Assembly (NCBI GenBank): GCA_030430245.1 | Contig: JAUIFY010000001.1 | Coordinates: 12,878-76,877 of the forward strand | Direction of reading: 5' to 3' | Source: a bacterium | GTDB taxonomy: Bacteria > Desulfobacterota > Binatia > UBA12015 | Length of the DNA stretch: 64,000 nt | In this document: piece after piece, positions 1 through 64,000 of the stretch | Position numbering within the stretch: the stretch's first letter is position 1 | Layout of the letters: each line of letters starts with the position of its first letter | Program-made: the position numbers and the translations under genes | The notes under the pieces: model-generated | The model's input: only the letters and a program-made list of their open reading frames with translations | What the model was told of the DNA's origin: nothing | Databases searched by the model: none

Positions 1-1491
1 CGTTCCGATGTTCTCGTAGTGGAGCGTGTACGTGATCCGTTGACCGGCGCTCGTGATGCCGTGTCCGAACACGTTCACGGGGGGATCGGCCTCCTTGTAG
101 TTCGGGTCGACCGGCATGCCCATCCACGTGAGCGCGCCCGTCTGCTCCTGGCTCACCTGGCACTCGGGCGGAAGGCTGCTCAGCTGAGCGAAGGCATCCT
201 GGACGCAATCGGTCGCCGTCTGCAGCCACTCCGCCGTGTTGGACGGGGGCGGGTCGCAGCAGACCTGGTCCATGCTGAGGCTCACTCCGCCGCAGGCGGT
301 CGGGAACGAGCAGGGCCGCGACTCGGAGTCGGGAAGCTCGTCGGGGGCACCCTCGCGCGTGATGAGGTTGCCGCACGAATCGAGAACGCCCACGCCCGGT
401 AGATGTACGAGCCCGCCCCAGCAGATCGGACTCGGGGGCGCCGGGGGGGTGGGCGGGCGACACCGTGGATGGGAGCCGCACTCGGAGTCGCTGCAGTCCG
501 GTCGCCCGTCGCAATCGTCGTCGTAGGCGTTCGTGCAGATCTCGCCAAGGCCCGCACGCGACGCGCTGTCGAAGCGGACGCTCGACGTCGCGACGTTGTT
601 CGCGCCGTCGAAATCGAGTGCCGTCCCCGTCGCGACCGCGACGTTCGTGAGAACGGAGTTGCAGTAGGTGCCGTCACCGAACGGAGGCGGCAGGATCTCG
701 ACGGTCGGCGTGTGGCTGCCGCCCAGGGGCAGGTCCGCGAGGGCCATTCCGACGACGGGATGAGCCGGGCCCGCGTTCAACACCGTGGTCGCGACGCTCG
801 ACGAAGCGAGCGCCGAGAGCTGCGGCAGGAAGTCGACCACCTGAACGCCGGTCGCGGTGTCGGGGCCGAGGTTGGAGACGCCGAGGTCGAAGCGGGTGGT
901 CGCGAGGTCGGTGTACGGGTCGAGGGCGTTCTTGACCGAGGCCAAGTCGGCCTCGTCGGTCGGGGGCGGCGTGATGGAGGCGACGAAGTGCATGTCGCTC
1001 CACCAGGCAGCGAAGCACTGGCCGTTCAGGACGGCCGAGTCGATCGCGCCGATGTTCGCGGCGCCCAGCAGCGGACTGAAGCCGCCGAACGGGAACTGGA
1101 AGCTCTCGGTGTTCGCGCTTCCGTTGAACTCGGCCTGACCGGCGCACTCGGCCCCGAGGTAGCCGAAGCCCACCGCACCGACGGGTGGGCTGAAGTCGAT
1201 CGTCACACCGTCGGGCCAGAAGCTCGCGAGGCGGGGAGCGCCGTCGGTCAACCCTCCCGCGGCGGTCGTCGTGAACGTGATGGTCACGCCGTTGCGCACG
1301 ATCGTGTGGGTCATCTGTCCCGGGACCACCCCGAAGCTCGCGTCGAACGGCACGACCGTCGCGCCGGCGAGCTCGGGAGCCGTGGGACTGAACAGGAGCG
1401 TCGCCTCGGCCGGGAGCGGGCTCCCGGCCGTGACCATGAGGATGCAGAGTGCGCTCCAGCCCAAGAGAATGCTTCTGCCACTCGTCTTCAT
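1..1491 (-). CDS. Secreted cell-surface repeat protein, 5'-partial at window edge (signal peptide, DUF11-like beta repeat, Cys/Asp-rich patch)
   Basis: Hand translation of the minus frame that is absent from the ORF track because it runs off the edge. ATG at 1491..1489 gives [30 protein letters not shown] (signal peptide), then 497 codons with no stop down to nt 1. The window-edge segment reads [15 protein letters not shown] (DUF11-like). Contains [27 protein letters not shown]. Confidence 0.6.
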
Positions 1492-1783
1492 CGTCGTTCC
1501 TCCGCTGTCGTCCCGCGGTTCCCGCGGGTGCTGCGACGACGTTCGGGCAGGTCGCCGCGCGGGACCATCCTCGGAAATGGGGAGGGGGCGACGAGGGCCC
1601 GCCAGGCCTGCGCTCGCCGCGGAGGCCTCCCCAGAATTGGGGAGGCCTCTCTCGGGTCGGCGGGGTCGCGGCGGGAGGGGCGGCACTGGAAGTGGAGCCG
1701 ACTCTCGGCGTATGGGCAGGGCGAGATCGCGGACGCCGTCCGCGACCGATCGTTTCTACGAGGAACGCAGAGGAGAAGATCGC

Positions 1784-2185
1784 ATGAGCATGGTCCAGGA
1801 GTTCAAAGAGTTCGCGATGCGCGGCAACGTCATCGACATGGCCGTCGGTGTCATCGTGGGCGGAGCGTTCGGGAAGATCACGACGTCGCTGGTGAACGAC
1901 GTGGTCATGCCGCCGATCGGTTACGTGTTGGGCAACGTCGATTTCAGCGACCTCGCGGTCGTGCTCGTGCCGAAGGCGGAGGGGGTCGACGAAGTCGCGA
2001 TCAACTACGGTCTCTTCCTGAACAACGTCATCAACTTCCTCATCATCGCCTTCAGCATCTTCGTCGTCGTGAAGGGCATCAACTCCCTGAAGCGCAAGGA
2101 GGAGGCGAAGCCGGAGGAGCCGCCCGCGCCATCGAAGGAGGAGGTGCTCCTGACCGAGATCCGGGACGCGCTCCAGAGCCGCTGA
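1784..2185 (+). CDS. mscL: Large-conductance mechanosensitive channel MscL
   Basis: [47 protein letters not shown]... is the canonical MscL N-terminus and TM1. 133 aa. aggagaag Shine-Dalgarno upstream. It is the last 133 aa of track ORF 1271..2185. Confidence 0.9.
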
Positions 2186-2216
2186 TCGGACCCTTACGAT
2201 ACGTCAGTGGCCGACT

Positions 2217-2237
2217 TTAGTATCTCTTGAATACTAA
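2217..2237. promoter_or_regulatory. Perfect inverted repeat TTAGTAT-N7-ATACTAA in an AT-rich patch upstream of the HxlR-family gene, candidate operator
   Basis: Seen in sequence: ttagtat ctcttga atactaa. The surrounding 2186..2256 is locally AT-rich in a ~70% GC window. Confidence 0.4.
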
Positions 2238-2256
2238 CATCGTTGTCATGTAGATA

Positions 2257-3015
2257 GTGAGGGTGCCGTCGGGCTCCCCTCAGGCCGCAAAGGCCGTCGG
2301 AGTTCCGCGGCCGGGTCAGATCTTCGATCCGGTCGCGCGAGCTCTCGACGTGATCGGCGATCGCTGGACCCTCGTTCTCGTGCGCCAGCTGATCGGAGGC
2401 GCGAAGGGGTTCACCGAGCTCCGGCAACGCACGGGAATCGCCCCCCGGGTGCTCTCGGGGCGCCTGCGCCAGTTGACGACCGACGGGTTCGTCGAGCAGG
2501 TCGAGAACGGCGCGCGCTCCGTCTACGCGGTGACGGAGCGCGGGCGCTCGCTCGAGCCCCTGATCTCCTCTCTCGCTCGCTGGTGGATTCACCACGGAAT
2601 CCAGGAGCTGGCGATCGACGTCGACCGTTTCAATGCGACGTCTCCGCAATCGATTCTGGAATCCCTCCCGTTCCTCCTCCGCGAGGAGCGCGCGATGGGT
2701 GAGAACGTCGTCTTCGAGATTCGCCTTCAGGGTGAAGGAGGCGGCGTGTGGTCCGTGGCGATTCGCGACGGACGCTGTGAGGTCGCGCGCGGTTTCGCCG
2801 AGCGCGCGGACGTTCGGTACACCGCCGATGCGAGCGCATGGTGCGGTGTTGCGCTGGGCCTGCTCGACGCACGCGACGTGGTCAAGAAGGGCCTCATGAC
2901 GAAGGACGGGGGCTCTCAGGCCCTCGACCACTACTTCCACCAGCCCACGGCTCTCAGCGGCGGTGGCGCGGGGCGTGAAAAGAAGGCGCGCTCCGAAAGG
3001 AGGAAAGCACCATGA
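2257..3015 (+). CDS. HxlR-family winged-helix transcriptional regulator fused to a C-terminal SCP2-like (sterol carrier / lipid-binding) domain
   Basis: GTG start. VIGDRWTLVLVRQL...FTEL matches the HxlR (DUF24) helix. C-terminal VVFEIRLQGEGGGVWSVAIRDGRCEVARGFAERADVRYTADASAWCGVALGLLDARDVVKKGLMTKDGGSQAL fits an SCP2 fold. Stop overlaps the next gene's ATG (ATGA). Confidence 0.7.
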   Translation: MRVPSGSPQAAKAVGVPRPGQIFDPVARALDVIGDRWTLVLVRQLIGGAKGFTELRQRTGIAPRVLSGRLRQLTTDGFVEQVENGARSVYAVTERGRSLEPLISSLARWWIHHGIQELAIDVDRFNATSPQSILESLPFLLREERAMGENVVFEIRLQGEGGGVWSVAIRDGRCEVARGFAERADVRYTADASAWCGVALGLLDARDVVKKGLMTKDGGSQALDHYFHQPTALSGGGAGREKKARSERRKAP

Positions 3016-4109
3016 TCTCGTTCGGGTTGACCGAAGAGCAAGATGCGATTCGCGGAGCGATTCGCGAGTTCGCGCAAGGAGTGGTTCGACCCCTCGCGCG
3101 CGATTGTGACGAGCAGTCGAAGCTTCCCGACGACTTCCTGCAACAGGTGTGGGAGCTCGGTCTCACGACGACGCAGGTGCCGGAAGCGTTCGGCGGCATG
3201 GGCGCGGATCGGTCGCAGACGACGACGGCGATCGCGCTCGAGGAGCTCGCGTACGGCGATGCCGGGCTCGCGGTGGCCGCTCTCGCTCCGTCGGGGTTCG
3301 TGAACGCGCTCCTGGATCACGGCACCGAGGAGCAGAAGCAGCGCCTGCTTCCCGGGCTCTGCGGCACCGAGTTCGCGTGTGGCACGTTGGCCGTCGTCGA
3401 GCCCGGCGCCATGGCCGACGCGTCGAGGCCGAAGACGACGGCGACGGCGAAGAGCGGGGGCTACGTCCTGAAGGGGACGAAGCGCTTCGTCCCGTTCGGG
3501 GATCGCGCGACGCACTTCCTGGTGGTTGCGGCGCTCGACAGCGAGATCGCCGCCTTCATCGTCGCCCGCGACGCGGCCGGACTGACGATCGGCGCCGAGG
3601 CCGAGAAGAATCTCGGCCTGCGGGCCGTGCCCGTGCACACGCTCGAGCTCGACGGCGTCGAGGTGTCCGACGGCGATCGTCTGGGTGGCTCGGCCGGGGG
3701 CAACGTCCGCGCTCTGCTCGACACCAGCCGCGCCGCACTCGCCTCGTGTCTGGTGGGCGTCGCGCGGGCGGCGGTGGAGTACTGTGTCCCGTACGCGAAA
3801 GAGCGCGTGGCGTTCGGCGAGGAGATCGCGAAGAAGCAGGCGATCGCCTTCATGCTCGCCGAGTCGCACACCGAGGTCGAGGCGATGCGCTGGCTCGTAT
3901 GGCAGGCCGCCTCGAAGCTGGAGAAGGGGCTGGACGCGACGAAGGCCAGCTACCAGGCGTGGAGCTATGCCGGCGAGAAGGGCCTCTGGGTCGCCGACAA
4001 CGGCATTCAGGTGCTGGGTGGTCACGGCTTCACCCGTGAGCACCCGGTCGAGCTGTGGTTCCGCAGTGCGCGCACGCTCGGCGTGCTCGAAGGCACCGTG
4101 TCCATCTAA
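3012..4109 (+). CDS. Acyl-CoA dehydrogenase family protein (first subunit of a tandem ACAD pair)
   Basis: MISFGLTEEQDAIRGAIREFAQ...GGMGADRSQTTTAIALEELAYGDAG...VLGGHGFTREHPVELWFRSARTLGVLEGT is the ACAD N-terminal, middle and C-terminal domain pattern. 365 aa. Confidence 0.8.
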   Translation: MISFGLTEEQDAIRGAIREFAQGVVRPLARDCDEQSKLPDDFLQQVWELGLTTTQVPEAFGGMGADRSQTTTAIALEELAYGDAGLAVAALAPSGFVNALLDHGTEEQKQRLLPGLCGTEFACGTLAVVEPGAMADASRPKTTATAKSGGYVLKGTKRFVPFGDRATHFLVVAALDSEIAAFIVARDAAGLTIGAEAEKNLGLRAVPVHTLELDGVEVSDGDRLGGSAGGNVRALLDTSRAALASCLVGVARAAVEYCVPYAKERVAFGEEIAKKQAIAFMLAESHTEVEAMRWLVWQAASKLEKGLDATKASYQAWSYAGEKGLWVADNGIQVLGGHGFTREHPVELWFRSARTLGVLEGTVSI

Positions 4110-4122
4110 GGGAGACCATCTG

Positions 4123-5307
4123 ATGATCAGTTTCGAATTGAGCGAGTACGACCGCGCGAAGCTCGACGCCATCAAGGAAGAGGGGCTCATCTGCCGCAAG
4201 TACGCGCGGTACTACGACGAGCACGAGGAGACCGAGATTCCGCCGGACGAGCTGCCGGAGGCGAAGGACTTCGCGCCGACGCCGAATCTGGCCTCGAGGC
4301 AGAGCGAGGAGGACTCGGGCCCGTCGGTGATGGCGATGCTCTACACCGTCTACCGGTGCTGGGGCGACTACGCCGTGAAGCTGCGTCAGCCGAAGGCGGG
4401 CGGACTGGGCAACGCCGCGCTGATGGCGGCAGGCACCGACGAGCAGAAGCAGCGATGGATCAACAACTTTCTCGCGATGGCGATCACCGAGCCGGGCTGC
4501 GGCTCCGATCCGTCGCGCGTCACGGCCTCGGCGGTTCTCGACGAAGAGACGAACGAGTGGATCCTGAACGGAGAGAAGATCTTCGTGACGGGAGGTGTTC
4601 GCGCCGACGGCGTCGTGATGTGGGCGACGGTCGACAAGTCGGCGGGCCGCGCCGGAATCAAGTCGTTCCTGGTGATGAAGGGGACGCCCGGCTTCGAGGT
4701 GGCGAAGAAGGAGAAGAAGCTCGGCATCCGCGGTGAGGATACCGCGACGTACGTCTTCTCCGACTGCCGGATTCCGCGTGACCAGCTCCTCGGGGGCAAC
4801 GAAGAGGTTCAGAAGAAGGGCTCGGGCGGCTTCCGGGGCGTGATGAAGACCTTCAACATGACGCGCCCCGCAGTGGCGGCGTTCGGAATCGGCATCTCCG
4901 AGGCGGCGCTGGACTTCACGCGCGAAGAGCTCGAGAAGGCCGGGGTGGATCTGGACTATGGCGCGGGGATGGGCAATCGGTCCGCCGTCGCCGAGAAGTT
5001 CATGAAGCTCGAGGCGCTGCACGAGGCGAGCAAGCTCACGGTTCTCCGTGCCGCCTGGCTCGCGGACCAGGGCCAGCCGAACAACATGGAGTCCTCCGTG
5101 TGCAAGGCGCACGCGGGGTCGGCCGTGCGGGAGATCACGCAGGGGTGCATCGACATCCTGGGGCCGCTCGGCGTGTCGCGCGACAACCTCGTCGAGAAAT
5201 GGATGCGCGATTGCCGCATCATCGACATCTACGAGGGGACGGGGCAGATTCAGCGACTCATCATCGCGCGCGGTCTGTTCGACTACACCCGCGACGACCT
5301 GAACTGA
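4123..5307 (+). CDS. Acyl-CoA dehydrogenase family protein (second subunit of a tandem ACAD pair)
   Basis: The internal ATG (MISFELSEYDRAKLDAIKEEG...) of track ORF 3685..5307 has an aagggagacc RBS. AITEPGCGSDPSRV, YEGTGQIQRLIIAR are ACAD signatures. 394 aa. Confidence 0.8.
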   Translation: MISFELSEYDRAKLDAIKEEGLICRKYARYYDEHEETEIPPDELPEAKDFAPTPNLASRQSEEDSGPSVMAMLYTVYRCWGDYAVKLRQPKAGGLGNAALMAAGTDEQKQRWINNFLAMAITEPGCGSDPSRVTASAVLDEETNEWILNGEKIFVTGGVRADGVVMWATVDKSAGRAGIKSFLVMKGTPGFEVAKKEKKLGIRGEDTATYVFSDCRIPRDQLLGGNEEVQKKGSGGFRGVMKTFNMTRPAVAAFGIGISEAALDFTREELEKAGVDLDYGAGMGNRSAVAEKFMKLEALHEASKLTVLRAAWLADQGQPNNMESSVCKAHAGSAVREITQGCIDILGPLGVSRDNLVEKWMRDCRIIDIYEGTGQIQRLIIARGLFDYTRDDLN

Positions 5308-5501
5308 CCGACGGTATCCGTTCGTTCGGTTCTCGCGGCCGTCGCTCCGTGCGGGGCGGCGGCCGCGTTGCGTTCGGGCGGGGATTCTTCGCGGCCCGCA
5401 GCCCCGCGTCGCGTCGTCGGTACCTCGCGGGCGGCTCTTTCGCCCGTCGGGGTGCCTGGTAACCTCTGCCGAGGTCACGCACTGGGGTTCGCCGCGGCAC
5501 G

Positions 5502-6902
5502 ATGCTCTTCAACTCCCTTCAGTTCGTCGGGTTTCTGCTCGTCGTCCTCACGGTTCACTTCTGGGTCATCCCGGCGTCGCAGGAGCGGGCGCGGCGGCTC
5601 TTTCTCCTGCTCGCGAGCTACGTCTTCTACGGCTCGTGGAATCCGCCGTTCGTCCTCCTCCTCCTCTACTCGACGGTTCTCGACTACGCCGTCGCCCTCC
5701 GGATGGCGCGCACCGAGTCGAGGGCGGGGCGCCGTGGTCTCCTGGGGCTCAGCTTGCTGGGCAACCTCGGCGTTCTCGCCTTCTTCAAGTACGGCAACTT
5801 CCTCGCGGAGACCTACCTGACGCTCGTCTCGCTCGGCCCGGCCCAGCAGAGTGGGCCGGTCGTGGACGTCATCCTCCCCGTCGGGATCTCGTTCTACACG
5901 TTCCAGAGCCTCAGCTACTCGATGGACGTTTACCGGGGGCGCCTCGAGCCGGCGAAGAGCTTCTGGGACCTGGCGCTCTACGTTTCGTTCTTCCCGCAGC
6001 TGGTGGCCGGGCCGATCGTGCGTGCGCGGGAGTTCCTTCCCCAGCTCGAACGCGAGCGCGTCGTTCGGGGCGCGGACGTCGAGTCGAGCCTGGCTCGCAT
6101 CGCGGGCGGGTTGATCAAGAAGGTCGTGTTCGCCGACACCCTCGCGCTCTACGTGGACCAGGTGTGGGCGGACCCGAGCGCGCACGGCGGGCCGGGTTTG
6201 CTTCTCGCGGCGTATGCGTTCGCCTATCAGATCTACTTCGACTTCTCGGGGTACTCGGACATGGCGATCGGGCTCGCACGGCTGTTCGGATTCGAGCTGC
6301 CGGAGAACTTCCTGCGGCCGTACCTCTCGTCGAGTCCGCGGGAGTTCTGGCGCCGCTGGCACGTGACCCTGTCTTCGTGGCTGCGCGACTATCTCTACAT
6401 CTCGCTCGGCGGAAATCGCGGCTCGGAGGCGAGGACGCGGCTGAACCTCCTGATCACCATGTTGCTGGGCGGCCTCTGGCACGGGGCGGGCTGGGCGTTC
6501 GTCGTCTGGGGCGGGTTCCACGGGGGCTTGCTCGTCGCGCAGCGTTGGGCGACCCCGCGCTTTCCGGCGCTCGGCGCGCTGCCGGGTTGGGTTCGAGTCG
6601 GCATCACGTTCCATCTCGTGGTCGTCGGCTGGATTTTCTTCCGGTCGCCGGATCTCTCGACGGCCGGGCAGTTCTTCGCCGGGCTGGTCCGGCCGGGCTT
6701 CGAGCCGAATCCGGACGTGATTCGGGCTCTCGCGGTGCTCTCCGTGGCCGCCCTCGCGCACGTGGTCGGAGTGCCCCAACAATGGCAGCGCGGCCTGGCC
6801 CGTCGGGGTCCGTGGGTCCAGGGCGTCGCGTACGCGTGCGTGGCGGTCCTGGTCTACTTGTTCTCGCCGGCGACGAACCAGTTCATCTACTTCCAGTTCT
6901 GA
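5502..6902 (+). CDS. MBOAT-family membrane-bound O-acyltransferase (AlgI/PatA/DltB-like)
   Basis: MLFNSLQFVGFLLVV... multi-TM protein. FYTFQSLSYSMDVYRG and WRRWHVTLSSWLRDYLYISLGGNRG...WHG carry the MBOAT conserved His region. Confidence 0.8.
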   Translation: MLFNSLQFVGFLLVVLTVHFWVIPASQERARRLFLLLASYVFYGSWNPPFVLLLLYSTVLDYAVALRMARTESRAGRRGLLGLSLLGNLGVLAFFKYGNFLAETYLTLVSLGPAQQSGPVVDVILPVGISFYTFQSLSYSMDVYRGRLEPAKSFWDLALYVSFFPQLVAGPIVRAREFLPQLERERVVRGADVESSLARIAGGLIKKVVFADTLALYVDQVWADPSAHGGPGLLLAAYAFAYQIYFDFSGYSDMAIGLARLFGFELPENFLRPYLSSSPREFWRRWHVTLSSWLRDYLYISLGGNRGSEARTRLNLLITMLLGGLWHGAGWAFVVWGGFHGGLLVAQRWATPRFPALGALPGWVRVGITFHLVVVGWIFFRSPDLSTAGQFFAGLVRPGFEPNPDVIRALAVLSVAALAHVVGVPQQWQRGLARRGPWVQGVAYACVAVLVYLFSPATNQFIYFQF

Positions 6903-6914
6903 GAAGATCCTCTC

Positions 6915-7946
6915 GTGAGTCGACTCGTCACCATCGCCCTCGTTTTCGGCGCGTGTCTCGCGGCGTTCGTCGCCGTGGTTCTGTTGCGGGCCGGAGGCGA
7001 GGTCATGGAGGCGGGTGTTTTCCTGCGGCCGACGCGTGTCGAGCTCGGTGTCACCATGGAGCAGCTCGAGGAGAAGGACGCGCGGGTCGTCTGGCTCGGG
7101 GACTCCACGGTGCTCGATTCGATCGACATCCCATCCTACGCCGACATCGTCGCGGAGCGGATCGCGAAGTCGGGAGACGAGATGCCGCCCCACGGCGTGG
7201 TCGCGATGGTGGGCCTGGATTTCTACCACTACTACTGCATGCTGGGGCGAATCCTCGAGAGAAACCCCGAGGTGGTGGTGCTCGTGGCCCATCTGCGGAT
7301 GTTCGTCGATGGAGCACGCGCGTTCATGGATCTCTGCAGCTCCCTTCCACCGAGCGAGCTTCCCCGGGCGATGCTCCTTCCGTTTCGGGAGCGCGACGTC
7401 GGGCCTCTCGATCTGCTCGGATACCAGCTGCTGCGGCTGCCGGGCGCGGAGACGAGCTTCCTGGCGTACGAAGGGGCGCAGCGACTCTTCCAGGACAGGG
7501 ACCCGACGGGGCTGCTCGCCAAGACGCCGACCTACTTCGAGCGTCTCGGCATGGGCGGCCGGAAGCCGGCGTTGGAGTACCTGCGTTCGTACGCGCTCGA
7601 CCTGGATCGCGAGGATCCCGTGGTTCGAATGATGGGGGCCACCGTCGACATGGCGCGGCGTCACGGGGCCGAGGTGCTCGTCGTCGCGAGCCCGATTCCC
7701 TACGAGAAGCTGGAGGCGCGCGACTGGTATCGGCCGCAGACGATCGACGTCCTTCGCCGCGTCGTCGAGGAGAACGGAGGACACTTCTTCGACGGTCATC
7801 GGGTCCTCCAGAAGCGGCACTACCGCGACGAGTCGGGACACTACACGACCGAGGGCGCGGAGATCCTGGCGGAGGCTCTCGAGCCGACGCTGCGAGAGGT
7901 CCTGGAGGATGGTGCTTCGGCCGGACGTGCTACGGGGGCACCATGA
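6915..7946 (+). CDS. Membrane-anchored SGNH/GDSL-fold protein, AlgJ/AlgX/PatB/DltD-type partner of the MBOAT
   Basis: N-terminal TM segment MSRLVTIALVFGACLAAFVAVVLL. VVWLGDSTV is SGNH block I (GDS). DESGHYTTEGAEILA is block V (DxxH). Lies 12 nt after the MBOAT gene. Confidence 0.65.
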   Translation: MSRLVTIALVFGACLAAFVAVVLLRAGGEVMEAGVFLRPTRVELGVTMEQLEEKDARVVWLGDSTVLDSIDIPSYADIVAERIAKSGDEMPPHGVVAMVGLDFYHYYCMLGRILERNPEVVVLVAHLRMFVDGARAFMDLCSSLPPSELPRAMLLPFRERDVGPLDLLGYQLLRLPGAETSFLAYEGAQRLFQDRDPTGLLAKTPTYFERLGMGGRKPALEYLRSYALDLDREDPVVRMMGATVDMARRHGAEVLVVASPIPYEKLEARDWYRPQTIDVLRRVVEENGGHFFDGHRVLQKRHYRDESGHYTTEGAEILAEALEPTLREVLEDGASAGRATGAP

Positions 7947-9874
7947 GCGAGGGAATCCGTCCCCAGGGCGAGCCGTTCGACGACGACGACGAGACCGTCG
8001 CGGAGGCGCTCGAGAGCGCGAACATCCCCGCGCTCCTGATGAGTCTCGTCCATCTCACGGGTGAGACCGAAGTCCTCCGGGGACCGATCCGTCCTACGAA
8101 GGTCGTCGGGCGGATGAGTCCCGGGATGCCGAAGAGCGAGAAGGCGGAAGTGCGAGCGATGCTGCTCGAGGCGCTGCGCGACTATCGGGATCGGGGCTTC
8201 ACCCTCCCGCCGCCTCCTTCGAGTGAAACCATCCACCGCATGATGAGCTTCGCGACGGGGGACGACGTTCCCGCGGAATACGTGCCGATGATGCGCGAGG
8301 AGATGGCGCTCGACGGATGCGACGCGCGGGAGGTGTCGTGGGACGACGTGCCGCCGGAGGCACGCGAGAAGGTTCGTGTGCTGGTGATCGGTGCGGGGAT
8401 GTCGGGACTACTCGCTGCGATCCGACTCGAGGAGCATGGTGTTCCGTACGACGTCGTCGAGAAGAACGACGCGGTCGGAGGGACCTGGCTCGAGAATTCG
8501 TACCCGGGGTGCCGTGTCGACGTCGCGAATCACTTCTACTGCTACTCGTTCGAGCCGAACCCCGATTGGACCGAGTACTTCGCCCGGCAGCCGGAGCTGC
8601 GGGCGTACTTCGAGGGCTGTGCGACGAAGTACGGGGTGAGGCCGCACATTCGATTCCGGACGGAGGTCGTTTCCGCCGCGTGGGACGAGGCGCGGTCCGT
8701 CTGGGACGTGCGCCTGCGGGGTCCCGATGGTCGCGAGGAGGAGCGGGCCTACCACGTGGTCATCAGCGGCGTCGGGCAGCTCAACCGCCCTCGGCTTCCG
8801 GAGATCGAGGGCCGCGAGACCTTCGCCGGTCCGTGGTTCCACTCGGCGCGTTGGGACCATGAGGTGCCCCTCGAGGGAAAGCGCGTCGGCGTGATCGGCA
8901 CGGGGGCGAGCGCGCTCCAGCTCGTCCCGGAAGTGGCGAAGCGCGCCGAGCGGCTCCACGTGTTTCAGCGCTCGGGCGCGTGGATGAGCCCGAATCCGAG
9001 CTACCACCGCAAGGTTCCGGCCGGAAAGCGGTGGCTTCTGCGCCACGTCCCCTACTACGCGCGGTGGTACCGCTTTCTTCTCTTCTGGCCGGCTTCCGAC
9101 GGACTCCTGCCGTCGCTGATCGTCGATCCCGCGTGGCCCCACCAGCATCGCTCCGTGAACGAGCAGAACGACCAGGTGCGCATCGCGTTCACCGAGTACA
9201 TGAAGCACCAGATCGGCGGCGATCCGGAGCTTCTCGCGAAGGTCGTCCCGACCTATCCGCCGTTCGTGAAGCGGATGCTGCAGGACAACGGGAGCTGGCT
9301 GGGAGCACTCACCCAGGATCACGTGGAGCTCGTCACCGACCCCATCGCGCGCATCACGCCTCGAGGGGTCGAGCTCGCCGGGGGGCGTTTGGTGGACCTC
9401 GACGTGATCGTCTTCGCGACCGGCTTCCTCGCGAACAAGTTCCTCTGGCCGATGAAGATCGTCGGCCGCAACGGTGCGACGCTGCGCGAAGTCTGGGGGG
9501 AGGATCCCTTCGCGTACCTGGGCATCACCGTTCCGCGGTTTCCGAACCTCTTCTGCCTCTACGGCCCGGGAACGAACCTGGCGCACGCCGGCAGCATCAT
9601 CTTCCACTCGGAGTGTCAGGTCCGGTACGTCATGGGGTGCCTGCGGGCCCTTCTGCGGGACGGCCACGCCTCGATGGAGTGCCGCGAGGACGTCGCGGCC
9701 GCATACGAGAAGCGACGGCTCGAGGCCACGGAGCGCACGGTGTGGGCGCATCGGGGAACGCGGAGCTGGTACAAGAACGACGCGGGGCGCGTGACCACCG
9801 TCTCGCCCTGGCGACTCGTGGACTACTGGGGCTGGACGCGCGAGCCGGACCTGGGCGACTTCGAGCTGCGGTAG
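7943..9874 (+). CDS. Baeyer-Villiger-type flavin monooxygenase with ~130-aa N-terminal extension
   Basis: Internal start MSEGIRPQG... of track ORF 5636..9874, with ATGA overlap onto the upstream stop. VLVIGAGMSGLLAAIRL is the FAD GxGxxG motif. FAGPWFHSARWD matches the BVMO fingerprint FxGxxxHxxxW[P/D]. GKRVGVIGTGASALQ is the NADPH site. Confidence 0.8.
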   Translation: MSEGIRPQGEPFDDDDETVAEALESANIPALLMSLVHLTGETEVLRGPIRPTKVVGRMSPGMPKSEKAEVRAMLLEALRDYRDRGFTLPPPPSSETIHRMMSFATGDDVPAEYVPMMREEMALDGCDAREVSWDDVPPEAREKVRVLVIGAGMSGLLAAIRLEEHGVPYDVVEKNDAVGGTWLENSYPGCRVDVANHFYCYSFEPNPDWTEYFARQPELRAYFEGCATKYGVRPHIRFRTEVVSAAWDEARSVWDVRLRGPDGREEERAYHVVISGVGQLNRPRLPEIEGRETFAGPWFHSARWDHEVPLEGKRVGVIGTGASALQLVPEVAKRAERLHVFQRSGAWMSPNPSYHRKVPAGKRWLLRHVPYYARWYRFLLFWPASDGLLPSLIVDPAWPHQHRSVNEQNDQVRIAFTEYMKHQIGGDPELLAKVVPTYPPFVKRMLQDNGSWLGALTQDHVELVTDPIARITPRGVELAGGRLVDLDVIVFATGFLANKFLWPMKIVGRNGATLREVWGEDPFAYLGITVPRFPNLFCLYGPGTNLAHAGSIIFHSECQVRYVMGCLRALLRDGHASMECREDVAAAYEKRRLEATERTVWAHRGTRSWYKNDAGRVTTVSPWRLVDYWGWTREPDLGDFELR

Positions 9875-9904
9875 GGTCTCGCACCGGGTCGACGGCACGA
9901 CGAC

Positions 9905-12844
9905 ATGTCCGATTGGAAAGCGCTGCTCGCGGAAGTGAAGGGCGAGTGCCCCTCCGGGCTCTGGTCGCAGGGAGTCGAGCTCGCGCGCGGAAATGCCGTC
10001 GCCGGCGACTCGCGCGATGGCGCGGAGTGGACGTTTCGCGTTCGTCTGCCGGGCGACGACGTCGCGCCGACCGTGATCCTCTACCCGGAGGACGCCGAAT
10101 GGGATTGCGACTGCGAGGGACCGTGCGATCCGTGTGAGCACGTCGCCGCGTGCGCCATCGCCGCGGCGCAGGATGCGGAGTCGCTCTTTCGGGGAGCGGG
10201 GCGTGTCGGTTCTCTCCGCTACGTGCTGCGCCGGACGGACGCCGGTGTGGTGGTCGATCGCTTTCTCGTGCTCGAGGAGGAAGAGCCGCGTCGCTTGGAA
10301 GAGTCGATCTACGATCTTCTCGAGCGCGAGGGAGCCGATCTGAACTTCGAGCCGAGTCGGGAGGATCTGGATCTCGACGTTCTCCTGGCGCGCCGGGACG
10401 AGCCGATCTCGTTCGAGCGTGCAAAGACGGTGTTGTCGGGGTTGGTCGGCGTGAAGGATCTGCGCCTCGACGGGCGGGAGGTGCGGGCCTCGGCCCAGGC
10501 GTCGTATCCCCGCGCCCGAATCGTCGATGGAACGGGAGGCGGAGTCGAGCTCGTTCTGGAGACGGATCCCGAGGTGGACGAGGTGGTCTCTCCGGGGATC
10601 GCGCGCCTCGGCGACCGTCTTCATCCGTTCGGTGCGGGGGCTCGCTTCGGGAAGGCCTGGGAGCGGCTTCCGTTTCGACGGGCGTTCGCGCGCGACGAGG
10701 TCGGTGAGCTCGTCGGCAAGGTCGTGCCGGAGCTCGAGCGCCACATCCGGGTCGACGTGCAGACCGATCGGCTCCCGGACCGGCAGAAGCGCGGGGAGCG
10801 CCTCGCGCCGTGGATCCAGTTCGAGATCGACACCGTTCCCGAGGGGACGGACGTTCTCGCCCGGATCGTCTACGGCGATCCTCCCGTCGCCCGACTGGAG
10901 GGCGACGAGCTGATCCATCTCCGAGGGGCGGTCCCGACGCGCGACCGGCCGGCCGAGAGGTCTCTCGCCCTGCGGCTGCGCGACGAGCTGAATCTCGCGT
11001 TGGAGCGGCGTGTTCGCTTCGACGCCGGCGATGCGGCGCGACTGCTCTCGGCGCTTTCTTCGTTCGACGACGGGCGGCCCGCCGCGAAGCGAAAGGAGCT
11101 CGAAGACAGGCCGGAGCTCGCGCCACGCCTCCTCTCGGATCCGTCGGGCGGCTCGGGGCCGGAGCTCGTGTTCGATCCGGTGGGAGCCGCGGGCACCGAT
11201 CTGGCATCGGTCGGCGCGGAAGCGGTTCTCGCGGCCTGGCGGCAGGGCCAGAGCCTCGTCCCGCTCGCCGGCGGCGGCTTCGCGAGGGTTCCGGAGGGCT
11301 GGCTGGAGCGGCACGGGCACCTCGTGGCGGACCTTCTCGCGGCGCGCGAGCAGAACGAGGGGCGGATTCCGACGGCCGCGCTTCCGGTCCTGGCCGAGCT
11401 GTGCGAGGCCATGGAGGCGCCGCCCCCCTTCGAGGTGGAGCGCCTGCGCGGCCTTCTCGACGGTGCGGGGTCGGCCGATGCGGTGTCCCTCCCGGCCGGC
11501 TTCCGCGGCGATCTACGGGCGTACCAGCAGGAGGGCGTCGGGTGGCTCACGCGTCTTCGCGACGCGGGGTTGGGTGCGATCCTGGCGGACGACATGGGTC
11601 TCGGGAAGACGGTGCAGGCCCTCTGCGCGATTCGCGGTCGAACGCTGGTCGTCTGTCCGCGGAGCGTCATTCACAACTGGAGCCGAGAGACCGCACGCTT
11701 TCGCCCGGATCTCTCGGTCGCCCTCTATCACGGTCCGCGGCGCGCGTTGACGGACGCGGACGTGACGCTCACGACCTATGCCACGATGCGGAACGACGTC
11801 GACGTGCTGGCCGACGTCGAGTGGGATGCGGTCGTTCTCGACGAGGCGCAGGCGATCAAGAATCCCGACAGCCAGGTCGCCCGCGCGACGTACCGACTCC
11901 GCGCCGGCTTTCGCCTCTCGCTCTCCGGCACGCCCGTGGAGAATCGGCTGGACGAGCTGTGGAGCCAGATGCATTTCGCGAACCGAGGCCTCCTCGGAGG
12001 CCGTCGCGACTTCGCGGAGCGCTACGAGAAGCCGATCCTCGACGGGAGCGCGGAAGTGACCGATCGGTTGCAGCGGCGGCTGCGCCCCTTCCTGCTGCGT
12101 CGCCTCAAGAGAGAGGTGGCGCGAGACCTGCCGCCGCGGACCGAAGCGCTTCTGTATTGCGAGCTCGACGACGAGGAGCGCGCGCTCTACGACGGGGTGC
12201 GTGCGGCGTCACGGGCGGACGTCGTGAAGCAGCTCGGGGAGGGGACGAACGTCATCGCCGCGCTCGAAGCGCTGCTCCGACTACGGCAGGCCGCGTGTCA
12301 TCGCGGGCTCCTTCCGGGGCGCTCGGCGGAGTCGTCGTCGAAGGTGGATGCCCTGTGCGACGCTCTCGACGACGCGGTCGCCGATGGGCACAAGGCGCTC
12401 GTGTTCTCGCAGTGGACGGGAATGCTCGACCTCGTCGAGCCTCATCTCGAACGGCACGAGATCCGCTTCGCGCGGATCGACGGGTCGACGAGGGATCGTG
12501 CCGCCGTCGTGGACGCCTTCCAGGACGAAGCCGGGCCTCCGGTGCTTCTCATCTCCCTGACCGCGGGGGGCACGGGTCTGAACCTGACGGCGGCCGATCA
12601 CGTCTTCCTGCTCGACCCCTGGTGGAACCCGGCGGTCGAAGAGCAGGCGGCGGATCGCGCGCACCGCATCGGCCAGGATCGTCCGGTGATGATCTATCGA
12701 CTGGTGGCCAAGGACACCGTCGAGGAGCGTGTCCTCGATCTCCAGGCGCGGAAGCGGGAGATCGCCGAGAGCGCCCTCTCGGGCGCCGCCGTCGGTCGGG
12801 GCGGCGTCACGCGTGAGGAGATCCTGGCGCTCCTGGCCGACTGA
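9905..12844 (+). CDS. SNF2-family DNA-dependent ATPase/helicase with N-terminal SWIM zinc finger
   Basis: SWIM motif [19 protein letters not shown]2 motifs [52 protein letters not shown] and helicase C-terminal [23 protein letters not shown]. 979 aa. Confidence 0.85.
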
Positions 12845-12847
12845 GCC

Positions 12848-14473
12848 TCACTTGCAGAATCCACCGCCGAGAAACTCGTACGGCTGGCAGTCGTAGATCA
12901 GTCGTCCGGCTTCCCCGTGCATCCAATCCAGCGATCGGATCGCGTGGGGCGGCGGCATGCCGGGCGCGGGGGCGTCCTGCAGCAGGTCCAGAGGGATCGG
13001 GTAGGTGGCCCAGTCCTTCGGTGCACGCCAGCCGGGCGGTGGCACGAGCTGGTGGCGCGTTCCGGCGATCGGATGGATCTGGCGCCACTGGTGGATCGCC
13101 TTGGCCATCTCGGCCACGGTCTCGGGATGCTCCTGGGCCAGGTTGACGTACTCGTAGGGGTCCTCGGACGTGCGGAAGAGGTTGTTCGTGACCTGGACCG
13201 ACATGAGGCCCGTCCGTACCTGCTGAACGAGCTTCCACTCGTCGTTGAAGGCGGTGAGGTTGAAGTAGCCGCTGATCGGCGTCTCCGAAGCGAAGAACAG
13301 ATACTCTTCCCGCGGCACGTGCCGCTGCTCGCGGATCGCGTTCCAGAGGTTGCGGCCGTCGAGGTCGAAGTGGTTCCCGCGGGGGACGCCGGCGGCGGCG
13401 GTGAGTGTCGGGAACAGATCCATCGCCGACATGATGCTGTCGAAGCGTGTTCCCGGCTGGATCTCGGCAGGGTAGCGCAGGGCCGCCACGACGCGGATGC
13501 CTCCTTCGAACGTGTCGCCCTTGCCGCCGCGGAGCGGCACGTTGTCGGCACCGCCGGTCGCGTACGCGGCTCCGCCGTTGTCGCTGAACACGAGGACGAT
13601 CGTGTTCTCGGCGATGCCCTCGGCGTCGAGCGTGTCGAGAACGCGGCCGATCGCTCGATCCATCGCATCGACGACGGCGGCATACACGGGCCGGGCACTG
13701 GGCTGGAGCAGGAGGCGGCGCATCAAGCGTGACTGCTCGGTTTGCGGGCTCCTCGTGTCCTCGCGGTCGTCTTCCATGTCGGCGTACTTCGCGAGCAGAT
13801 CATCGGGCGCCTCGAGCGGCGTGTGCGGCGCGATGAACGGCATGTAGAGAAAGAAGGGGCGGCTCGCGTCGCGTGCCTTGATCCAGCGTTCCGCCTCGTC
13901 GGCGAGCACGAACGTCTCGTAGCCCTCTCCCTCGATCGACGTGCCGTTCGACTGGAAGTCGCGTCCGTTCTGTGCCGCGAAGGGGGGAAAGTAGCCGACC
14001 TCGGTGTGAAGATGGCCGTAGAAGTGGTCGAAGCCGCGCTCGTTGGGGTGGTAGGTTTGCTGTGCGTGTCCGAGATGCCACTTGCCGACCATCGCCGTCT
14101 GGTAGCCGGCGGCCTGGAAGCTCTGCGGCATGAAGTGCTCCGAGGGATGAACGCCGTTCGTCATCCACGGCATGATCACCCCGTACGCGACCCCGAGACG
14201 CATGGGGTCCCGACCGGTCATGAGAGCCGCCCGCGTCGGCGAGCAGATTGGAGTGCTGTAGAAGCGATGCAGCTCGACGCCTTCCGCGGCGATCCGGTCG
14301 ATCGCCGGCGTCTCGATCACTTCCTCGCCATGGAAGCCGACATCGGACCATCCGAGGTCGTCGGCCAGGAAGATCACGACGTTCGGTCGCGCGTCCGGCG
14401 CCGCCAGCGCGGTGGCCGGGCCGAGTGCGAGGAACGAGGCGAGGAGGGCGGTGCGCAGGAGCATGGGGAGCAC
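12848..14473 (-). CDS. Arylsulfatase (formylglycine-dependent sulfatase family), secreted
   Basis: Signal peptide MLPMLLRTALLASFLALGPATALA. Sulfatase signature CSPTRAALMTGR (C-x-P-x-R) and GKWHLG. Confidence 0.85.
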   Translation of the reverse strand: MLPMLLRTALLASFLALGPATALAAPDARPNVVIFLADDLGWSDVGFHGEEVIETPAIDRIAAEGVELHRFYSTPICSPTRAALMTGRDPMRLGVAYGVIMPWMTNGVHPSEHFMPQSFQAAGYQTAMVGKWHLGHAQQTYHPNERGFDHFYGHLHTEVGYFPPFAAQNGRDFQSNGTSIEGEGYETFVLADEAERWIKARDASRPFFLYMPFIAPHTPLEAPDDLLAKYADMEDDREDTRSPQTEQSRLMRRLLLQPSARPVYAAVVDAMDRAIGRVLDTLDAEGIAENTIVLVFSDNGGAAYATGGADNVPLRGGKGDTFEGGIRVVAALRYPAEIQPGTRFDSIMSAMDLFPTLTAAAGVPRGNHFDLDGRNLWNAIREQRHVPREEYLFFASETPISGYFNLTAFNDEWKLVQQVRTGLMSVQVTNNLFRTSEDPYEYVNLAQEHPETVAEMAKAIHQWRQIHPIAGTRHQLVPPPGWRAPKDWATYPIPLDLLQDAPAPGMPPPHAIRSLDWMHGEAGRLIYDCQPYEFLGGGFCK

Positions 14474-14625
14474 TTAGCGCGGTGGCGCGGGGCGGTCCAC
14501 GTCGCTTCGCCGGGACCGAGGCCCGCACCGATCTCGCGTCGACGGCCGAGGCGTGTGATTTCGCACGTCGCCGATTGATCGAACGACGGACTCCGTGCTG
14601 GAACGGATCGAATGGATGCGTACGA

Positions 14626-16005
14626 ATGAGCACGGAGGGTGGGGAGACCGGTCGCGAGATCGGGACCGTCGGTGCGACCGCGATCGTCGCCGGGGCGATG
14701 CTCGGCGTCGGCATCTTCCTGACGCCGCATCTGGTCGCGCAGAGCATCTCGTCGCCGGGGCTCTTCCTTCTACTCTGGGCTCTCGGGGGGGTGCTCGCGG
14801 TGGCCGGCGCCGTGACCTACGGCGAGCTCGGCGCGATGATGTCCGATGCGGGCGGCGACTACGTCTACCTCGGGCGCGCGTTCGGGCCGACGCTGGGCTT
14901 CGCCGCCGGTGTCGTGCTGTTCGTCGGCGTGTTCGGTGGTTCGATCGCGAGCATGTCGGCGGCGTTGAGCCAGTACCAGCTGAGCCTCCTCTTCGGACGG
15001 GTCGGGGTCGATCTGGCCGCCCCGTGGGTTCCTCTCGGCGGAGACGCGAGCCTCACGGGCGTCGAGATCGTCGCGATCGCTCTCGTCCTCGGGCTGACGA
15101 CGTTGAACGTACTGGGCGTGCGGTTGTCTGCGCACACACAGACGCTCCTCACCCTCGTGCCGGTCGTCGTGCTGTCCGGGTTCGCCGTGTTCGCGCTCCT
15201 CACCGCACCCCACGCGACCGCCGTGCCGCCCTCCGCTCCGTCCGGTGGGTCCGCGGCGATCGGAGAGGCGCTCCTGAACATCTACTTCGCGTACGCCGGC
15301 TGGAACGCGGTGGCGTACGTGGGGGGGGAGGTCGCGAATCCGGGGCGCACGATTCCCCGGGCGCTCCTTCTCGGTACGGGCCTCGTGACCGGCCTGTATC
15401 TCCTGTTGTGCGCTTCGTGGATCGCGGTGCTCGGCATGGGTGGCATCGCGCACGCCTTCGAGTCGGGGACCGCGGCGGCCCGCGCCCTGTTCGGACCGAA
15501 CGCCGAGTGGATGGTCGCCCTCATCATCGCGATCGCCCTCGTCGGTTCGGTGAACGCGACCGTCCTGGGCGGGGCGCGCATCGGGTACGCGATGGGAAGG
15601 GACGGCGCGCTGCCGGCGTCCCTCGGCGAGCTGTCTCCGGGTGCTCGGGTTCCCGCGCGGGCGCTCTGGGCGCAAGCGGCCTTGTCGATCGCGCTCGTGG
15701 TGACGGGAACGTTCGAGGAGCTCGTCCAGCTCACCAGCGTGGCGATGTTTCTCCTGGGGTCGCTCACCGTGCTCGCGCTGTTCACGCTCCGACGCCGCGA
15801 GCCGGACGTCGAGCGCCCCTACCGGGCGAGTCTCTACCCGGTTCTGCCGAGCCTCTACCTGCTGACCGCCGTCGCCGTCGTCGGGCTCGAGGTGCGGAAC
15901 TACGTGGCGGGGGACGCGGAATCGGGCCTGCCCCTCCTCGGCATCGGCGTGTTCGTGGGCGTCTGGTCCATACGCCGCGCCTTTCGCGGTCGGGGCGCGG
16001 CGTGA
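14626..16005 (+). CDS. APC-superfamily amino acid permease
   Basis: MSTEGGETGREIGTVGATAIVAGAMLGVGIFLTP... about 12 TM helices. The in-frame ATG inside track ORF 14248..16005 was chosen because upstream residues are Arg-rich junk. Confidence 0.8.
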   Translation: MSTEGGETGREIGTVGATAIVAGAMLGVGIFLTPHLVAQSISSPGLFLLLWALGGVLAVAGAVTYGELGAMMSDAGGDYVYLGRAFGPTLGFAAGVVLFVGVFGGSIASMSAALSQYQLSLLFGRVGVDLAAPWVPLGGDASLTGVEIVAIALVLGLTTLNVLGVRLSAHTQTLLTLVPVVVLSGFAVFALLTAPHATAVPPSAPSGGSAAIGEALLNIYFAYAGWNAVAYVGGEVANPGRTIPRALLLGTGLVTGLYLLLCASWIAVLGMGGIAHAFESGTAAARALFGPNAEWMVALIIAIALVGSVNATVLGGARIGYAMGRDGALPASLGELSPGARVPARALWAQAALSIALVVTGTFEELVQLTSVAMFLLGSLTVLALFTLRRREPDVERPYRASLYPVLPSLYLLTAVAVVGLEVRNYVAGDAESGLPLLGIGVFVGVWSIRRAFRGRGAA

Positions 16006-16508
16006 GCTCGACCGTCGAGATCGCCGTGATCGGTCGCGCGCGCACGCCGTGGACGCGACGGGAAGATGCTCCCCACCAGCCGACCGCTTCGCCGGGACGC
16101 GAGGGAGTGCTGGAGATCGCGGCGGAATATGCGCCCGCCCTGGCCGATCTCGAGACGTTCGACCGGATCTGGATCGTGTTCCTGTTCGATCGGAGTCGAG
16201 GCTGGACGGCTCGCGTGAAGCCGCCGCGCGGTGGTCCGAAGCGGGGAGTGTTCGCGACGCGGGCTCCCGACCGGCCGTCGAGGATCGGGCTCACGAACGT
16301 CGAGGTCGACGAGGTCGACGTCGCTTCGGGCATCGTGCGCGTCCGTGGGCTCGACCTCCTCGATGGCACGCCCGTCCTCGATGTGAAGCCCTACCTTCCG
16401 GCGACCGACGCGTGGCCGGACGCGGGCAGCGGCTGGCTCGAGGAGTATCTCGAGGCGGGAATCGAGCCCCGCTTGAAGAAGCCCTACCGGCCGATCCGTC
16501 CTCGTTGA
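16002..16508 (+). CDS. trmO: TrmO/TsaA (YaeB)-family tRNA methyltransferase-like protein
   Basis: GTG start with GTGA overlap onto the permease stop. RIGLTNVEVDEVDVASGIVRVRGLDLLDGTPVLDVKPY is the conserved TsaA beta-barrel motif. It is the C-terminal 168 aa of track ORF 14595..16508. Confidence 0.65.
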   Translation: MSSTVEIAVIGRARTPWTRREDAPHQPTASPGREGVLEIAAEYAPALADLETFDRIWIVFLFDRSRGWTARVKPPRGGPKRGVFATRAPDRPSRIGLTNVEVDEVDVASGIVRVRGLDLLDGTPVLDVKPYLPATDAWPDAGSGWLEEYLEAGIEPRLKKPYRPIRPR

Positions 16509-16582
16509 ACCGGAGGCGCCGTCGGCGACCCAGGGCGTGGAGAGAAGGTGCGGCTCCGTCGCCCCGATCTCGCGTGAGCCGG

Positions 16583-17272
16583 CTACGGGCGGAGAAACGC
16601 GAACGCCTCTCGCAACCGATCGCGGCCGCCGGTCTCGAGCACGACGCCGTGCGAGACCACGACGCGGTCGAAGTCCCAGGCGAGGATGCGGTCGAGGGAG
16701 CGGGCGGCCGCGGCGCGGTCCCGGAGGCCGAAGCGGACGATCCGGTGTGGGCCGAAGCGGCCGTTCGCACCGACGAGACGGTGAAACAGCGGCGCACCGT
16801 CGGGTGTGCCCGCAGGACGGTGGAACGCGAGATCGGTCAGGATCAGCGTCCGGCTCGGCCGGTGGTGGAACGCGACCTCGTTCATGAGGGGAGCCCCCTC
16901 GACGGCGACGAGATCGAGCACGCCCTCCCACTCGGCGGGCGTCTCGGCCGGGATCTCGCGCACGAACGGCAGGTCGCGGCGCTTCTCCGCGAGACCGGGG
17001 GCGCCGCAGAGCACGGCCTCGGGATACGCGGCGAGCCAGTCGGCGAGGTAGAAGTGGTGGACGAGGCACGGGCCGACGATCCAGCGAACGGTGCCGAGCG
17101 CGTCGACGGCTTCGCGCGTCGCGTCGTCGAGCTCGACCGGCGAGTGCAGGACGAGGGCGCCGTCGGCGAGGCGAACGACGGTCATGCGCGATCCGACGTC
17201 CCCGATCCAGAGTCGCAGCGGACGGCTGGCGATCCAGAGGTCGGAGTCGAGCTGCTCGAGCGGCGTTTCCAC
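16583..17272 (-). CDS. DUF4336-like domain protein
   Basis: WIASRPLRLWIGDVGSRMTVVRLADGALVLHSPVELDDATREAVDALGTVRWIVGP. GTG start chosen inside track ORF 16583..17458, whose upstream part is Arg-rich junk. Confidence 0.5.
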   Translation of the reverse strand: METPLEQLDSDLWIASRPLRLWIGDVGSRMTVVRLADGALVLHSPVELDDATREAVDALGTVRWIVGPCLVHHFYLADWLAAYPEAVLCGAPGLAEKRRDLPFVREIPAETPAEWEGVLDLVAVEGAPLMNEVAFHHRPSRTLILTDLAFHRPAGTPDGAPLFHRLVGANGRFGPHRIVRFGLRDRAAAARSLDRILAWDFDRVVVSHGVVLETGGRDRLREAFAFLRP

Positions 17273-17300
17273 GTCGGGAAGGCTAGACCATCCGACGAGG

Positions 17301-17570
17301 ATGCAAAGGGGAGTCGTCTCGAAGCCCGGATCCGCACCGAAACCGGGGGGCGATCGTGCGAGCGGGCGCCGTCGTCGAAGCCTGGCGCTCGCGCTCTTCG
17401 CGCTTGCCGCCTGCGATCTCGGGCCGGTCACCGAGGCGCCGGTCCCGGCGGAGTGCACGGCGATCGGGGCGCGGTGCCAGCGGCCCGATGGTCCGATCGG
17501 CGTCTGCCAGATGACGAACTGTGCTCCGGGTGTCGCGCCCCCGTGCTACGCCTGTACGCCGCAGCACTGA
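17301..17570 (+). CDS. Small Cys-rich lipoprotein (89 aa)
   Basis: MQRGVVSKPGSAPKPGGDRASGRRRRSLALALFALAACDLG has a lipobox LAAC. The mature part has 6 further Cys (ECTAIGARCQRPDGPIGVCQMTNCAPGVAPPCYACTPQH). Confidence 0.4.
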   Translation: MQRGVVSKPGSAPKPGGDRASGRRRRSLALALFALAACDLGPVTEAPVPAECTAIGARCQRPDGPIGVCQMTNCAPGVAPPCYACTPQH

Positions 17571-17587
17571 CCGGCGGGAGGTGGCCG

Positions 17588-18040
17588 ATGGACGAATTCG
17601 AGGAGACCGCGTCCTCCGCGACGCGAGAGGTTCTGCTGGCGTTCTACCAGGAGAACGCCCTTCAATCGCGCAGCTACGAGCAGCAACGGCAGCTCGTCAC
17701 CGCCACGGTCGTGGTCGCCGCGGCGGTCGTGATCGGACTCGCGCCGAGGGCGGGCATGGCCGGGGTGATCTCCGGACTCTTCCTCGTGGTTCTCGGCGGG
17801 CACGGATTTCTCGCGTGTCTGCGGCACTACGAGCGCGGCCGGCTGCACGTCGAGAGGGTTCACGCGGTGCGCAAGGAGATCTCGCGGACGGTACCGGTTC
17901 TGGACCTCTACGCCGAGGCGAACGAGAAGCACGCGAAGCGCTTTCCGTTCCTCAGCGAGAAGACGGCGCGCACCAACCTCATCTGGTTGGGCCTCCACCT
18001 CGCGATCGCCACTCTCGGTCTGCTGACGATCGTCTCGTGA
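17588..18040 (+). CDS. Small integral membrane protein (2 to 3 TM), unknown function
   Basis: ATG follows ggaggtg, 18 nt after the lipoprotein stop. LVTATVVVAAAVVIGLAP and GVISGLFLVVLGGHGFLACL are TM helices. It is the last 150 aa of track ORF 16049..18040. Confidence 0.45.
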   Translation: MDEFEETASSATREVLLAFYQENALQSRSYEQQRQLVTATVVVAAAVVIGLAPRAGMAGVISGLFLVVLGGHGFLACLRHYERGRLHVERVHAVRKEISRTVPVLDLYAEANEKHAKRFPFLSEKTARTNLIWLGLHLAIATLGLLTIVS

Positions 18041-18091
18041 TGGGCGCTCCGCTCCGCGGGCACGTCGGGCGATCGCTCTCGACGATCGTCG

Positions 18092-18637
18092 TCAGTCCCC
18101 GTGCTTGCGCTCCTGGGCCGAGCGGTAGTCGCTCATCGGCTGGAAGTCCGCCTCGGGGCCGAAGTGCTTCTCGGTCGCTTCGCGGAGCTGCACCTCGTCC
18201 ATCGCGAGATCCCAGCCGTCGAGCTGGGGCTGCTTCACGTGGAAGGGGGAGTCGCAGAAGACCTCGATCCGATTCCCCTCGGGATCGCGGAAATACACGG
18301 ACCATGCGTTGCCGTGGTTCACGGGGCCGAGCTCGGAGGCCCGCCCGTCGGCCTGGAGCTTGGCGGCCATCTCCTTCACGTCGGAGAACGAGCCCACCCG
18401 GAAGGCGAGGTGGTCGAGCGTGTTGGACGGCGCTTCGTCCTGGCGGACGTTCGCGAATGCGAGCTGATGATGGTCCGATCCGGTTTGGGTCATGAAGACG
18501 ACCTGGATGCCCTCGGGATCGTTCGGATCGAGCGGGCCGCGGTCGGACACCGAGAAGCCCAGGGTTCCCGTGTAGAAATCGAGCATCGGCTCGAGGTCGC
18601 GGACGTACAGAACGGCGTGCGAAAGGCGGAGCTGCAT
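18092..18637 (-). CDS. VOC-family (glyoxalase / extradiol dioxygenase-like) protein
   Basis: MQLRLSHAVLYVRDLEPMLDFYTGTLGFSV...HLAFRV...GNRIEVF is the paired beta-alpha-beta-beta-beta VOC pattern. Confidence 0.75.
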   Translation of the reverse strand: MQLRLSHAVLYVRDLEPMLDFYTGTLGFSVSDRGPLDPNDPEGIQVVFMTQTGSDHHQLAFANVRQDEAPSNTLDHLAFRVGSFSDVKEMAAKLQADGRASELGPVNHGNAWSVYFRDPEGNRIEVFCDSPFHVKQPQLDGWDLAMDEVQLREATEKHFGPEADFQPMSDYRSAQERKHGD

Positions 18638-18660
18638 CTTGGCCTCCTTGCGTTGATTTC

Positions 18661-18694
18661 CTTGCACTTAGCGCATACTTGCACTTAGTGCAAG
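18661..18694. promoter_or_regulatory. Candidate TetR operator: direct repeat CTTGCACTTAG x2, the second copy part of the perfect palindrome CTTGCAC-TTA-GTGCAAG
   Basis: Seen in sequence between the divergent VOC gene (start 18637) and the TetR gene (start 18699): cttgcacttagcgcatacttgcacttagtgcaag. Confidence 0.5.
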
Positions 18695-18698
18695 TTTT

Positions 18699-19385
18699 AT
18701 GGTAGATCCCGTGTCGAGCATGACGGTCACGGCGGAATCGATCCCGGAGGGCCGCGTCGCCCGGCGCCGGGCCGAGGTGCGCGAACGCCTGTTGCGGGTC
18801 GCAGAGGAGCTGATGCTCGAGCGGGGCGTCGACGGCGTCACCATCGAGGACATCACCGAGGCGGCGGACATCTCGCGGCGCAGCTTCTACCACCACTTCG
18901 CGAGCAAGCATGAGATCCTGATCCCGATCGCGCGGGGACGGAGCGAAGCCCTGAATCGTCGCCTCGACCGCCTCGTCGCGTCGATCGACGATCCCGCCGA
19001 AGGCATGGCGACGGCGATGCGCCACGGGCTGCGCAGCATTCCGTCGGATCCGCTCTGTCGTTGGTTCGCCCTCCACTCGGGACTCCCCATCGAGCGTCTG
19101 CACGAAGGCTTCGGAGAGAGCGCGCTCCGTGACGTGCGCCGGGCGACCCAGGCCGGACGGTTCCACGTCGCCAACGCGGAGGCGGTTCGTCAGCTCCTGT
19201 CCGGAGCCTTCGTCGCCGTCATCACCGCCCGAGTGGACGGGCGATTCTCGGACGAGGACCTCGACGATGCCGTCGAGCACGTGCTCCGCATGTTCGGTGT
19301 CGAACGTGGGGAGGCTCGACGCATCGCGCATCGACCCCTGCCACCCCTCCCGGCCGATCCGGCCGACGAACACGAAGGAGACTGA
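18699..19385 (+). CDS. TetR/AcrR-family transcriptional regulator
   Basis: VTIEDITEAADISRRSFYHHFASKHEIL is the TetR HTH signature. Confidence 0.85.
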   Translation: MVDPVSSMTVTAESIPEGRVARRRAEVRERLLRVAEELMLERGVDGVTIEDITEAADISRRSFYHHFASKHEILIPIARGRSEALNRRLDRLVASIDDPAEGMATAMRHGLRSIPSDPLCRWFALHSGLPIERLHEGFGESALRDVRRATQAGRFHVANAEAVRQLLSGAFVAVITARVDGRFSDEDLDDAVEHVLRMFGVERGEARRIAHRPLPPLPADPADEHEGD

Positions 19386-19387
19386 CC

Positions 19388-20236
19388 ATGGCCTTTCGCC
19401 TCGGAACCAAGAACGACCGAGCCGTCCTGATCGCGAACGACGGCATCTACGATCTCGAGAAGCACGGGGGCGGGAAGTTCTCCTCCGATCCGATGGAGGC
19501 GTTGGGTCGTCACACCGAGCTGCACGCGGTCGCGTCGGGTCTGCCCGCGTCGCCCGACGAGAAGCTCGACGAGGGCTCGCTCGGGATCTGCGTTCCCCGT
19601 CCCAAGAAGATCTTCGGGATCGGCTTGAACTACCGGGCGCACGCCGAAGAGTCGAAGATGGAGATCCCCCCGAATCCGCTCGTCTTCGCGAAGTTCGTCA
19701 ACTGCCTCGCGGCCGGGAACGCCGACGTGATCGTGTTCGGGCCGACGACGGACTACGAGGCGGAGCTCGTCGTCGTGATGGGGGCGTACGCGCGCGACAT
19801 CCCCGAGGCCGAGGCGTGGGACCACATCGCCGGGCTCACGTGCGGTCAGGACGTCTCCGAGCGGGGAACGCAGTTCGCGTCGAAGCCTCCGCACTTCGAC
19901 CTGGGGAAGTCGTACGACACGTTCGGGCCGATCGGCCCGGCGGTGGTCTCGGTCGACTCGTTCGAGGATCCGGCGAACCTCGCGCTCACGTGCGATCTGA
20001 ACGGCGACCGCGTCCAGGACACGCGCACGAACGATCTGATCTTCGACGTGCCGAAGCTCGTCTCCTACATCTCCGGGATCTGCACCCTCGAACCGGGGGA
20101 TCTCATCTTCACCGGCACGCCGTCGGGGGTGGGCTTCATGACCGGAACGTTCTTGAAGCCCGGCGACGTCCTCACCACGACCATCGAGGGCATCGGCAGC
20201 ATCACGAACCACTGCGTCGCGAAGGAAGGGGCATGA
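19388..20236 (+). CDS. Fumarylacetoacetate hydrolase (FAH)-family hydratase/hydrolase
   Basis: IFGIGLNYRAHAEE...ELVVVMG...LIFTGTPSGVG are FAH-fold motifs. ATGA overlap with the downstream gene. Confidence 0.85.
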   Translation: MAFRLGTKNDRAVLIANDGIYDLEKHGGGKFSSDPMEALGRHTELHAVASGLPASPDEKLDEGSLGICVPRPKKIFGIGLNYRAHAEESKMEIPPNPLVFAKFVNCLAAGNADVIVFGPTTDYEAELVVVMGAYARDIPEAEAWDHIAGLTCGQDVSERGTQFASKPPHFDLGKSYDTFGPIGPAVVSVDSFEDPANLALTCDLNGDRVQDTRTNDLIFDVPKLVSYISGICTLEPGDLIFTGTPSGVGFMTGTFLKPGDVLTTTIEGIGSITNHCVAKEGA

Positions 20237-21707
20237 TCGACGTCGCCATCGTGGGCGGCGGGCCGACGGGGGTCGTCGCCGCCAATCTCTGTGGGCAGTA
20301 TGGTCTCTCGGCCCTCGTGCTTGACCGCGAGCCCGACGTCTACGATCTTCCGCGCGCGGCCGGGATGCACGACGACGTCCAGCGCATCCTGGGCAACGCG
20401 GAGCTCCTGGACGCGGTCTTGCCGGGCACGGTCGAGCACGTCGGCGCGGAGTTCGTCGATCGCGACGGGAAGCGGCTGATCGGCATCGAGTTCCCCGGCT
20501 TGAACACGCCGAACGGCTTTCCGCCCGTCCTCGCGATCGCGCAGCCGGAGATCGAGCGCGCGCTCCGTGGACGGCTCGATCGATTCCCGGACGTCGAGCT
20601 CCGCGTCTCGCAGGAGCTGCGCGGCTTCGAGCAGCACGACGACCACGTCGAGCTTCACGTGCACGACCTCGCGCGGGACGAATCGCGAACCGTTCGTGCG
20701 CGCTGGCTCGTCGGTGCGGACGGGGCGAGCAGCTTCGTGCGCAAGAGCTGCGGCATCTCGTGGAACAGCCTCGGCTACGATCGCGAGTGGCTCGTCATCG
20801 ACGTCGAGCGCACCGCTCCGGTCGACCTGCCGCGCTTCGCGACCCAGGTGTGCGACCCGGCCCGCCCGACGACGATCGTCCCGATGCCGCCCCCGCTTCA
20901 TCGCTGGGAGTTCCAGCTCCGGCCGGGCGAGACCCGCGAGGAGATGGAGAGCCGCGATCGGGTTTGGGAGCTCTTGCGGCCCTGGATCTCGCGTGAGCAG
21001 GCGAACCTCCTGCGTGCGGTCGTGTACCGCTTTCACGCCACGATCGCGGAGACGTTCCGGTGCGGTCGAGTCTTCCTCGCGGGAGACGCCGCACATCAGA
21101 CGCCGCCGTTCATGGGCCAGGGGCTCTGCACGGGAGTGCGCGACGCGGAGAACTCGTCTGGAAGATGGCCGCGGTGAAGGCGGGCCTCGCGACGGACGCC
21201 CTCCTCGACACCTACTCCGAGGAACGACACCCGATGGCGGTCGCGATGGTGCAGCACTCGACGAACACCGGGAAGCTCATCGACGCGTACGCGGAGATGA
21301 CGGTGACGGGGGTACCGCCACCGGACGAGCTGATCCAGTACGGGTACGGCGGCAGCAAGCAGCTCCCCAGCCTCTCGACGGGGCTGCTCGGTGCGGGGGA
21401 GAGCCGGTGGATCGGTCAGCTCGTGCCCCAGTGCGTCGTCGCGAACGGTGCGACGTCGGGGACGTTCGACGAGGTCGCCGGAACCCAATGGGTCCTTCTC
21501 GCGAGGACCGATCCCCGTGGGCTGGTTTCCGCCGACCTGCGAGGGGCCTGGGAGAAGCTCGGCGCGGCGTTCCTCACACTCGAGGATCCGAATGCCGCGT
21601 CGTTGCTCGGGGACTCCGACGTCGCACTCATCCGCCCGGATCGCATCATCTTCTCGCTCGGCCCGGACGCGCGTCTCCCCGAGCCGTTCGCGCACGCCGC
21701 GACCTGA
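20233..21707 (+). pseudogene. FAD-dependent aromatic-ring monooxygenase (PHBH/MhpA fold) interrupted by an apparent -1 frameshift near 21151..21156
   Basis: MIDVAIVGGGPTGVVAANL is the FAD motif. The frame 19129..21177 ends ...GQGLCTGVRDAENSSGRWPR*. The frame 21060..21707 continues ELVWKMAAVKAGLATDALLDTYSEERHP. Together they restore the family motif GQG..G.RDA.NL.WK.A if one base is inserted after gag-aac. Confidence 0.65.
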
Positions 21708-21750
21708 TTCTCGTTGCGTCCGGTCGGGCCGCGGCCATAGGCTCTCGGCC

Positions 21751-23553
21751 ATGACACTCCGAGCCCTGGTCGTCTCTCTCTCCCTGATCGGATTCGCCCT
21801 CACGGACGCGAACGCGAAGGTCTACCCGGTGAACACGTGCGTGAGCCGGAAGCAGCAGGAAGCAGCGAAGTACTGCCAAGCCTCGCTGCAGGCGTGGGGC
21901 AAGTGGGAGAGGAAGCAGGACGCCGCGGATCGGGACCAGAAGATCGCCGACGCCGCGACGAAGCTCGGCACGAAGTGGGTCGAGATCGAGGCGCAGTCGG
22001 CGGATCATGGTGTGGATTGCGCCGATACGACCCTCGCGTCGGCCGATGCGATCGCCACGATCGATGCCGAGGTCGCCGCGATCGTGGCGGACGTGAACGG
22101 CGGACTCGATCTCGGAGTGAAGGCCGACGCCCGGTGTGGCAAGAAGCTCCTCGCGGCGGCGGGCGCCCTGTGTCGCAAGGCGCTCTTCGCCGACGCCAAG
22201 CGCATCAAGAAGCCGAGCAAGGACGCCGACGGTGCGAAGCGCGACACGCGAGTGGACAAGGCCGTCGCCGCGGCCACGAAGGTCTTCGAGAAGCAGGTCG
22301 CGAAGGGCTGCCCGACGACCAGCGCGCCGCTCGATGCGAGCCACCCGGTCCTGACGAGCATCCGCGAGTCCATCGTCCGGGAAACCACGATCTCCCCAAA
22401 CGTCGACGATGCGCAGTTCTCGACGATCCTTCCCGTCGGCCCGATCGAGTACCTGGGGCAGCAGCTGACGCCGCGCTGTCTGAACGACGGAGCCTACCGC
22501 TACTTCGTCAAGCGCGGCAGCGTGAACAAGGTGCTCATGTACTACCAGGGCGGCGGTGCGTGTTGGGAGGGGCTCACGTGCGGCATCCCGGTCTGCGCGA
22601 ACACCGCCACCGCGGGCGATAACCCGCAGAACGCGTCGACCGGGTTCGCCGACCTCTCCAACCCGGACAATCCGTTCCGTGACTGGAACGTCGTCTTCGT
22701 GACGTACTGCTCGTGCGACATCCACTTCGGCGATTCCGAGCAGCAGTACACGCCGAGCCTCCTCGTGCAGCATCGCGGTTACCACAACGCGCGTGTGGCG
22801 GAGAAATGGGCGCGCGAGCACTTCGTCGATCCCGAAGTCGTCTTCGTCACGGGCTCGAGTGCCGGGGCCTACGGGGCGTGGTTCCACGGACCGTTGCTTC
22901 ACGACGTGTGGCCCGGTGCGCAGTTCCACATCCTGGCGGACGCGGGGAACGGCGTCATCACACAGGACTTTCTCGTGGAGTCGTTCCCGAACTGGAACTT
23001 CCGAGAGAACCTGCCGAAGGATGTCCCCGGTCTGCGGGAGGTCCTCGACTCCAACGAGGGAATCGTCGGCTACACCGAGCTCGCCGCGAGCTACTTCCCG
23101 AACACCAACTGGGCCCACTACACGACGGCATTCGACGGCGGAACGGGCGGACAGACCGGATTCTACAACGTCATGCTGAACGACAACGATCCGATCGCCG
23201 CCCTCAGCTGGTGGGAGGGGAGCTGCCAGTTCTTCGATCAGATGCTCACGCAGTCGCAGCAGACCGCGGCGCTCGTGCCGTCGAACTACCGCTACTACGT
23301 CGGAACCGGCTCCCGGCACACGATGTGGGGCAGCAACAAGGTCTACTCCGACACGACCGGCGGCGTTCCGGCGATCGTCGATTGGGTGAACGGCATGCTC
23401 GCGAGCGGCCCCGGTGCGCCGGATCCGGCGTGGACGAACGTCGAGTGCACGAACTGCGGTCTGACCCTGCCGGGCGACCCCACGCCGCCGGTGATCCCGA
23501 CGCCGCCCTTCGTGCAGCAGGGCTCGGACGTCGTCATCGACTGCGGGCCGTAG
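21751..23553 (+). CDS. Secreted pectinacetylesterase/Notum-family (PAE) esterase with duplicated Cys-helical N-terminal domain
   Basis: Signal peptide MTLRALVVSLSLIGFALTDANA. YYQGGGACWEGLTC and FVTGSSAGAYGAW are PAE-family motifs. N-terminal 200 aa has two C-x11-C ... C helical modules. Confidence 0.75.
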   Translation: MTLRALVVSLSLIGFALTDANAKVYPVNTCVSRKQQEAAKYCQASLQAWGKWERKQDAADRDQKIADAATKLGTKWVEIEAQSADHGVDCADTTLASADAIATIDAEVAAIVADVNGGLDLGVKADARCGKKLLAAAGALCRKALFADAKRIKKPSKDADGAKRDTRVDKAVAAATKVFEKQVAKGCPTTSAPLDASHPVLTSIRESIVRETTISPNVDDAQFSTILPVGPIEYLGQQLTPRCLNDGAYRYFVKRGSVNKVLMYYQGGGACWEGLTCGIPVCANTATAGDNPQNASTGFADLSNPDNPFRDWNVVFVTYCSCDIHFGDSEQQYTPSLLVQHRGYHNARVAEKWAREHFVDPEVVFVTGSSAGAYGAWFHGPLLHDVWPGAQFHILADAGNGVITQDFLVESFPNWNFRENLPKDVPGLREVLDSNEGIVGYTELAASYFPNTNWAHYTTAFDGGTGGQTGFYNVMLNDNDPIAALSWWEGSCQFFDQMLTQSQQTAALVPSNYRYYVGTGSRHTMWGSNKVYSDTTGGVPAIVDWVNGMLASGPGAPDPAWTNVECTNCGLTLPGDPTPPVIPTPPFVQQGSDVVIDCGP

Positions 23554-24100
23554 CCTCGCGACCCCTCGCCGGCTCCGGGGCCGAGTCCCGCGCCGTCGCG
23601 TGGGGAGAGAGAACGGTAGCCGAGCTCGCCGCCGAACGTGACCGGGGAGGCGTAGCCCTGGGTGGAGATGGTCGTCCTGCTTCGCCGAGAGCCGGCCGAC
23701 ACCGGCCCGAGGTGCCCATTCCTCGGCCAGTGCCCATCGCCTGGTCGCCCTCGACGTCCGCGGGACACAAAAAGGGTCCGTCGGCGCGAGGGACCGCGGT
23801 CGGCACGACGGTTGCTCTCCTTCCGCGGCGCAGCGTTCCTCGGAGCGCCGTGACCCTTCAGGCTCGACGGAAAGGAGGCAGATAGAAGCGGTTGGTCGTC
23901 CGGGCGGCGCGGTGGTGCACGCACGCCGCGCCGCCCGCCCTCTCGGCCGGTCGCTCCGCGCGCCCGTTTTCGTGGCAGGCCCGCGCCGTTGCTGCCTCGT
24001 TCTTGCACAGTACCTTCCGACTGCCCCGCGAAGAGTGAGTCGTCCTCTCGGGAAGTCCGCAGGTGTGGCCTGGTACGCTCGTTGCGACTACGCTCGACCC

Positions 24101-25600
24101 ATGGACCGGGATTACACCTTCACGAACTACGACCCGGGCGAGTTCTACGACGAGCTCTTCGACGCCGACGGGAACGCTCGCTCCGACGTCGGCCCGCTCG
24201 TCGAGCAGATCGACGCCCTCGCGCCGGGCGAGCTCGCCGAGCGGCAGCAGTCGATCGAGCGAGCGCTCCTGCGGATGGGCATCACCTTCGCCGTCTACGG
24301 GGACGAAGAGGGAACCGACAAGATCTTCCCGTTCGACATCGTTCCCCGGATCGTCTCCGGTCAGGAGTGGCTCCGGGTCGAAGCCGGCCTCGGGCAGCGG
24401 ATCCGGGCTCTGAACCACTTCATCGGAGACGTCTACGGCGCGCAGAACATCGTCCGGGACGGCGTGTTGCCCGGCGAGATCCTGAGCGAGGCGAAATCGT
24501 TCCGGGAGGTCTGTCGAGGTCTGGAGCCGCCGCGGGGGATCTGGTGCCACGTGACCGGGACGGACCTGGTGCGCGACGCCGACGGCACACTGTACGTGCT
24601 CGAGGACAACCTCCGTTGCCCGTCCGGAGTCTCCTACGTTCTCCAGAACCGTCTCCTCATGAAGCGCAGCTTCCCGGAGATCTTCCAGGCGTCGCAGGTT
24701 CGGCCGGTGATCGACTATCCCCACCGCTTGTACCGCACCCTCCAGTACCTGGCGCCCGATCACATCGACGACGCGACGATCGTCGTGCTCACGCCGGGCA
24801 TCTACAACTCTGCCTACTACGAGCACTCCTTCCTCGCGCAGCAGATGGGCGTGGAGCTCGTCGAGGGCCGGGACCTCGTGGTGAAGGACGGCTTCGTCTT
24901 CATGCAGACCACCGATGGTCTGCAGCGGGTCGACGTCATCTACCGGAGGATCGACGACGACTTCATCGATCCCGAGGCGTTTCGCGAGGACTCGATGCTC
25001 GGTGTGCCCGGGCTGATGAACGTCTACCGCCAGGGTCGTGTCGCGCTGGCCAACGCGCCCGGCACGGGCATCGCCGACGACAAGGTCATCTACGCGTTCG
25101 TTCCCGACATGATTCGCTACTACCTCGGCGAGGATCCGATCCTGCCGAACGTTCCGACGTACGTCTGCGCGCGCGAAGACGACCGCCGCTACGTTCTCGA
25201 TCATCTGGGCGAGCTGGTCGTGAAGCCCGCCAACGAGGCGGGCGGGTACGGAATGCTCATCGGCCCCCACTCCTCCGAGGGGGAGCGGGCCGAGTTCGCG
25301 GACCGCATCCGCGCGAATCCGCGCAACTACATCGCGCAGCCGACGCTCTCCCTTTCCCGGGTGCCGACGCTCGTCGGCGGTCACTTCGAGGGACGCCACG
25401 TCGACCTGCGACCGTACATCCTCTTCGGAGAAGACACCTGGGTTCTGCCGGGAGGCCTCACGCGTGTCGCGTTGCGAAAGGGGTCCCTGGTCGTCAACTC
25501 CTCGCAGGGGGGCGGAAGCAAGGACACGTGGGTGCTGGCGCTCTCGCCCGGCGAGGCGGCGGCCGCGGACGACCATCTCTCCGAGCGAACGGAGGCGTGA
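24101..25600 (+). CDS. Circularly permuted ATP-grasp type 2 protein
   Basis: [21 protein letters not shown]... has the CP_ATPgrasp_2 (DUF404/407) signature run ...[15 protein letters not shown]...VVKP...GGYGM. Confidence 0.8.
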
Positions 25601-25603
25601 GCC

Positions 25604-26581
25604 ATGCTGTCCCGGGTCGCGAACTCGATCTACTGGATGGCCCGCTACGTGGAGCGGGCCGAGAACCTGGCTCGCTTCGTCGACGTGAACCTGAGCCTCA
25701 TTCTGGACCAGCCGGCCGGGACCGAGCCGCAATGGCAGCCTCTCGTCGCCGCCACCGGAGAGAGCAAGGCCTTCGCCGAGCGCTACGGTGCGGCGACGCC
25801 GGAGAGCGTGGTGCAGTTTCTGACGTTCGATCGCAAGTATCCGAGCTCGATGCTCGCGAGTCTGGAGGTGGCACGGGAGAACGCCAGAACGGTTCGTGAG
25901 GCCATCTCCTCCGAAGCCTGGGAGCAGCTGAACGACTTCTACCACTTCGTTCGCGCGGCGGAGCGCGACGTGAAGCGAGGTGACGCGCTCTCGCAATTCT
26001 ATCAGTCGGTGAAGCAGCACAGCCATCTCTTCTCGGGCGTCCTCGACGCGACGATGTCTCACGGCGAGGGGTGGCACTTCGCGAATCTCGGGCGACTGCT
26101 CGAGCGCGCGGACATGACGAGCCGAATCCTCGACGTGAAGTACTTCACCCTCCTGCCCCGTATCGAGGCCGTGGGGACCACCGTGGACGACCTCCAGTGG
26201 TCGGCCGTTCTGCGGTCGGTCAGCGGATTCGAGGTCTACCGCAAGCGCCATCATGCGATTACCATCGAGCGCATCGTGGGCTTCCTCGTACTCGACAATG
26301 AATTCCCCCGTGCCATCCATGCGTGCGTGACCCGCGCGGACGAGTCGCTCCACCGGATCTCGGGCAGTCCGGTGGGCTCGTACCGGAACGCGGCAGAGCA
26401 GAGCTTGGGCCGCCTTCGCTCCGAGCTCGACTACTCCGACGTCGCGACGATCGTCGACATGGGCTTGCACGAGTTCATCGACGGCCTGCAGACGCGGCTG
26501 AACCGCATCGACGAGAACGTTCGCTCGACGTTCTTCGCCCCGCGCCCCGTCGCGGTGCAAACGCAGCGCGCCTGGAGCTGA
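25604..26581 (+). CDS. Alpha-E domain protein (DUF403)
   Basis: MLSRVANSIYWMARYVERAENLARFVDVN... is the canonical alpha-E N-terminus. It lies 4 nt after the ATP-grasp stop. Confidence 0.8.
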   Translation: MLSRVANSIYWMARYVERAENLARFVDVNLSLILDQPAGTEPQWQPLVAATGESKAFAERYGAATPESVVQFLTFDRKYPSSMLASLEVARENARTVREAISSEAWEQLNDFYHFVRAAERDVKRGDALSQFYQSVKQHSHLFSGVLDATMSHGEGWHFANLGRLLERADMTSRILDVKYFTLLPRIEAVGTTVDDLQWSAVLRSVSGFEVYRKRHHAITIERIVGFLVLDNEFPRAIHACVTRADESLHRISGSPVGSYRNAAEQSLGRLRSELDYSDVATIVDMGLHEFIDGLQTRLNRIDENVRSTFFAPRPVAVQTQRAWS

Positions 26582-26586
26582 GCGTC

Positions 26587-29500
26587 GTGGCCATTCGCGT
26601 CGCGCTGCACCATCGAACGTCCTATCGGTACGACCGGCCGGTGAGGCTCGGCCCGCAGGTGGTGCGCCTGCGTCCCGCACCTCATTGCCGCACACCGGTC
26701 CCGAGCTACTCGCTGGTGGTTCGTCCTTCCGAGCACTTCGTGAACTGGCAGCAGGACCCGCACGGGAACTACCTCGCGCGGCTGGTCTTCCCCGAGCCGG
26801 CGGAGGAGTTCTCGGTCGAGGTCGACCTCACGGCCGACCTCACCGTCCACAATCCGTTCGATTTCTTCCTGGAGGAGTCGGCGCGGCACGTTCCGTTCGG
26901 CTACGACGAGAGCGTCGCGATGGACCTGCGTCCGTTCCTCGAGGCCGAGGCGCCGGGCCCGCTCCTGCGGCAGTTCCTCGCGTCGATCGACCTCTCGACG
27001 CCGACGACCACGGTGGATTTCCTGGTGGACCTGAATCGACGGGTCTCCGAGGAGGTCCGCTACCTCGTACGCATGGAGCCGGGCGTGCAGACCCCGGAAG
27101 AGACGCTGCGCATCGGGTCGGGCTCGTGCCGCGACTCGGGCTGGCTCCTCGTGCAGGTGCTCCGGCATCTCGGTCTCGCCGCGCGGTTCGTGTCCGGCTA
27201 TCTGATCCAGCTCGTCGCCGATCAGAAATCGCTCGACGGTCCGTCGGGCCCGCCCGCCGATTTCACCGATCTGCACGCGTGGGCGGAGGTGTACCTGCCC
27301 GGAGCCGGCTGGGTCGGACTCGACCCGACGTCGGGCCTGCTCGCGGGGGAGGGGCATCTCCCGCTCGCCTGCACGCCGGTGCCGGGGAGCGCCGCCCCGA
27401 TCTCGGGTGCGGTCGACCGCGCCGAGGTGGAGTTCGAGTTCGACATGAAGGTCGAGCGGATCCACGAGGATCCGCGCGTGACGAAGCCCTACACCGAGGA
27501 GCAATGGGCCGAGATCGACCGGCTCGGTCGCGCGGTCGACGAGCGGCTCGAGCGCGGCGGTGTTCGTCTGACGATGGGGGGCGAGCCGACCTTCGTCTCG
27601 ATCGACGACTTCGACGGAGAAGAGTGGACGATCGCCGCGCTGGGCCCCGAGAAGCTGCGTCTCGCCCAGCGCCTCCTGAAGCGGTTGAAGCGGCGGTTCG
27701 CGACGGGTGGGGTTCTGCAGAACGCGCAGGGGAAGTGGTATCCCGGAGAGCCGCTGCCGCGTTGGGCGCTCGGCTGCTACTGGCGTCGCGATGGCGTGCC
27801 GCTGTGGCAGGACGACGATCTCTTCGCCGACGAGGAGGCGCCGGGACGATTCGACGCGTCTCACGCGGAGCGGCTCGCGGCGGAGATCGCGGCGCGACTG
27901 TCGGTCGATGATCGCTTCCTCGTGCCGGCGTTCGAGGACGCCGTCTATCACCTCTGGGTCGAGAACCGACTCCCGACCGACATCGACGTGGGCGACGAGC
28001 GCCTGGCCGACGACAGCGAGCGTCGTCGGCTGGCCCGGATCCTGGACCAGGGCCTCCATCGCCCGGTGGGGCACGTCTTGCCGCTGCGGCGCGCGTGGTG
28101 GAGCGAGGGCGACCCGTGGCAGTCCGGTGCGTGGCCGGTGCGCGCCGAGCGGATGTTTCTCGTTCCGGGCGATTCCCCCATGGGACTCCGGCTCCCGCTG
28201 GATTCGCTGCCGTTCGCGACGCGCGCCCACGAGCCGTATCCGCAGGACCCGATGGCGCCGCGTTCCGCGCTCTCCCCGCGGCCCGAGGCCCGACGTCCCC
28301 TGGAGCAGGCCCGCGACTGGAGCGGAGACGACGACCGCGACGAGGACGACGCGGTCGCGCGCCGCTCCCGACCCGAGCCCTCGGACGAGATCCGCACCGG
28401 TCTGTGCGTGGAGCCCCGGGAGGGGCGCCTCAACGTGTTCCTGCCGCCGGTGGATCGATTGGAGGACTACGTCGACCTGGTGCAGGCGGTCGAGGGCGCG
28501 GCGCGCGCCTTGTCGATGCCGGTGGCCCTCGAGGGGTACCCGCCCCCGAGCGACTCCCGGCTGCGCCGGCTCCAGCTGACCCCGGATCCCGGCGTCATCG
28601 AGGTGAACATCCAGCCGTCGTCGTCGTGGCAGGAGCTGATCGACACGACGGAGGGCTTGTACGAAGACGCGAGGCTGAGCCGCCTCACGACGGAGAAGTT
28701 CGACCTCGACGGGAGTCACACGGGCACCGGAGGCGGGAATCACGTCGTCCTCGGCGCCGAGACGACCGACGAGAGCCCGTTCCTGCGCCGACCGCGCCTC
28801 CTGCGAAGCCTGCTCGGGTTCTGGCAGAACCACCCGTCGCTCTCCTATCTCTTCAGCGGCAAGTTCGTGGGGCCGACGAGTCAGGCGCCGCGCGTCGACG
28901 AGGGACGCACGGATGCGCTGTACGAGTTGGAGGTCGCGTTCGCGGAGATCGCGGCGCTGCCCGAGGACAGCCCTCCGTGGAAGGTGGACCGGATCTTCCG
29001 GCACCTGCTCACGGACCTGACGGGCAACACGCATCGCGCCGAGTTCAGCATCGACAAGCTGTACTCTCCGGACCAGTCGACCGGTCGTCTCGGCCTTCTG
29101 GAGATGCGCGGCTTCGAGATGCCGCCCCACGCGCGGATGAGCCTGACGCAGCAGCTTCTCGTCCGCTCGCTCGTCGCCCGGTTCTGGGACGAGCCCTACG
29201 ACACGCCTCCCACGGACTGGGGGACGGCCCTCCACGATCGGTTCCTGCTCCCCCACTACGCCTGGCGGGATTTCTGCAACGTGCTCGAGGATCTCGGTCG
29301 CGCGGGCTTCCCCTTCGAGCCCGAGTGGTTCCACTCTCACTTCGAGTTCCGCTTCCCCGTTCTGGGGCGCGTCTCGTACGACGACGTCGAGCTCGAGCTG
29401 CGTTCCGCCATCGAACCGTGGTACGTTCTCGGCGAAGAGCCGGTCGGAGGTGCTACGGCGCGGTTCGTCGACTCTTCGGTGGAGAGACTGCAGGTGAGAG

Positions 29501-29904
29501 TGAGCGGGTTCTCGGGCGAGCGCTTCGTGCTCGCGTGCAACGGTCGGCGCGTGCCGCTCGCGACGACCGGGGCGTCGGGGGAGCACGTCGCCGGCGTGCG
29601 CTACCGGGCGTGGGCGCCGCCGAGCTGCCTCCATCCGACGATTCCCCGCCACGCGCCGTTGCGGTTCGATCTCGTCGATACCTGGAGCGGTCGCGTCGCG
29701 ACCGGTGCGGAGTATCACGTCGGACACCCGGGCGGGCGTCACTTCGACACGTTCCCGGTCAACGCGAACGAGGCCGAGGGGCGCCGTTCGGCGCGCTTCG
29801 TTCCCACCGTCCACTCGGCCGGGACGGTCGAGATCCCTCCGGCCGAGTACAATCCCAAATTCCCGACGACGCTGGATCTCCGCCGCCCGACGAGGGCCGC
29901 GTGA
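26587..29904 (+). CDS. Large transglutaminase-family protein (DUF2126 type: N-terminal bacterial-transglutaminase region plus transglutaminase-like core)
   Basis: GTG start. (M)VAIRVALHHRTSYRYDRPV is the typical N-terminus. RIGSGSCRDSGWLLVQVLRHLGLAARFVSGY has the transglutaminase-core Cys. 1105 aa. Confidence 0.8.
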   Translation: MAIRVALHHRTSYRYDRPVRLGPQVVRLRPAPHCRTPVPSYSLVVRPSEHFVNWQQDPHGNYLARLVFPEPAEEFSVEVDLTADLTVHNPFDFFLEESARHVPFGYDESVAMDLRPFLEAEAPGPLLRQFLASIDLSTPTTTVDFLVDLNRRVSEEVRYLVRMEPGVQTPEETLRIGSGSCRDSGWLLVQVLRHLGLAARFVSGYLIQLVADQKSLDGPSGPPADFTDLHAWAEVYLPGAGWVGLDPTSGLLAGEGHLPLACTPVPGSAAPISGAVDRAEVEFEFDMKVERIHEDPRVTKPYTEEQWAEIDRLGRAVDERLERGGVRLTMGGEPTFVSIDDFDGEEWTIAALGPEKLRLAQRLLKRLKRRFATGGVLQNAQGKWYPGEPLPRWALGCYWRRDGVPLWQDDDLFADEEAPGRFDASHAERLAAEIAARLSVDDRFLVPAFEDAVYHLWVENRLPTDIDVGDERLADDSERRRLARILDQGLHRPVGHVLPLRRAWWSEGDPWQSGAWPVRAERMFLVPGDSPMGLRLPLDSLPFATRAHEPYPQDPMAPRSALSPRPEARRPLEQARDWSGDDDRDEDDAVARRSRPEPSDEIRTGLCVEPREGRLNVFLPPVDRLEDYVDLVQAVEGAARALSMPVALEGYPPPSDSRLRRLQLTPDPGVIEVNIQPSSSWQELIDTTEGLYEDARLSRLTTEKFDLDGSHTGTGGGNHVVLGAETTDESPFLRRPRLLRSLLGFWQNHPSLSYLFSGKFVGPTSQAPRVDEGRTDALYELEVAFAEIAALPEDSPPWKVDRIFRHLLTDLTGNTHRAEFSIDKLYSPDQSTGRLGLLEMRGFEMPPHARMSLTQQLLVRSLVARFWDEPYDTPPTDWGTALHDRFLLPHYAWRDFCNVLEDLGRAGFPFEPEWFHSHFEFRFPVLGRVSYDDVELELRSAIEPWYVLGEEPVGGATARFVDSSVERLQVRVSGFSGERFVLACNGRRVPLATTGASGEHVAGVRYRAWAPPSCLHPTIPRHAPLRFDLVDTWSGRVATGAEYHVGHPGGRHFDTFPVNANEAEGRRSARFVPTVHSAGTVEIPPAEYNPKFPTTLDLRRPTRAA

Positions 29905-32453
29905 GCGAAGCGAAGCCGGCGCCCGAAGAGCCCGGTTCGTCTCTGTCCGGCTACCGGCCCGCCCGGCCCTCGTCGGACGAAGCGATCGATCCCGGAGGAG
30001 GACTGCGACCGCATTGGCGCGAGCTGTTCTCGAAGCTGGAAGCCATCGGCGACCTGGAGCTGCAGCGTCGCTGGGAGCACGCACAGCAGGATGCGGCCTC
30101 CGACGGGGTGACCTTCAACCCACACGACGCGGATGGCGAGGGCGCGCGCCCCTGGATCCTGGATGCGATCCCCTTCCCGTTGCCGGAGCGGAGCTGGAGG
30201 GTTCTTTCCGAAGGGTTGGCCCAGCGAGCGATGCTGCTCGACCACGTGCTCCGCGACCTGCTCGGACCGCAGGTTCTGCTCCGCGAGAAGGTGCTCCCCC
30301 CCGACGTCCTGTTCGGAAGCCCCGCCTACCATCCGTCGTTTCACGGTCTGCGGCCGGCCGGGCGCCGCCATCTCGATCTCTACGCGGCCGACGTGGCGCG
30401 TGGCTCCAACGAGGGCTGGTACGTCACGGGCGACCGCACGCGAACGGTTTCCGGACTCGGCTACGCGCTCGAGAATCGGGTCATCGCGTCGCGCATGCTG
30501 TCGGCCGTCTTCCGCCGGTCCCACGTCCGCCGCCTGGCGGAGTTCTTCTCCGCGCTCAAGGAGATGATCCGCGCGCAGGCGCCACGCTCGCAGGACAACC
30601 CCCGCGTCGTCCTGTGGACCCAGGGCCCGACCGGGACCCGATACTTCGAGGACGCCTACCTCGCGCGATACCTGGGCTACACGTTGGTCGAGGGCGGCGA
30701 TCTGGCGGTTCGTGCGAACCGGCTCCACCTGAAGACGTTGGGAGGCCTGCAGCCGGTCGAGGTGGTGCTCCGCCGCCTGGACGACGGGCTGTGCGACCCG
30801 GTGGAGCTGCGTGCCGACTCGCAGGCGGGCGTCTCGGGTCTGCTCGAGGTGCTCCGAGCGCGCAACGTCGCCGTGGTGAACTCGCCGGGATCGAGCCTGG
30901 CGGAGGCCCCGATCCTGCTGCCGTTCCTGCGGGCCGCCTGCCAGCGGCTCCTCGACGCGGACCTGAAGCTGCCCTCGATCGCGACGTGGTGGTGTGGCCA
31001 GAAGAAGGAGCGCACGTACGTGCTCGAGCATCTGGACGACTTGATCGTGCGCCCCGCGTTCTCGCCGGCGACGGCGTCGGTCTGGCGTCCGGATCGCATG
31101 ACGAGCGACGAGCGCGCCGATCTGGCTGCCGCCATCGAAGCCCGGCCCGCGAGCTTCGTCGCGCAGCAGGCCCCGGTACGGTCCACGACGCCGGTCTGGA
31201 ACCCGCAGGGCGTGGAGTCCTGGTACCTCGCGTTGCGCACGTTCCTCGTGGCACGGGACGACGCGTACGTCCGCATGCCCGGGGGCCTCGCGCGCGTCGC
31301 TCCCGACGCGGCGGCGCTCGATCATACGATGAGCTCCGGCGAGCGGAGTCAGGACGTCTGGATCCTGAGCGAAGGGCCGGTCGACACGGCGAGCCTGCTG
31401 TCGCCGCCGGGAGAGACGATCGCGCTGCGGCGGGGCGGTGCCGAGCTGCCGAGCCGCGTCGCGGACAATCTCTTCTGGCTGGGGAGAGCCGTGGAGGGGG
31501 CCGAGGGATGTGCGCGGCTTCTGCGGACGCTCCTCTCGACGTCGGCGGGTGAGGCGCCGGAGGCGCCGGAGCTCCCGTATCTCCTCTCGGCACTCGCCCA
31601 GATCGAGCAGATCGACAAGGACGACTTCGCCGCGCTCGGTCCGGCCGACCTGACGCGGATCGCGGCCGGCGTCGCGTCGGCCCTCTTCGACGAGGGCCGC
31701 TCGGGAAGTCTCCGCTCCCGCATCCTCGAGGCGCAGCGGGTCGCCTCGCTGGTGCGAGATCGGGTGTCGATGGACGCCTGGCGCATCATTCAGCGTCTGG
31801 AGGAGGTGAGCCGCAAGCCGCGGTGGAGAGTGGGGAGCTACGAGTCCTTGCGGACGGTCGAGCTCGTCCTGCAGGAGCTCGCGGCGTTCGCCGGAATGGT
31901 CGGCGAGAGCATGACCCGAGCTCCGTCGTGGCGCTTCCTGGACCTCGGCCGTCGCATCGCGCGCGCTTGGCACACGGCGCGCCTGCTGTCCGCGACTCTG
32001 GTCCCGGTCGTGAAGGACGAGCGGGCCGTGTTCGAGGCGGTCCTCGCGACCGCGGACAGCCTGATGACGTACCGGTCGCGCTATCTCGCGACTCTGCAGG
32101 CGGCGCCCGTGATCGACCTCCTGCTCACCGACGATACGAACCCGCGCTCGATCGGACATCAGCTGGCGGTCGTCGTCGACCACGTGGGAGAGCTCCCACG
32201 AGACGACACGAAGGCGACCCTCGGTCCGGAGCAGCGCGTCGCCCTGTCGCTGCAGAACGCGGTGCGTCTGGCCGACGCGGTCGAGATGAGTCGAATCGAG
32301 GGCTCTCCGGGACGGAGAGCCGGCTTGGAGCGATTGCTGCAGCGCCTGGCCGAGCAGCTTCCGCGGCTCTCCGACGCGCTCTCGAGCCGGTTCCTCACGC
32401 ACGCCGGTCTCCCGCGCCACCTGGCGTCCGCTCTGGAGCCGCCGGGCTCATGA
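29901..32453 (+). CDS. Fused circularly permuted ATP-grasp type 2 plus alpha-E domain protein
   Basis: GTG start with GTGA overlap. The N-terminal half parallels gene 24101 (LFGSPAYHPSFHGL..., VVNSPGSSLAEAPIL). The C-terminal half parallels alpha-E (NLFWLGRAVEGAEGCARLL). 850 aa. Confidence 0.8.
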   Translation: MSEAKPAPEEPGSSLSGYRPARPSSDEAIDPGGGLRPHWRELFSKLEAIGDLELQRRWEHAQQDAASDGVTFNPHDADGEGARPWILDAIPFPLPERSWRVLSEGLAQRAMLLDHVLRDLLGPQVLLREKVLPPDVLFGSPAYHPSFHGLRPAGRRHLDLYAADVARGSNEGWYVTGDRTRTVSGLGYALENRVIASRMLSAVFRRSHVRRLAEFFSALKEMIRAQAPRSQDNPRVVLWTQGPTGTRYFEDAYLARYLGYTLVEGGDLAVRANRLHLKTLGGLQPVEVVLRRLDDGLCDPVELRADSQAGVSGLLEVLRARNVAVVNSPGSSLAEAPILLPFLRAACQRLLDADLKLPSIATWWCGQKKERTYVLEHLDDLIVRPAFSPATASVWRPDRMTSDERADLAAAIEARPASFVAQQAPVRSTTPVWNPQGVESWYLALRTFLVARDDAYVRMPGGLARVAPDAAALDHTMSSGERSQDVWILSEGPVDTASLLSPPGETIALRRGGAELPSRVADNLFWLGRAVEGAEGCARLLRTLLSTSAGEAPEAPELPYLLSALAQIEQIDKDDFAALGPADLTRIAAGVASALFDEGRSGSLRSRILEAQRVASLVRDRVSMDAWRIIQRLEEVSRKPRWRVGSYESLRTVELVLQELAAFAGMVGESMTRAPSWRFLDLGRRIARAWHTARLLSATLVPVVKDERAVFEAVLATADSLMTYRSRYLATLQAAPVIDLLLTDDTNPRSIGHQLAVVVDHVGELPRDDTKATLGPEQRVALSLQNAVRLADAVEMSRIEGSPGRRAGLERLLQRLAEQLPRLSDALSSRFLTHAGLPRHLASALEPPGS

Positions 32454-33343
32454 AGTACCGAATCCGCCACGTCTCGAGCTACCACTACTCCGCGCCGGTG
32501 AGCGTCTGCCACAACTTCTTGATGTTGACGCCACGCGAGGGCGGTCGAGTGCACAGCCTCTCGCACCGTCTCGTCATTCGACCCACACCTCTCTTCTCGT
32601 CTCGGCGGACCGACTCGTTCGGCAACACGGTGCACTCGTTCGCGATCGAGGAGAACCACCGGCAGCTGGCGGTGACCGCGACGAGCCACGTCGACGTCGC
32701 CGAAGCGCGGCCGCCCGAGAAGACACCACCCTGGGAGACGGTGGTGGGTGGGGTCGTCGCGCAGACCGATCCAGATTGGCTCGAGGCCTGTCGCTTCGCG
32801 TTCGATTCCCCGCGGATCTCGCGCGCGCCCGAGTTCGCCGACTACGCGATCGCCTCCTTCGTCCCGGAGCGTCCGATCCTCGACGCGGCGTTCGATCTCA
32901 CGAAGCGCATCCACGAGGACTTCGAGTACGACAAGGCGGCGACGTCCGTCGGTACCCCGACGCGGGAGGCCTTCGACATCCGAAAGGGCGTCTGTCAGGA
33001 CTTTGCGCACGTCCAGATCTCGTGCCTGCGCTCGCTCGGCGTTCCGGCCCGATACGTGAGTGGCTACCTGCGGACGGTCTCCCGCCCCGGGCAACCGCGC
33101 ATCGTCGGGGCCGACCAGTCTCACGCGTGGCTGGCGGTCTACTGCGGTGCCGCGGGCTGGGTCGAGGTCGACCCGACCAATGCCTGCTTGAGCTCGCAGG
33201 ACCACATCCCCATCGCCTGGGGCCGGGACTACGACGATGTGGTGCCGGTGAAGGGCGTCGTGCTCGGAGGTGGGGATCACCAGCTCTCGGTCTCGGTCGA
33301 CGTCGAGTCGGAGGACGACGCCTCCGAGGCCGCTCGGCCGTAG
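32450..33343 (+). CDS. Transglutaminase-like protein (N-terminal bacterial-transglutaminase region plus transglutaminase core)
   Basis: ATGA overlap with the upstream gene. MKYRIRHVSSYHYSAPV... and GVCQDFAHVQISCLRSLGVPARYVSGY carry the transglutaminase-core Cys. Confidence 0.8.
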   Translation: MKYRIRHVSSYHYSAPVSVCHNFLMLTPREGGRVHSLSHRLVIRPTPLFSSRRTDSFGNTVHSFAIEENHRQLAVTATSHVDVAEARPPEKTPPWETVVGGVVAQTDPDWLEACRFAFDSPRISRAPEFADYAIASFVPERPILDAAFDLTKRIHEDFEYDKAATSVGTPTREAFDIRKGVCQDFAHVQISCLRSLGVPARYVSGYLRTVSRPGQPRIVGADQSHAWLAVYCGAAGWVEVDPTNACLSSQDHIPIAWGRDYDDVVPVKGVVLGGGDHQLSVSVDVESEDDASEAARP

Positions 33344-33414
33344 AGCTCCGCATCGCTCGGATGGGCGTCGAGGTGCGGCTGGAGTCGGCGCCGCATTTCG
33401 CGCACAATTCCGGG

Positions 33415-33573
33415 ATGGGTCGATCCCTGCAGAGCTTGATCGTTTTCGTGTTGGTGCTTCTCGGGCTGAACTGGTTTCTCGGCGAGATGAACTACGGCCT
33501 CCACATCTCGATCGTCGGCAGCATCGTGCTGACGCTCGTGGTGTCGATGATCATGAACGGGCTGAATCGCTGA
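33415..33573 (+). CDS. Possible small hydrophobic membrane peptide (52 aa)
   Basis: MGRSLQSLIVFVLVLLGLNWFLGEMNYGLHISIVGSIVLTLVVSMIMNGLNR. It overlaps the convergent oxidoreductase stop by 23 nt and has no clear RBS. Confidence 0.2.
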   Translation: MGRSLQSLIVFVLVLLGLNWFLGEMNYGLHISIVGSIVLTLVVSMIMNGLNR

Positions 33574-34591
33574 CGTCGTCCGGCCGGACCCGCACGACCG
33601 ACTTGCCGAAATTCCTGCCCTCGAAGAGGTGGCAGAAGCCGATCCCGGCTCGGTCGACTCCTTCGTGCACGTACTCGACGCTGCGAAGCTCTCCCGCGTC
33701 GAGCCAACCGGCCAGCGCGGCGCGTGCCTCGGGGTAGCGGTCGATCTGCATGTGCGTCATGAACCCCTGGAGGCGCGCCCCCTTCAGGACCAGCTCGAAC
33801 AGGTTGGATGGCCCGGGCAGGGGTTCTTCCGCGTTGTAGGCGGTGACCGCGCCGCAGAAGGGGATGCGCGCGCCTTCGTTGATGTGGGCGAGGACGTGCT
33901 CGAGGAGCGGGCCGCCGACGTTGTCGAAGTAGACGTCGATGCCGTCGGGGCAGGCCGCGCGCAGCTCCTCGGCCAGTCGGGCGGACCGATGGTGGACGGC
34001 GGCGTCGTAGCCGAGCTCCGTGCGAAGCCGCTCGCACTTCTCGTTCGAGCCCGCGAAGCCCACCGTGCGCGCTCCGTGGATCTTTGCGATCTGGCCCGCG
34101 ACGGAGCCCACCGCCCCGCCGGCCGCGCTGATCACGACGGTCTCGCCCGGCTGGGGCGTCCCGATGTCGGTCAGGCCGAAGTAGGCCGACATGCCCGTGT
34201 CGCCCAGGACGCCGAGGTGGTAGCTCAGCGGATACGGCCAGCTCGCGTCCAGGCGGACGATGAAGTCGCCCCCGTCGCTGATCGAGTACTCCTCCCACGC
34301 GAGGCGGGCCATCAGGAGCTCTCCCTCCCGGTAGTCGGACCGTCTCGATTGCTTGACGCGCCCGAGGGTGAGCCCCATCACGGGTTGGTCGAGCGGCATG
34401 GCGGGGAGGACGTCGTCGCCGCTCCCCTCGTTCATCCAGTTCCGGAATCCGGCATCGAGCGAGAGGTAGAGATTCTCGATGAGCATCTCGCCGTTGCGGA
34501 TCTCGCGCACCTCGGCCGTCGCGACGCGGAAGTCGCTCTCGCGGGGGAGGCCCGCCGGTCGGCGGGCGAGGAGGACTCGAGTGTTCTTCAT
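33551..34591 (-). CDS. NADP-dependent oxidoreductase, zinc-independent MDR family (alkenal/prostaglandin reductase YncB-like)
   Basis: VVISAAGGAVGSVAGQIAKIHGARTVG is the Rossmann motif. Overall MDR architecture. 346 aa. Confidence 0.8.
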   Translation of the reverse strand: MKNTRVLLARRPAGLPRESDFRVATAEVREIRNGEMLIENLYLSLDAGFRNWMNEGSGDDVLPAMPLDQPVMGLTLGRVKQSRRSDYREGELLMARLAWEEYSISDGGDFIVRLDASWPYPLSYHLGVLGDTGMSAYFGLTDIGTPQPGETVVISAAGGAVGSVAGQIAKIHGARTVGFAGSNEKCERLRTELGYDAAVHHRSARLAEELRAACPDGIDVYFDNVGGPLLEHVLAHINEGARIPFCGAVTAYNAEEPLPGPSNLFELVLKGARLQGFMTHMQIDRYPEARAALAGWLDAGELRSVEYVHEGVDRAGIGFCHLFEGRNFGKSVVRVRPDDVSDSARS

Positions 34592-34730
34592 GGCTCTCGC
34601 GGCGTGGAATCGTCGGATTGACGCCAGGCGCCCGACGTATACCCTCGCCCGTCATGAATCCAGGTACCGCGGCGCGACGCGGTGCGGCGGACCGTGCGCG
34701 CGACCGCCAAGACCGGGGTAGGAAGAGACA

Positions 34731-34982
34731 TTGCCACGAAAGCTCCACATGTTGACCGGTGCCGTCTACGAGACGGACGGTGCGGGCGTCGTTCGCGTCA
34801 CCACCCGGCAGGGGAGAGTCGGTCGCTTCGACTCCCACGGCGCGTGGATCGACGGCGAGCTTCGCGAGGCCGACCCCCACCTGTGCCTCTGGGTGGGAGG
34901 CCGCCAACTGCCGGAGGGCAAGGCGGCGAGCTTCAAGGACCTCCCGCTCAAGACCGGTCGCGAGGAGGGAGCCGACGCATGA
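34731..34982 (+). CDS. Small conserved-looking protein (83 aa) translationally coupled to the Rieske oxygenase
   Basis: MPRKLHMLTGAVYETDGAGVVRVTTRQGRVGRFDSHGAWIDGELREADPHLCLWVGGRQL... is not Arg-rich junk. Its stop overlaps the Rieske ATG (ATGA). The true start may be the internal Met at residue 7. Confidence 0.45.
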   Translation: MPRKLHMLTGAVYETDGAGVVRVTTRQGRVGRFDSHGAWIDGELREADPHLCLWVGGRQLPEGKAASFKDLPLKTGREEGADA

Positions 34983-36319
34983 CCGCCCCGCGCCATCCCG
35001 GAGCGATCACCTACCAGGAGCTGCTCGACACCGACACGCGCGAGGTGCCCCCGGTCCTCCGGATCGACTCGCGCATCGACGACGCCCCGGATCGCGTCCC
35101 GGTCGAGCGATACGTCTCTCGCGAGTTCTTCGAGCTCGAGATCGAGAAGGTGTGGCGCCGCGTCTGGCAGGTGGCCTGTCGGGAGGAGGACGTGCCCGAC
35201 GTGGGCGACCACCTGGTCTACGACATCGCGGGGATGTCGATCCTCGTCGTTCGGTCGAAGCCGGACGAGATCAAGGCGTACTGGAACGCGTGTCTCCACC
35301 GTGGGCGGATGCTGCGCGACCAGCGCGGACGCTCCAGCGACCTTCGGTGCCCGTTCCACGGTTGGTGCTGGCGCCTCGACGGCAGCCTGAAGGAGATCCC
35401 GGCCGGGTGGGACTTTCCGCACGTCGATGCGGCGGAGAACTCGCTGCCCGAGGTTCGGGTCGACACCTGGGGCGGGTTCGTCTTCGTGAACCTCGATCCG
35501 AGCTGCGGTCCCCTGGCGGATCATCTCGGTGACCTCCCGAAGCACTTCGAGCGCTGGCCGCTGGAGAAGCGCTACAAGGCGGCGCACGTGGCGAAGATCC
35601 TGCGATGCAACTGGAAGGTCGCGCAGGAGGCGTTCATGGAGGCGTACCACGTCGTGGGGACGCACCCGCAGCTCATGTGCAGCCTCGGCGACTCGAACAC
35701 CCAGAACGACGTCTTCCCGACGTTCTCGCGCTCCCTGACGCCCAACGGGACGCCCAGTCCGCATCTTCCCGAGCGACCGAGCGAGCAGGCGATGGCCGAC
35801 AACGTGCTCGATCTCGACTACGAGGCGCCGTCCCGCGTGCCCGTGCCGGAGGGGGCGACGGCGCGCGAGACGCTGGCCGAGGTGCGCCGGGCCGCCCTTC
35901 GAGGCGTGCTGAACGGAGGAGCCGACGAGCTCTGCGACGCGGAGCTGATGGACAGCTTCTACTACACGCTCTTCCCGAATCTGCACCCGTGGGGCGCGTA
36001 CAATCGCATCGTCTACCGGTTCCGGCCGCACGGCACCGACCATCGGCAGAGCATCATGGAGGTGATGTTCCTCGAGCCGCTGCCCGACGGACCCCGGCCG
36101 AAGGCGGCGCCCATCCACTGGCTCGGCCCGGACGACGACTGGGTGGATGCCGACGAGCTCGGGATGCTCGCGCGGGTCTTCAATCAAGACAACTTCAACC
36201 TGCCGCGTCAGCAGCGGGGGCTCGAGACGACGCGGAAGACGCACGTGCAGCTCGCGCACTACAACGAGTCGCGGCTTCGTCACTTCCACCGCCTCCTGGG
36301 CGAGTGGATGGAGCGCTGA
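34979..36319 (+). CDS. Rieske [2Fe-2S] non-heme iron ring-hydroxylating oxygenase, alpha-subunit only (KshA-like class)
   Basis: Rieske CLHRGRML...CPFHGWCW (CxH...CxxH). No adjacent beta subunit. 446 aa. Confidence 0.8.
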   Translation: MTAPRHPGAITYQELLDTDTREVPPVLRIDSRIDDAPDRVPVERYVSREFFELEIEKVWRRVWQVACREEDVPDVGDHLVYDIAGMSILVVRSKPDEIKAYWNACLHRGRMLRDQRGRSSDLRCPFHGWCWRLDGSLKEIPAGWDFPHVDAAENSLPEVRVDTWGGFVFVNLDPSCGPLADHLGDLPKHFERWPLEKRYKAAHVAKILRCNWKVAQEAFMEAYHVVGTHPQLMCSLGDSNTQNDVFPTFSRSLTPNGTPSPHLPERPSEQAMADNVLDLDYEAPSRVPVPEGATARETLAEVRRAALRGVLNGGADELCDAELMDSFYYTLFPNLHPWGAYNRIVYRFRPHGTDHRQSIMEVMFLEPLPDGPRPKAAPIHWLGPDDDWVDADELGMLARVFNQDNFNLPRQQRGLETTRKTHVQLAHYNESRLRHFHRLLGEWMER

Positions 36320-36337
36320 GCGGATCCGCGGCCGCGC

Positions 36338-37408
36338 TCAGTCCAGAAGGTCGAGCGCGCCGGTCTCGTGGATGGTCTCGGCCGAGCGTGAGGCGAGGGC
36401 GCGGACCATGTTCGCGCCCCGCTCGTTCGCGTGGTCGAGCGTTCCCGCGATCACGACGGCGAACGTGAAGAGGTAGAGGACCGATGCGCGGTAGTCCTTC
36501 CAGCACTGGTCGAAGTCGTAACCGCGGACGCCGCGCGCGCAGATCCCGTCGTAGTAGCGCCGGACGAGCGCGTCCTGGTGGCGGCGTCGCTCGTCGGATC
36601 GCAGGCTCTGGCTCATGAAGTAGCCGAGGTCGTGCGGCCCGCAGGATTTCGAGATCCCCTGCCAGTCGAACATCGCGACCCCGTCGGGGTCGCCGTCGAC
36701 GTCGAAGAAGAGATTGTCGAGGCGGAAGTCGCCGTGCGCGACCGTGAGGACGCCGGCGCACATCCGGGCCAGACAGGCGCCGGTCTGCGGTCCGATCTTC
36801 GCGTACTGCTCGGCCAGGCCCGACGGAAGCACGTCCCCGAACTTCTCCAGAAACACCGGCCACCCGGCGGCGAATCCCTGGCTCATCCCGCCGACCTGCG
36901 TCGGGTTGTCGTGCACGGGGATCCAGGCGAGATCGGGATGGTCCGTCTTGCCCCACCACGTCGCGTGGAGCTCGGTCATCTGGTCGATCGCACTCCGGGC
37001 GTCCTTCAGGCCGCAGCCTGCGAGTTGGTCGCCGAAGCGGCAGGTCGACATGTCCTCGAGGAGCAGGATGAAGTCGCTGTTGTCCGGGTTCAGCTCGGCG
37101 CAGTAGGGCCTGGGCGAACGGGCCGGCGTTCGCCCAGCGAGCGTCTGGTAGAAACGGACCTCGCGCCCGTACATGTCGAACGTCTCCGCGACGACGCGAT
37201 TGCCCGGCGTCTCGCTCGGAAACTTCGCGATCAGCGTTGCCGGTCCCGCGTCGGGACGCTCGTACGTGAGGGCGATTCGCTTCGAGGTGCCGATCATGCC
37301 GGCCCCCTCGCCGAGGGATTCGATCTCGAACGCGGTGACGGGCGCGCCGAGAACGCCCGAGAGCCAGTCCGCGGTCAGGTCTTCGGGTCGGCTCGGGAAC
37401 GCCGTCAT
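36338..37408 (-). CDS. Phosphotransferase-family protein (APH/choline-kinase-like kinase fold)
   Basis: HGDFRLDNLFF is the Brenner HxDxxxxN motif. AMFDWQ is the DFG-equivalent. Confidence 0.7.
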   Translation of the reverse strand: MTAFPSRPEDLTADWLSGVLGAPVTAFEIESLGEGAGMIGTSKRIALTYERPDAGPATLIAKFPSETPGNRVVAETFDMYGREVRFYQTLAGRTPARSPRPYCAELNPDNSDFILLLEDMSTCRFGDQLAGCGLKDARSAIDQMTELHATWWGKTDHPDLAWIPVHDNPTQVGGMSQGFAAGWPVFLEKFGDVLPSGLAEQYAKIGPQTGACLARMCAGVLTVAHGDFRLDNLFFDVDGDPDGVAMFDWQGISKSCGPHDLGYFMSQSLRSDERRRHQDALVRRYYDGICARGVRGYDFDQCWKDYRASVLYLFTFAVVIAGTLDHANERGANMVRALASRSAETIHETGALDLLD

Positions 37409-38205
37409 GGGATGGACTCCTCGTCCTCGAAGCCGTACTCGGCCTTGAGGTCGGCCACCTTGAGGACCTGGCCGGTGCGCGACATCAGGTTCGGGTCGGT
37501 CGCGAGCGCGACGACGGCGCGTCCGCTGAGCAACGGCGACTGCGCGCGCGTCGGATCGATCTTCGCCTTCCCTTGCGCGACCTGCTCCAGGATGAACTCG
37601 GTCTTGACCGCGCTCGGCCAGATCGAGACGGCGGCGACGCCGTGGCTCTCGAGCTCGACCGCCATGTCCTGGGCCAGGCGGTCGACGCCGATCTTGCCGA
37701 CGCCGTAGGCCACGCTGTGGGCGTAGCCGGCTGCGCCGCGTGAAGAGACGTTCACGATGAGCGCGCCCTTGCGCTCGAGCATCATGGGCGCGGCGTGGTG
37801 GCTCGCGACGTAGTGCGCGCGGAGCCCGATCCCCACCATGTCGTCCCAGATCGAGATCGGGTGCTTCCAGAACTCGCCTTCCCAGACCGGCTCGTCGGGG
37901 ACCTTGAAGACGTTGTTCACCAGGATGTCGAGCCCGTCCTGCTCGGAGCGGATGCGCTCGAAGAGAGCCTCGATCTGGCCATCGTCGCCGTGGTCGACCT
38001 GCACCGCGATGCCCTTGCCTCCGCGACGCGTCACCTCCTCGGCGGTGGCGCCGATGGTGCCGGGCAGGGGCGCGCTCCCTTCCCGCACGGTTCGGCCGGT
38101 GACGTAGACCGTCGCACCCGCCTCACCGAGGCCCATCGCGATGCCCTTGCCGATGCCCCGGCTCGCGCCCGTCACGACGCAGATCTTGCCCGTCAAGCTA
38201 CTCAT
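37405..38205 (-). CDS. SDR-family oxidoreductase
   Basis: Internal Met of track ORF 37405..38436. MSSLTGKICVVTGASRGIGKG is TGxxxGxG. YGVGK is YxxxK. ATGA overlap with the APH-like gene. Confidence 0.8.
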   Translation of the reverse strand: MSSLTGKICVVTGASRGIGKGIAMGLGEAGATVYVTGRTVREGSAPLPGTIGATAEEVTRRGGKGIAVQVDHGDDGQIEALFERIRSEQDGLDILVNNVFKVPDEPVWEGEFWKHPISIWDDMVGIGLRAHYVASHHAAPMMLERKGALIVNVSSRGAAGYAHSVAYGVGKIGVDRLAQDMAVELESHGVAAVSIWPSAVKTEFILEQVAQGKAKIDPTRAQSPLLSGRAVVALATDPNLMSRTGQVLKVADLKAEYGFEDEESIP

Positions 38206-38267
38206 CGGTGCACCTCTTACACATCTGGCTTCGAGAAGGGTATAGGAACGCCCGGAAGGAGACCGAA

Positions 38268-39047
38268 ATGCGACTCGAAGGCAAAGTCGCCGCCGTGACC
38301 GGCGGTAGCCGAAGCATCGGCCGGGCGATCGTCGAGGCGTTCTTGCGCGAAGGCGCGCGCGTGTGCCTGAACGGTCGCAGTGAAGAGAAGGGCGCTCGAG
38401 CCCTGGCCGAGATCGGTGCCGGCGACCGGGCCGCATTCGTCGCGGGCGACGTGCGAAGCTCGGCGGACATCGAGCGCCTCGTCGAGACGACCGTCTCGAA
38501 GTTCGGGCGGATCGACATCATGGTCAACAACGCCGGCGGGATCACCGAGCCCGCACCGGTGATCGCTCTCAGCGACGACGCGTGGGCCAACGACGTGCAG
38601 TGGAACCTGACGAGCGTGTTCTATGGTACGAAGCACGCTCTCAAGCACATGGTTCCTCAGAAGTTCGGCCGCATCATCAACATCTCGTCCGTCGAGGGGA
38701 AGATGGGGGTGCCGGGCATGGCGGGCTACGCGGCGTCGAAGCACGGGGTGAACGGGCTCACGAAGGCCACGGCGGGCGAGGTGGGCCGCGAAGGCGTCAC
38801 GGTGAACGCGATCTGCCCCGGGCTGATCCTGACCGACGCCGTCACCGAGGGCGGTCCCCAGACGGCCGAGGCCATGGGGATGACGTTCGAGGACATGGTC
38901 GAGAACGTCTTCAAGGCCAAGACGATGACGGGCGAGCTGAACACGGTCGAGCAGGTCGCGGAGCTGGCGGTGCTGCTCGCCAGCGATCTCGGAGCGGGCT
39001 TCACCGGAGCCCAGCTCTCGGTGGACGGGGGAATCGCACCGTACTGA
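38268..39047 (+). CDS. SDR-family oxidoreductase (3-oxoacyl-ACP reductase-like)
   Basis: MRLEGKVAAVTGGSRSIGRA...NNAG...YAASK. ggagaccgaa RBS. It is the internal start of track ORF 38208..39047. Confidence 0.8.
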   Translation: MRLEGKVAAVTGGSRSIGRAIVEAFLREGARVCLNGRSEEKGARALAEIGAGDRAAFVAGDVRSSADIERLVETTVSKFGRIDIMVNNAGGITEPAPVIALSDDAWANDVQWNLTSVFYGTKHALKHMVPQKFGRIINISSVEGKMGVPGMAGYAASKHGVNGLTKATAGEVGREGVTVNAICPGLILTDAVTEGGPQTAEAMGMTFEDMVENVFKAKTMTGELNTVEQVAELAVLLASDLGAGFTGAQLSVDGGIAPY

Positions 39048-39060
39048 GCCCGTTTCCGGG

Positions 39061-40332
39061 TCAGCCACCGGGCTTCTTGTCGACGATCAGGTCGAGTCCG
39101 GCGAGGCCGCGCAGGACGAAGCTCGGCTCGTACTCGACCTGGTAGCCGGGGGCGAACCGAAACGACTCGATGCGTCGCGCGAACTCCTCGAAGGCGATTT
39201 GCGCCTCGAGTCGAGCCAGCGGCGCGCCGGGACAGACGTGGGTGCCTTTCCCGAAGGCGATGTGATCCTTCACGTTCGCCCGCGTCGGATCGAACCGGTC
39301 GGGATCGGGGAAGTACGTCTCGTCGCGATTCGCCGAGCCGAAGATGATCCAGAGCCGGGCCCCCTCGGGGAGCTTCGTCCCGCAGAGCTCGGTGTCGGCC
39401 GTGACCGTGCGGAAGAGCCCCTGGTTCGGGCTGCTCAGCCGGAGTGCCTCTTCGACCATCGCGGGGATCGTCGACGGATCGTCCTGGATCCGTCGCCACT
39501 CGGCCGGGTTCTCGATCAAGAGACGGATGGCCTCGGCGAGGAGCTTCGTCGTGGTCTCGTTCCCCGCGACCATGAACTGGCGCATCATGCTGATGAACTC
39601 CGCGACGTCGAGCTTGCGGACCGCCCCGGTGTGGTCCTCGAAGTCCGCGTTCACGAGGTTCGAGACGATGTCGTCGCGCGGGTTCTTTCTGCTCTCCTCG
39701 TAGCGGCCGGCCCAGTAGTGCTGGGATTCGACGACGCCGCGCGCCGCCTCGATCCGCCGCTCGTCGGAGATCCTCGTTCCGAGGGTCGCGACGGAGTCGT
39801 CCGACCAGCGGCGTACGTCCTTCGCCCGCTCGGCTTCGATCGAGAGAGCGTACGAGATCGCCTTGATCGGGAACGGGGTTCCGAAGCTCGGGTCGAAGGC
39901 GATCTCTCCGTGGTCGGGCCACGCGTCGATGAGCTGGTTCGTCACGTCGCGCAGCAGCGGCTCGAACTCCCGGATCCGGCGCGGGGTGAAGGGCTTGCCG
40001 ATCGCCTTGCGATACCGCGTTTGCGCGGGAGGATCGGCCGTCAGCATCGTGGGCACCATCGGGTAGCCCTCGGCCGCGATCTTCTTGATCTCCTCGTCGA
40101 CCTCGGGCCGTCCGCCACGGTCGGTTCGCGCCTTGGCCGATTCCGAGGAGAACAGGTTGGGTCGCCCGAGAACCTCGAGGACGGCGTCCATGGTCGAAAC
40201 GAAGTAGAGGCCCGACTTCTCGTGATGAAAGACCGGCGCGGTGCGGCGCAGAGCCGCGTAGTAGGGAAACGGGTTCTGCTGCGCTGTTCGCTCGATCGGG
40301 TCGTACGTCGAGAGATCGATCTCGCTGCTCAC
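39061..40332 (-). CDS. Cytochrome P450
   Basis: Heme loop FGKGTHVCPGAPLAR (FxxGxxxCxG). ExxR (EEALRL). GTG start VSSEIDLSTYDPIERTAQQNPFPYYAALR chosen inside track ORF 39061..40581. 424 aa. Confidence 0.85.
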   Translation of the reverse strand: MSSEIDLSTYDPIERTAQQNPFPYYAALRRTAPVFHHEKSGLYFVSTMDAVLEVLGRPNLFSSESAKARTDRGGRPEVDEEIKKIAAEGYPMVPTMLTADPPAQTRYRKAIGKPFTPRRIREFEPLLRDVTNQLIDAWPDHGEIAFDPSFGTPFPIKAISYALSIEAERAKDVRRWSDDSVATLGTRISDERRIEAARGVVESQHYWAGRYEESRKNPRDDIVSNLVNADFEDHTGAVRKLDVAEFISMMRQFMVAGNETTTKLLAEAIRLLIENPAEWRRIQDDPSTIPAMVEEALRLSSPNQGLFRTVTADTELCGTKLPEGARLWIIFGSANRDETYFPDPDRFDPTRANVKDHIAFGKGTHVCPGAPLARLEAQIAFEEFARRIESFRFAPGYQVEYEPSFVLRGLAGLDLIVDKKPGG

Positions 40333-40682
40333 GTGTCGTCCTCGGTCGTGAAGAAGTCCGCGCGCGGCTTGCCGTCGCGGTCGTAGACGGGCTCTTGCAC
40401 GTCGATGCGATATTTCGAGATGTCCGTGGAGAGGCGCCGGAACGATCCGAGGGTCTTGCGCATCTCCCGATAGAGGGGGCCTTCGAAGTGCGCGGAGAGA
40501 GACGCTTCGTCCTCCCACCGCTCGAAGACGTACATGCGCTCCGGCACCGCGGGATCCGGGGTCCACACGTAGTCGAGGCACCCGGGCAGCTCTCGCGTCC
40601 GGGCGGAGAGCTCGCGTGCGGCTTCCACGGCGGCATCGCGCTCGTCGGGGGCGAAGTCCAGGGTGCCAGCGATGATGATCAT
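40329..40682 (-). CDS. ABM-domain (antibiotic-biosynthesis-monooxygenase-like) small protein
   Basis: It is the last 117 aa of shadow ORF 40329..42647: MIIIAGTLDFAPDERDAAVEAARELSARTRELPGCLDYVWTPDPAVPERMYVFERWEDEASLSAHFEGPLYREM. 4-nt overlaps with both neighbours. Confidence 0.6.
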   Translation of the reverse strand: MIIIAGTLDFAPDERDAAVEAARELSARTRELPGCLDYVWTPDPAVPERMYVFERWEDEASLSAHFEGPLYREMRKTLGSFRRLSTDISKYRIDVQEPVYDRDGKPRADFFTTEDDT

Positions 40683-41863
40683 TTCCTTCCCTTGCCGGTG
40701 CGGGGCAGACCGAGGATGCGCTCGGCGATGATGTTGCGTTGGATCTCGCTGCTGCCGCCGAAGATCGTATAGGCGCGCGACCAGAGCTCGCGCCACTGCC
40801 AGATGCCGCGGTCGATCCCGTCGTCCAACCAGTGCTGCGCGGCCAGGCCCTGCGCCTCGTTCGCCAGACGCGAGAGGCGTTGGTCGTACTCGGACATCTG
40901 GAGCTTCAGGAGGCTCGACGCGGGCCCGGCCTTCCGGCCGGTGCGCACCTCTTCGACCGACTGGAGCACCTGTTGCTTCAGGACCTCGAACTCGATGCGG
41001 CACTGCGCGAATCGCTGCCGGAAGCTCGGGTCGTCCGCGAGCGATCTGCCCGCGCGGTGCGTGATTCGTGCGCGCTCCGCGATCTGGTCCAGGAAATCGC
41101 CGAACCGGAGCATCGCCAGGTTGGCGCCGCGCTCGTGCGCGAGGACGTGGTTCGCGACCTCCCAGCCCTGGGTCGGCCGGCCGACCATGTGGGCCGCCGG
41201 GACGCGGACGTCCTCGAAGAACACCTGACAGAAGTCGACGTCGGTCGTGATGTTCACGATCGGCGCGACCTCGATCCCGGGGCTCTTCATGTCGATCAGC
41301 AAGAAGCCGATGCCGGCCTGCTTGCGCGCTTCGGGATCGGTGCGCACCAGGGCGAAGATCCAGTCGGCGTGCGTGCCGTAGGTGGTCCAGATCTTCGTCC
41401 CGTTCACGACGTAGTCGTCGCCGTCGAGCACCGCGCGCGTTTGGAGGCTCGCCAGATCCGACCCCGCTCCCGGCTCCGAGTAGCCCTGACACCAGATCTC
41501 GTCGGCCGAGAGGATGCCCGGCAAGAAGCGGCGCTTCTGCTCTTCGGTGCCGTACTCGAGGAGCGCGGGGACGCACTGCTTGACGCCTACCTGGTTGGCG
41601 ATGGGAGGTGCGCTCGCCCGGACCATCTCCTCGGCCCGGATCAGCTCGTGCTCGGCGGAGAGTCCCTGGCCGCCGTACGCGCGCGGGAGGGTCAGGCCCA
41701 TGTAGCCGGCGTCGAACAGCGTGCGCTGCCACGCGCGGATCTCGTCGAACCGACGCTCCGGGACCTCGTAGGGGGTCGCGGCGAACTCCTCCTGCCACCA
41801 CGCCGGCACGTGGTCGTCGAGCCAGCGGCGCAGATCGGTGCGCCAGTCGTCGAGTGCGCTCAT
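40679..41863 (-). CDS. Acyl-CoA dehydrogenase (second gene of a tandem ACAD pair)
   Basis: MSALDDWRTDLRRWLDDHVPAWW...CQGYSEPGAGSDLASL...IFGGSSEIQRNIIAERILGLP. It is the last 394 aa of track ORF 40679..42985. Confidence 0.8.
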   Translation of the reverse strand: MSALDDWRTDLRRWLDDHVPAWWQEEFAATPYEVPERRFDEIRAWQRTLFDAGYMGLTLPRAYGGQGLSAEHELIRAEEMVRASAPPIANQVGVKQCVPALLEYGTEEQKRRFLPGILSADEIWCQGYSEPGAGSDLASLQTRAVLDGDDYVVNGTKIWTTYGTHADWIFALVRTDPEARKQAGIGFLLIDMKSPGIEVAPIVNITTDVDFCQVFFEDVRVPAAHMVGRPTQGWEVANHVLAHERGANLAMLRFGDFLDQIAERARITHRAGRSLADDPSFRQRFAQCRIEFEVLKQQVLQSVEEVRTGRKAGPASSLLKLQMSEYDQRLSRLANEAQGLAAQHWLDDGIDRGIWQWRELWSRAYTIFGGSSEIQRNIIAERILGLPRTGKGRK

Positions 41864-42963
41864 AGTCCGGCTCCGCGCGCGATCCGCTCGCGGTGCTCGT
41901 CCGGGTGCCCGGCCGTGATCTCGTTGGCGCGTGCGCGCTTGTAGAAGAGGTGGCAGTCGAACTCCCACGTGAACCCGACGCCGCCGTGGATCTGGATCCC
42001 CTCGGCGGCGACCTCCCGGTAGGCCTCGGTCGCGTAGGCCTTGGCCATCGAGCAGGCGAACGCGCCGTCGTCCCGATGGCGCTCGAGCTCGCGGGCCGCG
42101 TGGTAGGTGATCGCACGCGCCCCTTCCGTTCGTACGAGCATGTCCGAGCACTTGTGCTTGATCGCCTGGTTCGCTCCGATCGGCGCGCCGAACTGGACGC
42201 GCTCCTTCGCGTAGGCGACGGTGCTCTCCAGGACCCGTGCGCATCCCCCCACCGCCTCGGCCGCGAGGGCGAGCCAGTGGATGGGCTCGGCGTGGGGCCA
42301 CAGCGCCGCGAGCCGACCGACGAGGCGGGCCGGGGTGCCTTCGAACGTGACGCGATGGAGCGGTCGCGTCTCGTCCATCGTCGCCGGGGACTCGACGGTG
42401 ACGCCGTCCGCGTCTCGGTCGACGAGGACCCAGACGAGATCGTCGTGGGCGTCGCGTACGGCGACGACGATCTGGTCGGCCACCGGCACGTCCGCGACGA
42501 ACGCCTTGGTGCCCGTGACACCCGCAGCCTCCGACCAGTGCGCCGCGAACGTCGTCGGGTCGTCTCCCTCGACCTCCGCGAACGCGACGGCGAGAACGAG
42601 GTCGCCGGCCGCGACGCGCGGGCACGCCTCGCGTGCGAGGCCCGCATCGTCGCTCCGTGCGAGGAGGGCGGTTCCGAGCAGGGTGCTCAGGTACGCGGAC
42701 GGAACGAGACCGCGCCCCAGCTCCTCGAGGACGATGGTCTGCTCGACGAACGTGAGCGCCATGCCGCCGTGCTCTTCGGGAAGGAGCAGCCCGAGCCAGC
42801 CCATCTCTGCGAACTGCTTCCACAGCGCGGCGTGCATCTCGGCCCGCCGTGTCGGCTCGGACCGGGTCCACTCCCGAACCCGGGCGATCGGATGGCGCGC
42901 GGCGAGGAGCTCGCGGGCGGAATCGCGCAGCAGGAGCTGCTCGTCGGTCAGGAGCGTCGTCAC
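41860..42963 (-). CDS. Acyl-CoA dehydrogenase family protein (first gene of a tandem ACAD pair)
   Basis: GTG start VTTLLTDEQLLLRDSARELLAARHP...FGAPIGANQAIKHKCSDMLV...IQIHGGVGFTWEFDCHLFYKRA. It is the last 367 aa of track ORF 41860..43686. Confidence 0.75.
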   Translation of the reverse strand: MTTLLTDEQLLLRDSARELLAARHPIARVREWTRSEPTRRAEMHAALWKQFAEMGWLGLLLPEEHGGMALTFVEQTIVLEELGRGLVPSAYLSTLLGTALLARSDDAGLAREACPRVAAGDLVLAVAFAEVEGDDPTTFAAHWSEAAGVTGTKAFVADVPVADQIVVAVRDAHDDLVWVLVDRDADGVTVESPATMDETRPLHRVTFEGTPARLVGRLAALWPHAEPIHWLALAAEAVGGCARVLESTVAYAKERVQFGAPIGANQAIKHKCSDMLVRTEGARAITYHAARELERHRDDGAFACSMAKAYATEAYREVAAEGIQIHGGVGFTWEFDCHLFYKRARANEITAGHPDEHRERIARGAGL

Positions 42964-43727
42964 GCCCCCTCCGGACGAACCGCATCGAGGCCGCCGATCG
43001 CCCAGCGGAGGCCCCGGCGCAAGAGCTCGTAGTAGACGGGCAGCTCCCAGGAGCCGCGCTCGATCTTCGGGTACACGTCCATACGCGGCCGCATGTCGTG
43101 CTTCCCGCGGCAATGGCCGAGCGTCAGGTAGAGGACCTCGCCCCGTCCTTCGGGGTGCAGGTACATCACGAGTCGCGGATCGTCGTTCGGCCAGTCGCGG
43201 TCGACGAAGCCGCGCGCTTCGCCGGTGAAGCGCGTCTCCAGAAGGGGCTCGATCTCTCCGTAGTAGTCGCAGAGATAGAGCTCGTCGTCGGTCTCGAAGT
43301 CCTCGATTCCGGCGACCAGGGGGTGGTCGGGCCGTGTCGTGCGGACGCGGTAGGGGGCGATCGGTGGGTGGGCGAGGAAGCGCGATCCGAGCGCCCGCAT
43401 CATCACCGCGTGGGTGCGCAGCGCCTTCACGCCGTCGTCCCGGAACTCGAAGACGGAGTTCGTGCCGTGCAGCGCGAACCAGCGGCGGCCGCTGGCGACG
43501 TACGCGGCCAGCGCTTCCTGCTGCTCGGTCGGCACGGGATCGAGATCGCAGGTGTAGGTCACGAGGAAGTCGGACGCATCGAGGGCGGCCAGGTCGGAGA
43601 AGTTCTCGGCGAGGCGGGTCCGAACGTCCTCGTGCTCGCCGAGGAGCTTCAGCAGCTCGAGGCGTGCGAAGTCGAAGTCGTGCCATCGTCCTCCGCAGAC
43701 GAGGTATGCCGAGACCGGGCTACTCAC
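42960..43727 (-). CDS. ThuA-like (class I glutamine-amidotransferase-like fold) protein
   Basis: MSSPVSAYLVCGGRWHDFDFARLELLKLL...WFALHGTNSVFEF resembles ThuA/DUF1037. Assignment is tentative. Confidence 0.5.
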   Translation of the reverse strand: MSSPVSAYLVCGGRWHDFDFARLELLKLLGEHEDVRTRLAENFSDLAALDASDFLVTYTCDLDPVPTEQQEALAAYVASGRRWFALHGTNSVFEFRDDGVKALRTHAVMMRALGSRFLAHPPIAPYRVRTTRPDHPLVAGIEDFETDDELYLCDYYGEIEPLLETRFTGEARGFVDRDWPNDDPRLVMYLHPEGRGEVLYLTLGHCRGKHDMRPRMDVYPKIERGSWELPVYYELLRRGLRWAIGGLDAVRPEGA

Positions 43728-43752
43728 GCCGACATCTCTCCGGAGGACGGGC

Positions 43753-44511
43753 TCAGAAGTTCACCCTCTTCGTGTACCCGCCGTCCACGATGAGGTGGAC
43801 TCCGGTGATGTGCTTCGCGGCCGGGCTCGAGAGGAACACGACCGCGTTCGCCACATCCTGCGCTTCGCCCATCTTCCCGCCGGGATGGTCGGCGAGCGCC
43901 GCTTCGTACATCGCGGGTCGTCCCTGCTTGATGCGGTCCCACGAGCCGCCTTCGATGAAGATCGGCCCCGGTGAGACGGTATTCACCCGGATGCCCTTCG
44001 CGCCGAGGCTCTGCGACAGTCCGTTTGCGTGCGTCACCAGGGCCGCCTTCATGGCGTTGTAGGAGGTCGGCCCCATGAAGGTCTCGACGGCCGCAGTCGT
44101 TCCGATGAACATCACGCTGGCCGCGTCCGAGGCCTCGAGCGCCTCCTGCGCCGCCTCCACGCTCCGTACGGCACCGAGCACGTCCACCTCGAAGTTCGCC
44201 CGCCAGGCGGCTTCGTCCACACCGTTGCCGCCGCTCGGATTGCTCACGAGGATGTCGAGCCCGCCCAGGGCTTCGATCGAGGCAGAGATGAAGGCCCGGA
44301 GAGCGTCTCCGTCGCCGACGTCCGCCACCTGTCCGTGGACGCGAACGCCCTTCGCCTCGAGATCCTTCTTCGTCGCGTCCACGGCTTCCTGCGTGCGGGA
44401 GCAGATCGCGAGATCGACGCCTTCGCCCGCGAGCGTCTCCGCGATCGCACGGCCGATGCCGCGCGTTGCTCCGGTGACGAGCGCCTTCTTTCCCTTCAAT
44501 CCCAGGTCCAC
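43753..44511 (-). CDS. SDR-family oxidoreductase
   Basis: KKALVTGATRGIGRAIA...YNAMK. Confidence 0.85.
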   Translation of the reverse strand: MDLGLKGKKALVTGATRGIGRAIAETLAGEGVDLAICSRTQEAVDATKKDLEAKGVRVHGQVADVGDGDALRAFISASIEALGGLDILVSNPSGGNGVDEAAWRANFEVDVLGAVRSVEAAQEALEASDAASVMFIGTTAAVETFMGPTSYNAMKAALVTHANGLSQSLGAKGIRVNTVSPGPIFIEGGSWDRIKQGRPAMYEAALADHPGGKMGEAQDVANAVVFLSSPAAKHITGVHLIVDGGYTKRVNF

Positions 44512-44520
44512 GTTCGACTC

Positions 44521-45294
44521 CTATGCGCAGTAGCCGCCATCGACGGGGATCTCGGCGCCCGTGATGAAGCTCGATTCGTCGGATGCGAGGAAGACGGCCA
44601 CGGCGGCGATCTCCTCTGGTTGGCCGATCCGTCCCATCGGATGACGAGATCCGAACGCGGCGATACCGGCGTCTCGGGTCGGGCTCGCCGAAAGATACCG
44701 GTCGAGAATCGGTGTCTCGACGACGCCGGGGCAGATCGCGTTGCAGCGGATGTTCCACTTCTCTTCGGCGCAGCGAAGAGCGACCGATCGCGTCAGCGCG
44801 AGTACCGCCGCTTTGCTCGCGCAGTAGGCCGGGTACTTCGAGCCAGCTCGGATCGCCAGCGACGAGGCGATGTTGACGATCGTGCCGCCGCCCGCCCGGC
44901 GGAGCGCGTCCACGCCGTGCTTGCAGCCGAGGAAGACGCCGTCGGCGTTCACGCGCATCACGTGGCTCCAGTGGTCCAGCGTCGCCTCGTCGATGGTTGC
45001 AGGTACGCTGATGCCGGCGCAGTTGAGCACCGTGTCGACCTTGCCGAACTTCGCTTCCGCGGCAGCGACCGCCTGGTGCCAGTCGCTCTCCGAGGTCACG
45101 TCGAGGTGGACCGCCAAGGCCGCCGTGCCGATCTCGTTCGCGAGCGAGGCGGTCACGGTGTCCTGCAGGTCTCCGATCGCGACCTTCGCGCCCGCCGCGG
45201 CCATGGCGCGACAGCTCGCCGCGCCGATCCCGGAGGCTCCCCCGGTGACGAGCGCTACTTTGCCGTCCAGGCGCGGAGACGGGGCGTGGGTCAT
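44521..45294 (-). CDS. SDR-family oxidoreductase
   Basis: GKVALVTGGASGIGAA...NCAG...YCASK. Confidence 0.85.
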   Translation of the reverse strand: MTHAPSPRLDGKVALVTGGASGIGAASCRAMAAAGAKVAIGDLQDTVTASLANEIGTAALAVHLDVTSESDWHQAVAAAEAKFGKVDTVLNCAGISVPATIDEATLDHWSHVMRVNADGVFLGCKHGVDALRRAGGGTIVNIASSLAIRAGSKYPAYCASKAAVLALTRSVALRCAEEKWNIRCNAICPGVVETPILDRYLSASPTRDAGIAAFGSRHPMGRIGQPEEIAAVAVFLASDESSFITGAEIPVDGGYCA

Positions 45295-45321
45295 GCGGTC
45301 GGTTTCCTCCTCGGGGGTTGT

Positions 45322-45341
45322 GCGGTCTAGCTAGTGACCGC
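45322..45341. promoter_or_regulatory. Imperfect palindrome GCGGTC-tagctagt-GACCGC (with self-complementary CTAGCTAG core) in the divergent promoter region
   Basis: Seen between the SDR operon start (45294, minus) and the acyl-CoA synthetase start (45397, plus). Confidence 0.2.
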
Positions 45342-45396
45342 TACGGAGGTTCTACCTGTTCCTGGTCGGTGATCAACGCGCCGGCCCACCGTCCGC

Positions 45397-46920
45397 ATGA
45401 GACTCTTCGCCGAGATCGCCGCCGCTCGCCCCGACGAGGTGGCGTTGCAGGATGCCGGCCGTGCGTACCGGTGGGCCGAGGTGGACGACGTGCTGAACCG
45501 CGTCGTGGAGACGCTCCTGGGCGCGGATCTGGGCGAGAGGCGCCGCGTCGCCGTCTTCGCGGAGAACTCGGCCGAGACGGTGCTTGCCCACGTCGGTGGC
45601 TTGCTGGGGAGCGCGTCGGTCGTGCCCGTGAACTTTCATCTGAAGGCGTCCGAGGCGGCGTACATCCTCTCCGATTCGGAGGCGCGGCTATTGTTCGTCG
45701 GTCCCGAGAACCTCGAGGCGGGACTCGCGGCCGCGGCCGAGGCGGGCGTGCCGGCGGTCGTGGGCTGGCGCTGCCCGGAGCGCGACGGCGTGACGGCGTG
45801 GGAGGCGTGGATCGCCGAGGCTTCGGGCGACCCGGCTCCGGAGGGGCACGCGCCTCGTCCGAACCTCATGTACACGTCGGGGACGACGGGCCGACCCAAG
45901 GGTACGGAGCTTCCCCCGACGATGTTCGCGGGGGGCGCGAGCATCACGGACCTCCAGCGTCAGCTTCGCGAGGAGAGCTGGTGCAAATACGGTCGGCACC
46001 TCGTCGTCGGGCCGCTCTACCACACCGGCCCCTTGCGCGCGGTCCGCATTCTCGGTGGGGGCGTGCCGATCGTCGTTGGGGGGAGGTTCGACGCGGAAGA
46101 GACGCTGCGCACGATCGAGCGCCATGCGGTCGAGTCGACGATCATGGTGCCGACGCACTTCATCCGCCTTCTCGCGCTGCCGCCCGAGGTACGCGATCGC
46201 TACGACGTCTCGAGTCTGCGCATGGTCTACCACACCGGAGCCGCGTGCCCGATCGACGTGAAGCGAGCGATGCTCGAATGGTGGGGGCCCGTTTTGCACG
46301 AGGCGTATGGCGCCACCGAGGTCGGGACGACGTGCCGGATCGGACCCGAGGAGTGGCTGGAGCATCCCGGATCGGTCGGACGCCCCGTGCCTCCGTACGA
46401 CGTGATCGTCTGCGACGACGACGGAAACGAGCTGCCGGTGGGCGAGACCGGACGGCTCTTCTTCCGGGACGAGACCGGGCGCGGCGTCGTCTACCACAAC
46501 GATCGGGCCAAGTCGGAGGCCGCGCACCTGCGGCCGGGGGTCTTCACGCTCGGCGAGATCGGCCGTGTCGACGAGGCAGGCTACGTCTACATCACGGATC
46601 GATTCTCGGACATGATCGTGTCGGGGGGCGTGAACGTCTACCCGGCGGAAGCCGAGCAGACGCTCGCCGAGCATCCGCGGGTGCGGGACGTCGCGTGCGT
46701 GGGAGCGCCGCATCCCGAGATGGGCGAGGAGCTCGTCGCCATCGTGCAGCCGATCGACGCGGCCGATCCTCCGGAGGTCGCCGAGCTTCTCGCGTTCTGT
46801 CGCGAGCGACTCTCGCACTACAAGTGCCCGCGTCGGGTCGAGCTGAGGCCCGATCTCGGGCGAAACGCGATGGGTAAGATCGACAAGCGCGCGCTGCGCG
46901 CGAGCGTCGCCGGAGCGTGA
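45397..46920 (+). CDS. AMP-dependent acyl-CoA synthetase/ligase (FadD-like)
   Basis: MYTSGTTGRPKG is the AMP-binding motif. YGATE, GEIGRVDEAGYVYITDR, and the C-terminal GKIDKRAL. Confidence 0.85.
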   Translation: MRLFAEIAAARPDEVALQDAGRAYRWAEVDDVLNRVVETLLGADLGERRRVAVFAENSAETVLAHVGGLLGSASVVPVNFHLKASEAAYILSDSEARLLFVGPENLEAGLAAAAEAGVPAVVGWRCPERDGVTAWEAWIAEASGDPAPEGHAPRPNLMYTSGTTGRPKGTELPPTMFAGGASITDLQRQLREESWCKYGRHLVVGPLYHTGPLRAVRILGGGVPIVVGGRFDAEETLRTIERHAVESTIMVPTHFIRLLALPPEVRDRYDVSSLRMVYHTGAACPIDVKRAMLEWWGPVLHEAYGATEVGTTCRIGPEEWLEHPGSVGRPVPPYDVIVCDDDGNELPVGETGRLFFRDETGRGVVYHNDRAKSEAAHLRPGVFTLGEIGRVDEAGYVYITDRFSDMIVSGGVNVYPAEAEQTLAEHPRVRDVACVGAPHPEMGEELVAIVQPIDAADPPEVAELLAFCRERLSHYKCPRRVELRPDLGRNAMGKIDKRALRASVAGA

Positions 46921-46932
46921 GGGCCGGCCACA

Positions 46933-48462
46933 TCAGGGCACGCCGGCGACCGGCTGCATCTCGACGTCGCACACGCCCCCCACGGTCGCGCTCTCGACTC
47001 GAGGCGCGTCCCGACAGCTCTCGCCGCGCACCTGCATCCGGCAGGTGAGCTCGATCGGCTTTCCTGCGGAGAGCCAGCTCGGAACCTTTCGATGTCGGCC
47101 GATCGTGGCGAATCGACAGCCGGTCGGCGTTCCATAGGCGCGGCAGCCCGACGCTTGGCGAAGGGACACCTTGCGCGGGTCGAGGAGGAAGCCCGGGTAG
47201 TCGTCCCGAGCGGTGACGACGTCCCTTCGGGGAAGTGTCTCGATCGAGACCGACTCGAACTCGTAGCCGGCCGGCCGCTTCCGGCCGACCTCGACCCGCG
47301 TGTTCGCGATCAGGGCGAAATCCGAGCCCTTCCGCGCGACGGCGCCGGACATGTACTCGACGCGCTCGTGACCGGGAAAGCACTTCCCCATCGCCGGTGG
47401 GTGGTAGTAGTGGCGCAGTCGCTTGCTCTGCGCGGGAGGAGTGCCGACGAAGAGGGGCGCGAGCTTCGCGTCGTCCCCGAAGAGGATCGTCTCGACGTCC
47501 GCGCGGTTCTGCGCGTACATCGCCTGCAGCTGCGCGTAGCTCTCGTGTCCCGCCAGATCCGGACGTAGGAAGCACGACGTCAGTCCGGAGACCTGCGTCA
47601 GGTACTCGTCCCAGATGTTGTACTGCGAGACCTTCGACGCGACGCCTTCGAAGTCGCCCTCGAACCGGCAGCCCTGCCCGCGGGAGCACGCGTCGCGTGC
47701 GCGATTGCGGATCGAGAGCGCGATCACGTTCCTCTCGCACGCGCCGTACGCGCTGCAGCCGCGGTCGAGGTGTCCCTCGTAGATCGCCGTGCGCATTGCG
47801 TAGTCGAGGTGCCGGGCGCGGGCGAGGGCGTCCTTCGGCCAACGGCGCGCGCCCTCGCCCGCAAACGACGTCCATGCGTTCGCGAGCGCCCCGCGGCGGC
47901 CGACGAGCTGGGTCTGCGCCTGTCGGCACTGCGGCGAAGCGTGGAACGCGCGCACGATCGCGTCGAGCTCACTCGCGGGACGCACCGGCTCGGCCGCGCC
48001 CGACGGGGGAGGATCGAAGAACGGTGCCTTCGACATCTCGTACAGGTTTCGCACGCTCAAGACGTGGCGTACGGACGGGTCGCAGTGGTGGTTCTTCACC
48101 TGTCCGCGTTTTCTCTCCGCGAAGATGGAGCGGAACTTCGCGGTCGAGGCCGGGCTCGCGATGCGGGAGTCGACGACGATCTGGAAACCGACGTAGGGCG
48201 TGCCCCGGGGGTCGGTCAGCGGCTTCCCGCCGCGGAGGACGAGGCACGGGACGACGGAAGTCCCCTGGGTGAGCGTGCCTGCGGCGTTCGCCTGGGTGCC
48301 GCGACGCGCGAATGCTTCGATCTCCCAGAACGGCACGTCCAGCGGCCCGTTGAAGCGGTAGAGGGTCATGACCGGGGTCGCGGGGATGGCGCTCGCCGGA
48401 AGGGGGCCGGCGAGCGCCAGCAGCAGGACGACTCCGGCGAGGACGAAGCGCGCTCTCTCCAC
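46933..48462 (-). CDS. Secreted Cys-rich hypothetical protein (about 16 Cys)
   Basis: GTG start giving VERARFVLAGVVLLLALAGPLPASA as signal peptide. No recognisable domain. The upstream part of track ORF 46933..48696 is Arg-rich junk. Confidence 0.5.
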   Translation of the reverse strand: MERARFVLAGVVLLLALAGPLPASAIPATPVMTLYRFNGPLDVPFWEIEAFARRGTQANAAGTLTQGTSVVPCLVLRGGKPLTDPRGTPYVGFQIVVDSRIASPASTAKFRSIFAERKRGQVKNHHCDPSVRHVLSVRNLYEMSKAPFFDPPPSGAAEPVRPASELDAIVRAFHASPQCRQAQTQLVGRRGALANAWTSFAGEGARRWPKDALARARHLDYAMRTAIYEGHLDRGCSAYGACERNVIALSIRNRARDACSRGQGCRFEGDFEGVASKVSQYNIWDEYLTQVSGLTSCFLRPDLAGHESYAQLQAMYAQNRADVETILFGDDAKLAPLFVGTPPAQSKRLRHYYHPPAMGKCFPGHERVEYMSGAVARKGSDFALIANTRVEVGRKRPAGYEFESVSIETLPRRDVVTARDDYPGFLLDPRKVSLRQASGCRAYGTPTGCRFATIGRHRKVPSWLSAGKPIELTCRMQVRGESCRDAPRVESATVGGVCDVEMQPVAGVP

Positions 48463-48720
48463 TCTGAACCTCAGTCGAAGACGCTCCGCGCGACCGCTCC
48501 GTCGGTCCCGCGGAGGCCGCCGTGGCAGGTGCCGGCGGCGGAGGTAGGGACCTGCACGTCGGCCGGTGCCGCGGCGTCGAGCGGGACGTCGGCGCCCCGG
48601 AGGGGCACCTTCTTCTCGGACGGAGGGGCGGCGGCTCGCACTCCCGGATCTTCGCATGCGGGGTGGCCATTTCGCCACACGACCGATCGTGGGCACCGAG
48701 GTTCTCGACGGCTCGCGCCG

Positions 48721-50412
48721 ATGATAGAAACGAATTCGATGCGATGGTGGCAGCGGCTCCTGGGGCTTCTCGGGTTGGTGACGACGATCGTGGCGTTCCC
48801 GGCGGACGTGCAGGCGCTCGACGACGGATCACTCTCGTTCAAGGACGCCGAGGTGCGGCTGGGCGACCGACTGTTCTTCGAGACCCGGTTCTCGCAGTTC
48901 TACTTCGCGAACGCCGATGGCGACTCGAACGCGACCCTCCCGAAGGGCGATCCGCTCATGGAGAAGGTTCCGGTCGTCCTCGGCGAGGATCTCCCCGGGC
49001 CCTTCGCCGGTCAGGGAATCAACTGCCGTCAGTGCCACCTGGGGTCCGACTTCCTGCCCGAGCATCTCCGCGCCGGCCGAACCTACGGCGACTTCAGTCG
49101 GCGGAGCCCGGTCCCGAATCGCGACGACGGTCAGACCGTCGCGACCCGCAACTCGCCCATCATGATCGACATCGGGATGCCGCGCGAGGTTCCGATGCTG
49201 CTCCATCTCGACGGAGAGTTCGTCACGCACGAAGACCTGATCGTGGACACGATGACCGGCCGGAACTTCGGCTGGCTGCCGACGGAGGTCGAGACCGCGA
49301 AGAAGCACATCGCGAAGGTGGTGCGCGAGGACGAGGGGATGAACCCCCGACACATCCGCGATCCCGACGGGAACGGCATCCCCTACAAGACGGTGCTGAA
49401 GGGCGAGGACCCGCTGCTGCAGCACCAGCTCATCCCGGCCGAGTATCGCATCGACGTCGAGACCGCGTCGGACGACGAGATCCTGACGGCGGTCGCGAAG
49501 CTCATCCACGCGTACATGGACTCGCTGCGCTTCGGCACGAAGAACACGTTTCGCGAGTCTGGCTCTCCGTACGATCTCTTCCTCGAGAAGAACGCACTCC
49601 CGGCGAAGCCGGACCCGGGCGAGAAGGCGGCGGCCTACTCGAAGCGCCTCCTCGCCGAGATCGAGAAGCGGAACAGCTTCGACTTCGTGCGGCCGAGCGA
49701 CGACTATTTCCTTCTCCACCAGCAGCCGTATCAGTTCGGCCCGGAGGAGCTGCGCGGTCTGAAGATCTTCTTCTCGTCGGGAGCGCGGAAGAAGGCCGAC
49801 GCCGGGAACTGCATCGCGTGCCATCCGGCCCCGCGCTTCTCGGATTTCAGTCTCCACAACAACGGGGTGTCGCAGGTCGAGTACGACGCGATCTTCGGCG
49901 ACGGTGCGTTCGCGAAGCTCGAGATCCCGGACCTGAAGACGCGCAACGCGAATCACGACGAGTATCTCCCCGCCACGCCGGCGCATCCGACTGCGAAGGG
50001 GCGCTTTCGTCAGATCCCGGCAAAGAGCCGGCCCGGCGTGACCGATCTCGGCGTCTGGAGCATCTACGCGAACCCGGACTTTCCGAAGCCGCAGGTGGCC
50101 CTGAACCAGATCCTGTGCGGGGAGGGGGGGCCGGCAGAGGAGGGCTGCAGGCCGGAGGAGGTCCTTCCGCTCACCGTCGGGTACTTCAAGACTCCGGCGG
50201 TGCGGGACCTCGGCCAGTCCGAGCCCTACTTCCACACGGGAGAGATCGATACGATCGAGGAGGCGCTGCGCTTCTACGTGTCGGTCGCGGAGCTCGCGCG
50301 CGAGGGGAAGCTGCGCAACGCGTCTCCCGAGATGAAGGACATCCACATCGACGAGGAGGACGTGGCACCTCTCGCCGCGTTCCTCCGTTCGCTCAACGAG
50401 GATTATCATTGA
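48721..50412 (+). CDS. Di-heme cytochrome c peroxidase / MauG-family protein, secreted
   Basis: Signal peptide MIETNSMRWWQRLLGLLGLVTTIVAFPADVQA (alternative start 48739). Two CxxCH motifs: CRQCH and CIACH. 563 aa, long for the family. Confidence 0.8.
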   Translation: MIETNSMRWWQRLLGLLGLVTTIVAFPADVQALDDGSLSFKDAEVRLGDRLFFETRFSQFYFANADGDSNATLPKGDPLMEKVPVVLGEDLPGPFAGQGINCRQCHLGSDFLPEHLRAGRTYGDFSRRSPVPNRDDGQTVATRNSPIMIDIGMPREVPMLLHLDGEFVTHEDLIVDTMTGRNFGWLPTEVETAKKHIAKVVREDEGMNPRHIRDPDGNGIPYKTVLKGEDPLLQHQLIPAEYRIDVETASDDEILTAVAKLIHAYMDSLRFGTKNTFRESGSPYDLFLEKNALPAKPDPGEKAAAYSKRLLAEIEKRNSFDFVRPSDDYFLLHQQPYQFGPEELRGLKIFFSSGARKKADAGNCIACHPAPRFSDFSLHNNGVSQVEYDAIFGDGAFAKLEIPDLKTRNANHDEYLPATPAHPTAKGRFRQIPAKSRPGVTDLGVWSIYANPDFPKPQVALNQILCGEGGPAEEGCRPEEVLPLTVGYFKTPAVRDLGQSEPYFHTGEIDTIEEALRFYVSVAELAREGKLRNASPEMKDIHIDEEDVAPLAAFLRSLNEDYH

Positions 50413-52079
50413 TGACGAAGTCGCTCTCGACGTTGGTCGGCCTGGCCGTGCTCGTCGCCGCTGTCGCGCCCGACGAAGCGGCGGCTCTGAGCCGCGAGCG
50501 CTGGACGAACCCGGAGCCCTATGGGGTCTTCTTCAACAACTACGATCCGAACTTCTACACCGGGTTCGTGCCGCGCGTGCAGGACGCGGATCGCATCAAG
50601 ATCCACCTCGGTCGGGGAAACCAGCTGCGCGTTCGGATGATCCTGCCCGACGAGGCGATCGACAACTTCGTCGTCGATCAGGTCAAGAAGCACGACCTCT
50701 ATCAGGAGGTGATCGATGCCGGCGTCATCGAGCTCACCGCGAACACCGCCTGGGAGGACTACGACGCGAAGTTCGAGCAAGCGGGGCTTCGTGAGATCGC
50801 GGCGAAGAAGGGAACCGTCTCGCCCGAGGAGTGGCGGGAGCTCAACGTCGAGGCTTTGCAGAAGCTCCAGCCCGAGCGCGTCTACCACATCCAGAAGGAC
50901 TTCGAGCAGATGACCAAGGCCTTCTACGACTCGCTCGCCGCTGCGCCCGAGCCGAAGAATCTGAGCCAGAAGCTCGATCTCGTGAACGGGTACTTCGAGA
51001 ATCGCATCTTCGCCTACGAGCTCACGAAGGAGCAGGAGGCCGAGCTCTCCGCGCTGCAGGCCCTGGCCAAGGCGGGGAACGAGGCGGACTTCGGGCCGAA
51101 GGCCGCGGCGTTCTTCCAGGACGTCACCGGTGGGCTCTATCCCGTCGAAGACGGAAAGATCGACTACTACGAGTACACGGCGGTCTGGGCCGCCGGCACG
51201 TACGACAAGATGACGAAGGTGAATGGCGAGGAGATGCCGTGGATCACGACTCCGGGCGTCTGGACCTTCATCCCGCGCATGCACGGCAAGGGCATCACGG
51301 GGATGGTCGATTACATCTCGTCGGCCGGATACTACGGCCTGATTCCCATGTTTCCGTACGAGTACGGTGGGGGCATCGCCTACAACGCGATTCACAACAC
51401 CGGCATCAGCAACTGGATCCAGGGCCACCCCCTGCTGCCGAAGGAGTGGAAGACCTACACGGAGGGAAGCCGCAACGGAAAGCCCTACAATCGCGTCGCG
51501 GTGACGAGTCGGGGCCCGGTCTCGCACGGCTGCACGCGACTCGGCTCGGGGCACCTCGCCGAGCTGCGCGAGATGCTTCCTTCGACTTCGGACGACATGA
51601 AGGGCATCGTCAACTATCGGAACGTCTCGCAGTGCTACGACGTCTTCGATCGCAAGGGTGACGGCGAGGAAGAGGTGATGGGCGTTCAGTACTACATCGC
51701 CTTCCGTCACACGAACGAGCGAGTCGCCAAGCACATCTGGGCGCAGAACAATCGCCAGGACTTCTACGAGTGGTTGTACGGCGACGACATGAACTACGGC
51801 CCGATCGGCGAGGTCACGTTCGACGAGGTCTGCACCGGCAAGTTCGTCGGCAAGAAGGCCGTCGAGGGCGCGACGTACCAGAACGTCAAGCTCTACGAGG
51901 CGCCGTACGAACCGGAGACGATCCAGTTCTACAAGATCAAGGGCGTCAGCCAGCTCTCGCGTGAGGGCATGGATTTCAACCGGGAGCTGCGTCGCGTGGG
52001 CTACGGATACGACATCGATCGAAAGAAGCTGCGCCTTCCGCCGACGAAGACGGCTTCGGCGGAGGCCGCGGAGGGGTAA
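50412..52079 (+). CDS. Secreted 555-aa protein with C-terminal L,D-transpeptidase-like (YkuD) catalytic motif
   Basis: Signal peptide MTKSLSTLVGLAVLVAAVAPDEAAA. SRGPVSHGCTRLGSGHLAELREML resembles the YkuD SHGC(I/T)R active site. The N-terminal 430 aa has no recognisable domain. The start overlaps the upstream stop (TGATG). Confidence 0.6.
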   Translation: MTKSLSTLVGLAVLVAAVAPDEAAALSRERWTNPEPYGVFFNNYDPNFYTGFVPRVQDADRIKIHLGRGNQLRVRMILPDEAIDNFVVDQVKKHDLYQEVIDAGVIELTANTAWEDYDAKFEQAGLREIAAKKGTVSPEEWRELNVEALQKLQPERVYHIQKDFEQMTKAFYDSLAAAPEPKNLSQKLDLVNGYFENRIFAYELTKEQEAELSALQALAKAGNEADFGPKAAAFFQDVTGGLYPVEDGKIDYYEYTAVWAAGTYDKMTKVNGEEMPWITTPGVWTFIPRMHGKGITGMVDYISSAGYYGLIPMFPYEYGGGIAYNAIHNTGISNWIQGHPLLPKEWKTYTEGSRNGKPYNRVAVTSRGPVSHGCTRLGSGHLAELREMLPSTSDDMKGIVNYRNVSQCYDVFDRKGDGEEEVMGVQYYIAFRHTNERVAKHIWAQNNRQDFYEWLYGDDMNYGPIGEVTFDEVCTGKFVGKKAVEGATYQNVKLYEAPYEPETIQFYKIKGVSQLSREGMDFNRELRRVGYGYDIDRKKLRLPPTKTASAEAAEG

Positions 52080-52113
52080 GTCCGCCCCATTTTGCGAGGA
52101 GATGAGGAAGACA

Positions 52114-52827
52114 ATGACGAAGATCGTTTCGAGGTTGGCGGCGCTGGCAACGTGTCTGGCGGTGGCGGGATGGACCGCGGCGCCGGTTGCGTGGGCCGAA
52201 GATGAGAAGCTCGAGCTCCAGACCGAGGTCGACCAGGCGCGGACCATCCTGAACCAGTTCCAGAAGATCCCGGAGAAGGGCATTCCCGACGCGGTGCTTC
52301 GCAACGCGAAGGGACTCGCGTTCCTCACCGTGCTCCGCGCCGGCTTCATCATCAGCGGTTCCGGTGGCAAGGGCGTCGTCGTCGCGAAGAACGACGATGG
52401 CACCTGGACCGGGCCTTCGTTCATCGGGACGGGCGGCGCCGGATTCGGCTTTCAGATCGGCGCCCAGGTGAGCGAGTTCGTCATGGTGTTGAATACGCCG
52501 GAGGCGGTGAACGCCTTCGCGAAGGGGGGCAACGTCTCGATCGGCGCGCAGGTGAGCGCGGCGGCGGGGCCGGTCGGCCGAAGCCTGGGCGCCGACGTCA
52601 TGCCGCAGGCGGCGATCTACACGTACAGCCGCGCGCAGGGTCTCTTCGGCGGCGTCTCCCTCGACGGGACGGTCGTCGCCACGCGCAAGGAGGCGAACAC
52701 GGAGTACTACGGCGAGGCGGTCTCCTCGCTGGCGATCCTCTCGGGCAAGGTCGAGGCTCCGGCCGGCGCCGAGAAGCTCCGCGCCGATCTCGCCAAGCTC
52801 ACGGCCGAGGCCAACGCCGACGAGTAG
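52114..52827 (+). CDS. SYLF (Ysc84/DUF500) lipid-binding domain protein, secreted
   Basis: Signal peptide MTKIVSRLAALATCLAVAGWTAAPVAWA. YTYSRAQGLFGGVSLDG and GFQIGAQVSEFVMVLNT are SYLF repeats. Alternative start 52102. Confidence 0.7.
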   Translation: MTKIVSRLAALATCLAVAGWTAAPVAWAEDEKLELQTEVDQARTILNQFQKIPEKGIPDAVLRNAKGLAFLTVLRAGFIISGSGGKGVVVAKNDDGTWTGPSFIGTGGAGFGFQIGAQVSEFVMVLNTPEAVNAFAKGGNVSIGAQVSAAAGPVGRSLGADVMPQAAIYTYSRAQGLFGGVSLDGTVVATRKEANTEYYGEAVSSLAILSGKVEAPAGAEKLRADLAKLTAEANADE

Positions 52828-52830
52828 AAC

Positions 52831-53742
52831 TCACCGGGTCCAGGAGAGTCGCTGCTGCACTCCGCGCCGCTCGTCGAGGCCCGCGTTGTAGGTCTCGACG
52901 AGCGCGTTGCGGGTCGCGATGGCCTCGTCCATCTCCGCGGTGAGAAGCTCGATCGCATCGGCGAGTTCGCGTGCGTGCGCGAACTCGGGGGGCGGGAGGG
53001 CGTTCCCGAACCGATCCGTCAGGTCATCGATCCGTGCCGCGTACCGGGCGCGCTCCGCGTCGTGTTGCGCGACGAGGGCGACGAGACGATCGATCTCGCC
53101 CTTTTGCCGGCCGAGGCCCTCGTCGATCGCACCGATCTCCGCGAGGAGCGCGGATTGCGCGCTCCGGACCGCCGCCGCCTCCTCGCGGTGAAACTCCTCG
53201 TGACGCCCTCGGGTGCGCCGGGTCTGCTCGTCGATGAGCCGTTCGACCTGCGCGTTGCACGCTTCCGCCGAAGCGCCGGGAGCCTCGATGGTCTGTCGCT
53301 CCAGGGCGGCCTGGAGCTCCTGCACGCCGCGGAACTCGATCTCGACGTGGCGGTACTCGTGGAACTCGACGAGGGCCTCGTACGCCTCCCACTGCCTGCG
53401 GGTCGTCGTGTTCATCCGGCTCGGCCAGGCGTGCTTCGGAAGTGTGACGAGTACGTCGGCCCGCAGGGTGATCGCTTCGACGCGGCACGAGGCGCCGTCG
53501 GAGCGCACGGACAGAGAGAAGGCGATCTCGCTCTCCGTGAGTCCGCTCGCGGAGAGACCGGCCTCCCCGCCCAGCCGCTTGCGTCCGATCGACGCGAAGA
53601 TCTCGTCCGCACTCGTGCCGCGGACGTCGTAGAACCTCTCCTGGACGTCCGTCTCGACCCGCACCGTGGTCGCCGCGGCGGCGTCGCAGAGCATCAGGGT
53701 CGCGACGGCCCCGAGGGCGAGCCGGCCGGCGCGATGGAGCAT
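52831..53742 (-). CDS. DUF922-like secreted putative zinc metallopeptidase (HExxH) with C-terminal coiled coil
   Basis: MLHRAGRLALGAVATLMLCDAAAA is a signal peptide. EFHEYRHVEIE contains the HExxH motif. Alternative start at 53811. Confidence 0.55.
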   Translation of the reverse strand: MLHRAGRLALGAVATLMLCDAAAATTVRVETDVQERFYDVRGTSADEIFASIGRKRLGGEAGLSASGLTESEIAFSLSVRSDGASCRVEAITLRADVLVTLPKHAWPSRMNTTTRRQWEAYEALVEFHEYRHVEIEFRGVQELQAALERQTIEAPGASAEACNAQVERLIDEQTRRTRGRHEEFHREEAAAVRSAQSALLAEIGAIDEGLGRQKGEIDRLVALVAQHDAERARYAARIDDLTDRFGNALPPPEFAHARELADAIELLTAEMDEAIATRNALVETYNAGLDERRGVQQRLSWTR

Positions 53743-54124
53743 CCCGTGAGCGTGCCCCGAGGCCGACGCCGCTGCAAGTAGCGGCGGCTGGATGGTATCG
53801 AGCCAACGCATGGCGTACCGCGATGGGATCGCTCGGCGCCGGCTCTCTCCCCGGGTCGCTCTTGCGGTCTGCCTTGCCGGTTGCGGAGAGGACGCCCGCG
53901 GGCCGACGACGGTGACGGATGCTCGCGGGACCCCGCGTGCGTCGACCTGATGGAGGGGAGCTTCCTCGAAGACCTCGCCGCGACCGTCTCCGAGTTCGGC
54001 GCCGAGCCGTGCGAGCTCGAGGGAATCGACGAGCGGACGGCCATCACGTACGATTTGAGGCTCGACGGTGCCGACGTCTTCGCCGGAATCTTCAATGCGT
54101 CGATCGCGGGCGCCCCCTTCGAGC

Positions 54125-54862
54125 TCAGAGGACCAGTGTCGTGCCGCCGTCCACGACGAAGATCTGGCCCGTCATGTACTGGTTGTCGACGCAGCTCAGG
54201 ACGGCCTTCGAGACGTCCACGGGTGTCGCCGAGCGGCCGGCGGGCACGATGGCCGCGACGCCGGCGTGCAGGTCGGCCCAGTCCTCGGTCCACGGCGTCT
54301 GAACGAGGCCGGGCGCGACCGCGTTCACGCGGACGGGCTTGCAGTTCCGCGCGAGGTCCATCGTGAGGTTGTTCATGGCGGCCTTCGCCATGCCGTACGC
54401 GGTCGAGCTCCCGATCGCGCGGAGCCCGGCGACCGACGACACGTTCACGATGCAACCCCTGCCGGCCTCCTTCAGGTGCGGCATGGCGGCGCGGGTGAGC
54501 CACCAGGTTCCGTAGACGTTGACCTCGATCGTCTTGAAGAGGATCTCGTTGGTCAGTGCGTCGAGGTCGTCGTGCGGAACGCGCGTCGTCCAGCCGGCGT
54601 TTTTCACGAGGATGTCGAGGCGTCCGAACTTCTCGCCGGTGGTCGCCACGAGAGCCTTGTCGTCGTCTTCCTTGCTGATGTCGGCTCGGACGTAGATCGA
54701 TTTCGTGGGGAGCCCCTTCGCGACCGCCTCGCCCTGCTCCACCGAGCTGGAGGAGTTGACCACCACGTGGGCGCCGGCTTCGGCGAGATCCCGCGCGACC
54801 TGCTCTCCGATCCCGCTCGAGGATCCCGAAACGATGGCGACCTGTCCGTCCAATCTGTCCAT
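54125..54862 (-). CDS. SDR-family oxidoreductase
   Basis: Internal Met of track ORF 54125..55048. MDRLDGQVAIVSGSSSGIGEQ...NAG...YGMAK. Confidence 0.8.
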   Translation of the reverse strand: MDRLDGQVAIVSGSSSGIGEQVARDLAEAGAHVVVNSSSSVEQGEAVAKGLPTKSIYVRADISKEDDDKALVATTGEKFGRLDILVKNAGWTTRVPHDDLDALTNEILFKTIEVNVYGTWWLTRAAMPHLKEAGRGCIVNVSSVAGLRAIGSSTAYGMAKAAMNNLTMDLARNCKPVRVNAVAPGLVQTPWTEDWADLHAGVAAIVPAGRSATPVDVSKAVLSCVDNQYMTGQIFVVDGGTTLVL

Positions 54863-54888
54863 GGATCCTCCCTTAGCAGGCGCCCGCG

Positions 54889-55848
54889 CTACCGATAGCC
54901 CCACTCGTTGATGAAGGGCGCGACGAGCTGGGTGTACGTGTCGCGAATCGCCGCGTTCCGATGCTCGCTTCCCGCCTCCTCGCTCACCGAGGCCACGTCC
55001 CAGAACGCCGCCCGGCTCGGGAAGTTGTTCAGCCGGAACTCGCTCCACGTGCGGCCGTCGCCGATCAGCTCGCCCTCGATGTCCACCCAGAGACCGGGGC
55101 GCACGCCTCGACCGATCACGTCCTGCTGCTCGCGCCCCTGCTCGTACAGCGCCATGGCCTCGCGACCCGTGAGCGTCGTCTCCCGACCGTCCTGGTACTG
55201 CGCGATCTCGTGGAATCCGAGAAGGTGCGCCATGGTGATCGGTGGATCCGGGGTGGGGGGATGGGGGACGGACGACATGTCGACCCGGTAGAACTCGTCC
55301 GGGAACGGGGCCTGCTGCGGAACGCTCACCAGGACGAGCGTCTTCTCGACGCCGGCGACCTTGTGCTGTGAGACCGCGCGGAAGTCCTGGCGCTCGAGCA
55401 TCTCGAAGAACTTCGCTCGGCTCGGATAGCGGACCATGCCGATCTGGTCCCAGGTCTCACCGTCGCTCGAGATCAGGTTGAGCTCGGCGTCGCCCACGAA
55501 GACCGGCCGCGCACCGATGTCGAGCAGGATGGGAAGGACGCTCTGTCCGTACAGCCCGTCGGCTTCGGCCCCGGTGAGATCGGTTTCACGGCCGTCGGGG
55601 TACTCCGCGCGCTCTCGGTGGCGGATCAGATTCACCATGTAGAACGGCCCGTCTTCCGCGGCGGGCACCTGCATCATTCGACGGACCTGGTCGCGGTTCG
55701 TCGTTCCGAACGGCGGGTCGGCTGGGAAGAGCTCCTGGATCCGCTGATCGATCGCCGAGGTCGAGGCGGGCTGGCTGCCGTCCCCACAGCCGGTGCCGAG
55801 GAGGGCCGCGGTGCACGCGAGAAGGGTCCGAAGCACGAGCGTCTTCAT
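54889..55848 (-). CDS. Lipoprotein with tandem DUF1330-like domains
   Basis: MKTLVLRTLLACTAALLGTGC is a lipobox. Two paralogous halves: ...FYMVNLIRHRERAEYPDGRETDLTGAEA... and ...MAHLLGFHEIAQYQDGRETTLTGREA.... Confidence 0.6.
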   Translation of the reverse strand: MKTLVLRTLLACTAALLGTGCGDGSQPASTSAIDQRIQELFPADPPFGTTNRDQVRRMMQVPAAEDGPFYMVNLIRHRERAEYPDGRETDLTGAEADGLYGQSVLPILLDIGARPVFVGDAELNLISSDGETWDQIGMVRYPSRAKFFEMLERQDFRAVSQHKVAGVEKTLVLVSVPQQAPFPDEFYRVDMSSVPHPPTPDPPITMAHLLGFHEIAQYQDGRETTLTGREAMALYEQGREQQDVIGRGVRPGLWVDIEGELIGDGRTWSEFRLNNFPSRAAFWDVASVSEEAGSEHRNAAIRDTYTQLVAPFINEWGYR

Positions 55849-55929
55849 CTTGTGGCAACCTATGTGTCAAAAGATCGAGGGAGTCAACCTCCTTCGTGGA
55901 TGGGGCGTACGCTGTGCTACGCGCGACGC

Positions 55930-57201
55930 ATGGACTTCGATCTTCCAGAGGAGCTCGCGAGCTACCTCCGCACCCTGGACGACTTCATCGAGCGCGAGAT
56001 CCGGCCGCTCGAGGAGCAGGACGACAACATCCGCTTCTTCGATCATCGGCGCGAAGACGCGCGGACGGATTGGGAGCGCGGCGGTCTTCCGAACGAAGAG
56101 TGGGAAGCGCTTCTCGCCGAGGCGCGACGACGGGCCGACGCGGCCGGTCACTATCGCTACCCGTACCCGAAGGCGTTCGGAGGGCAGGACGGCACGAATC
56201 TCGGGATGGCGGTGATTCGCGAGCACCTCGCCACGCGCGGCCTCGGTCTGCACAATGATCTCCAGAACGAACACTCGATCGTCGGCAACAACGTCGGACT
56301 CCTGCTGATGCTGAGCTACGGGTCGGAGCGTCAGAAAGAGGAGTGGATTCCCGCTCTGCTCGAGGGGCGCATGGGTTTCGCGTTCGGCATCACCGAGCCC
56401 GAGCACGGGTCGGACGCGACCTACATGGAGACGACGGCGGTGCGCGAGGGGGATGTCTGGCGCATCAACGGCGAGAAGACGTGGAACACCGGCATTCACA
56501 AGGCGAAGTACGATCTCATCTTTGCGCGTACGAGTGGCAAGGCCGGAGACGGAGACGGGATCACCGCGTTCCTCGTCCCGGCCGACGCCGACGGCTTCAA
56601 GGTCGAGGAGATGCTCTGGACCTTCAACATGCCGACCGACCACGGCCACGTGTCGCTGAAGGACGTGCGCGTTCCGCACGACGCGATCTTCGGAGAGGAA
56701 GGGCGAGGCCTCATGGTCGTGCAGCACTTCTTCAACGAAAACCGTATCCGCCAGGCGGCCTCGAGCCTCGGCGCAGCGCAGTTCTGCATCAACGAGTCCG
56801 TCGAATACGCCAAGGTACGCGCCCCCTTCGGCAAGCCCCTCGCGACCAACCAGGCGATCCAGTTTCCGCTCGTCGAGCTCCAGACCCAGTGCGAAATGCT
56901 CCGTGCGCTCATCCACAAGACCGCGTGGGGCATGGACGAGCACGGGGCGTTCTCGGTTTCCGACAAGGTCTCGATGTGCAACTACTGGTCGAACCGCCTC
57001 TGCTGCGAGGCCGCCGACCGGGCGATGCAGGTGCACGGCGGCCTCGGCTACTCGCGCCACAAGCCGTTCGAGCACATCTATCGCCACCATCGTCGCTACC
57101 GGATCACGGAGGGCGCGGAGGAGATCCAGATGCGGCGCGTCGCGGGTTACATGTTCGGGTTCATGAAGCAGCGCGCCCCGAAGGGGGTCGTCGAAAGCTG
57201 A
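55930..57201 (+). CDS. Acyl-CoA dehydrogenase
   Basis: MDFDLPEELASYLRTLDDFIE...FGITEPEHGSDATYM...GAEEIQMRRVAGYMFG. Internal start of track ORF 55618..57201. Confidence 0.8.
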   Translation: MDFDLPEELASYLRTLDDFIEREIRPLEEQDDNIRFFDHRREDARTDWERGGLPNEEWEALLAEARRRADAAGHYRYPYPKAFGGQDGTNLGMAVIREHLATRGLGLHNDLQNEHSIVGNNVGLLLMLSYGSERQKEEWIPALLEGRMGFAFGITEPEHGSDATYMETTAVREGDVWRINGEKTWNTGIHKAKYDLIFARTSGKAGDGDGITAFLVPADADGFKVEEMLWTFNMPTDHGHVSLKDVRVPHDAIFGEEGRGLMVVQHFFNENRIRQAASSLGAAQFCINESVEYAKVRAPFGKPLATNQAIQFPLVELQTQCEMLRALIHKTAWGMDEHGAFSVSDKVSMCNYWSNRLCCEAADRAMQVHGGLGYSRHKPFEHIYRHHRRYRITEGAEEIQMRRVAGYMFGFMKQRAPKGVVES

Positions 57202-57289
57202 CGGCTTGCGATTCGGCTGCGCCCGTGCCCACCCTTGAAGCTCGAACGACAGTGGCGCGGCCGGAAGGCCGCCGATGGAAGGAGGCACC

Positions 57290-57769
57290 ATGGCTTCGAT
57301 GCACGACTTCACGATGACCTCGGCGACCGGTGAGCAAGTGAGCCTGTCCGACTACGCGGGCAAGGTCTGCCTGGTCGTCAACGTCGCCAGTGAGTGCGGT
57401 CTCACGCCACAGTACGAAGGTCTGCGTGCCCTGAACGACAAGTACGGCTCCAACGGCTTCACCGTTCTCGGCTTCCCCTGCAACCAATTCGGCGCTCAGG
57501 AGCCCGGCACCGACGCCGAGATCCTCGAGTTCGCCACCTCGAGGTACGGCGCCGACTTCCCGATCTTCTCGAAGATCGAGGTGAACGGCGACGGCGCGTG
57601 CGACCTCTACCGGTTCCTCAAGTCCTCGCGGGCCGACGAAGAGGGCAAGGAGGACATCGCGTGGAACTTCACGAAGTTCCTCGTCGATGGCGACGGACAG
57701 GTCGTCGCGCGCTTCGGGCCGACGACGACGCCCGAACAGATCGAGGCGGAGCTCGGCGCGCACCTCTGA
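57290..57769 (+). CDS. Glutathione peroxidase
   Basis: VVNVASECGLT with the catalytic Cys, and LGFPCNQFGAQEPG. ggagg RBS. Confidence 0.85.
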   Translation: MASMHDFTMTSATGEQVSLSDYAGKVCLVVNVASECGLTPQYEGLRALNDKYGSNGFTVLGFPCNQFGAQEPGTDAEILEFATSRYGADFPIFSKIEVNGDGACDLYRFLKSSRADEEGKEDIAWNFTKFLVDGDGQVVARFGPTTTPEQIEAELGAHL

Positions 57770-57790
57770 GCGTCCGAGGATCTCGAACGG

Positions 57791-57826
57791 GGAGCCGGCG
57801 GTGTGCCACGTGGCGCCGTCGGCTCC
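57791..57826. terminator. Imperfect GC-rich hairpin between the convergent gpx and CAP-domain genes (candidate bidirectional terminator)
   Basis: ggagccggcggtg-tgccac-gtggcgccgtcggctcc. The arms are largely complementary. No clear U-tract. Confidence 0.3.
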
Positions 57827-57833
57827 TCGGCTC

Positions 57834-58886
57834 TCAGTTGCAGCTGGGCTCGTTCGCGCCGCCGAAATCCATGACCCAGTAGTGGCCGAACGGTCCGCCG
57901 CACGCGTGGCCGATGCCGGCGACCGTGTAGTTCGAGCTTCCCATGATGAAGTCGTGGCCGGGCGAGTTCAGCCACTGGTCGAGGATGCCCTGAGCCGTCG
58001 CGTCCGATGCGGCGATGATCTCTCCCATCCACGTGAGAGGCCCGCAGCCGGCCGTGTACCCGGCCTCGCACGCGCGTTCCCAGAACTCGGTGCCGCCCGG
58101 TCCGACGTGGGCGTAGTATCCGCGGTTGCGCATGTCGTTCGCGTGGTCCTGGGCGCTGCGGTTCAGTGCCGAGCAGGTCGTGACCGGCGGCTCTCCCTGA
58201 GACGCGCGGTACGCGTTCACGAGATCGAAGAGCTGTTGCTCGACCGCCGCGAGCCCGTGGGTCGGCGTGCCGTTGCCGGTGCATGACGTTCCGCCATCGT
58301 CGCTCCCGCCCGGAGTGCAGCCGGGGACGTCGACGTGGACGCATCCGTCGCTAGACTCACACCAGTCGATCGTACATGGATCGGCGTCGTCGCACTCCAC
58401 GTCCTCCCAGCACGTCGGACCGGACGCGTTGGCACAGGCATCGAGGCACGTGTCGGTCTCGCCCAGTTCGGCGAACTTGTTCGGCGTCTCCGCGCAGAGC
58501 TCCTCGGTCCTACGCGCCTTGCACGACTGCTTGCCCTTTCGTGTCGTGTAGCAGCACGTCGTCCACTCCGGCGGTCTCGAGCACGTCGACTTCTTCGCAC
58601 CCGACAGGAGCGTCGACCGGCACTTCGCTCGGATCGTCTCGTCGACGACGGCCTGCGTGGCGACCGTGCGCGCACAGGAGACGAAGCTGCGGAACTCCGG
58701 CTTCCACGACTCGGTGCGCGCGGGGCTGCACCCGCAGGTCGCCTCGAGCCGCTGCCACGCGGTCGCCAGATCCGCCTCGTCGCCGGCGACGGTGCCGCAC
58801 TTCTCGGCCGCGGCCACCGGCAGAACCGACGCGAGCAGAAGGCCGAGCGCGCACGCCGACCGTCGATACCTCCGCACCCCTTTCAT
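57834..58886 (-). CDS. Secreted CAP/SCP/PR-1-domain protein with Cys/Asp-rich N-terminal region
   Basis: It is the last 350 aa of shadow ORF 57834..61673. MKGVRRYRRSACALGLLLASVLPVAAA is a signal peptide. C-terminal YYAHVGPGG...LNSPGH...NYTVAGIGHA...GHYWVMDFG are CAP motifs. N-terminal CWEDVECDDADPCTIDWCESSDGC. Confidence 0.75.
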   Translation of the reverse strand: MKGVRRYRRSACALGLLLASVLPVAAAEKCGTVAGDEADLATAWQRLEATCGCSPARTESWKPEFRSFVSCARTVATQAVVDETIRAKCRSTLLSGAKKSTCSRPPEWTTCCYTTRKGKQSCKARRTEELCAETPNKFAELGETDTCLDACANASGPTCWEDVECDDADPCTIDWCESSDGCVHVDVPGCTPGGSDDGGTSCTGNGTPTHGLAAVEQQLFDLVNAYRASQGEPPVTTCSALNRSAQDHANDMRNRGYYAHVGPGGTEFWERACEAGYTAGCGPLTWMGEIIAASDATAQGILDQWLNSPGHDFIMGSSNYTVAGIGHACGGPFGHYWVMDFGGANEPSCN

Positions 58887-59042
58887 GCACCCATCTCTAC
58901 CTCGGCGACCAGGCCGAGTGTCGGGATCAGAGGATAGGGAATGGCACGGCCTCGGGAAAGTGATTTTCGGTGCGAACCGCAGCGATCTTCGGGAAGACTG
59001 GGGGTCGGCGGTGGCGTTCGATACGATCTCCGTCGGATCGTG

Positions 59043-60497
59043 ATGGAGCGAGCGGACGAGACCTTCGATGCCGTCGTCGTCGGGAGCGGCCCGAACGGGC
59101 TCGCGGCGGCGGTGGAGCTGGCGCGAGCCGGAGCTTCGGTGCTGGTCCTCGAGGGCGCCGGCACGATCGGCGGGGGGACGCGGACCGCCGAGCTCACGCT
59201 TCCCGGGTTCCGGCACGACGTGTGCTCCGGGGTGCACACGATGGGCATCGTGTCTCCTTTCTTCCGCGAGCTTCCGCTCGAGGATCACGGGCTCGTCTGG
59301 CTCCAGGGGGGAGCCTCGGTCGCCCATCCTCTCGACGATGGTCCCGCCGTGATGCTCTGGCGCTCGTTGGAGCAGACCGCCGAGCAGCTCGGTCGAGACG
59401 CGCGGGCGTATCGGCGACTCGTGGAGCCGTTCCTTCGCGACCCGCACGCGCTGTTGCGCGACGGACTGGGGCCGCTTCGATGGCCGTCGCGTCCGTTGCA
59501 GTTCGCCCGATTCGGGATGACCGGGTTCTGGCCGTCGACCTGGCTGGGCAGCGTCGTCTTCCGTGAGGCGCCGGCCCGCGCGCTTCTCGCCGGTTGTGCG
59601 GCCCATTCGATCCTGCCGCTCAGCCACCTTCTCACGTCGGCGATGGCGCTGATGTTCCTCGTCGTCGGACACGTCGAGCCGTGGCCGGTGGCGCGCGGCG
59701 GCTCGGCGGCCATCACCGACGCTCTCGCGAGCTATCTCCGGTCGCTCGGAGGAGTCGTTCGCACGGGGCGTTGGGTGCGTTCGGCCGCCGATCTCCCGCC
59801 GGCCCGCGCTTATCTCTTCGACACCGATCCGCACCAGCTCGCCCGGATCGTGGGCGACGCACTGCCGGCCGGCTACCGCCGACGACTCGAGCGCTATCGA
59901 ATGGGGCCGGGCGTCTTCAAGGTCGACTGGGCGCTCGACGGGCCCATCCCCTGGAAGGACGCGACCTGCCTCGAGGCGTCGACGGTTCACGTCAGTGGCA
60001 CGATGGAGGAGACGGCGGCCAGCGAGGCCGCGATGTTCCGAGGTCGGGAGCCCGAGCGCCCGTTCTTGATCGTCCTCCAACAGAGCCAGATCGATGCGAC
60101 GCGGGCTCCCGACGGGAGGCACACGGGATACGCGTACTGCCACGTTCCGAGTGGATCGACGTTCGACATGACCGACCGCATCGAGGCCCAGATCGAGCGC
60201 TTCGCCCCTGGCTTTCGCGAACGGATTCTCGCGCGGCACGGCACGTCGACCGCGGAGCTCGAGCGGGAGAACCCGAACTACGTCGGAGGAGCCATCACGG
60301 GCGGAATGGCCGACGTCACGCAGTTCTTCACGCGCCCGGTCGTTCGCGCCGACCCCTACGCCACGCCGCATCCGCGCGTCTTCCTCTGCTCCGGTTCGAC
60401 GCCCCCGGGCGGGGGCGTGCACGGGATGTGCGGCCATCACGCGGCGCGGAGCGTGCTGCGTCGGCTCGAGCGTGCCGAGCTCGCGCCCCTGGCCTGA
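59043..60497 (+). CDS. NAD(P)/FAD-dependent oxidoreductase (phytoene-desaturase/amine-oxidase-like)
   Basis: Internal Met of track ORF 58941..60497. FDAVVVGSGPNGLAAAVELARAGASVLVLE. Confidence 0.75.
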   Translation: MERADETFDAVVVGSGPNGLAAAVELARAGASVLVLEGAGTIGGGTRTAELTLPGFRHDVCSGVHTMGIVSPFFRELPLEDHGLVWLQGGASVAHPLDDGPAVMLWRSLEQTAEQLGRDARAYRRLVEPFLRDPHALLRDGLGPLRWPSRPLQFARFGMTGFWPSTWLGSVVFREAPARALLAGCAAHSILPLSHLLTSAMALMFLVVGHVEPWPVARGGSAAITDALASYLRSLGGVVRTGRWVRSAADLPPARAYLFDTDPHQLARIVGDALPAGYRRRLERYRMGPGVFKVDWALDGPIPWKDATCLEASTVHVSGTMEETAASEAAMFRGREPERPFLIVLQQSQIDATRAPDGRHTGYAYCHVPSGSTFDMTDRIEAQIERFAPGFRERILARHGTSTAELERENPNYVGGAITGGMADVTQFFTRPVVRADPYATPHPRVFLCSGSTPPGGGVHGMCGHHAARSVLRRLERAELAPLA

Positions 60498-60545
60498 CGC
60501 GGGTCGCGCTTGCCAACACGGCGCGGACCCAGGAGAGAGACCTGC

Positions 60546-61751
60546 ATGAACATCACACTCGAAGAAGGCGCGGCGCCGTCCGGGCCGCTCGCGGGAGTCC
60601 GGGTTCTGGACCTCTCGGCCGTCGTCTCGGGGCCGCTCTGCGGCCAGGTGCTCGGTGACCTGGGCGCGGACGTCGTCAAGGTCGAGGCGCCGACCGGGGA
60701 CGCCACGCGACGCCTCGGCCTCCCCGACGTCTGCGGCTTCACCGGCTGGTACCTCAACTTCAATCGGAACAAGCGGGGGATCTCGGTCGATCTCAAGACG
60801 GAGGCAGGCGTGGAGGTCGTGCGCAGGCTCGCCCGCGAGGCCGACGTCGTTCTCGAGAACTTCCGCCCGGGCGTCGCCGACCGGTTGGGGGTCGGGTACG
60901 AGTCCCTCGCCGCCGAGAACCCCGCTCTGATCTACGTCGCGATCAGCGGCTTCGGCCCCGACGGCCCCTATCGGGACCGGCCGGCGTACGACTCGGTGAT
61001 CCAGGGCTACGCCGGGTTCATGCCGACCCAGGGGGGAGGGAGCGAGCCGGCTCTGGTGCGCTCGATCGCCGCGGACAAGGTGAGCGGAATGACGGCGACG
61101 TACGCGGTTCTCGCCGCCCTCTTCGCCCGCGAGAAGAACGGAGGGCGGGGGCAGCGGATCGACATCCCCATGCTCGACAGCTGGGTGGCCTACATCCTGC
61201 CCGACGTGTTCCTCGACCGCGCCTACGCCGATCGGCCCGAGCCCGGCCCCGCGCCGAACATTCACCGGACGTGGGCGACCAAGGACGGCCACATCGTGAT
61301 GATGCTCATCGAGGATCACCAGTTTCACGCGATGTGCCGCGTGCTGGACCGCGAGGACATGATCGAGGATCCGCGGTGCAGGACGATCCTCGATCGCTTC
61401 GCCAACGCCGAGACGCTGTTCAAGGAGGTGGAGGACGAGCTGAAGAAGTGGACGACCCGGGAGCTCGTCGATCGTGCCGATCGGTTCGGGGCCCCGATCG
61501 CCCCCGCGAACGACATCAAGGATCTGATGGCGGACCCCCAGGCGCGCCACGCGAAGATCGTCGTCGACGTCGCGCACGACGAGGCGGGCAATCTGCGATA
61601 CCTGCGGAGCCCGGCCCGCTTCTCCGAGACGCCGACCTCGTTTCGGGCGCACCCCCCGAAGCTGGGGGAGCACAACGAGACGGTCCTGCGCGAAGCCGGC
61701 TACTCCGACGATGAGATCCGTGGCCTTCGCGAGGCGGGCGCGATCGGCTAG
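60546..61751 (+). CDS. CoA-transferase family III (CaiB/BaiF/alpha-methylacyl-CoA racemase family)
   Basis: GPLAGVRVLDLSAVVSGPLCGQVLGDLGADVVKVEAPTGDATR is the family N-terminal signature. ggagagag RBS. Confidence 0.85.
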   Translation: MNITLEEGAAPSGPLAGVRVLDLSAVVSGPLCGQVLGDLGADVVKVEAPTGDATRRLGLPDVCGFTGWYLNFNRNKRGISVDLKTEAGVEVVRRLAREADVVLENFRPGVADRLGVGYESLAAENPALIYVAISGFGPDGPYRDRPAYDSVIQGYAGFMPTQGGGSEPALVRSIAADKVSGMTATYAVLAALFAREKNGGRGQRIDIPMLDSWVAYILPDVFLDRAYADRPEPGPAPNIHRTWATKDGHIVMMLIEDHQFHAMCRVLDREDMIEDPRCRTILDRFANAETLFKEVEDELKKWTTRELVDRADRFGAPIAPANDIKDLMADPQARHAKIVVDVAHDEAGNLRYLRSPARFSETPTSFRAHPPKLGEHNETVLREAGYSDDEIRGLREAGAIG

Positions 61752-61766
61752 CGTCCGAGGCCCGCT

Positions 61767-62651
61767 CTACTTTGGTTTGCGCGGGCGCTCGCCGTAGTCG
61801 CCCCACGGCGCGTCGCGCTCGCGGATGACTTCGCGGAACCCCTTCTCGCGAAACGACTCGGCCCAGCGAAGTGCGTCCTCGGTGTGCCGCGTCACGCCGT
61901 CGAAGAGGGTGCCGAGGAGCTGGGTGGTGCGCAAACCCATGTTTTCGTAGGCCTGGTTGATCAGGAGCTTGTTCAACGCGAGCTGGTTCGCCGGGATGTG
62001 CTGGAACCGTGCCGCGTACTCCTCGACTCGCGTCGCCAGCTCGGCGGCGGGGAAGGCGCGCGACACCAGGCCGATCCGTACCGCGGTCGGGGCGTCGATC
62101 GCCTCGCCGGTGAGCAGGAACTGCTTGGCGTGCTCCAGGCCGAGGCGGTAGACCCAGATCATCGTCGTCGGCGTGCCGAAGACACGCGACGGCGCGTAGC
62201 CGATGTAGGCGTCGTCGGCCATGAAGAGCTGATCGCAGCACAGGACGAGATCCGTCGCGCCTCCGACGGCGAAGCCGTGGATCTGTCCGATCACCGGCTT
62301 CGGGCAGTGCCAGACCTTCATGAAGCGCTGCACGTTCTTGTTCATGAATTGATAGTCGCGCACCGGGTCCCAGGCGCCCTCGCGAGGCTCCGGTCCCGGT
62401 GCGTCGAACGGGCTCGACCAGCCGCCGCGGCCCATCGCGACGAGGTCGTAGCCCGCGGTGAACACCCGGCCTTCGCCGCGCAGCACGATCGCTCGGACGT
62501 TCCTCGACGCAGTGGCCTCGTCGATGCCGTCCGCGACCCCCTGCACGACGGCCTCGGTCAGGGTGTTGAGCTTCTCCGGGCGGTTGAGGGTGATGATCGC
62601 GATCGAGTCGCGCTCTTCGTAGCGGACCGTGTTCTCTTCCGAGGTCGACAT
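61767..62651 (-). CDS. Enoyl-CoA hydratase/isomerase (crotonase) family protein
   Basis: Internal Met of track ORF 61767..62888. IAIITLNRPEKLNTL...FTAGYDL...HGFAVGGATDLVLCCD. Confidence 0.8.
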   Translation of the reverse strand: MSTSEENTVRYEERDSIAIITLNRPEKLNTLTEAVVQGVADGIDEATASRNVRAIVLRGEGRVFTAGYDLVAMGRGGWSSPFDAPGPEPREGAWDPVRDYQFMNKNVQRFMKVWHCPKPVIGQIHGFAVGGATDLVLCCDQLFMADDAYIGYAPSRVFGTPTTMIWVYRLGLEHAKQFLLTGEAIDAPTAVRIGLVSRAFPAAELATRVEEYAARFQHIPANQLALNKLLINQAYENMGLRTTQLLGTLFDGVTRHTEDALRWAESFREKGFREVIRERDAPWGDYGERPRKPK

Positions 62652-62719
62652 GGGGTCTGTGGTAGCAGCCTCGGCCGGCGTCTTGACAGCCCCGAAGCCG
62701 TGGGGAATGGAATCCCGCC

Positions 62720-63160
62720 GTGATGCACATTCGTGACTGCAGGCTGATTCCGGCCGGGCTCGTCTCGGTTCTCTGTCTTCTCGTCGCCGCCGGATGCACC
62801 TCGTCCGACGCGCCCGCACCGTCGGCCGACACCCCCGGCGAAGCTCCGCTGGCCGAGGCTCCTCCCGCGGCCGAGGGGGGCGCGCCACCGCTCGTCGTGA
62901 CCGAGCTGTTCGTCGACGTGGAGGCGGAGCCGGACGAAGGCTCTCCGCCCCTCTCGGTCCAGTTCACCGCGATCGTCGAAGACAATACCGGCGCCGTCGA
63001 ATGCGAGTGGGATTTCGGGGATGGCTCGCCGAAGAAGAAGGGCACGAGCCCGATGCACGTCTACTCGACGGTCGAGGACTACGAGATCATCGTTCGGTGC
63101 AGGGACGAGGCGGGCGTCGAGGGTGAGGGCGAGATCGACGTCTTCGTCGAGGAGGAGTAG
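62720..63160 (+). CDS. Lipoprotein with PKD domain
   Basis: Lipobox LLVAAGC. PLSVQFTA...WDFGDGS...HVYSTVEDYEIIVRCRD is PKD. Confidence 0.65.
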   Translation: MMHIRDCRLIPAGLVSVLCLLVAAGCTSSDAPAPSADTPGEAPLAEAPPAAEGGAPPLVVTELFVDVEAEPDEGSPPLSVQFTAIVEDNTGAVECEWDFGDGSPKKKGTSPMHVYSTVEDYEIIVRCRDEAGVEGEGEIDVFVEEE

Positions 63161-63166
63161 GGGACG

Positions 63167-63547
63167 CTACGTGTCCTCGCGCGTGTACCACCACGCCCAC
63201 ACGCCGAAGAGGAGCTGGAACGGCAGACGGACCCAGTTGACGACCGGGTTGCCGGTGCCCGGTCCCTCGGGCCCCACGTTCTCGAGCATCATGTAGACGT
63301 TCGCCGGGTACACGGCGATCAGCAGCGCGATCGTTCCCCATGCCGCGAGTACGCGCGTCTTGGGCTCGAGCAGGTAGACGCCGAGCACGATCTCGATGAG
63401 CCCGGAGATCACGTTCAGCCACTCGGGATTCGGGAGCTCGGGCGGGATGATCGCGACGAAGAAGCCCGGGTTGATCAGGTGGAGAAAGCCCGTGAGGCAC
63501 AGCTGGAAGGAGAGGAGGTAGAGGAGGGGCTTCTTGAATCTCGCCAT
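63167..63547 (-). CDS. Small DoxX-like integral membrane protein
   Basis: It is the last 126 aa of track ORF 63167..63991: MARFKKPLLYLLSFQLCLTGFLHLINPGFF...IALLIAVYPANVYMM. 3 to 4 TM. Confidence 0.45.
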   Translation of the reverse strand: MARFKKPLLYLLSFQLCLTGFLHLINPGFFVAIIPPELPNPEWLNVISGLIEIVLGVYLLEPKTRVLAAWGTIALLIAVYPANVYMMLENVGPEGPGTGNPVVNWVRLPFQLLFGVWAWWYTREDT

Positions 63548-63594
63548 CGGGCGAGTGTGCTCCTCTCCGTCCTCGATTCCAAGCGCGATTCGAC

Positions 63595-64000
63595 TCAGCG
63601 GCTCGGGTCCATGAGCTGGGCGCCGAGCCACGCCCCGACGAGAATGCAGCTGGGGCCTCGGTGGTGCAGGCCATCGTACTTGGGGAAGCTCGGAAACTCG
63701 AAGTCGACGAGCTTCTCCGCCCGCATCGCCGCGGTCAACCGATCGTTCCAGGCGGCGTATCGGTCGATCAGTCCCGGCGAGATCTCGTCGATGGTGCGAT
63801 TCTTGGGATCGACCTCGTGCGGTGCCGTGACCCAGGTCGTGGCTGGCGCGAAGCGCGCGGCGATCTCGCGGATCCGCTCGATGGTGGCTCTCGGGTCGTC
63901 GCCCTCGAAGTCGTTGATGCCGAGTGTGATGACCACGGCATCGATCCGGGGGTGTCTTCGCTTCACGCGACGCACGTGGGTGCGGAGCCACTGGCTCGTG
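63595..64000 (-). CDS. SGNH/GDSL-hydrolase family protein, 5'-partial (runs off window end)
   Basis: DAVVITLGINDF is the SGNH block III GxND motif. The frame stays open upstream of the annotated Met through nt 64000, so the N-terminal GDS block lies outside the window. Confidence 0.5.
   Translation of the reverse strand, partial: TSQWLRTHVRRVKRRHPRIDAVVITLGINDFEGDDPRATIERIREIAARFAPATTWVTAPHEVDPKNRTIDEISPGLIDRYAAWNDRLTAAMRAEKLVDFEFPSFPKYDGLHHRGPSCILVGAWLGAQLMDPSR

Follow-up and report, generated by a model that had tools for sequence, protein, structure and literature searches.

[quoted passage not shown] Taken as a whole, this reading appears to us fairly probable. The three-gene unit is conserved in uncultured Myxococcota, and the system is a variant of known parts rather than a new kind of system.

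Organization and conservation of the locus

The DNA under study is a stretch of 64 kb, referred to as the window, and all the elements described for its positions 2257-5307 are found where the preliminary description had placed them. The genes, together with the domains of the regulator, are the following:

2263-3015, + strand: regulator gene, HxlR-type wHTH plus SCP2-fold domain; 250 aa from GTG 2263 (252 aa if GTG 2257 is used instead); mRNA probably leaderless
2350-2586, + strand: HxlR winged helix-turn-helix domain, residues 32-110 (252-aa numbering), assigned from PF01638 (59.2 bits), PA1607 and structural matches
2638-2940, + strand: SCP2-fold putative ligand-binding domain, about residues 128-228, assigned from Pfam, transitive homology, predicted fold and family profile
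3012-4109, + strand: ACAD1, predicted beta-type subunit, 365 aa; without the cis contacts to the FAD isoalloxazine and without the final C-terminal helix, but with the motifs for trans contact to the ADP part of FAD retained
4123-5307, + strand: ACAD2, predicted alpha-type catalytic subunit, 394 aa; TEP, GSD, FxT, RD and YEGT, the last with the catalytic Glu, are retained and the residues for trans contacts lost; N-terminal domain divergent

The open reading frame of the regulator was called as 2257-3015 (252 aa). The likely start in the window is, however, GTG 2263 rather than GTG 2257, because of the promoter geometry described below and because the closest homolog, P0001 (97% identical), is 250 aa long.

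The two enzyme genes adjoin each other and both are clear acyl-CoA dehydrogenases by Pfam. Moreover, the tie between the regulator and the ACAD pair, proposed from the window, holds in the comparison set of 80 related loci: the order regulator, ACAD1, ACAD2 is present in every one of the roughly 80 loci having enough DNA, and the two ACAD genes are never seen apart in them. The intergenic distances in these loci range from -4 to 111 nt between regulator and ACAD1 and from 9 to 121 nt between ACAD1 and ACAD2.

The domains of the regulator

The PF01638 (HxlR) score of the N-terminal domain compares with a Pfam cut-off of 20.8 bits, and an HxlR match is found in 38 of 38 clade members. Among solved proteins, the sequence matches PA1607 (2f2e, E 2.8e-15) and also HypR/YybR, YtcD, YodB and HxlR, all of the matched relatives being single-domain proteins of 107-168 aa. 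In the AlphaFold model the wHTH domain, with a block-mean pLDDT of 82-93 across residues 41-100, is matched by Foldseek to PA1607, HypR, YtcD and YodB with TMt values of 0.54-0.80.

Characterised HxlR/DUF24 regulators sense their signal via an N-terminal cysteine. The conserved sensing cysteine of the thiol-sensing subgroup, which lies in a C-P-V motif before the first helix, was not found in any of the 37 clade members (of 38 aligned) that cover this position: all of them carry Asp, as the window regulator does ('IFDPVA', where PA1607 has 'ASCPVA'), and the remaining member is truncated at its N-terminus. HxlR-SCP2 fusions without ACAD linkage, including those of Actinomycetota, instead retain the cysteine ('QYCPVA'). 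Since the canonical cysteine is replaced by Asp in the clade, it is plausible that the regulator is a ligand sensor and not a thiol-based one, and to this extent the direct sensing of a ligand put forward earlier stands.

The C-terminal domain is less straightforward at the level of a single profile. Its match to PF02036 (SCP2) reaches 20.7 bits over residues 150-214 (E 5e-4), 0.6 bits under the curated threshold of 21.3, alongside weak Pfam matches to Alkyl_sulf_C and SCP2_2. The profile search that had been proposed as a check is therefore borderline for the window protein itself, whereas SCP2 matches at E<=1e-3 are obtained for 32 of its 38 close relatives, the best at 1.8e-7. In addition, phmmer searches from the C-terminal domain alone retrieve stand-alone proteins whose PF02036 matches are at 1e-15 to 1e-20, and the family profile matches the SCP-2L domain of MFE-2 (E ~0.012). 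The AlphaFold model is of moderate confidence as a whole (mean pLDDT 68, pTM 0.43), with a low-confidence linker at residues 113-128; most of the C-terminal domain reaches block-mean pLDDT values of 75-89. Specifically, this domain is matched to the C-domains of alkylsulfatases, to AF1534, to human SCP2 and MFE-2 SCP-2L, to a mosquito SCP2-like protein and to UbiJ (Foldseek E 2e-7 to 2e-4, probability 1.00). Because the family members, the transitive homology and the predicted fold agree, the SCP2 assignment is taken as confirmed, although the Pfam score of the window sequence itself stays borderline. In other words, the predicted structure of the fusion bears out the proposed architecture, one domain matching HxlR-type regulators and the other SCP2 domains of solved structure.

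The design had been called uncommon, which is an overstatement. The clade alone accounts for 1414 database matches and 160 species-level genomes, and HxlR-SCP2 fusions are also found in Actinomycetota and other groups, the Actinomycetota proteins being 27-35% (about 30%) identical to the window protein and having unrelated gene neighbours. In addition, a mycobacterial wHTH-SCP2 transcription factor, EspN (MMAR_1626 / Rv1725c), has been published (PMC11005418).

Candidate operator and putative promoter

The following elements lie at and upstream of the regulator start:

2217-2237, no strand: operator site 1, palindrome TTAGTATCTCTTGAATACTAA; its core, 2219-2235, AGTATCTCTTGAATACT, has one mismatch against the family consensus AGTATC-N5-GATACT
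2227-2232, + strand: putative -35 hexamer TTGAAT, suggested by the consensus and embedded in operator site 1
2242-2258, no strand: degenerate second operator-like site GTTGTCATGTAGATAGT, 4 of 12 positions mismatched, only the right half recognisable; a weak assignment
2251-2256, + strand: putative -10 hexamer TAGATA, which in relatives is the right half of the operator

Judged within the window alone, the inverted repeat at 2217-2237 (TTAGTAT-N7-ATACTAA) is statistically unremarkable. Comparison among relatives, on the other hand, strongly validates this palindrome, already singled out earlier, as a conserved candidate operator: of the 67 upstream regions compared from related loci, 65 contain AGTATC-N5-GATACT with at most two mismatches, while the control, 124.5 kb scanned on both strands, yields 6 matches. 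Site 1 is the sole such site in the window, and no further operator sites with at most one mismatch were found in 610 kb of related loci. In several relatives a second site lies 22-23 nt downstream of the first.

The position of the operator relative to the promoter elements is equally recurrent. TAGATA, as the operator right half, is present in 51 loci, and an in-frame start codon follows it after 8 nt in 37 loci and after 9 nt in 10 (47 in total), GTG 2263 of the window lying 6 nt past it. Most loci have a TTGACA-like hexamer 17 nt upstream of TAGATA; in 18 of them it is an exact TTGACA, in all but one at that distance. Where the promoter-proximal operator lies downstream of the first site (13 loci, in 8 of which two sites are detected at <=3 mismatches), a spacing of 17 nt separates TTGAAT from the -10-like TAGATA downstream of it. 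The hexamers of the window are weaker than those of its relatives, with TTGAAT, a spacer of 18 nt and a degenerate second operator, and a strict sigma-70 scan of the window found no promoter. The box overlapped by the operator is the -10 in most relatives and the -35 in the window. An operator placed over the promoter, with a start codon about 8 nt after the -10 box, points to a leaderless regulator mRNA and to an operon that is probably autorepressed.

Stop/start overlap and translation signals

The signals connecting the three cistrons are the following:

2998-3003, + strand: Shine-Dalgarno AGGAGG for ACAD1, inside the C-terminal tail of the regulator, where it encodes the 'RR' of ...SERRKAP
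3012-3015, + strand: ATGA overlap of regulator and ACAD1, the TGA stop (3013-3015) over the ATG start (3012-3014)
4110-4115, + strand: Shine-Dalgarno GGGAGA for ACAD2, assigned from the sequence and from the SD-like core in relatives

The overlap is thus present as originally noted, and 55 of 81 loci retain it, the remainder having gaps of 3-111 nt. An SD-like core precedes all 80 ACAD1 starts and 70 of 72 ACAD2 starts. The translational coupling first read from the overlap is consequently upheld only in part. Because the overlap is found in 55 of the 81 loci only and ACAD1 always has its own Shine-Dalgarno, the coupling of regulator and ACAD1 translation is, judging from these signals, optional; and since the regulator also seems to be leaderless and gaps separate the two genes in the other loci, the expression of regulator and enzyme is probably not stoichiometrically tied.

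Two acyl-CoA dehydrogenases with complementary residue losses

The two adjacent ACAD genes do not form the simple tandem pair that had been supposed; their reciprocal motif losses make them look like complementary subunits of a heteromeric enzyme. The motif pattern was compared across 75 ACAD1 and 67 ACAD2 orthologs, the motifs presumably mapping to MCAD residues T136, S142, T168, R281, Q349 and G353. In ACAD2 the T of TEP, the GS of GSD, FxT, RD and YEGT are kept in 67 of 67 sequences, while the arginine of ER-x-FG is replaced by E, D, A or V, the Q of Q-x-x-GG by E or D and its second G by P or A. ACAD1 has the reverse pattern: R, Q and GG are kept in 75 of 75 orthologs, and the three cis positions are occupied by V, I, L or A, by a non-Gly residue followed by F or A (Ser in only 11 of 75), and by P or V. 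Moreover, ACAD1 ends right after the EGT motif in all orthologs. Its catalytic position is Glu or Asp in 75 of 75, an acidic residue that the mycobacterial beta subunits are not known to have. Because the losses of FAD-contact residues are complementary between the two proteins, ACAD1 and ACAD2 are predicted to form an obligate alpha/beta enzyme resembling the mycobacterial ChsE4-ChsE5.

The closest structures to both proteins are homotetrameric enzymes of the SCAD/MCAD type (E ~1e-51 to 1e-55). Membership in the ChsE, IpdE or PimCD sequence families was rejected, the scores being far under the NCBIfam equivalog cut-offs (52.8 against 450 bits for IpdE2, 60.6 against 652.7 for PimD and 32.1 against 623.85 for PimC). 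Since both ACADs are closer to the homotetrameric enzymes, the alpha/beta split is likely to be either independent of the mycobacterial one or very old.

Proposed regulation and alternative explanations

In the autoregulated operon proposed here, a dimer of the regulator would bind the 17-bp palindrome AGTATC-N5-GATACT atop the operon's own promoter and, given the overlap with the -10 box in most relatives and with the -35 box in the window, would repress transcription by occluding it. A lipophilic molecule bound by the SCP2 domain would then cause release of the DNA and induction of the operon, the likeliest ligand being an acyl-CoA or fatty acid handled by the downstream enzyme. The leaderless regulator transcript would suggest low-level translation, whereas the ACAD cistrons would each rely on their own Shine-Dalgarno, with the ATGA overlap adding the optional coupling. 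As for the enzyme, the isoalloxazine of FAD, the substrate pocket and the catalytic glutamate would all reside in ACAD2 (alpha), and ACAD1 (beta), having lost its own flavin site, would supply only the residues clamping the ADP part of its partner's FAD, so that one FAD would be carried per alpha-beta dimer.

The signal and the sign of regulation could be conceived differently. In particular, the regulator might be a thiol-based sensor of redox state, electrophiles or quinones that works via C174 and C196, like YodB, QsrR and HypR, with the SCP2 fold as a scaffold or as a hydrophobic quinone pocket. Its solved relatives include HypR/YybR, YodB and QsrR, and both cysteines of the C-terminal domain are invariant among 38 clade members; moreover, about 22 related loci have a Zn-ADH/quinone-oxidoreductase-like gene after ACAD2, and the structural matches include the SCP2 domain of UbiJ, a protein of ubiquinone synthesis. 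We consider such a sensor unlikely, as the canonical cysteine is Asp throughout the clade and is kept in the fusions without ACAD linkage, as C174 looks structural, being found also in the stand-alone SCP2 proteins P0170, P0179 and P0196, and as the invariably linked genes are ACADs and not quinone or thiol detoxification enzymes, the oxidoreductase neighbour being missing from the window and from most loci. The imperfect hexamers of the window (TTGAAT, 18-nt spacer, TAGATA) could in turn mean dependence on an activator; the PDB entry of HxlR names it an HTH-type transcriptional activator, and EspN activates whiB6 (PMC11005418). That the regulator is a ligand-dependent activator of this kind, with the palindrome as its site at the operon promoter, is nevertheless very improbable: the site of most relatives extends over both spacer and -10 box of a near-consensus promoter (TTGACA, 17 nt, TAGATA) that seems strong enough alone, given the exact TTGACA of 18 loci, and the operator lies at a classic repressor position, where RNA polymerase and regulator cannot fit together.

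With regard to the enzymes, ACAD1 and ACAD2 could be independent homotetramers acting on different substrates, a plain tandem pair in which the residue differences reflect divergence or a non-catalytic paralog. We give this little credit. The reciprocal losses are strictly conserved over 67-75 orthologous pairs, and a homomeric ACAD1 would have no isoalloxazine contacts, just as a homomeric ACAD2 would have no trans Arg, Gln and Gly for the neighbour's FAD; the constant association of the genes and the truncation of ACAD1 directly past EGT in all orthologs argue in the same direction. Against this must be set that each protein is full-length and three-domain by Pfam, is closest to homotetrameric structures and scores under the cut-offs of known heteromeric subunits, and that ACAD1 has Glu or Asp at the catalytic position.

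Within the favoured reading, that of a lipid-responsive repressor and a heteromeric enzyme, a possibility suggested by analogy is that the SCP2 domain also hands its ligand to the ACAD complex, or docks on it, a role proposed for the SCP2 domains that are fused to enzymes of beta-oxidation. If true, this would join regulation with substrate delivery.

Comparison with known systems

The SCP2/SCP-2L domains (PF02036) of MFE-2, SCPx and the alkylsulfatases SdsA1 and Pisa1 share with the window domain the predicted fold and a weak sequence likeness, and a tie to fatty-acyl metabolism recurs, one example being P0154, which joins SCP2 domains with ChsH2-type domains. In those proteins, however, the SCP2 domain is fused to an enzyme, whereas here it is fused to a DNA-binding domain and its ligand binding is putative. 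The HxlR/DUF24 regulators (PA1607, HypR/YybR, YodB, QsrR, HxlR) have the DNA-binding domain in common with the window protein, whose candidate operator is a short palindrome; the solved ones are single-domain, while the window regulator has Asp in place of Cys and an appended SCP2 domain of about 100 aa.

According to its published description, EspN likewise combines an N-terminal wHTH and a C-terminal SCP2 domain in one polypeptide; lipid sensing by the latter has been proposed, not demonstrated, and the protein is an activator of whiB6 and the ESX-1 genes (PMC11005418). EspN is without ACAD gene linkage, whereas the window regulator and its ACAD pair share a constant operon arrangement, and the position of the regulator's operator implies repression.

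Adjacent, co-transcribed genes are also the rule for the alpha2beta2 ACADs ChsE4-ChsE5 (FadE26-27), ChsE1-ChsE2 (FadE28-29) and IpdE1-IpdE2, and for PimC/PimD. In ChsE4-ChsE5 and ChsE1-ChsE2 isoalloxazine binding and the catalytic Glu belong to the alpha subunit, and the beta subunit binds the FAD ADP-ribose (PMC11153573); the window pair, by its motifs, matches this division, in which the second subunit has no more than the contacts to the ADP part of FAD. The window ACADs differ in belonging to none of the ChsE, IpdE and PimCD sequence families and in being closer to the SCAD/MCAD-type homotetramers. In addition, steroid-pathway genes are absent nearby, in contrast to the steroid-catabolic ChsE/IpdE systems, and ACAD1 retains the acidic residue mentioned above.

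FadR (of GntR or TetR type), PsrA and KstR/KstR2 are repressors that sit on fatty-acyl catabolic promoters and are released by an acyl-CoA or lipid ligand. The logic proposed for the window regulator is the same, but those repressors belong to unrelated protein families with unrelated ligand domains, the proposed sensor being here an SCP2 fold on an HxlR scaffold. It is conceivable, although less likely than not, that the HxlR-SCP2 protein, having given up the cysteine switch, directly senses a lipid or acyl-CoA by an SCP2 pocket, which no other member of the HxlR family would have been shown to do before, and that it controls a heteromeric alpha/beta ACAD that arose independently of the mycobacterial steroid-degrading ChsE/IpdE enzymes.

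Gene organization of the regulator and acyl-CoA dehydrogenase locus

The preliminary description placed here a regulator gene preceded by a palindrome and overlapping, through an ATGA, the first of two adjacent acyl-CoA dehydrogenase (ACAD) genes. These three genes, the overlap and the palindrome are all found in place, and the locus is organized as follows:

1-1755, minus strand: long ORF extending beyond the window start, with a DUF11 repeat domain (E 2e-8)
1769-2185, plus strand: gene of the large-conductance mechanosensitive channel MscL (Pfam 1.6e-48), adjoining the operator on its upstream side
2217-2237: palindrome TTAGTATCTCTTGAATACTAA, between the MscL and regulator genes
2257-3015, plus strand: regulator ORF, 252 aa
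2998-3003, plus strand: AGGAGG, Shine-Dalgarno sequence of ACAD1
3012-3015, plus strand: ATGA overlap of the regulator TGA and the ACAD1 ATG
3012-4109, plus strand: ACAD1, 365 aa
4123-5307, plus strand: ACAD2, 394 aa, its ATG preceded by GGGAGA
5502-6902, plus strand: MBOAT O-acyltransferase, downstream of the trio
6915-7946, plus strand: weak SGNH/GDSL-like ORF (E 1e-3)
7943-9874, plus strand: FMO/Baeyer-Villiger-like flavin monooxygenase

The MscL gene does not occupy this position in three related loci with gene tables (L001-L003), and the MBOAT, SGNH-like and monooxygenase genes, which may form a separate lipid- or polysaccharide-modifying unit (5502-9874), do not keep their adjacency to the trio in other loci. 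Consequently, the genomic context offers no clue to the substrate. The DUF11-domain ORF probably encodes a large surface protein.

Domain structure of the regulator

The N-terminal part of the regulator (residues 32-110) matches the Pfam HxlR family with 59.2 bits, and its model resembles PA1607, HypR, YtcD and YodB in Foldseek searches. The SCP2-like fold proposed for the C-terminal part scores 20.7 bits in the window protein, that is, 0.6 bits below the curated Pfam cut-off, with weak matches to Alkyl_sulf_C and SCP2_2 on the same stretch; however, 32 of 38 close relatives match PF02036 at E<=1e-3. In addition, a phmmer search limited to residues 115-235 and run against 1.8 billion representatives retrieved 270 relatives, including stand-alone proteins of 106-140 aa that match PF02036 at 1e-15 to 1e-20. 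The AlphaFold2 model of the regulator has a mean pLDDT of 68, with a linker of low confidence and block means of 82-93 in the winged helix-turn-helix (wHTH) core and 75-89 over most of the C-terminal domain. The latter matches solved SCP2 folds with probability 1.00 (Foldseek E 2e-7 to 2e-4), namely the C-terminal domains of the alkylsulfatases SdsA1, Pisa1 and YjcS, AF1534, human SCP2, the SCP-2L domain of MFE-2, mosquito SCP2-like proteins and UbiJ-SCP2; the MFE-2 SCP-2L sequence is also reached by the regulator family profile (E about 0.012). These independent lines, drawn from sequence and from the predicted structure, settle the assignment of the C-terminal domain and bear out the proposed HxlR-SCP2 fusion.

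Conservation of the operon and of the regulator-ACAD1 junction

When the three window proteins were searched by tblastn against 83 loci, the order regulator, ACAD1, ACAD2 was found in every locus extending far enough. The 4-nt stop/start overlap between regulator and ACAD1 occurs in 55 of 81 loci, with gaps of 3-111 nt in the others, and ACAD1 and ACAD2 are separated by 9-121 nt. Translational coupling is thus possible but clearly not required, as a Shine-Dalgarno core precedes the ACAD1 start in 80 of 80 cases: the overlap reported at first is a frequent trait of the operon, while the obligatory co-translation read into it does not hold. Moreover, both ACADs begin with Met-Ile (ATGATC), so that the ATGA belongs to the ACAD start itself. 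In many relatives, the variable basic tail of the regulator terminates with R-R-(K) (C-termini of the regulator-family alignment; 2990-3011 in the window) because these codons, "RR" in the window, are at the same time the AGGAGG of ACAD1; in other words, an RNA signal shapes the protein tail. In a single metagenomic contig, the ORF of the regulator continues into the ACAD1 N-terminus (homologue P0084, 343 aa, alignment columns 296-377, "...KIVISFGPSEEQEIIRD"), most likely owing to a frameshift, a misassembly or the loss of the stop codon at the overlap.

Neighboring genes were clustered from six-frame ORFs, an approach muddied by spurious high-GC ORFs. In about 22 loci, roughly a quarter, ACAD2 is succeeded on its own strand by a Zn-dependent alcohol dehydrogenase/quinone-oxidoreductase-like gene (for example 9114-10112 in L001), whose product could be an accessory enoyl or quinone reductase; the window lacks this gene. 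Apart from it, only transporter and acetyltransferase genes recur, on the upstream side, and no neighbor is universal. A terminator scan found none on the plus strand after ACAD2.

A conserved candidate operator over a putative leaderless promoter

The palindrome turns out to be a conserved candidate operator. Upstream regions of 250 nt were taken with the conserved IFDP motif of the regulator as anchor; a 17-mer with at most 2 mismatches from AGTATC-N5-GATACT is present in 65 of 67 loci, 76-150 nt before the anchor, as compared with 6 matches in a control search of 124.5 kb on both strands. At up to 1 mismatch, the 64-kb window contains a single site, and no other was found in 610 kb of related loci. 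A literature search for a published HxlR-family operator (QsrR/YodB) returned only that of the MarR-type MhqR.

In 51 loci, the right half-site and its preceding T read TAGATA, and a TTGACA-like hexamer (exact TTGACA in 18 loci) lies upstream, in most loci with a 17-nt spacer. The first in-frame start codon follows TAGATA by 8 nt in 37 loci and by 9 nt in 10. This geometry would correspond to a promoter whose -10 element and spacer lie under the operator, and to a leaderless transcript beginning at the start codon. The window represents a predicted two-site operator subtype, arranged as follows:

2219-2235: operator site 1
2227-2232, plus strand: putative -35 TTGAAT, inside site 1, with an 18-nt spacer to TAGATA
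2242-2258: degenerate second operator-like site
2251-2256, plus strand: putative -10 TAGATA, inside the second site
2263, plus strand: GTG, candidate regulator start, 6 nt after TAGATA

The GTG at 2257 abuts the -10 element and is therefore an unlikely start; the closest regulator homologue has 250 aa, the length expected from GTG 2263. The promoter assigned to the window is suggested by conservation across loci, a strict sigma-70 consensus scan having called none at the operator.

Two dehydrogenases predicted to form one enzyme

In MCAD-type structures, a cis set of residues (Thr of TEP, Gly-Ser of GSD, Thr of F-x-T) contacts the isoalloxazine within the subunit, and a trans set (Arg of ER-x-FG, Gln and Gly of Q-x-x-GG-x-G) contacts the ADP moiety of the FAD that the neighboring subunit binds. 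ACAD1 and ACAD2 are 26% identical, and each resembles homotetrameric SCAD/MCAD-type enzymes (E 1e-51 to 1e-55). An alignment of 75 ACAD1 and 67 ACAD2 orthologs with two canonical ACADs shows that the two sets are divided between them. In ACAD2, the entire cis set, the Asp of RD and the motif Y-E-G-T, whose Glu is the catalytic one, are invariant; E, D, A or V replaces the trans Arg, E or D the Gln, and P or A the second Gly. In ACAD1, the Arg, the Gln and the Gly-Gly are invariant, and the three cis positions hold V/I/L/A, a non-Gly residue followed by F or A (Ser in only 11 of 75), and P/V. ACAD1 ends just past the EGT motif.

With the residue roles known from ACAD structures and those summarized for heteromeric ACADs in PMC11153573, neither protein would fill its own FAD site as a homomer, while together they would provide one complete site per heterodimer. 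The pair thus looks like one alpha/beta enzyme, with ACAD2 as alpha and ACAD1 as beta subunit. Two independent enzymes, each of which would need the FAD site that it appears to lack as a homomer, are an improbable alternative. The Glu/Asp retained by ACAD1 at the catalytic position is unexplained under its reading as a beta subunit.

A homology search with ACAD1 returned only unnamed metagenomic ACADs at least 58% identical, and linked it to no characterized enzyme. The pair falls outside the sequence families of ChsE, IpdE and PimCD, and would represent a heteromeric ACAD that either arose independently or is very divergent. The reciprocal losses of FAD contacts extend the alpha2beta2 idea beyond steroid-degrading Actinobacteria and Proteobacteria, and yield a simple rule by which such pairs can be recognized from sequence (cis T/S/T versus trans R/Q/G). 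As a side observation, the first 95 residues of ACAD2 (4123-4407) are barely matched by the Pfam ACAD N-domain (residues 97-121 only) and include an acidic, Pro-rich stretch (EHEETEIPPDELPEAKDFAPTPN...); this divergence may point to a reshaped substrate entrance or to a surface for partner binding.

A model of ligand-responsive repression

SCP2 domains are well-known lipid carriers. In the model that we propose, an HxlR-SCP2 dimer would sit as a repressor on AGTATC-N5-GATACT over its own promoter, and a hydrophobic ligand in the SCP2 pocket would release it from the DNA. Most economically, the ligand would be the acyl-CoA or fatty acid on which the alpha/beta ACAD works; the fixed pair probably acts on the regulator ligand or on a closely related compound. 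With its leaderless cistron, the regulator would stay at a low level, and the Shine-Dalgarno-driven ACAD cistrons would be translated efficiently. Of the elements of this model, the identity of the domains, the synteny, the conservation of the operator, its overlap with the promoter and the complementary residue losses are shown, and binding to DNA, the direction of control, the ligand, the leaderless start and the assembly of the heteromer are inferred.

The opposite direction of control, with the regulator as an activator, is considered very unlikely. Thiol or quinone sensing was weighed as well. In thiol-sensing HxlR members, a Cys before the first helix is the sensing residue. This Cys, present in PA1607 ("ASCPVA") and retained by HxlR-SCP2 fusions of other phyla ("QYCPVA"), is Asp in the regulator ("IFDPVA") and in every aligned clade member covering the position (38 aligned, one N-terminally truncated). 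Two other cysteines, both in the SCP2 domain, are invariant in the clade:

2776-2778, plus strand: C174, common to stand-alone SCP2 proteins
2842-2844, plus strand: C196 ("WCG"), clade-specific

Its presence in stand-alone proteins led us to discard C174 as a clade-specific redox switch, and thiol or quinone sensing through the two residues is unlikely.

Relation to known wHTH-SCP2 regulators

The sensor-plus-target logic first proposed for the locus is retained, and the supposed rarity of the fusion is not. The database contains 1414 relatives of the regulator. Among the best 120, identity ranges over 64-97% and length over 221-343 aa, almost all falling within 233-295 aa; where a source is named, it is a Myxococcota or "Deltaproteobacteria" MAG. 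Scanning one genome per species identified 160 genomes with a relative; the 80 listed are without exception assemblies from metagenomes, almost always labelled MAG and in most cases Myxococcota. Many operon-carrying MAGs are labelled Spirochaetales/Spirochaetaceae (e.g. L007, L013, L018, L026), and single ones Opitutales, Ignavibacteria, Planctomycetota or Terriglobales. Regulators from MAGs with non-Myxococcota labels are 57-72% identical to that of the window, the same range as in Myxococcota-labelled loci, which suggests mis-binned or mislabelled Myxococcota contigs instead of a wide phyletic spread. A second HxlR-SCP2 group, only about 30% identical, occurs in Actinomycetota and other phyla and is annotated at JGI as [quoted passage not shown]; ACAD neighbors are absent at the three genes of this group examined. 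A literature search pairing HxlR with SCP2 gave nothing relevant, and a broader one surfaced EspN (MMAR_1626/Rv1725c), a wHTH-SCP2 transcription factor that activates whiB6 in Mycobacterium marinum (PMC11005418) and is the one regulator of this kind studied to date. This architecture thus recurs and has been noticed before; what sets the clade of the window apart is that the Cys is lost and the link to the ACADs fixed.

Taken together, the system is a variant that joins a wHTH-SCP2 regulator to a predicted alpha/beta ACAD, with no evidence of a new principle. Its practical impact is modest, the host organisms being uncultured. Nonetheless, a near-consensus promoter with one conserved operator, an enzyme pair that is always the same and hundreds of natural variants render the question of what wHTH-SCP2 regulators sense directly testable, and make this clade a clean model for sensing by SCP2-fused regulators. 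In contrast to EspN, for which neither operator logic nor a target enzyme is known, the clade offers both a single conserved operator and a fixed enzyme pair.

Follow-up and report, generated by a model that had tools for sequence, protein, structure and literature searches.

A probable five-gene operon of the circularly permuted ATP-grasp/Alpha-E/transglutaminase system in an extended form with a second ATP-grasp protein that lacks the canonical ATP/Mg2+ motifs

The DNA analyzed here (the window, 64 kb in length) carries five co-directional open reading frames on the + strand between positions 24101 and 33343, termed A to E, with two sigma-54-like boxes ahead of them:

23801..23815, + strand, distal sigma-54-like -24/-12 box CGGCACGACGGTTGC, 300 nt upstream of the A start codon, putative function
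24071..24085, + strand, proximal sigma-54-like box TGGTACGCTCGTTGC, 30 nt upstream of the A start codon, possibly an additional promoter or a repeat of an operator
24101..25600, + strand, A, 499 aa, unfused ATP-grasp ligase of the circularly permuted type, predicted to be an active enzyme (Pfam CP_ATPgrasp_2)
25604..26581, + strand, B, 325-aa helical protein of the Alpha-E type, presumed to be the partner of A (Pfam Alpha-E)
26587-29904, + strand, C as a whole, 1105 aa
26587..27411, + strand, N-terminal part of C, transglutaminase-like Cys-His-Asp domain (Pfam Bact_transglu_N and Transglut_core)
27415..29904, + strand, C-terminal part of C, DUF2126, predicted glutamine-synthetase-like carboxylate-amine ligase domain (Pfam)
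29901-32453, + strand, D as a whole, 850 aa, with a GTG start within the GTGA overlap with C
29901..31415, + strand, N-terminal half of D, ATP-grasp fold without canonical ATP/Mg2+ motifs, predicted pseudo-ligase (Pfam CP_ATPgrasp)
31416..32453, + strand, C-terminal half of D, fused Alpha-E domain (Pfam Alpha-E)
32450..33343, + strand, E, 297-aa small transglutaminase-like Cys-His-Asp protein with its start codon in ATGA, where it overlaps D

Each of the five ORFs has a valid start, stop and frame at these coordinates, and their GC3 (0.87-0.89) and GC2 (0.41-0.51) values are those expected of true genes at a GC content of 68%. For C and D, NCBI calls proteins that are 100% identical to them and have the same lengths of 1105 and 850 aa. 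The gene calls and overlaps put forward in the earlier note on this DNA stand. The C/D junction is, as that note had it, a GTGA overlap at 29901-29904 and the D/E junction an ATGA overlap at 32450-32453, but its junctions of 4 nt and 6 nt were coordinate differences, the true spacers being 3 nt between A and B and 5 nt between B and C. Operons ordinarily have such close junctions and overlaps of 4 nt. Junction spacing among relatives ranges from -4 to +224 nt, and in the closest relative, locus L088, the junctions are like those of the window, 3-5-nt spacers or 4-nt overlaps. A GGAGG lies ~9 nt upstream of B. When the operon was scanned for sigma-70 promoters and terminators, no promoter-like site came up inside it and one terminator-like site did, within D, compared to a chance expectation of 3.2. 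The neighbors of the operon in the window are unrelated oxidoreductases and an esterase, and the genes flanking the block differ between the window and L088, so that the five-gene block behaves as a unit. The data support a single co-transcribed operon of genes A to E, in an order that is kept across phyla. An inverted repeat across the C/D overlap (29884-29979) was considered as a conserved coupling element and rejected: in the window its folding is slightly more stable than that of shuffled sequence (z -2.36), but that of the equivalent in L088 is not (z +0.58).

The split and fused modules are paralogous. A aligns with the N-terminal half of D at about 31% identity over 486 aa (E 2e-75), B with the C-terminal half at 25% identity over 246 aa (E 2e-16), and E with the N-terminus of C at 27% identity over 282 aa (E 3e-22), and these protein alignments bear out the paralogous duplication, with one split and one fused module, that had been read from the DNA. 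Judged by sequence divergence, the duplication is ancient. Compared with A-type proteins of Proteobacteria and Bacteroidota, window A has an identity of 52-60%, and with window D of only about 30%, and in a neighbor-joining tree the split and fused ATP-grasps form reciprocally monophyletic and cleanly separated families; the question of whether they are distinct ancient subfamilies, raised earlier, can thus be answered with yes. The presence of similar domain content twice within 9 kb could also be read as a recent tandem duplication that left redundant copies, one of them decaying, but this is refuted by protein identities of merely 25-31%, by the reciprocal monophyly of both families across phyla in the tree and by the absence of any DNA-level repeat between the copies beyond short chance matches and a shared catalytic-Asp motif. 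Moreover, D is an intact and highly conserved ORF with thousands of homologs.

Based on its sequence relatives, A is probably an ATP-dependent carboxylate-amine ligase of the family of PDB 3N6X, and is predicted to be active. It matches Pfam CP_ATPgrasp_2/1 (E 1e-169) and 3N6X itself (E 1.8e-168), which has the same VLEDN...PSG and GSGGYG motifs, the Gly-rich loop being G381-G382-Y-G384 in A. In active ATP-grasp enzymes, a Lys and a Gly-rich loop serve the ATP phosphates, and Asp/Glu-x-Asn residues are the ligands for Mg2+. The residues D155, E168-x-N170, K375, G381-G382-x-G384 and D435-x-R437 (A numbering) are invariant in the A family. The set from D155 to the Gly-rich loop was followed through 46 copies from Planctomycetota and 6 from elsewhere, with 11 of these aligned a second time, and 3N6X has it as well. 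B is an Alpha-E protein (Pfam, E 4e-104) in which both ER motifs are intact (E17-R18 and E167-R168), and a sequence search against the PDB gave no relative for it. The same two domains are fused in D, and from this Rosetta-stone evidence we infer that A and B interact and that A works with the helical protein B.

The third gene had been described as a large transglutaminase, and this holds for its N-terminal domain, but the protein is a fusion of that domain with a predicted ligase domain, DUF2126, of ~830 aa. In Pfam terms, Bact_transglu_N and Transglut_core are followed by DUF2126 at 1280 bits. The triad C181, H230 and D246 is invariant in 65 homologs, and in the AlphaFold2 model of C (pLDDT 77) the best structural match of the transglutaminase domain is 3ISR, a putative cysteine protease (Foldseek E 8e-13, TM 0.71); a sequence search of the PDB with C returned nothing significant. 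DUF2126 is dense in invariant Glu, Arg, His and Asp residues and gave many Foldseek matches to glutamine synthetases, all of them weak (E 0.05-0.2, prob 0.8-0.9, TM 0.27-0.29, ~280 columns). A literature search found no papers under the name DUF2126, and the C family, typified by Rv2566 of Mycobacterium tuberculosis, has been assigned by profile searches as a transglutaminase joined to a carboxylate-amine/ammonia ligase (PMC2588565). DUF2126 of C is the likely second ligase, predicted to be glutamine-synthetase-like, and A and the DUF2126 domain are probably the ligases of the system. E, which adjoins D in nearly all related loci, has the triad residues C182, H225 and D241 and matches 3ISR at E 3e-10. 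Both C and E thus combine Bact_transglu_N and Transglut_core with a Cys-His-Asp triad within the same operon, and we predict that E and the N-terminal domain of C are thiol peptidases or transamidases.

In D, the ATP-grasp fold is retained and its motifs are lost. The N-terminal half matches Pfam CP_ATPgrasp over residues 93-467, and in the AlphaFold2 model (pLDDT 86, pTM 0.74) it superposes on 3N6X (Foldseek TM 0.88) and on glutathione synthetases. The C-terminal half is Alpha-E over residues 516-832; both ER motifs are altered in this lineage (VEGAEG and RIARAW), a change common to L088, and Foldseek gave no match for this half. At the positions of the A motifs, D of the window has G177, R179, R384 and A390-T-A-S393. 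The same is seen without exception in the family at large, followed here in 85 copies from Planctomycetota and 6 from proteobacteria: the E168 position is G, S, A or N, N170 is replaced by R (H in one copy), the Gly-rich loop is lost, K375 is R or variable, D435 is A or V, and K328 is variable or replaced, mostly by Pro. All A-type copies retain these residues. In spite of the motif loss, D is conserved: its ORF of 850 aa is intact, and an alignment of 79 sequences has 78 invariant columns. D appears to be an ancient, catalytically dead paralog, and we propose that it most likely has no catalysis of its own and serves C, E or both as an adaptor or as a partner that binds the substrate. The Pfam and 2009 Iyer description of the system is said to speak of 'active and inactive versions' of ATP-grasp, and the D family fits the second copy without catalytic residues of the extended form. 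The reading of D as inactive draws on sequence motifs and on analogy to characterised ATP-grasp enzymes, and D may have a non-canonical nucleotide site.

The earlier note was right that the two copies are not redundant. It had also suggested a heteromeric or two-step machine. A heteromeric assembly is plausible. In a two-step ligation, A and D would both be active and would add different residues successively, each with its own Alpha-E protein and transglutaminase, and in its favor there are two non-identical ATP-grasp and Alpha-E sets within one operon, linked ligases often act successively (PMC4431377), and D is strongly conserved and well folded in the model. Nevertheless, the D family is without the E-x-N ligands of Mg2+, the Gly-rich loop and the Asp of D-x-R in every lineage sampled, while all A-type proteins keep them, and the DUF2126 domain of C is already predicted to supply a second ligase. 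Two working ATP-grasps are thus quite improbable.

The five-gene order A-B-C-D-E is found in 21 of the 42 fully viewed Planctomycetota loci, in Planctomicrobium, in L088, on an Enterobacter IncFII plasmid and on a Burkholderia cenocepacia replicon. The genome scan covered the best 80 loci, all Planctomycetota or unclassified, and the breadth beyond Planctomycetota rests on plasmid and secondary-replicon records. Some genomes have the alternative order C-D-E-A-B, in which A-B follows E. The modules are also found apart: D-E alone in 7/42 of the fully viewed Planctomycetota loci, C-D-E alone in Ralstonia and Azospirillum (C is with D-E in several Planctomycetota as well), A-B-E alone in Sinorhizobium pSymB and Hymenobacter, and Anbu-C-A-B in Acidithiobacillus, where a PF00227 gene adjoins C-A-B. 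A-B, C and D-E behave as shuffleable modules. The view that each module is followed by its own transglutaminase describes the order in the window, but it does not hold as a general pairing because C goes with D-E or with A-B elsewhere. The pace of evolution is also far lower in A and B, with 89-90% identity to L088, than in C, D and E, with 74-77%.

That the modules occur apart in many genomes counts against an obligate cooperation of all five proteins, and it can be taken together with the unequal rates of evolution to mean that two or three independent systems with different substrates lie side by side (A-B and C-D-E, or A-B-C and D-E). We consider this rather doubtful. Of the 42 fully viewed Planctomycetota loci, 29 have A-B no more than 10 kb away from D, Gamma- and Betaproteobacteria show the five genes in the identical order, the genes are joined by the short spacers and overlaps described above in both the window and L088, and the operon scan gave no internal promoter-like site.

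This type of system was predicted computationally in 2008-2009 (PMC2588565; Iyer et al. 2009, as relayed in PMC6376114 and PMC5666114), and in that relayed account operons of ATP-grasp, Alpha-E and transglutaminase genes, some with Anbu, are predicted to form a peptide synthesis or modification system. They occur in Proteobacteria, Bacteroidota and Cyanobacteria, for example in Yersinia bercovieri, P. aeruginosa and P. putida (PP_2685-2688) (PMC6376114, PMC5666114). The Yersinia ATP-grasp of the core operon releases phosphate from ATP, and pull-downs gave no stable complexes among the Yersinia operon proteins (PMC6376114, PMC5666114, PMC3597751). We found no paper after 2019 that resolves the function of the Anbu operon. 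The window has the core of the system in that A, a CP_ATPgrasp protein (PF04174/PF14403), adjoins the Alpha-E protein B (PF04168) across a 3-nt spacer, and it has the extended form in that the transglutaminase domain of C is N-terminal to the DUF2126/carboxylate-amine ligase domain. The locus is a genuine and ordinary member of a known, biochemically uncharacterised system, another instance and not a new kind. We propose, with a probability of roughly 60%, that A to E form one five-gene operon of the circularly permuted ATP-grasp/Alpha-E/transglutaminase system, in its extended form, in which the proteins have the roles put forward here.

Compared to the Anbu-type operon, the window shares the 3N6X-family ATP-grasp, the Alpha-E protein and a protein with Bact_transglu_N and Transglut_core, in the same order, and possibly a link to nitrogen limitation; the identity of window A to the A-type proteins of operons of this kind is 51-60%. 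It differs in having DUF2126 fused to the first transglutaminase, the motif-less ATP-grasp and Alpha-E fusion and a second, small transglutaminase, and in having no Anbu gene: a tblastn search of the 64-kb window with an Anbu-like PF00227 protein from locus L087 gave nothing Anbu-like (E > 0.4). This bears on a pupylation-like scheme in which target proteins would receive a peptide tag from the ligases, and the thiol peptidases would take it off again or pass the targets to an Anbu-type protease. Related operons do encode the proteasome homolog Anbu (PMC6376114, PMC5666114), the PF00227 gene of Acidithiobacillus lies beside C-A-B, and PafA, the ligase for Pup, belongs to the carboxylate-amine ligase superfamily (PMC2588565). 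With neither an Anbu-like nor a proteasome gene found by tblastn in the window, and with no convincing small ORF for a tag, we hold tagging to be improbable, and Iyer et al. 2008 favored small-peptide synthesis over protein conjugation for the C family (PMC2588565). The sole conserved ORF-like stretch upstream, 23892-24038, was rejected as a tag or leader peptide, having a non-coding GC2 of 0.69 and similarity to L088 over only ~15 codons.

The M. tuberculosis loci Rv2566-Rv2567(-Rv2569c) and Rv2411c-Rv2409c are candidate counterparts of the operon, Rv2567 and Rv2411c presumably being the ATP-grasp proteins. As far as their descriptions go, the C-D-E-like and A-B-like sets of M. tuberculosis are at two distant loci by locus numbering. 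Part of the gene identities come from the literature (PMC2588565, bioRxiv 10.64898/2026.04.15.718621, PMC11081392), in which Rv2566, compared here by description, is the published type example equivalent to C (PMC2588565). Rv2567 and Rv2411c have been treated as uncharacterised candidate enzymes with an ATP-binding domain, and neither makes GABA-trehalose (bioRxiv 10.64898/2026.04.15.718621 / PMC11081392). Rv2569c is a cysteine protease by conserved-domain analysis, and it is reported as a secreted serine-type protease that cleaves E-cadherin (bioRxiv 10.64898/2026.04.15.718621 / PMC11081392), which is hard to reconcile with a cytoplasmic role in an operon of this kind.

Structural relatives offer a further comparison. 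3N6X (Mfla_0391, annotated by structural genomics as 'putative glutathionylspermidine synthase') is a close homolog of A, and 3ISR, from Cytophaga hutchinsonii, is the structure that best matches the transglutaminase domains in C and in E; both provide fold information without chemistry. The model of D superposes on GspS of E. coli GspSA (PDB 2IO7/2IO8), on YgiC/YjfC and on eukaryotic glutathione synthetases, and A is related to them through 3N6X, the sequence similarity being undetectable beyond the fold (12-14% identity). GspSA joins an ATP-grasp ligase to a papain-like thiol amidase that undoes its product, and this make-and-break pairing resembles that of C and of A-B with E, although the peptidase domains in the window are transglutaminase-like and not CHAP, and Alpha-E has no counterpart. 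In glutathione synthesis, a carboxylate-amine ligase is followed by an ATP-grasp enzyme, and both ligase classes are predicted to be present in the window operon.

In the mechanism that we propose for the operon, A, which is related to glutathione and glutathionylspermidine synthetases, would act together with B as a ligase. A-B and the DUF2126 domain would form amide bonds one after the other at the expense of ATP; these bonds would probably be gamma-glutamyl ones, and the substrate a small peptide, a metabolite or possibly the side chain of a protein. The two Cys-His-Asp enzymes, the N-terminal domain of C and E, would then trim, transfer or recycle the product, with D as the non-catalytic adaptor or substrate-binding partner of one or both, and expression would probably be from a sigma-54-type promoter under nitrogen limitation. 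A more specific and tentative version is that D, as a pseudo-ligase adaptor kept across phyla, passes the gamma-glutamyl-type peptide or amide made by A-B and DUF2126 to the two thiol peptidases, such that the operon, under sigma-54 control, would run a make-and-break cycle around a metabolite or peptide modification of nitrogen stress that is yet to be discovered. The ATP-grasp/Alpha-E/transglutaminase system is among the most widespread bacterial gene clusters of uncharacterised chemistry; it is the genomic context of Anbu, a proposed ancestor-like proteasome homolog, it has probable members in M. tuberculosis, and it is predicted to pair bond-making ligases with bond-cutting cysteine enzymes. 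The search for its product is narrowed by a motif-less second ATP-grasp across phyla, by DUF2126 as a likely second ligase and by the shuffleable modules A-B, C and D-E.

The region upstream of A points to how the operon may be regulated. A scan with the sigma-54 consensus TGGCAC-N5-TTGC (GG-N10-GC element) found both boxes as matches with one mismatch, there being three such matches in the whole 64-kb window. The distal box has a counterpart in L088, CGGCACGTGCGTTGC at -302, within intergenic DNA that otherwise aligns poorly, and the proximal box has one at -29, TGGTACGCCGGTTGC. The proximal box lies only ~16 nt from the ATG, which leaves too little room for a normal leader and makes its role uncertain. 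Rfam gave nothing in the 5' region (E <= 1) or in the whole window (gathering thresholds), and thus no known riboswitch is present. The two conserved boxes suggest control by nitrogen limitation, as predicted from their sequence. In P. putida, nitrate as compared to ammonium induces PP_2685-2688 by 16-22-fold (PMC8050072). Most related loci are without a sigma-54-like box, and one lies upstream of A in 6 of ~50 related regions, compared to ~0.7 expected.

All five ORFs of the operon, A to E, have a valid start, stop and frame, and each carries the coding signature of this genome (GC3 0.87-0.89, GC2 0.41-0.51; window GC 68%); the lengths of C and D match those of identical public protein calls.

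Genes of the operon and their Pfam domains
24101-25600, + strand: A, 499 aa, CP_ATPgrasp
25604-26581, + strand: B, 325 aa, Alpha-E
26587-29904, + strand: C, 1105 aa, Bact_transglu_N, Transglut_core and DUF2126 ('putative amidoligase')
29901-32453, + strand: D, 850 aa, CP_ATPgrasp and Alpha-E
32450-33343, + strand: E, 297 aa, Bact_transglu_N and Transglut_core

The ORFs and domains described in the earlier note are confirmed, except that its 'large transglutaminase' missed DUF2126, a predicted ligase domain that makes up three quarters of that protein. Spacers of 3 nt and 5 nt separate A/B and B/C, the C/D and D/E junctions are GTGA and ATGA overlaps, respectively, and SD-like GGAG/GGAGG/GAGG sequences lie upstream of B, C, D, and E. 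Across the C stop/D start overlap runs a 23-nt inverted repeat (29884-29906 and 29957-29979, 83% complementary), with an RNA fold z of -2.36 and 2 of 200 shuffles folding equally well; the equivalent region of L088, the locus of the closest relative found, has no excess structure (z +0.58).

At the protein level the split and fused sets are homologous, as had been proposed: A aligns with the N-terminal half of D at 31% identity (E 2e-75, no large gaps), B with its C-terminal half at 25% (E 2e-16), and E with the N-terminus of C at 27% (E 3e-22). No DNA-level repeat shows up within the operon apart from short chance matches and the catalytic motif AGWV-DPT that the copies share, so the duplication is ancient, and no further copies of A-E were found elsewhere in the 64-kb window. 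The A-type and D-type families are cleanly apart in an NJ tree, and A shares 51-60% identity with A-type proteins from other phyla versus 30% with D of its own operon. The two forms are therefore distinct ancient subfamilies, a possibility the earlier note had raised, and its view that the two copies are not redundant is borne out.

The residues that separate the subfamilies emerge when 46 ATP-grasp domains of A type and 85 of D type are aligned (numbering of A). The A family is invariant at D155 and E168-x-N170, a Mg2+ ligand pattern whose D-to-E spacing is the one usual in the superfamily, at K375 followed by G381-G382-Y-G384, the phosphate-binding lysine and glycine-rich loop, and also at D435-x-R437 and K328. 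The D family has G/S/A/N at E168, Arg (His in one copy) at N170, mostly Pro at K328 and a variable residue at K375; the glycine-rich loop is absent and D435 is replaced by Ala/Val. The A pattern recurs in A-type copies of Enterobacter, Sinorhizobium, Hymenobacter, and Acidithiobacillus and in PDB 3N6X, a putative glutathionylspermidine synthase, and the D pattern in D-type copies of Enterobacter, Azospirillum, Ralstonia, Burkholderia, and Sinorhizobium sp. M103. D is not decaying, since its family has 78 invariant columns across 79 sequences. AF2 models D with confidence (pLDDT 86, pTM 0.74); the N-terminal half of the model superposes best on 3N6X (TM 0.88), followed by eukaryotic glutathione synthetases, GspS, and YgiC/YjfC. 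Motif loss combined with the modeled fold suggests that D has kept the ATP-grasp fold and lost ATP-dependent chemistry. A two-step machine in which D supplies the second catalytic step, as the earlier note had considered, is thus unlikely, because the D family has lost the canonical ATP-grasp residues. The Pfam family text, after Iyer et al. 2009, reportedly already distinguishes 'active and inactive' versions among circularly permuted ATP-grasps.

No solved relative of Alpha-E was found by sequence or fold. The Alpha-E families of B and D both conserve two ER motifs, E and R being kept at both positions in ~95% or more of D-family members. Both motifs are altered in the window D (31473-31520 and 31941-31982, residues ~525-540 and ~681-694), which shares VEGAEG for VERAEG and RIARAW for RIERAW with L088 D; because this 77%-identical protein carries it too, the change is a stable trait of the lineage rather than an error. 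In both C and E the transglutaminase-like domain has its Cys-His-Asp triad intact (C181/H230/D246 and C182/H225/D241, respectively) and matches 3ISR, a putative cysteine protease of Cytophaga hutchinsonii. DUF2126 is extremely conserved, with 60-74% identity among the listed Planctomycetota homologs and dense invariant acidic and basic residues, and in a fold search it matched many glutamine synthetases, weakly (E 0.05-0.2). For the C-type family, Iyer et al. (PMC2588565) suggested glutathione-like peptide synthesis over protein conjugation.

In the best-supported model, A together with B would form one ATP-dependent amide-bond ligase and the DUF2126 domain of C a second, the transglutaminase-like domains of C and E would cleave or transfer the ligase product, and D would be a non-catalytic paralog of the A-B complex, serving as an adaptor for C and/or E. 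An A-B interaction is proposed because D fuses the same two domains (Rosetta-stone evidence). By analogy, not membership, the pairing of ligase and papain-like amidase resembles glutathionylspermidine synthetase/amidase, and a carboxylate-amine ligase alongside a glutathione-synthetase-like ATP-grasp parallels glutathione synthesis with its two steps. The Yersinia ATP-grasp frees phosphate from ATP (PMC6376114, PMC5666114, PMC3597751); the proteins of its operon did not co-purify. Neither Rv2411c nor Rv2567 makes GABA-trehalose, and protease activity is reported for Rv2569c. The operon of the window is one ordinary example of a widespread, computationally described system.

L088 (74-90% protein identity) has A-B-C-D-E in the same order with other neighbors, and the block therefore behaves as a unit. 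Between window 24101-33343 and L088 4222-13455, A and B are 89-90% identical and C, D, and E 74-77%, a ranking that repeats against more distant relatives, so that rates differ within the operon; the nearest homologs of D are in Planctomycetota (≤77% identity). A scan of GTDB species genomes gave the best 80 loci, typed by tblastn with the window proteins; arrangements were counted in the 42 with enough flanking sequence.

Arrangements among the 42 loci
A-B-C-D-E: 21
C-D-E-A-B: 6
D-E: 7
C-D-E: 4
Other arrangements: 4

A and B are always adjacent and D and E almost always. Beyond Planctomycetota, A-B-C-D-E is present on an Enterobacter roggenkampii IncFII plasmid (RefSeq labels 'circularly permuted type 2 ATP-grasp', 'alpha-E domain-containing' and 'transglutaminase family') and a Burkholderia cenocepacia replicon, C-D-E alone in Ralstonia and Azospirillum, and A-B-small transglutaminase on Sinorhizobium pSymB and a Hymenobacter plasmid. 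An Acidithiobacillus caldus megaplasmid (L087, 1238-9474) has an Anbu-type PF00227 gene, then C-A-B, and lacks D-E. From these arrangements the system is modular (A-B, C, D-E), the window has its fullest common form, and the earlier assignment of one transglutaminase to each module is too simple. In L087 the transglutaminase part of C (2040-2861) lies ~1.4 kb from the DUF2126 part (4298-6805), which alone is annotated, suggesting a disrupted or rearranged gene. An in-frame stop codon makes the A-type gene of a Planctomycetota MAG (L080, 3995-5434) either a pseudogene or an assembly error.

The genes flanking the operon are unrelated to it: an FAD monooxygenase and a pectinacetylesterase-like gene upstream and a convergent quinone oxidoreductase downstream. 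The latter opens a xenobiotic-type gene set (33551-38436), which continues with the alpha subunit of a Rieske ring-hydroxylating oxygenase, a kinase of EcKL/APH-like type, and an SDR; this set likewise appears unrelated. No Anbu/proteasome-like gene was found in the 64-kb window. Its sole tRNA, tRNA-Ser (anticodon CGA, 44685-44772), lies inside a minus-strand ORF of high GC3 from a crude screen (44521-45330), whose extent is therefore doubtful.

Of the window's only three one-mismatch matches to the sigma-54 consensus TGGCAC-N5-TTGC, two fall in the 547 nt upstream of A, both with a GG(C/T)ACG-N4-TTGC pattern.

Sigma-54-like boxes
Window 23801-23815, + (operon) strand: GG-N10-GC, 1 mismatch
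Window 24071-24085, + (operon) strand: GG-N10-GC, 1 mismatch
L088 3920-3934 and 4193-4207: position and sequence conserved with the window

Relative to A they lie at -300/-30 in the window and -302/-29 in L088, within intergenic DNA that otherwise aligns poorly, and such a box precedes A in 6 of ~50 related loci versus ~0.7 expected. From these matches we infer sigma-54-type control of the operon; the boxes could also be a repeated operator. Sigma-54-like boxes fit reports from other organisms: the Pseudomonas putida homologs PP_2685-2688 are induced under nitrogen limitation (PMC8050072), in marine metagenomes these domains vary together with urea metabolism, and a predicted RpoN site precedes a CP_ATPgrasp gene in Bradyrhizobium. 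The 5' region contains no Rfam element. Between the boxes, an island at 23866-23960 is conserved as GGAAAGGAGGC ... GGTTGG ... GCCGCGC-GCCCGC. In the window and in L088 alike, one frame reads RAAR-C--AA-PA, and an ORF-like stretch lies at 23892-24038; with GC2 at 0.69 and similarity fading after ~15 codons, a small protein is less likely here than an element acting as DNA or RNA.

Follow-up and report, generated by a model that had tools for sequence, protein, structure and literature searches.

What does this run of oxygenase, dehydrogenase and acyl-CoA enzyme genes do, and does it degrade sterols as the first-pass annotation proposed? In the window, by which we mean the whole 64-kb stretch of DNA that was analysed, a GC3-based gene model combined with Pfam and NCBIfam domain scans delimited an island of about 15 genes at 33551-46920. 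It comprises an MDR enone reductase, an 83-aa ORF, a Rieske oxygenase, an EcKL/APH-like kinase and four SDRs together with a P450, an ABM protein, an acyl-CoA dehydrogenase (ACAD) pair, a ThuA-like protein and an acyl-CoA ligase, as follows.

33551..34591, minus strand: MDR-family NADPH enone / double-bond reductase (Pfam ADH_N_2 and ADH_zinc_N)
34618..34645, plus strand: weak candidate promoter of the small-ORF/Rieske operon (TTGACG, 16 nt, TACCCT)
34731..34982, plus strand: 83-aa partner of the Rieske oxygenase (TTG start, motif ADPHLCLW)
34979..36319, plus strand: Rieske non-heme iron oxygenase alpha subunit, 446 aa (Pfam Rieske and Ring_hydroxyl_A)
36338..37408, minus strand: EcKL/APH-type small-molecule kinase-like protein (Pfam EcKL 5e-17, APH 2e-5)
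37405..38205, minus strand: SDR oxidoreductase, PRK08303-like, first of an SDR-kinase pair (Pfam and NCBIfam)
38208..39047, plus strand: SDR oxidoreductase, 3-hydroxybutyrate-dehydrogenase-like (Pfam adh_short; NCBIfam 227 bits, cut-off 258)
39061..40332, minus strand: cytochrome P450 (Pfam; heme loop FGKGTHVCPG)
40329..40682, minus strand: ABM-domain (antibiotic-biosynthesis-monooxygenase-like) protein (Pfam 1.4e-15)
40679..41863, minus strand: catalytic (alpha) subunit of a heteromeric ACAD (PDB 4x28_A, ChsE4, 1e-53)
41860..42963, minus strand: non-catalytic (beta) subunit of a heteromeric ACAD (PDB Tcur3481, 2e-29)
42960..43727, minus strand: ThuA-like (class-I glutamine-amidotransferase-fold) protein (Pfam ThuA 3e-14)
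43753..44511, minus strand: SDR oxidoreductase, partner of the ThuA-like gene (Pfam and NCBIfam; orthologues beside ThuA)
44521..45294, minus strand: SDR oxidoreductase, first in a 7-gene operon (NCBIfam PRK06138 256 bits, cut-off 312)
45397..46920, plus strand: acyl-CoA synthetase, FadD-type (Pfam; NCBIfam PRK12406 393 bits)

Every gene listed by the first-pass annotation was recovered at its coordinates, including exactly four SDRs (37405-38205, 38208-39047, 43753-44511 and 44521-45294). Its start, 34731, is indeed a start codon, but it is the TTG of the separate 83-aa ORF and lies outside the Rieske gene; the kinase-like gene at 36338-37408 (minus strand) had been omitted, and the left border was set one gene too late, the conserved unit starting at the MDR reductase (33551-34591, minus strand). 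For SDR 38208-39047 the adh_short domain begins at residue 26, so the gene probably starts some 20 codons further downstream. An ARAGORN 'tRNA-Ser' at 44685-44772 lies inside SDR gene 44521-45294 and was discarded as a false positive. The 7-gene operon on the minus strand runs from SDR 44521-45294 to the P450 at 39061-40332 and diverges from the FadD-type ligase gene across 102 bp. All NCBIfam matches of island enzymes fell below curated cut-offs and therefore assign no specificity to any of them.

Gene order and orientation are kept for 13-14 genes on L001, L026, L031/L035, L034, L036 and L038, with 54-90% amino-acid identity between syntenic genes on at least six other metagenomic contigs, which derive from several uncultured Myxococcota-like bacteria. 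The same order at such identities on at least six contigs indicates a functional island rather than a chance mix, and the region is a real conserved gene cluster; with this synteny and tight operons with 4-nt gene overlaps, the earlier description of a coherent lipid-like catabolic set holds. Orthologues of SDR 37405-38205 share 77-88% identity, those of SDR 44521-45294 62-74%, and those of SDR 38208-39047 79-90% in relatives and 56-59% in Frankia loci, while the ABM gene adjoins the P450 gene in L001, L026, L031, L034 and L038 and is duplicated in L002-L006. A smaller core of ThuA, SDR, Rieske and small-protein genes, with or without MDR, P450 and ABM genes, was present in Myxococcota, Acidimicrobiia, Frankia and Trebonia loci. 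In all four groups the pairing of the ThuA-like gene with an SDR gene that always precedes it is kept, orthologues of SDR 43753-44511 showing 45-61% identity beside ThuA across phyla and 82-87% in close relatives; the ThuA-like protein itself had no PDB sequence match. In the loci compared, this core contained no CoA enzymes and had no steroid genes adjoining it.

The Rieske protein had been called KshA-like, an assignment we do not retain, as on sequence grounds it is a member of an uncharacterised, widespread family and not KshA. Its motifs are intact (C105-x-H107...C124-x2-H127 and E221-x2-H224-x4-H229) and more than 6,600 homologues were found at E<=1e-30. KshA matched it weakly (E 7e-5 to 3e-4), over no more than the ~80-90 residues of the Rieske domain, and was missing from the Foldseek top 50. 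Both KshA (PDB 2ZYL, 4QDF) and the island protein have a Rieske [2Fe-2S] domain and no beta subunit, but their catalytic domains belong to different Pfam families (Ring_hydroxyl_A in the island protein) and the island has no KshB. In the PDB its nearest relatives, none of them close, were phthalate and naphthalene dioxygenases together with CntA, a carnitine monooxygenase, and the C-terminal substrate-binding half had no PDB sequence match. The label 'beta-subunit-less' is correct in that no Ring_hydroxyl_B protein occurred among the scanned called genes, but it passes over a dedicated small partner. No ferredoxin or reductase gene for the oxygenases was found in the 64 kb by Pfam scans of nearly all called genes.

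Foldseek placed the quaternary-ammonium monooxygenases CntA and Stc2 as top neighbours (TM 0.56-0.67), and GbcA was the top NCBIfam match. CntA (PDB 6Y9C), the stachydrine demethylase Stc2 and GbcA have the same Rieske and Ring_hydroxyl_A architecture and no canonical beta subunit; the island protein differs in its dedicated partner and the lack of an adjacent reductase gene. These neighbours, together with a BCCT transporter gene close to the core in L002-L005, would suit another class of substrate, namely quaternary-ammonium or N-methylated compounds (acyl-carnitine-, betaine- or choline-type lipids) catabolised through Rieske C-N cleavage or demethylation. A second Rieske gene also adjoins the core operon in L002-L005, and the kinase has a choline/aminoglycoside kinase fold. 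We nevertheless regard this as very unlikely: identity to CntA is only 16-18% with biphenyl dioxygenases scoring nearly as high in Foldseek, GbcA reached 124 bits where the cut-off is 670, and the substrate-binding half is invisible to PDB sequence searches. The BCCT gene of L002-L005 is encoded on the other strand and forms a pair with a Rieske gene of its own, and the window has no BCCT transporter.

The stop codon of the 83-aa ORF overlaps the Rieske ATG (ATGA) and the two genes are translationally coupled. Of 22 distinct contigs, 20 encode the small protein next to a Rieske orthologue; homologues of the small protein form 334 clusters at 50% identity, with no Pfam match at E 0.1 and no PDB fold match. 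In four Rieske alpha subunits (P0211, P0222, P0227 and P0269) it is an internal domain, P0211 aligning with the window protein at 53% and 40% identity either side of the insert. The island oxygenase can thus be described as 'split', and the 83-aa protein probably contributes a lid or inserted domain close to the entrance of the active site. Upstream, the TTGACG-16 nt-TACCCT element lies in a block conserved with L026, L027 and L037 in the intergenic alignment; a consensus promoter scan did not call it.

The closest approach to steroid catabolism was found in the ACAD pair, a predicted heteromeric alpha2beta2 enzyme of the ChsE4-ChsE5-like or PimCD type. The first-pass annotation had recognised it as heteromeric, which is supported. 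A catalytic Glu is kept in the large subunit only: this subunit has Gly where MCAD has its Glu but carries the IVD-type Glu in LAHE244R, and the small subunit has no Glu at either catalytic position. The large subunit was closest to 4x28_A (ChsE4, 1e-53) and then Tcur3483 (3e-48), and the small subunit to Tcur3481 (2e-29) and then ChsE5 (4x28_D, 8e-20). As in ChsE4-ChsE5/FadE26-27 of M. tuberculosis (4X28), Tcur3481-3483 of T. curvata (6WY8/9) and PimCD, the genes are adjacent and translationally coupled, with 4-nt overlaps on both sides of the beta gene. The island pair lies between the ThuA-like gene and the ABM/P450 genes instead of within a steroid or pimelate operon, and its scores are far below the equivalog cut-offs (PimC 268 bits, cut-off 624, for the large subunit; IpdE2 176, cut-off 450, the top match, and PimD 136 for the small one). 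The alpha2beta2 type is best known from steroid catabolism, which counts against a non-steroid explanation.

If the island served steroid catabolism or transformation, the P450 would attack the side-chain terminus, the FadD-type ligase and ACADs would carry out side-chain beta-oxidation, and the Rieske protein and SDRs would act on the rings. The P450 matched CYP125MRCA, the reconstructed CYP125 ancestor (37% identity, 9e-55), and CYP142 (2e-51, PDB), but its best solved homologue was CYP109Q5 (PDB 6GMF, 1e-63). At 36% identity to this enzyme it falls short of the 40% that marks membership of a CYP family; it is equidistant from CYP109Q5 and the CYP125 ancestor, and as close to non-steroid P450s. 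CYP109Q5 is a versatile terpene/steroid monooxygenase from the myxobacterium Chondromyces apiculatus (PMC6389848). The kinase matches the ecdysteroid-kinase-like Pfam family, a DUF35 and Ltp-like thiolase pair adjoins the island in L034, and some Myxococcota make sterols (PMC10202945). The ligase matched PRK12406 (393 bits), FadD4 (374), FadD3 (222) and CasG (201), all below cut-off, and FadD5 in the PDB (8e-51). DesAB is a transketolase-like steroid 17,20-desmolase and, by analogy, an Aco-like TPP enzyme encoded in relatives could cleave a 17-hydroxy-20-keto acyloin.

We consider a steroid role unlikely, and sterol side-chain and ring degradation as first proposed is mostly unsupported, with only the ACAD pair resembling steroid-type enzymes. 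Besides the Rieske protein not being KshA and the cross-phylum core lacking CoA enzymes, the steroid equivalogs all scored far below cut-off (IpdE2 176/450, FadD3 222/657, CasG 201/750, 7alpha-HSDH 80-141/350). No KshB, KstD, HsaA-D or FadA5 homologue was detected in the window or the flanks examined, which upholds the earlier remark that the locus differs from canonical kstR clusters, and Pfam scans of nearly all called genes found no thiolase, ferredoxin or reductase domains in the window. No TetR-family regulator lies beside the island; the only one in the window is at 18699-19385, 15 kb off. A second block at 55.9-62.7 kb had been added to the pathway; its genes are present, as follows, with no demonstrable link to the island.

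55900-57201: ACAD
59040-60497: FAD oxidoreductase, CrtO/CrtI-like
60546-61751: CoA-transferase III
61767-62651: enoyl-CoA hydratase

The block is of mixed strands, broken by genes for a GSH peroxidase and a CAP-domain secreted protein, and lies ~9 kb from the island; no orthologues of it were found beside the island in relatives, L026 giving only 27-37% matches.

The MDR reductase matched curcumin reductase (338 bits, cut-off 440) and the LTB4 12-HD/15-oxo-PG 13-reductase family (218 bits) in NCBIfam. Its gene is transcribed divergently from the small-ORF/Rieske pair, with orthologues beside the Rieske gene in L026 (75%), L031 (66%), L037, L038, L017 and L032, and at 39-40% in Frankia L011/L014. 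The kinase-like protein carries HGDFRLDN and DWQ motifs, its gene overlaps the upstream SDR gene (37405-38205) by 4 nt and is translationally coupled to it, and orthologues occur in L001, L026, L031 and L034 (61-74%), while L036 and L038 have an EcKL/APH gene in the corresponding place; the protein had no NCBIfam match and no PDB sequence match at E<=0.01. These enzymes could be combined in a pathway that catabolises or detoxifies oxidised fatty acids such as oxylipins, alkenals and 4-oxo or 4-hydroxy acids: an MDR alkenal/one reductase would saturate the enone, FadD would activate the acid, and the SDR-kinase pair would yield a 4-phosphoacyl-CoA from which the ACAD eliminates phosphate, as in bacterial Lva and mammalian ACAD10/11. 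The MDR, kinase-coupled SDR, ACAD and ligase genes parallel LvaD/LvaA/LvaC/LvaE, the Lva operon and ACAD10-ACAD11 sharing with the island an APH-type kinase, SDR, ACAD and acyl-CoA ligase (PMC12440821), and the second block contains the glutathione peroxidase. This interpretation is quite improbable, however, as the catalytic Asp and HCMR motif of ACAD10/11/LvaC are missing from 5/5 window ACADs, the kinase has no detectable sequence match in the PDB, and the Rieske, P450, ABM, ThuA, BVMO and Aco-like genes would be left unexplained.

Relatives of the island carry further genes for acetoin-dehydrogenase-like E1/E2, a PtlE-like type-I Baeyer-Villiger monooxygenase (BVMO), an F420-type luciferase-like oxidoreductase (TIGR03621 LLM, 316 bits, above the 213 cut-off) and an enoyl-CoA hydratase (ECH). 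The AcoABC-like E1/E2 genes adjoin the orthologous ligase, which is the last gene of a divergent E1alpha-E1beta-AcoC-like-ligase operon (71% in L034, 67% in L035). An RPE65 carotenoid-cleavage oxygenase, a TetR regulator and a TonB receptor flank the island in L031 and L036; this flank is missing from the window and was seen in these two related contigs only. The window island is a reduced version of its relatives' island without the Aco-like, BVMO, LLM and ECH genes, and its pathway may thus be truncated or different.

An alternative to degradation is that the island makes or tailors a lipid or secondary metabolite of the cell itself (e.g. a modified carotenoid, sterol or terpenoid). Consistent with it are the many enzymes of tailoring type (P450, ABM, SDRs, Rieske, kinase), the occurrence of the ABM family and PtlE-like BVMO in known antibiotic pathways, and the CrtO/CrtI-like gene at 59040-60497. 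Its probability is nonetheless low, since neither the window nor the flanks yielded a scaffold-forming enzyme (PKS, NRPS, terpene cyclase/synthase, squalene or oxidosqualene cyclase), uptake and catabolism are the typical setting of genes such as those for the ligase, ACAD pair, ECH, Aco-like E1/E2, TonB-dependent receptor and TetR, and the core module recurs in widely differing phyla and surroundings.

The interpretation that we favour, with evenly balanced confidence, is that the island is a conserved catabolic unit of an uncultured Gram-negative bacterium, probably one of the Myxococcota, and that it most likely turns an oxygenated hydrophobic non-aromatic compound into acyl-CoA for beta-oxidation, an alicyclic/isoprenoid ketone or alcohol being a likelier substrate than a sterol. 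The AcoABC-like E1/E2, BVMO, LLM and ECH genes, the RPE65, TetR and TonB flank and the P450 with CYP109Q5 as its best solved relative point to alicyclic/isoprenoid catabolism, and the DUF35 and Ltp-like thiolase pair of L034 was counted likewise. The camphor cam, abietane dit and acyclic terpene atu clusters resemble the island and its relatives in enzyme classes, with a P450 and/or Rieske hydroxylase, SDRs, a CoA ligase, an ACAD and an ECH, and, as in the relatives, luciferase-like or flavin Baeyer-Villiger monooxygenases. In comparison to these clusters the island additionally has the ThuA-like protein, EcKL/APH kinase and small Rieske partner, and its relatives the Aco-like E1/E2.

Judged by family membership, C-H hydroxylation would be performed by three oxygenases, the 'split' Rieske monooxygenase (alpha subunit and 83-aa partner), the P450 and the ABM protein, with redox partners for the Rieske protein and P450 presumably encoded elsewhere. 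Four SDRs would then interconvert alcohols and ketones, one of them forming with the ThuA-like protein a putative CH-OH dehydrogenation pair, and the MDR enone reductase would reduce a conjugated C=C. The SDR-coupled kinase may phosphorylate a hydroxyl, either activating it for elimination or trapping the compound; the ligase would activate the resulting carboxylate and the alpha2beta2 ACAD would alpha,beta-desaturate the bulky or branched acyl-CoA, while in relatives the Aco-like TPP E1/E2 could cleave an acyloin C-C bond to give acyl-CoA. The terpenoid alternative included in the first proposal is still viable, a terpenoid- or apocarotenoid-like substrate being more likely than a sterol, and the 83-aa Rieske partner, previously undescribed, is a new element of the region.

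Genes were called across the window with a codon-position GC model, chosen because the window is uniformly GC-rich (0.63–0.71), and were annotated with Pfam and NCBIfam. The catabolic gene set that the first-pass annotation had listed was recovered in full and at the positions given, comprising a Rieske oxygenase, a P450, an ABM monooxygenase, two overlapping acyl-CoA dehydrogenase (ACAD) genes, a ThuA-like gene, four SDRs and an AMP-binding ligase. An MDR enone reductase, an EcKL/APH kinase-like gene and a separate 83-aa ORF, all absent from that annotation, were also called, and four transcription units can be told apart by gene spacing within the island (33551–46920).

Features of the island (window coordinates)
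33551–34591: MDR enone-reductase gene, first gene of the conserved unit
34731–34982: separate 83-aa ORF, TTG start, stop codon overlapping the Rieske ATG
34979–36319: Rieske and Ring_hydroxyl_A gene (Pfam), a transcription unit with the 83-aa ORF by their 4-nt overlap
36338–37408: EcKL/APH kinase-like gene, a transcription unit with an SDR gene by their 4-nt overlap
45294 to 39061, minus strand: seven-gene operon of SDR, SDR, ThuA, ACAD-beta, ACAD-alpha, ABM and P450, whose genes overlap by 4 nt or lie no more than 25 nt apart
Ligase: its own transcription unit, divergent across 102 bp

Compared with the related loci L026 and L037, the window carries approximately 66 extra nucleotides between a promoter-like conserved block and the small ORF (34651–34730), and the ORF starts with TTG where ATG is found in the relatives. 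Promoter, terminator and inverted-repeat scans of 33.3–48.8 kb gave chance-level counts and nothing usable, and Rfam had no match over the whole window. A tRNA-Ser(cga) predicted by ARAGORN on the plus strand (44685–44772) is almost certainly a false positive, as it lies inside an SDR gene (44521–45294; Pfam 1e-64) and has no Rfam tRNA counterpart. Recent horizontal transfer of the island was also rejected, its GC content being 0.67–0.70 throughout with no compositional signal.

The Rieske protein had been described as KshA-like, a label that did not hold. Matches in a phmmer search of PDB sequences (4qdf_B, 6.9e-5; 2zyl_A, 2.6e-4) covered only query residues 60–160, the Rieske domain alone, and KshA was missing both from the family-profile PDB search at 1e-10 and from the Foldseek top 50. 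Unlike KshA, the window protein has no KshB partner nearby, and Pfam scans of nearly all called window genes returned no ferredoxin or ferredoxin-reductase domain. The catalytic domain is of the Pfam Ring_hydroxyl_A type, and the best PDB sequence matches of the protein were phthalate 3,4-dioxygenase (2e-29), naphthalene dioxygenase and the carnitine monooxygenase CntA (9e-26), while a 20-sequence family profile matched PDB chains only over positions ~28–240. The AlphaFold model (pLDDT 78) had CntA, 3N0Q, Stc2 and biphenyl dioxygenases as its nearest folds at 16–21% identity (Foldseek). A role in the oxidation of quaternary-ammonium compounds would draw on the likeness to CntA, Stc2 and GbcA, the last being the top NCBIfam match; however, the GbcA score of 124 bits falls well below the cut-off of 670, there is no close full-length similarity to these monooxygenases, and for CntA the sequence match is limited to residues 41–234 and the fold match to 16–18% identity, so that such a substrate appears very unlikely.

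Identity with the sterol demethylase components SdmA/SdmB is made less likely by distribution and gene context. SdmAB, a Rieske protein and reductase acting in sterol C4-demethylation, was reported in only 31 bacteria (PMC10202945), whereas the Rieske family described here has > 6,600 members; neither an oxidosqualene cyclase nor CYP51 was found in the window. In comparison to canonical α3β3 ring-hydroxylating dioxygenases, the window has no Ring_hydroxyl_B or NTF2-like β gene and has an unrelated 83-aa partner in its place, and a SnoaL_4 gene lies near the Rieske gene in only some relatives. The earlier description of a β-subunit-less oxygenase is therefore correct with regard to a canonical β subunit in the window, but the protein is not a lone α subunit.

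The 83-aa partner is conserved with an invariant D-P-H-x-C-L motif, and a profile search of six-frame ORFs placed it within ~1.5 kb of a Rieske orthologue on 20 of 22 distinct contigs; those lacking it measure 3.9 and 4.9 kb. In the window and in L026–L031, L033 and L036–L038 it immediately precedes the Rieske gene, with overlapping stop and start codons. In L017, L032, L034 and L035 it also comes immediately before that gene, and at the other loci it is either downstream or separated by one gene. The protein matched no Pfam family even at E 0.1, and its model, built of five short strands plus a helix and with a pLDDT of 82 or more across residues 1–60, had no Foldseek neighbour in the PDB below E 1. 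When searched against 1.84 billion representative proteins, its profile matched 334 clusters (79 at E≤1e-10), and several of the longer matches were Rieske α subunits holding a domain of this type within the catalytic domain. One of these (P0211, 536 aa) is 53% identical to the window Rieske protein over residues 2–263 and 40% over 293–444, with the small-protein domain replacing window residues 264–292; a second fused homologue (P0222) is one intact ORF on its contig. As domain fusion, translational coupling and co-occurrence all point the same way, a physical complex between the 83-aa protein and the Rieske subunit is the most economical reading of these sequences. Within such a complex the partner would probably be positioned as a lid near the substrate entrance, and it may be required for Rieske activity.

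The remaining enzymes of the island bear on the question of the substrate. Cytochromes P450 are assigned to the same family at 40% identity or more. HMMER alignments gave the window P450 37% identity to CYP125MRCA (8VXI, a reconstructed CYP125 ancestor) and 36% to CYP109Q5 (6GMF), with CYP142 matched at 2e-51, and on these values the P450 falls outside both the CYP109 and the CYP125 family. CYP109Q5 is a myxobacterial terpene monooxygenase (PMC6389848). The ligase scored below every NCBIfam cut-off (PRK12406, 393/701; FadD4, 374/850; FadD3 family, 222/657; CasG, 201/750), and in contrast to the steroid acyl-CoA ligases FadD3 and CasG it is best described by the generic FadD4/PRK12406-type models.

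The two ACAD genes are adjacent with a 4-nt overlap, and their products match α and β chains respectively. The closest solved relatives of the large subunit are ChsE4 (4x28_A, 1e-53) and Tcur3483 (3e-48), and those of the small subunit are Tcur3481 (2e-29) and ChsE5 (4x28_D, 8e-20). Manual alignment suggests that a catalytic Glu is kept in the large subunit only, at the IVD-type position (LAHE244R) with Gly at the MCAD Glu position, the small subunit having neither. Because of these chain matches and the single retained Glu, the pair is predicted to be an α2β2 heteromer of the ChsE/PimCD type. This architecture is not exclusive to steroids, as PimCD uses it for pimeloyl-CoA; PimCD is the best NCBIfam match of the large subunit, and all scores for the pair fall below equivalog cut-offs.

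The ACAD pair is the sole clearly steroid-like element of the island, and it speaks for sterol catabolism. Against this stand a Rieske protein that is not KshA-like, a P450 outside both families, a generic ligase and the absence of hallmark genes. In agreement with the earlier statement, Pfam scans of nearly all called window genes gave no KshB, KstD, Hsa or FadA5 homologue, and none was found in any flank examined. In comparison to a kstR-regulon cluster, the window yielded no KstD, HsaA-D, FadA5/Ltp thiolases or adjoining KstR-type TetR; its only TetR-family regulator (18699–19385) lies 15 kb from the island beside a FAA hydrolase and an aromatic hydroxylase, and an Ltp-like thiolase and DUF35 pair was present in L034 alone among the relatives. 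A literature search on steroid degradation in Myxococcota returned nothing relevant. Sterol catabolism is considered unlikely.

Alternatively, the SDR-kinase pair with ACAD and ligase genes could be compared to the Lva/ACAD10-11 4-hydroxyacyl-CoA pathway, with oxidised fatty acids as substrate. The catalytic Asp and HCMR motif that define ACADs of this pathway (PMC12440821) are absent from all five window ACADs, and the kinase, like the ThuA-like protein, had no meaningful match among PDB sequences. The pathway was rejected for these genes, and oxidised fatty acids are a quite improbable substrate.

Related loci were located by scanning a genome collection with the ThuA-like protein followed by tblastn of all window proteins, and contigs encoding Rieske and ThuA homologues were then inspected. 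The block from MDR to the last SDR, together with the ligase, retained its order and orientation at 54–90% amino acid identity on L001, L026, L031/L035, L034 (an 8.1-Mb contig), L036 and L038, and the closest named relatives are Myxococcota MAGs. A smaller core at 44–61% identity was found in Myxococcota, Acidimicrobiia, Frankia, Trebonia and other Actinomycetota loci, consisting of the Rieske gene, the small ORF and the ThuA-like gene preceded by its SDR, often with MDR, P450 and ABM as well. Among the loci compared, the ACAD pair, kinase and ligase were confined to the Myxococcota-like lineage. L037 retains only MDR, small ORF and Rieske genes, which suggests that these three form the minimal module.

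Several relatives add genes beside the island. The orthologous ligase (71% in L034, 67% in L035) is the last gene of a divergent operon in these two loci. It follows E1-α, E1-β and an acetoin-dehydrogenase AcoC-type protein that combines lipoyl, E3-binding and alpha-beta-hydrolase parts, and the start of the same operon is present in L026. As only 102 bp occupy this position in the window, its island is a reduced version from which the three E1/E2 genes are missing. Genes of the 2-oxoacid-dehydrogenase E1/E2 type also adjoin ThuA in core loci L007, L009 and L017. Just upstream of the small ORF, L031, L036 and L038 carry an enoyl-CoA hydratase and an F420-type luciferase-like oxidoreductase of family TIGR03621, the latter scoring 316 bits against a cut-off of 213.

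Additional genes in related loci (contig coordinates)
Acetoin-dehydrogenase-like E1α, E1β and AcoC-type E2 genes, between SDR operon and ligase: L034 5036–8330; L035 5037–8369; L026 from 21268
TIGR03621 luciferase-like oxidoreductase: L031 13290–14267; L035 16313–17290; L036 13283–14260; L038 10436–11413

A SnoaL-like gene is also present in L031 and L038, the L036 contig stopping short of that position, and a PtlE-like type-I Baeyer-Villiger monooxygenase is present in L031 and L036. In the flank of the latter two lie genes for a TonB-dependent receptor and a TetR regulator, together with an RPE65-family oxygenase for which the best-scoring model is that of an apocarotenoid-cleaving dioxygenase; the receptor indicates Gram-negative hosts. 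The TIGR03621 gene shares a contig with this receptor in both loci, and F420 use is unusual among Gram-negative bacteria. The Myxococcota core loci L002–L006 carry a luciferase-like monooxygenase (LLM), two ABM genes and DUF3604, and in the Myxococcota MAGs L002–L005 (~2600–6450) a betaine/carnitine/choline transporter of the BCCT type and another Rieske gene (398 aa), distantly related to the first, diverge from a core operon ordered DUF3604-P450-ThuA-LLM-ABM-ABM-small-SDR-Rieske.

Taken together, the island and its relatives offer hydroxylases and dehydrogenases, Baeyer-Villiger/luciferase-like oxygenases, acyloin cleavage by a TPP-dependent system, a CoA ligase, an ACAD for bulky substrates and a hydratase. 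A comparable toolbox serves for alicyclic and isoprenoid ketones, as in the degradation of camphor, abietanes and acyclic terpenes, which does not imply orthology. As the enzyme set suits such ketones, catabolism of a terpenoid- or apocarotenoid-like compound is favoured, and on this analysis we give it roughly an even chance of being the function of the island. Tailoring of endogenous lipids has only a slim chance. The first-pass reading of steroid or terpenoid catabolism is partly supported, in that the island is a real, conserved set of genes for the catabolism of a lipid-like compound, though not one specific to steroids. It is an uncharacterised cluster assembled from known families, plus a new form of Rieske oxygenase organisation; a literature search on ThuA with Rieske and P450 returned nothing relevant.

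A second block at 55.9–62.7 kb had been joined to the island in the first-pass annotation. All four enzymes listed for it are present (ACAD, FAD oxidoreductase, CoA-transferase III and enoyl-CoA hydratase); the link itself was dismissed, as the genes lie on mixed strands with no operon structure and are interspersed with genes for a glutathione peroxidase and a secreted CAP-domain protein, and no orthologues occur near the island elsewhere, only 27–37% matches in L026. Between island and block are three large ORFs (509, 563 and 556 aa; 46933–52079) with no Pfam or NCBIfam match, and GC falls to 0.63 at 50–52 kb. The window also encodes several eukaryote-like or secreted domains of a kind typical of myxobacterial genomes (52102–53742, 57834–58886, 62897–63160), namely Ysc84 (actin-regulator-like), DUF922, a CAP-domain protein carrying a Dictyostelium CTDC repeat, and an ORF with a PKD domain; they lend support to a tentative placement among the Myxococcota. 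Immediately before the island, on its upstream side, a five-gene operon (24101–33343) encodes a circularly permuted ATP-grasp, Alpha-E, a transglutaminase with DUF2126 (1105 aa), a CP_ATPgrasp and Alpha-E fusion of 850 aa and another transglutaminase, and resembles an amidoligase/peptide-modification system. Further upstream, a glyoxalase-fold gene precedes the TetR, FAA hydrolase and aromatic-ring hydroxylase genes (18092–21707), the hydroxylase being apparently split into overlapping ORFs (20233–21177, FAD_binding_3; 21165–21707, FAD_binding_3 tail and Rng_hyd_C), which may reflect a frameshift, pseudogene or sequencing error. A second adjacent ACAD pair (3012–4109 and 4123–5307) follows an HxlR-type regulator with a 4-nt overlap at 3012–3015 (region 2257–5307) and, unlike the island pair, has a C-terminal Glu motif in both members; downstream are an MBOAT (5502–6902), a weak GDSL/SGNH-like ORF (6915–7946) and an FMO-like flavoprotein (7943–9874).

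We tentatively propose, as a possibility short of an even chance, that a large and structurally uncharacterised family of Rieske monooxygenases has in the 83-aa protein an obligatory subunit that had gone unrecognised, this protein being the detached form of a domain inserted in the catalytic domain of some homologues. With the MDR enone reductase and SDR-ThuA pair it would then form a cross-phylum module (Myxococcota, Actinomycetota) that attacks some alicyclic or isoprenoid compound abundant in nature, and no full pathway centred on that module would be known before the 15-gene island. Thousands of environmental members of this family are annotated only as "aromatic ring-hydroxylating dioxygenase alpha", and a β-less Rieske gene beside a P450 and ACADs does not warrant a "KshA-like" or "steroid" label. 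The family apparently needs an 83-residue partner that has neither a Pfam family nor a structural relative and that is an internal domain in some members. If this is true, expressing such Rieske enzymes for biocatalysis or substrate discovery without the partner would fail. Should the catabolic reading be right, the island would mark a route, so far uncharacterised, by which uncultured Myxococcota-like bacteria degrade a hydrophobic natural product; Frankia and Acidimicrobiia have similar core modules.
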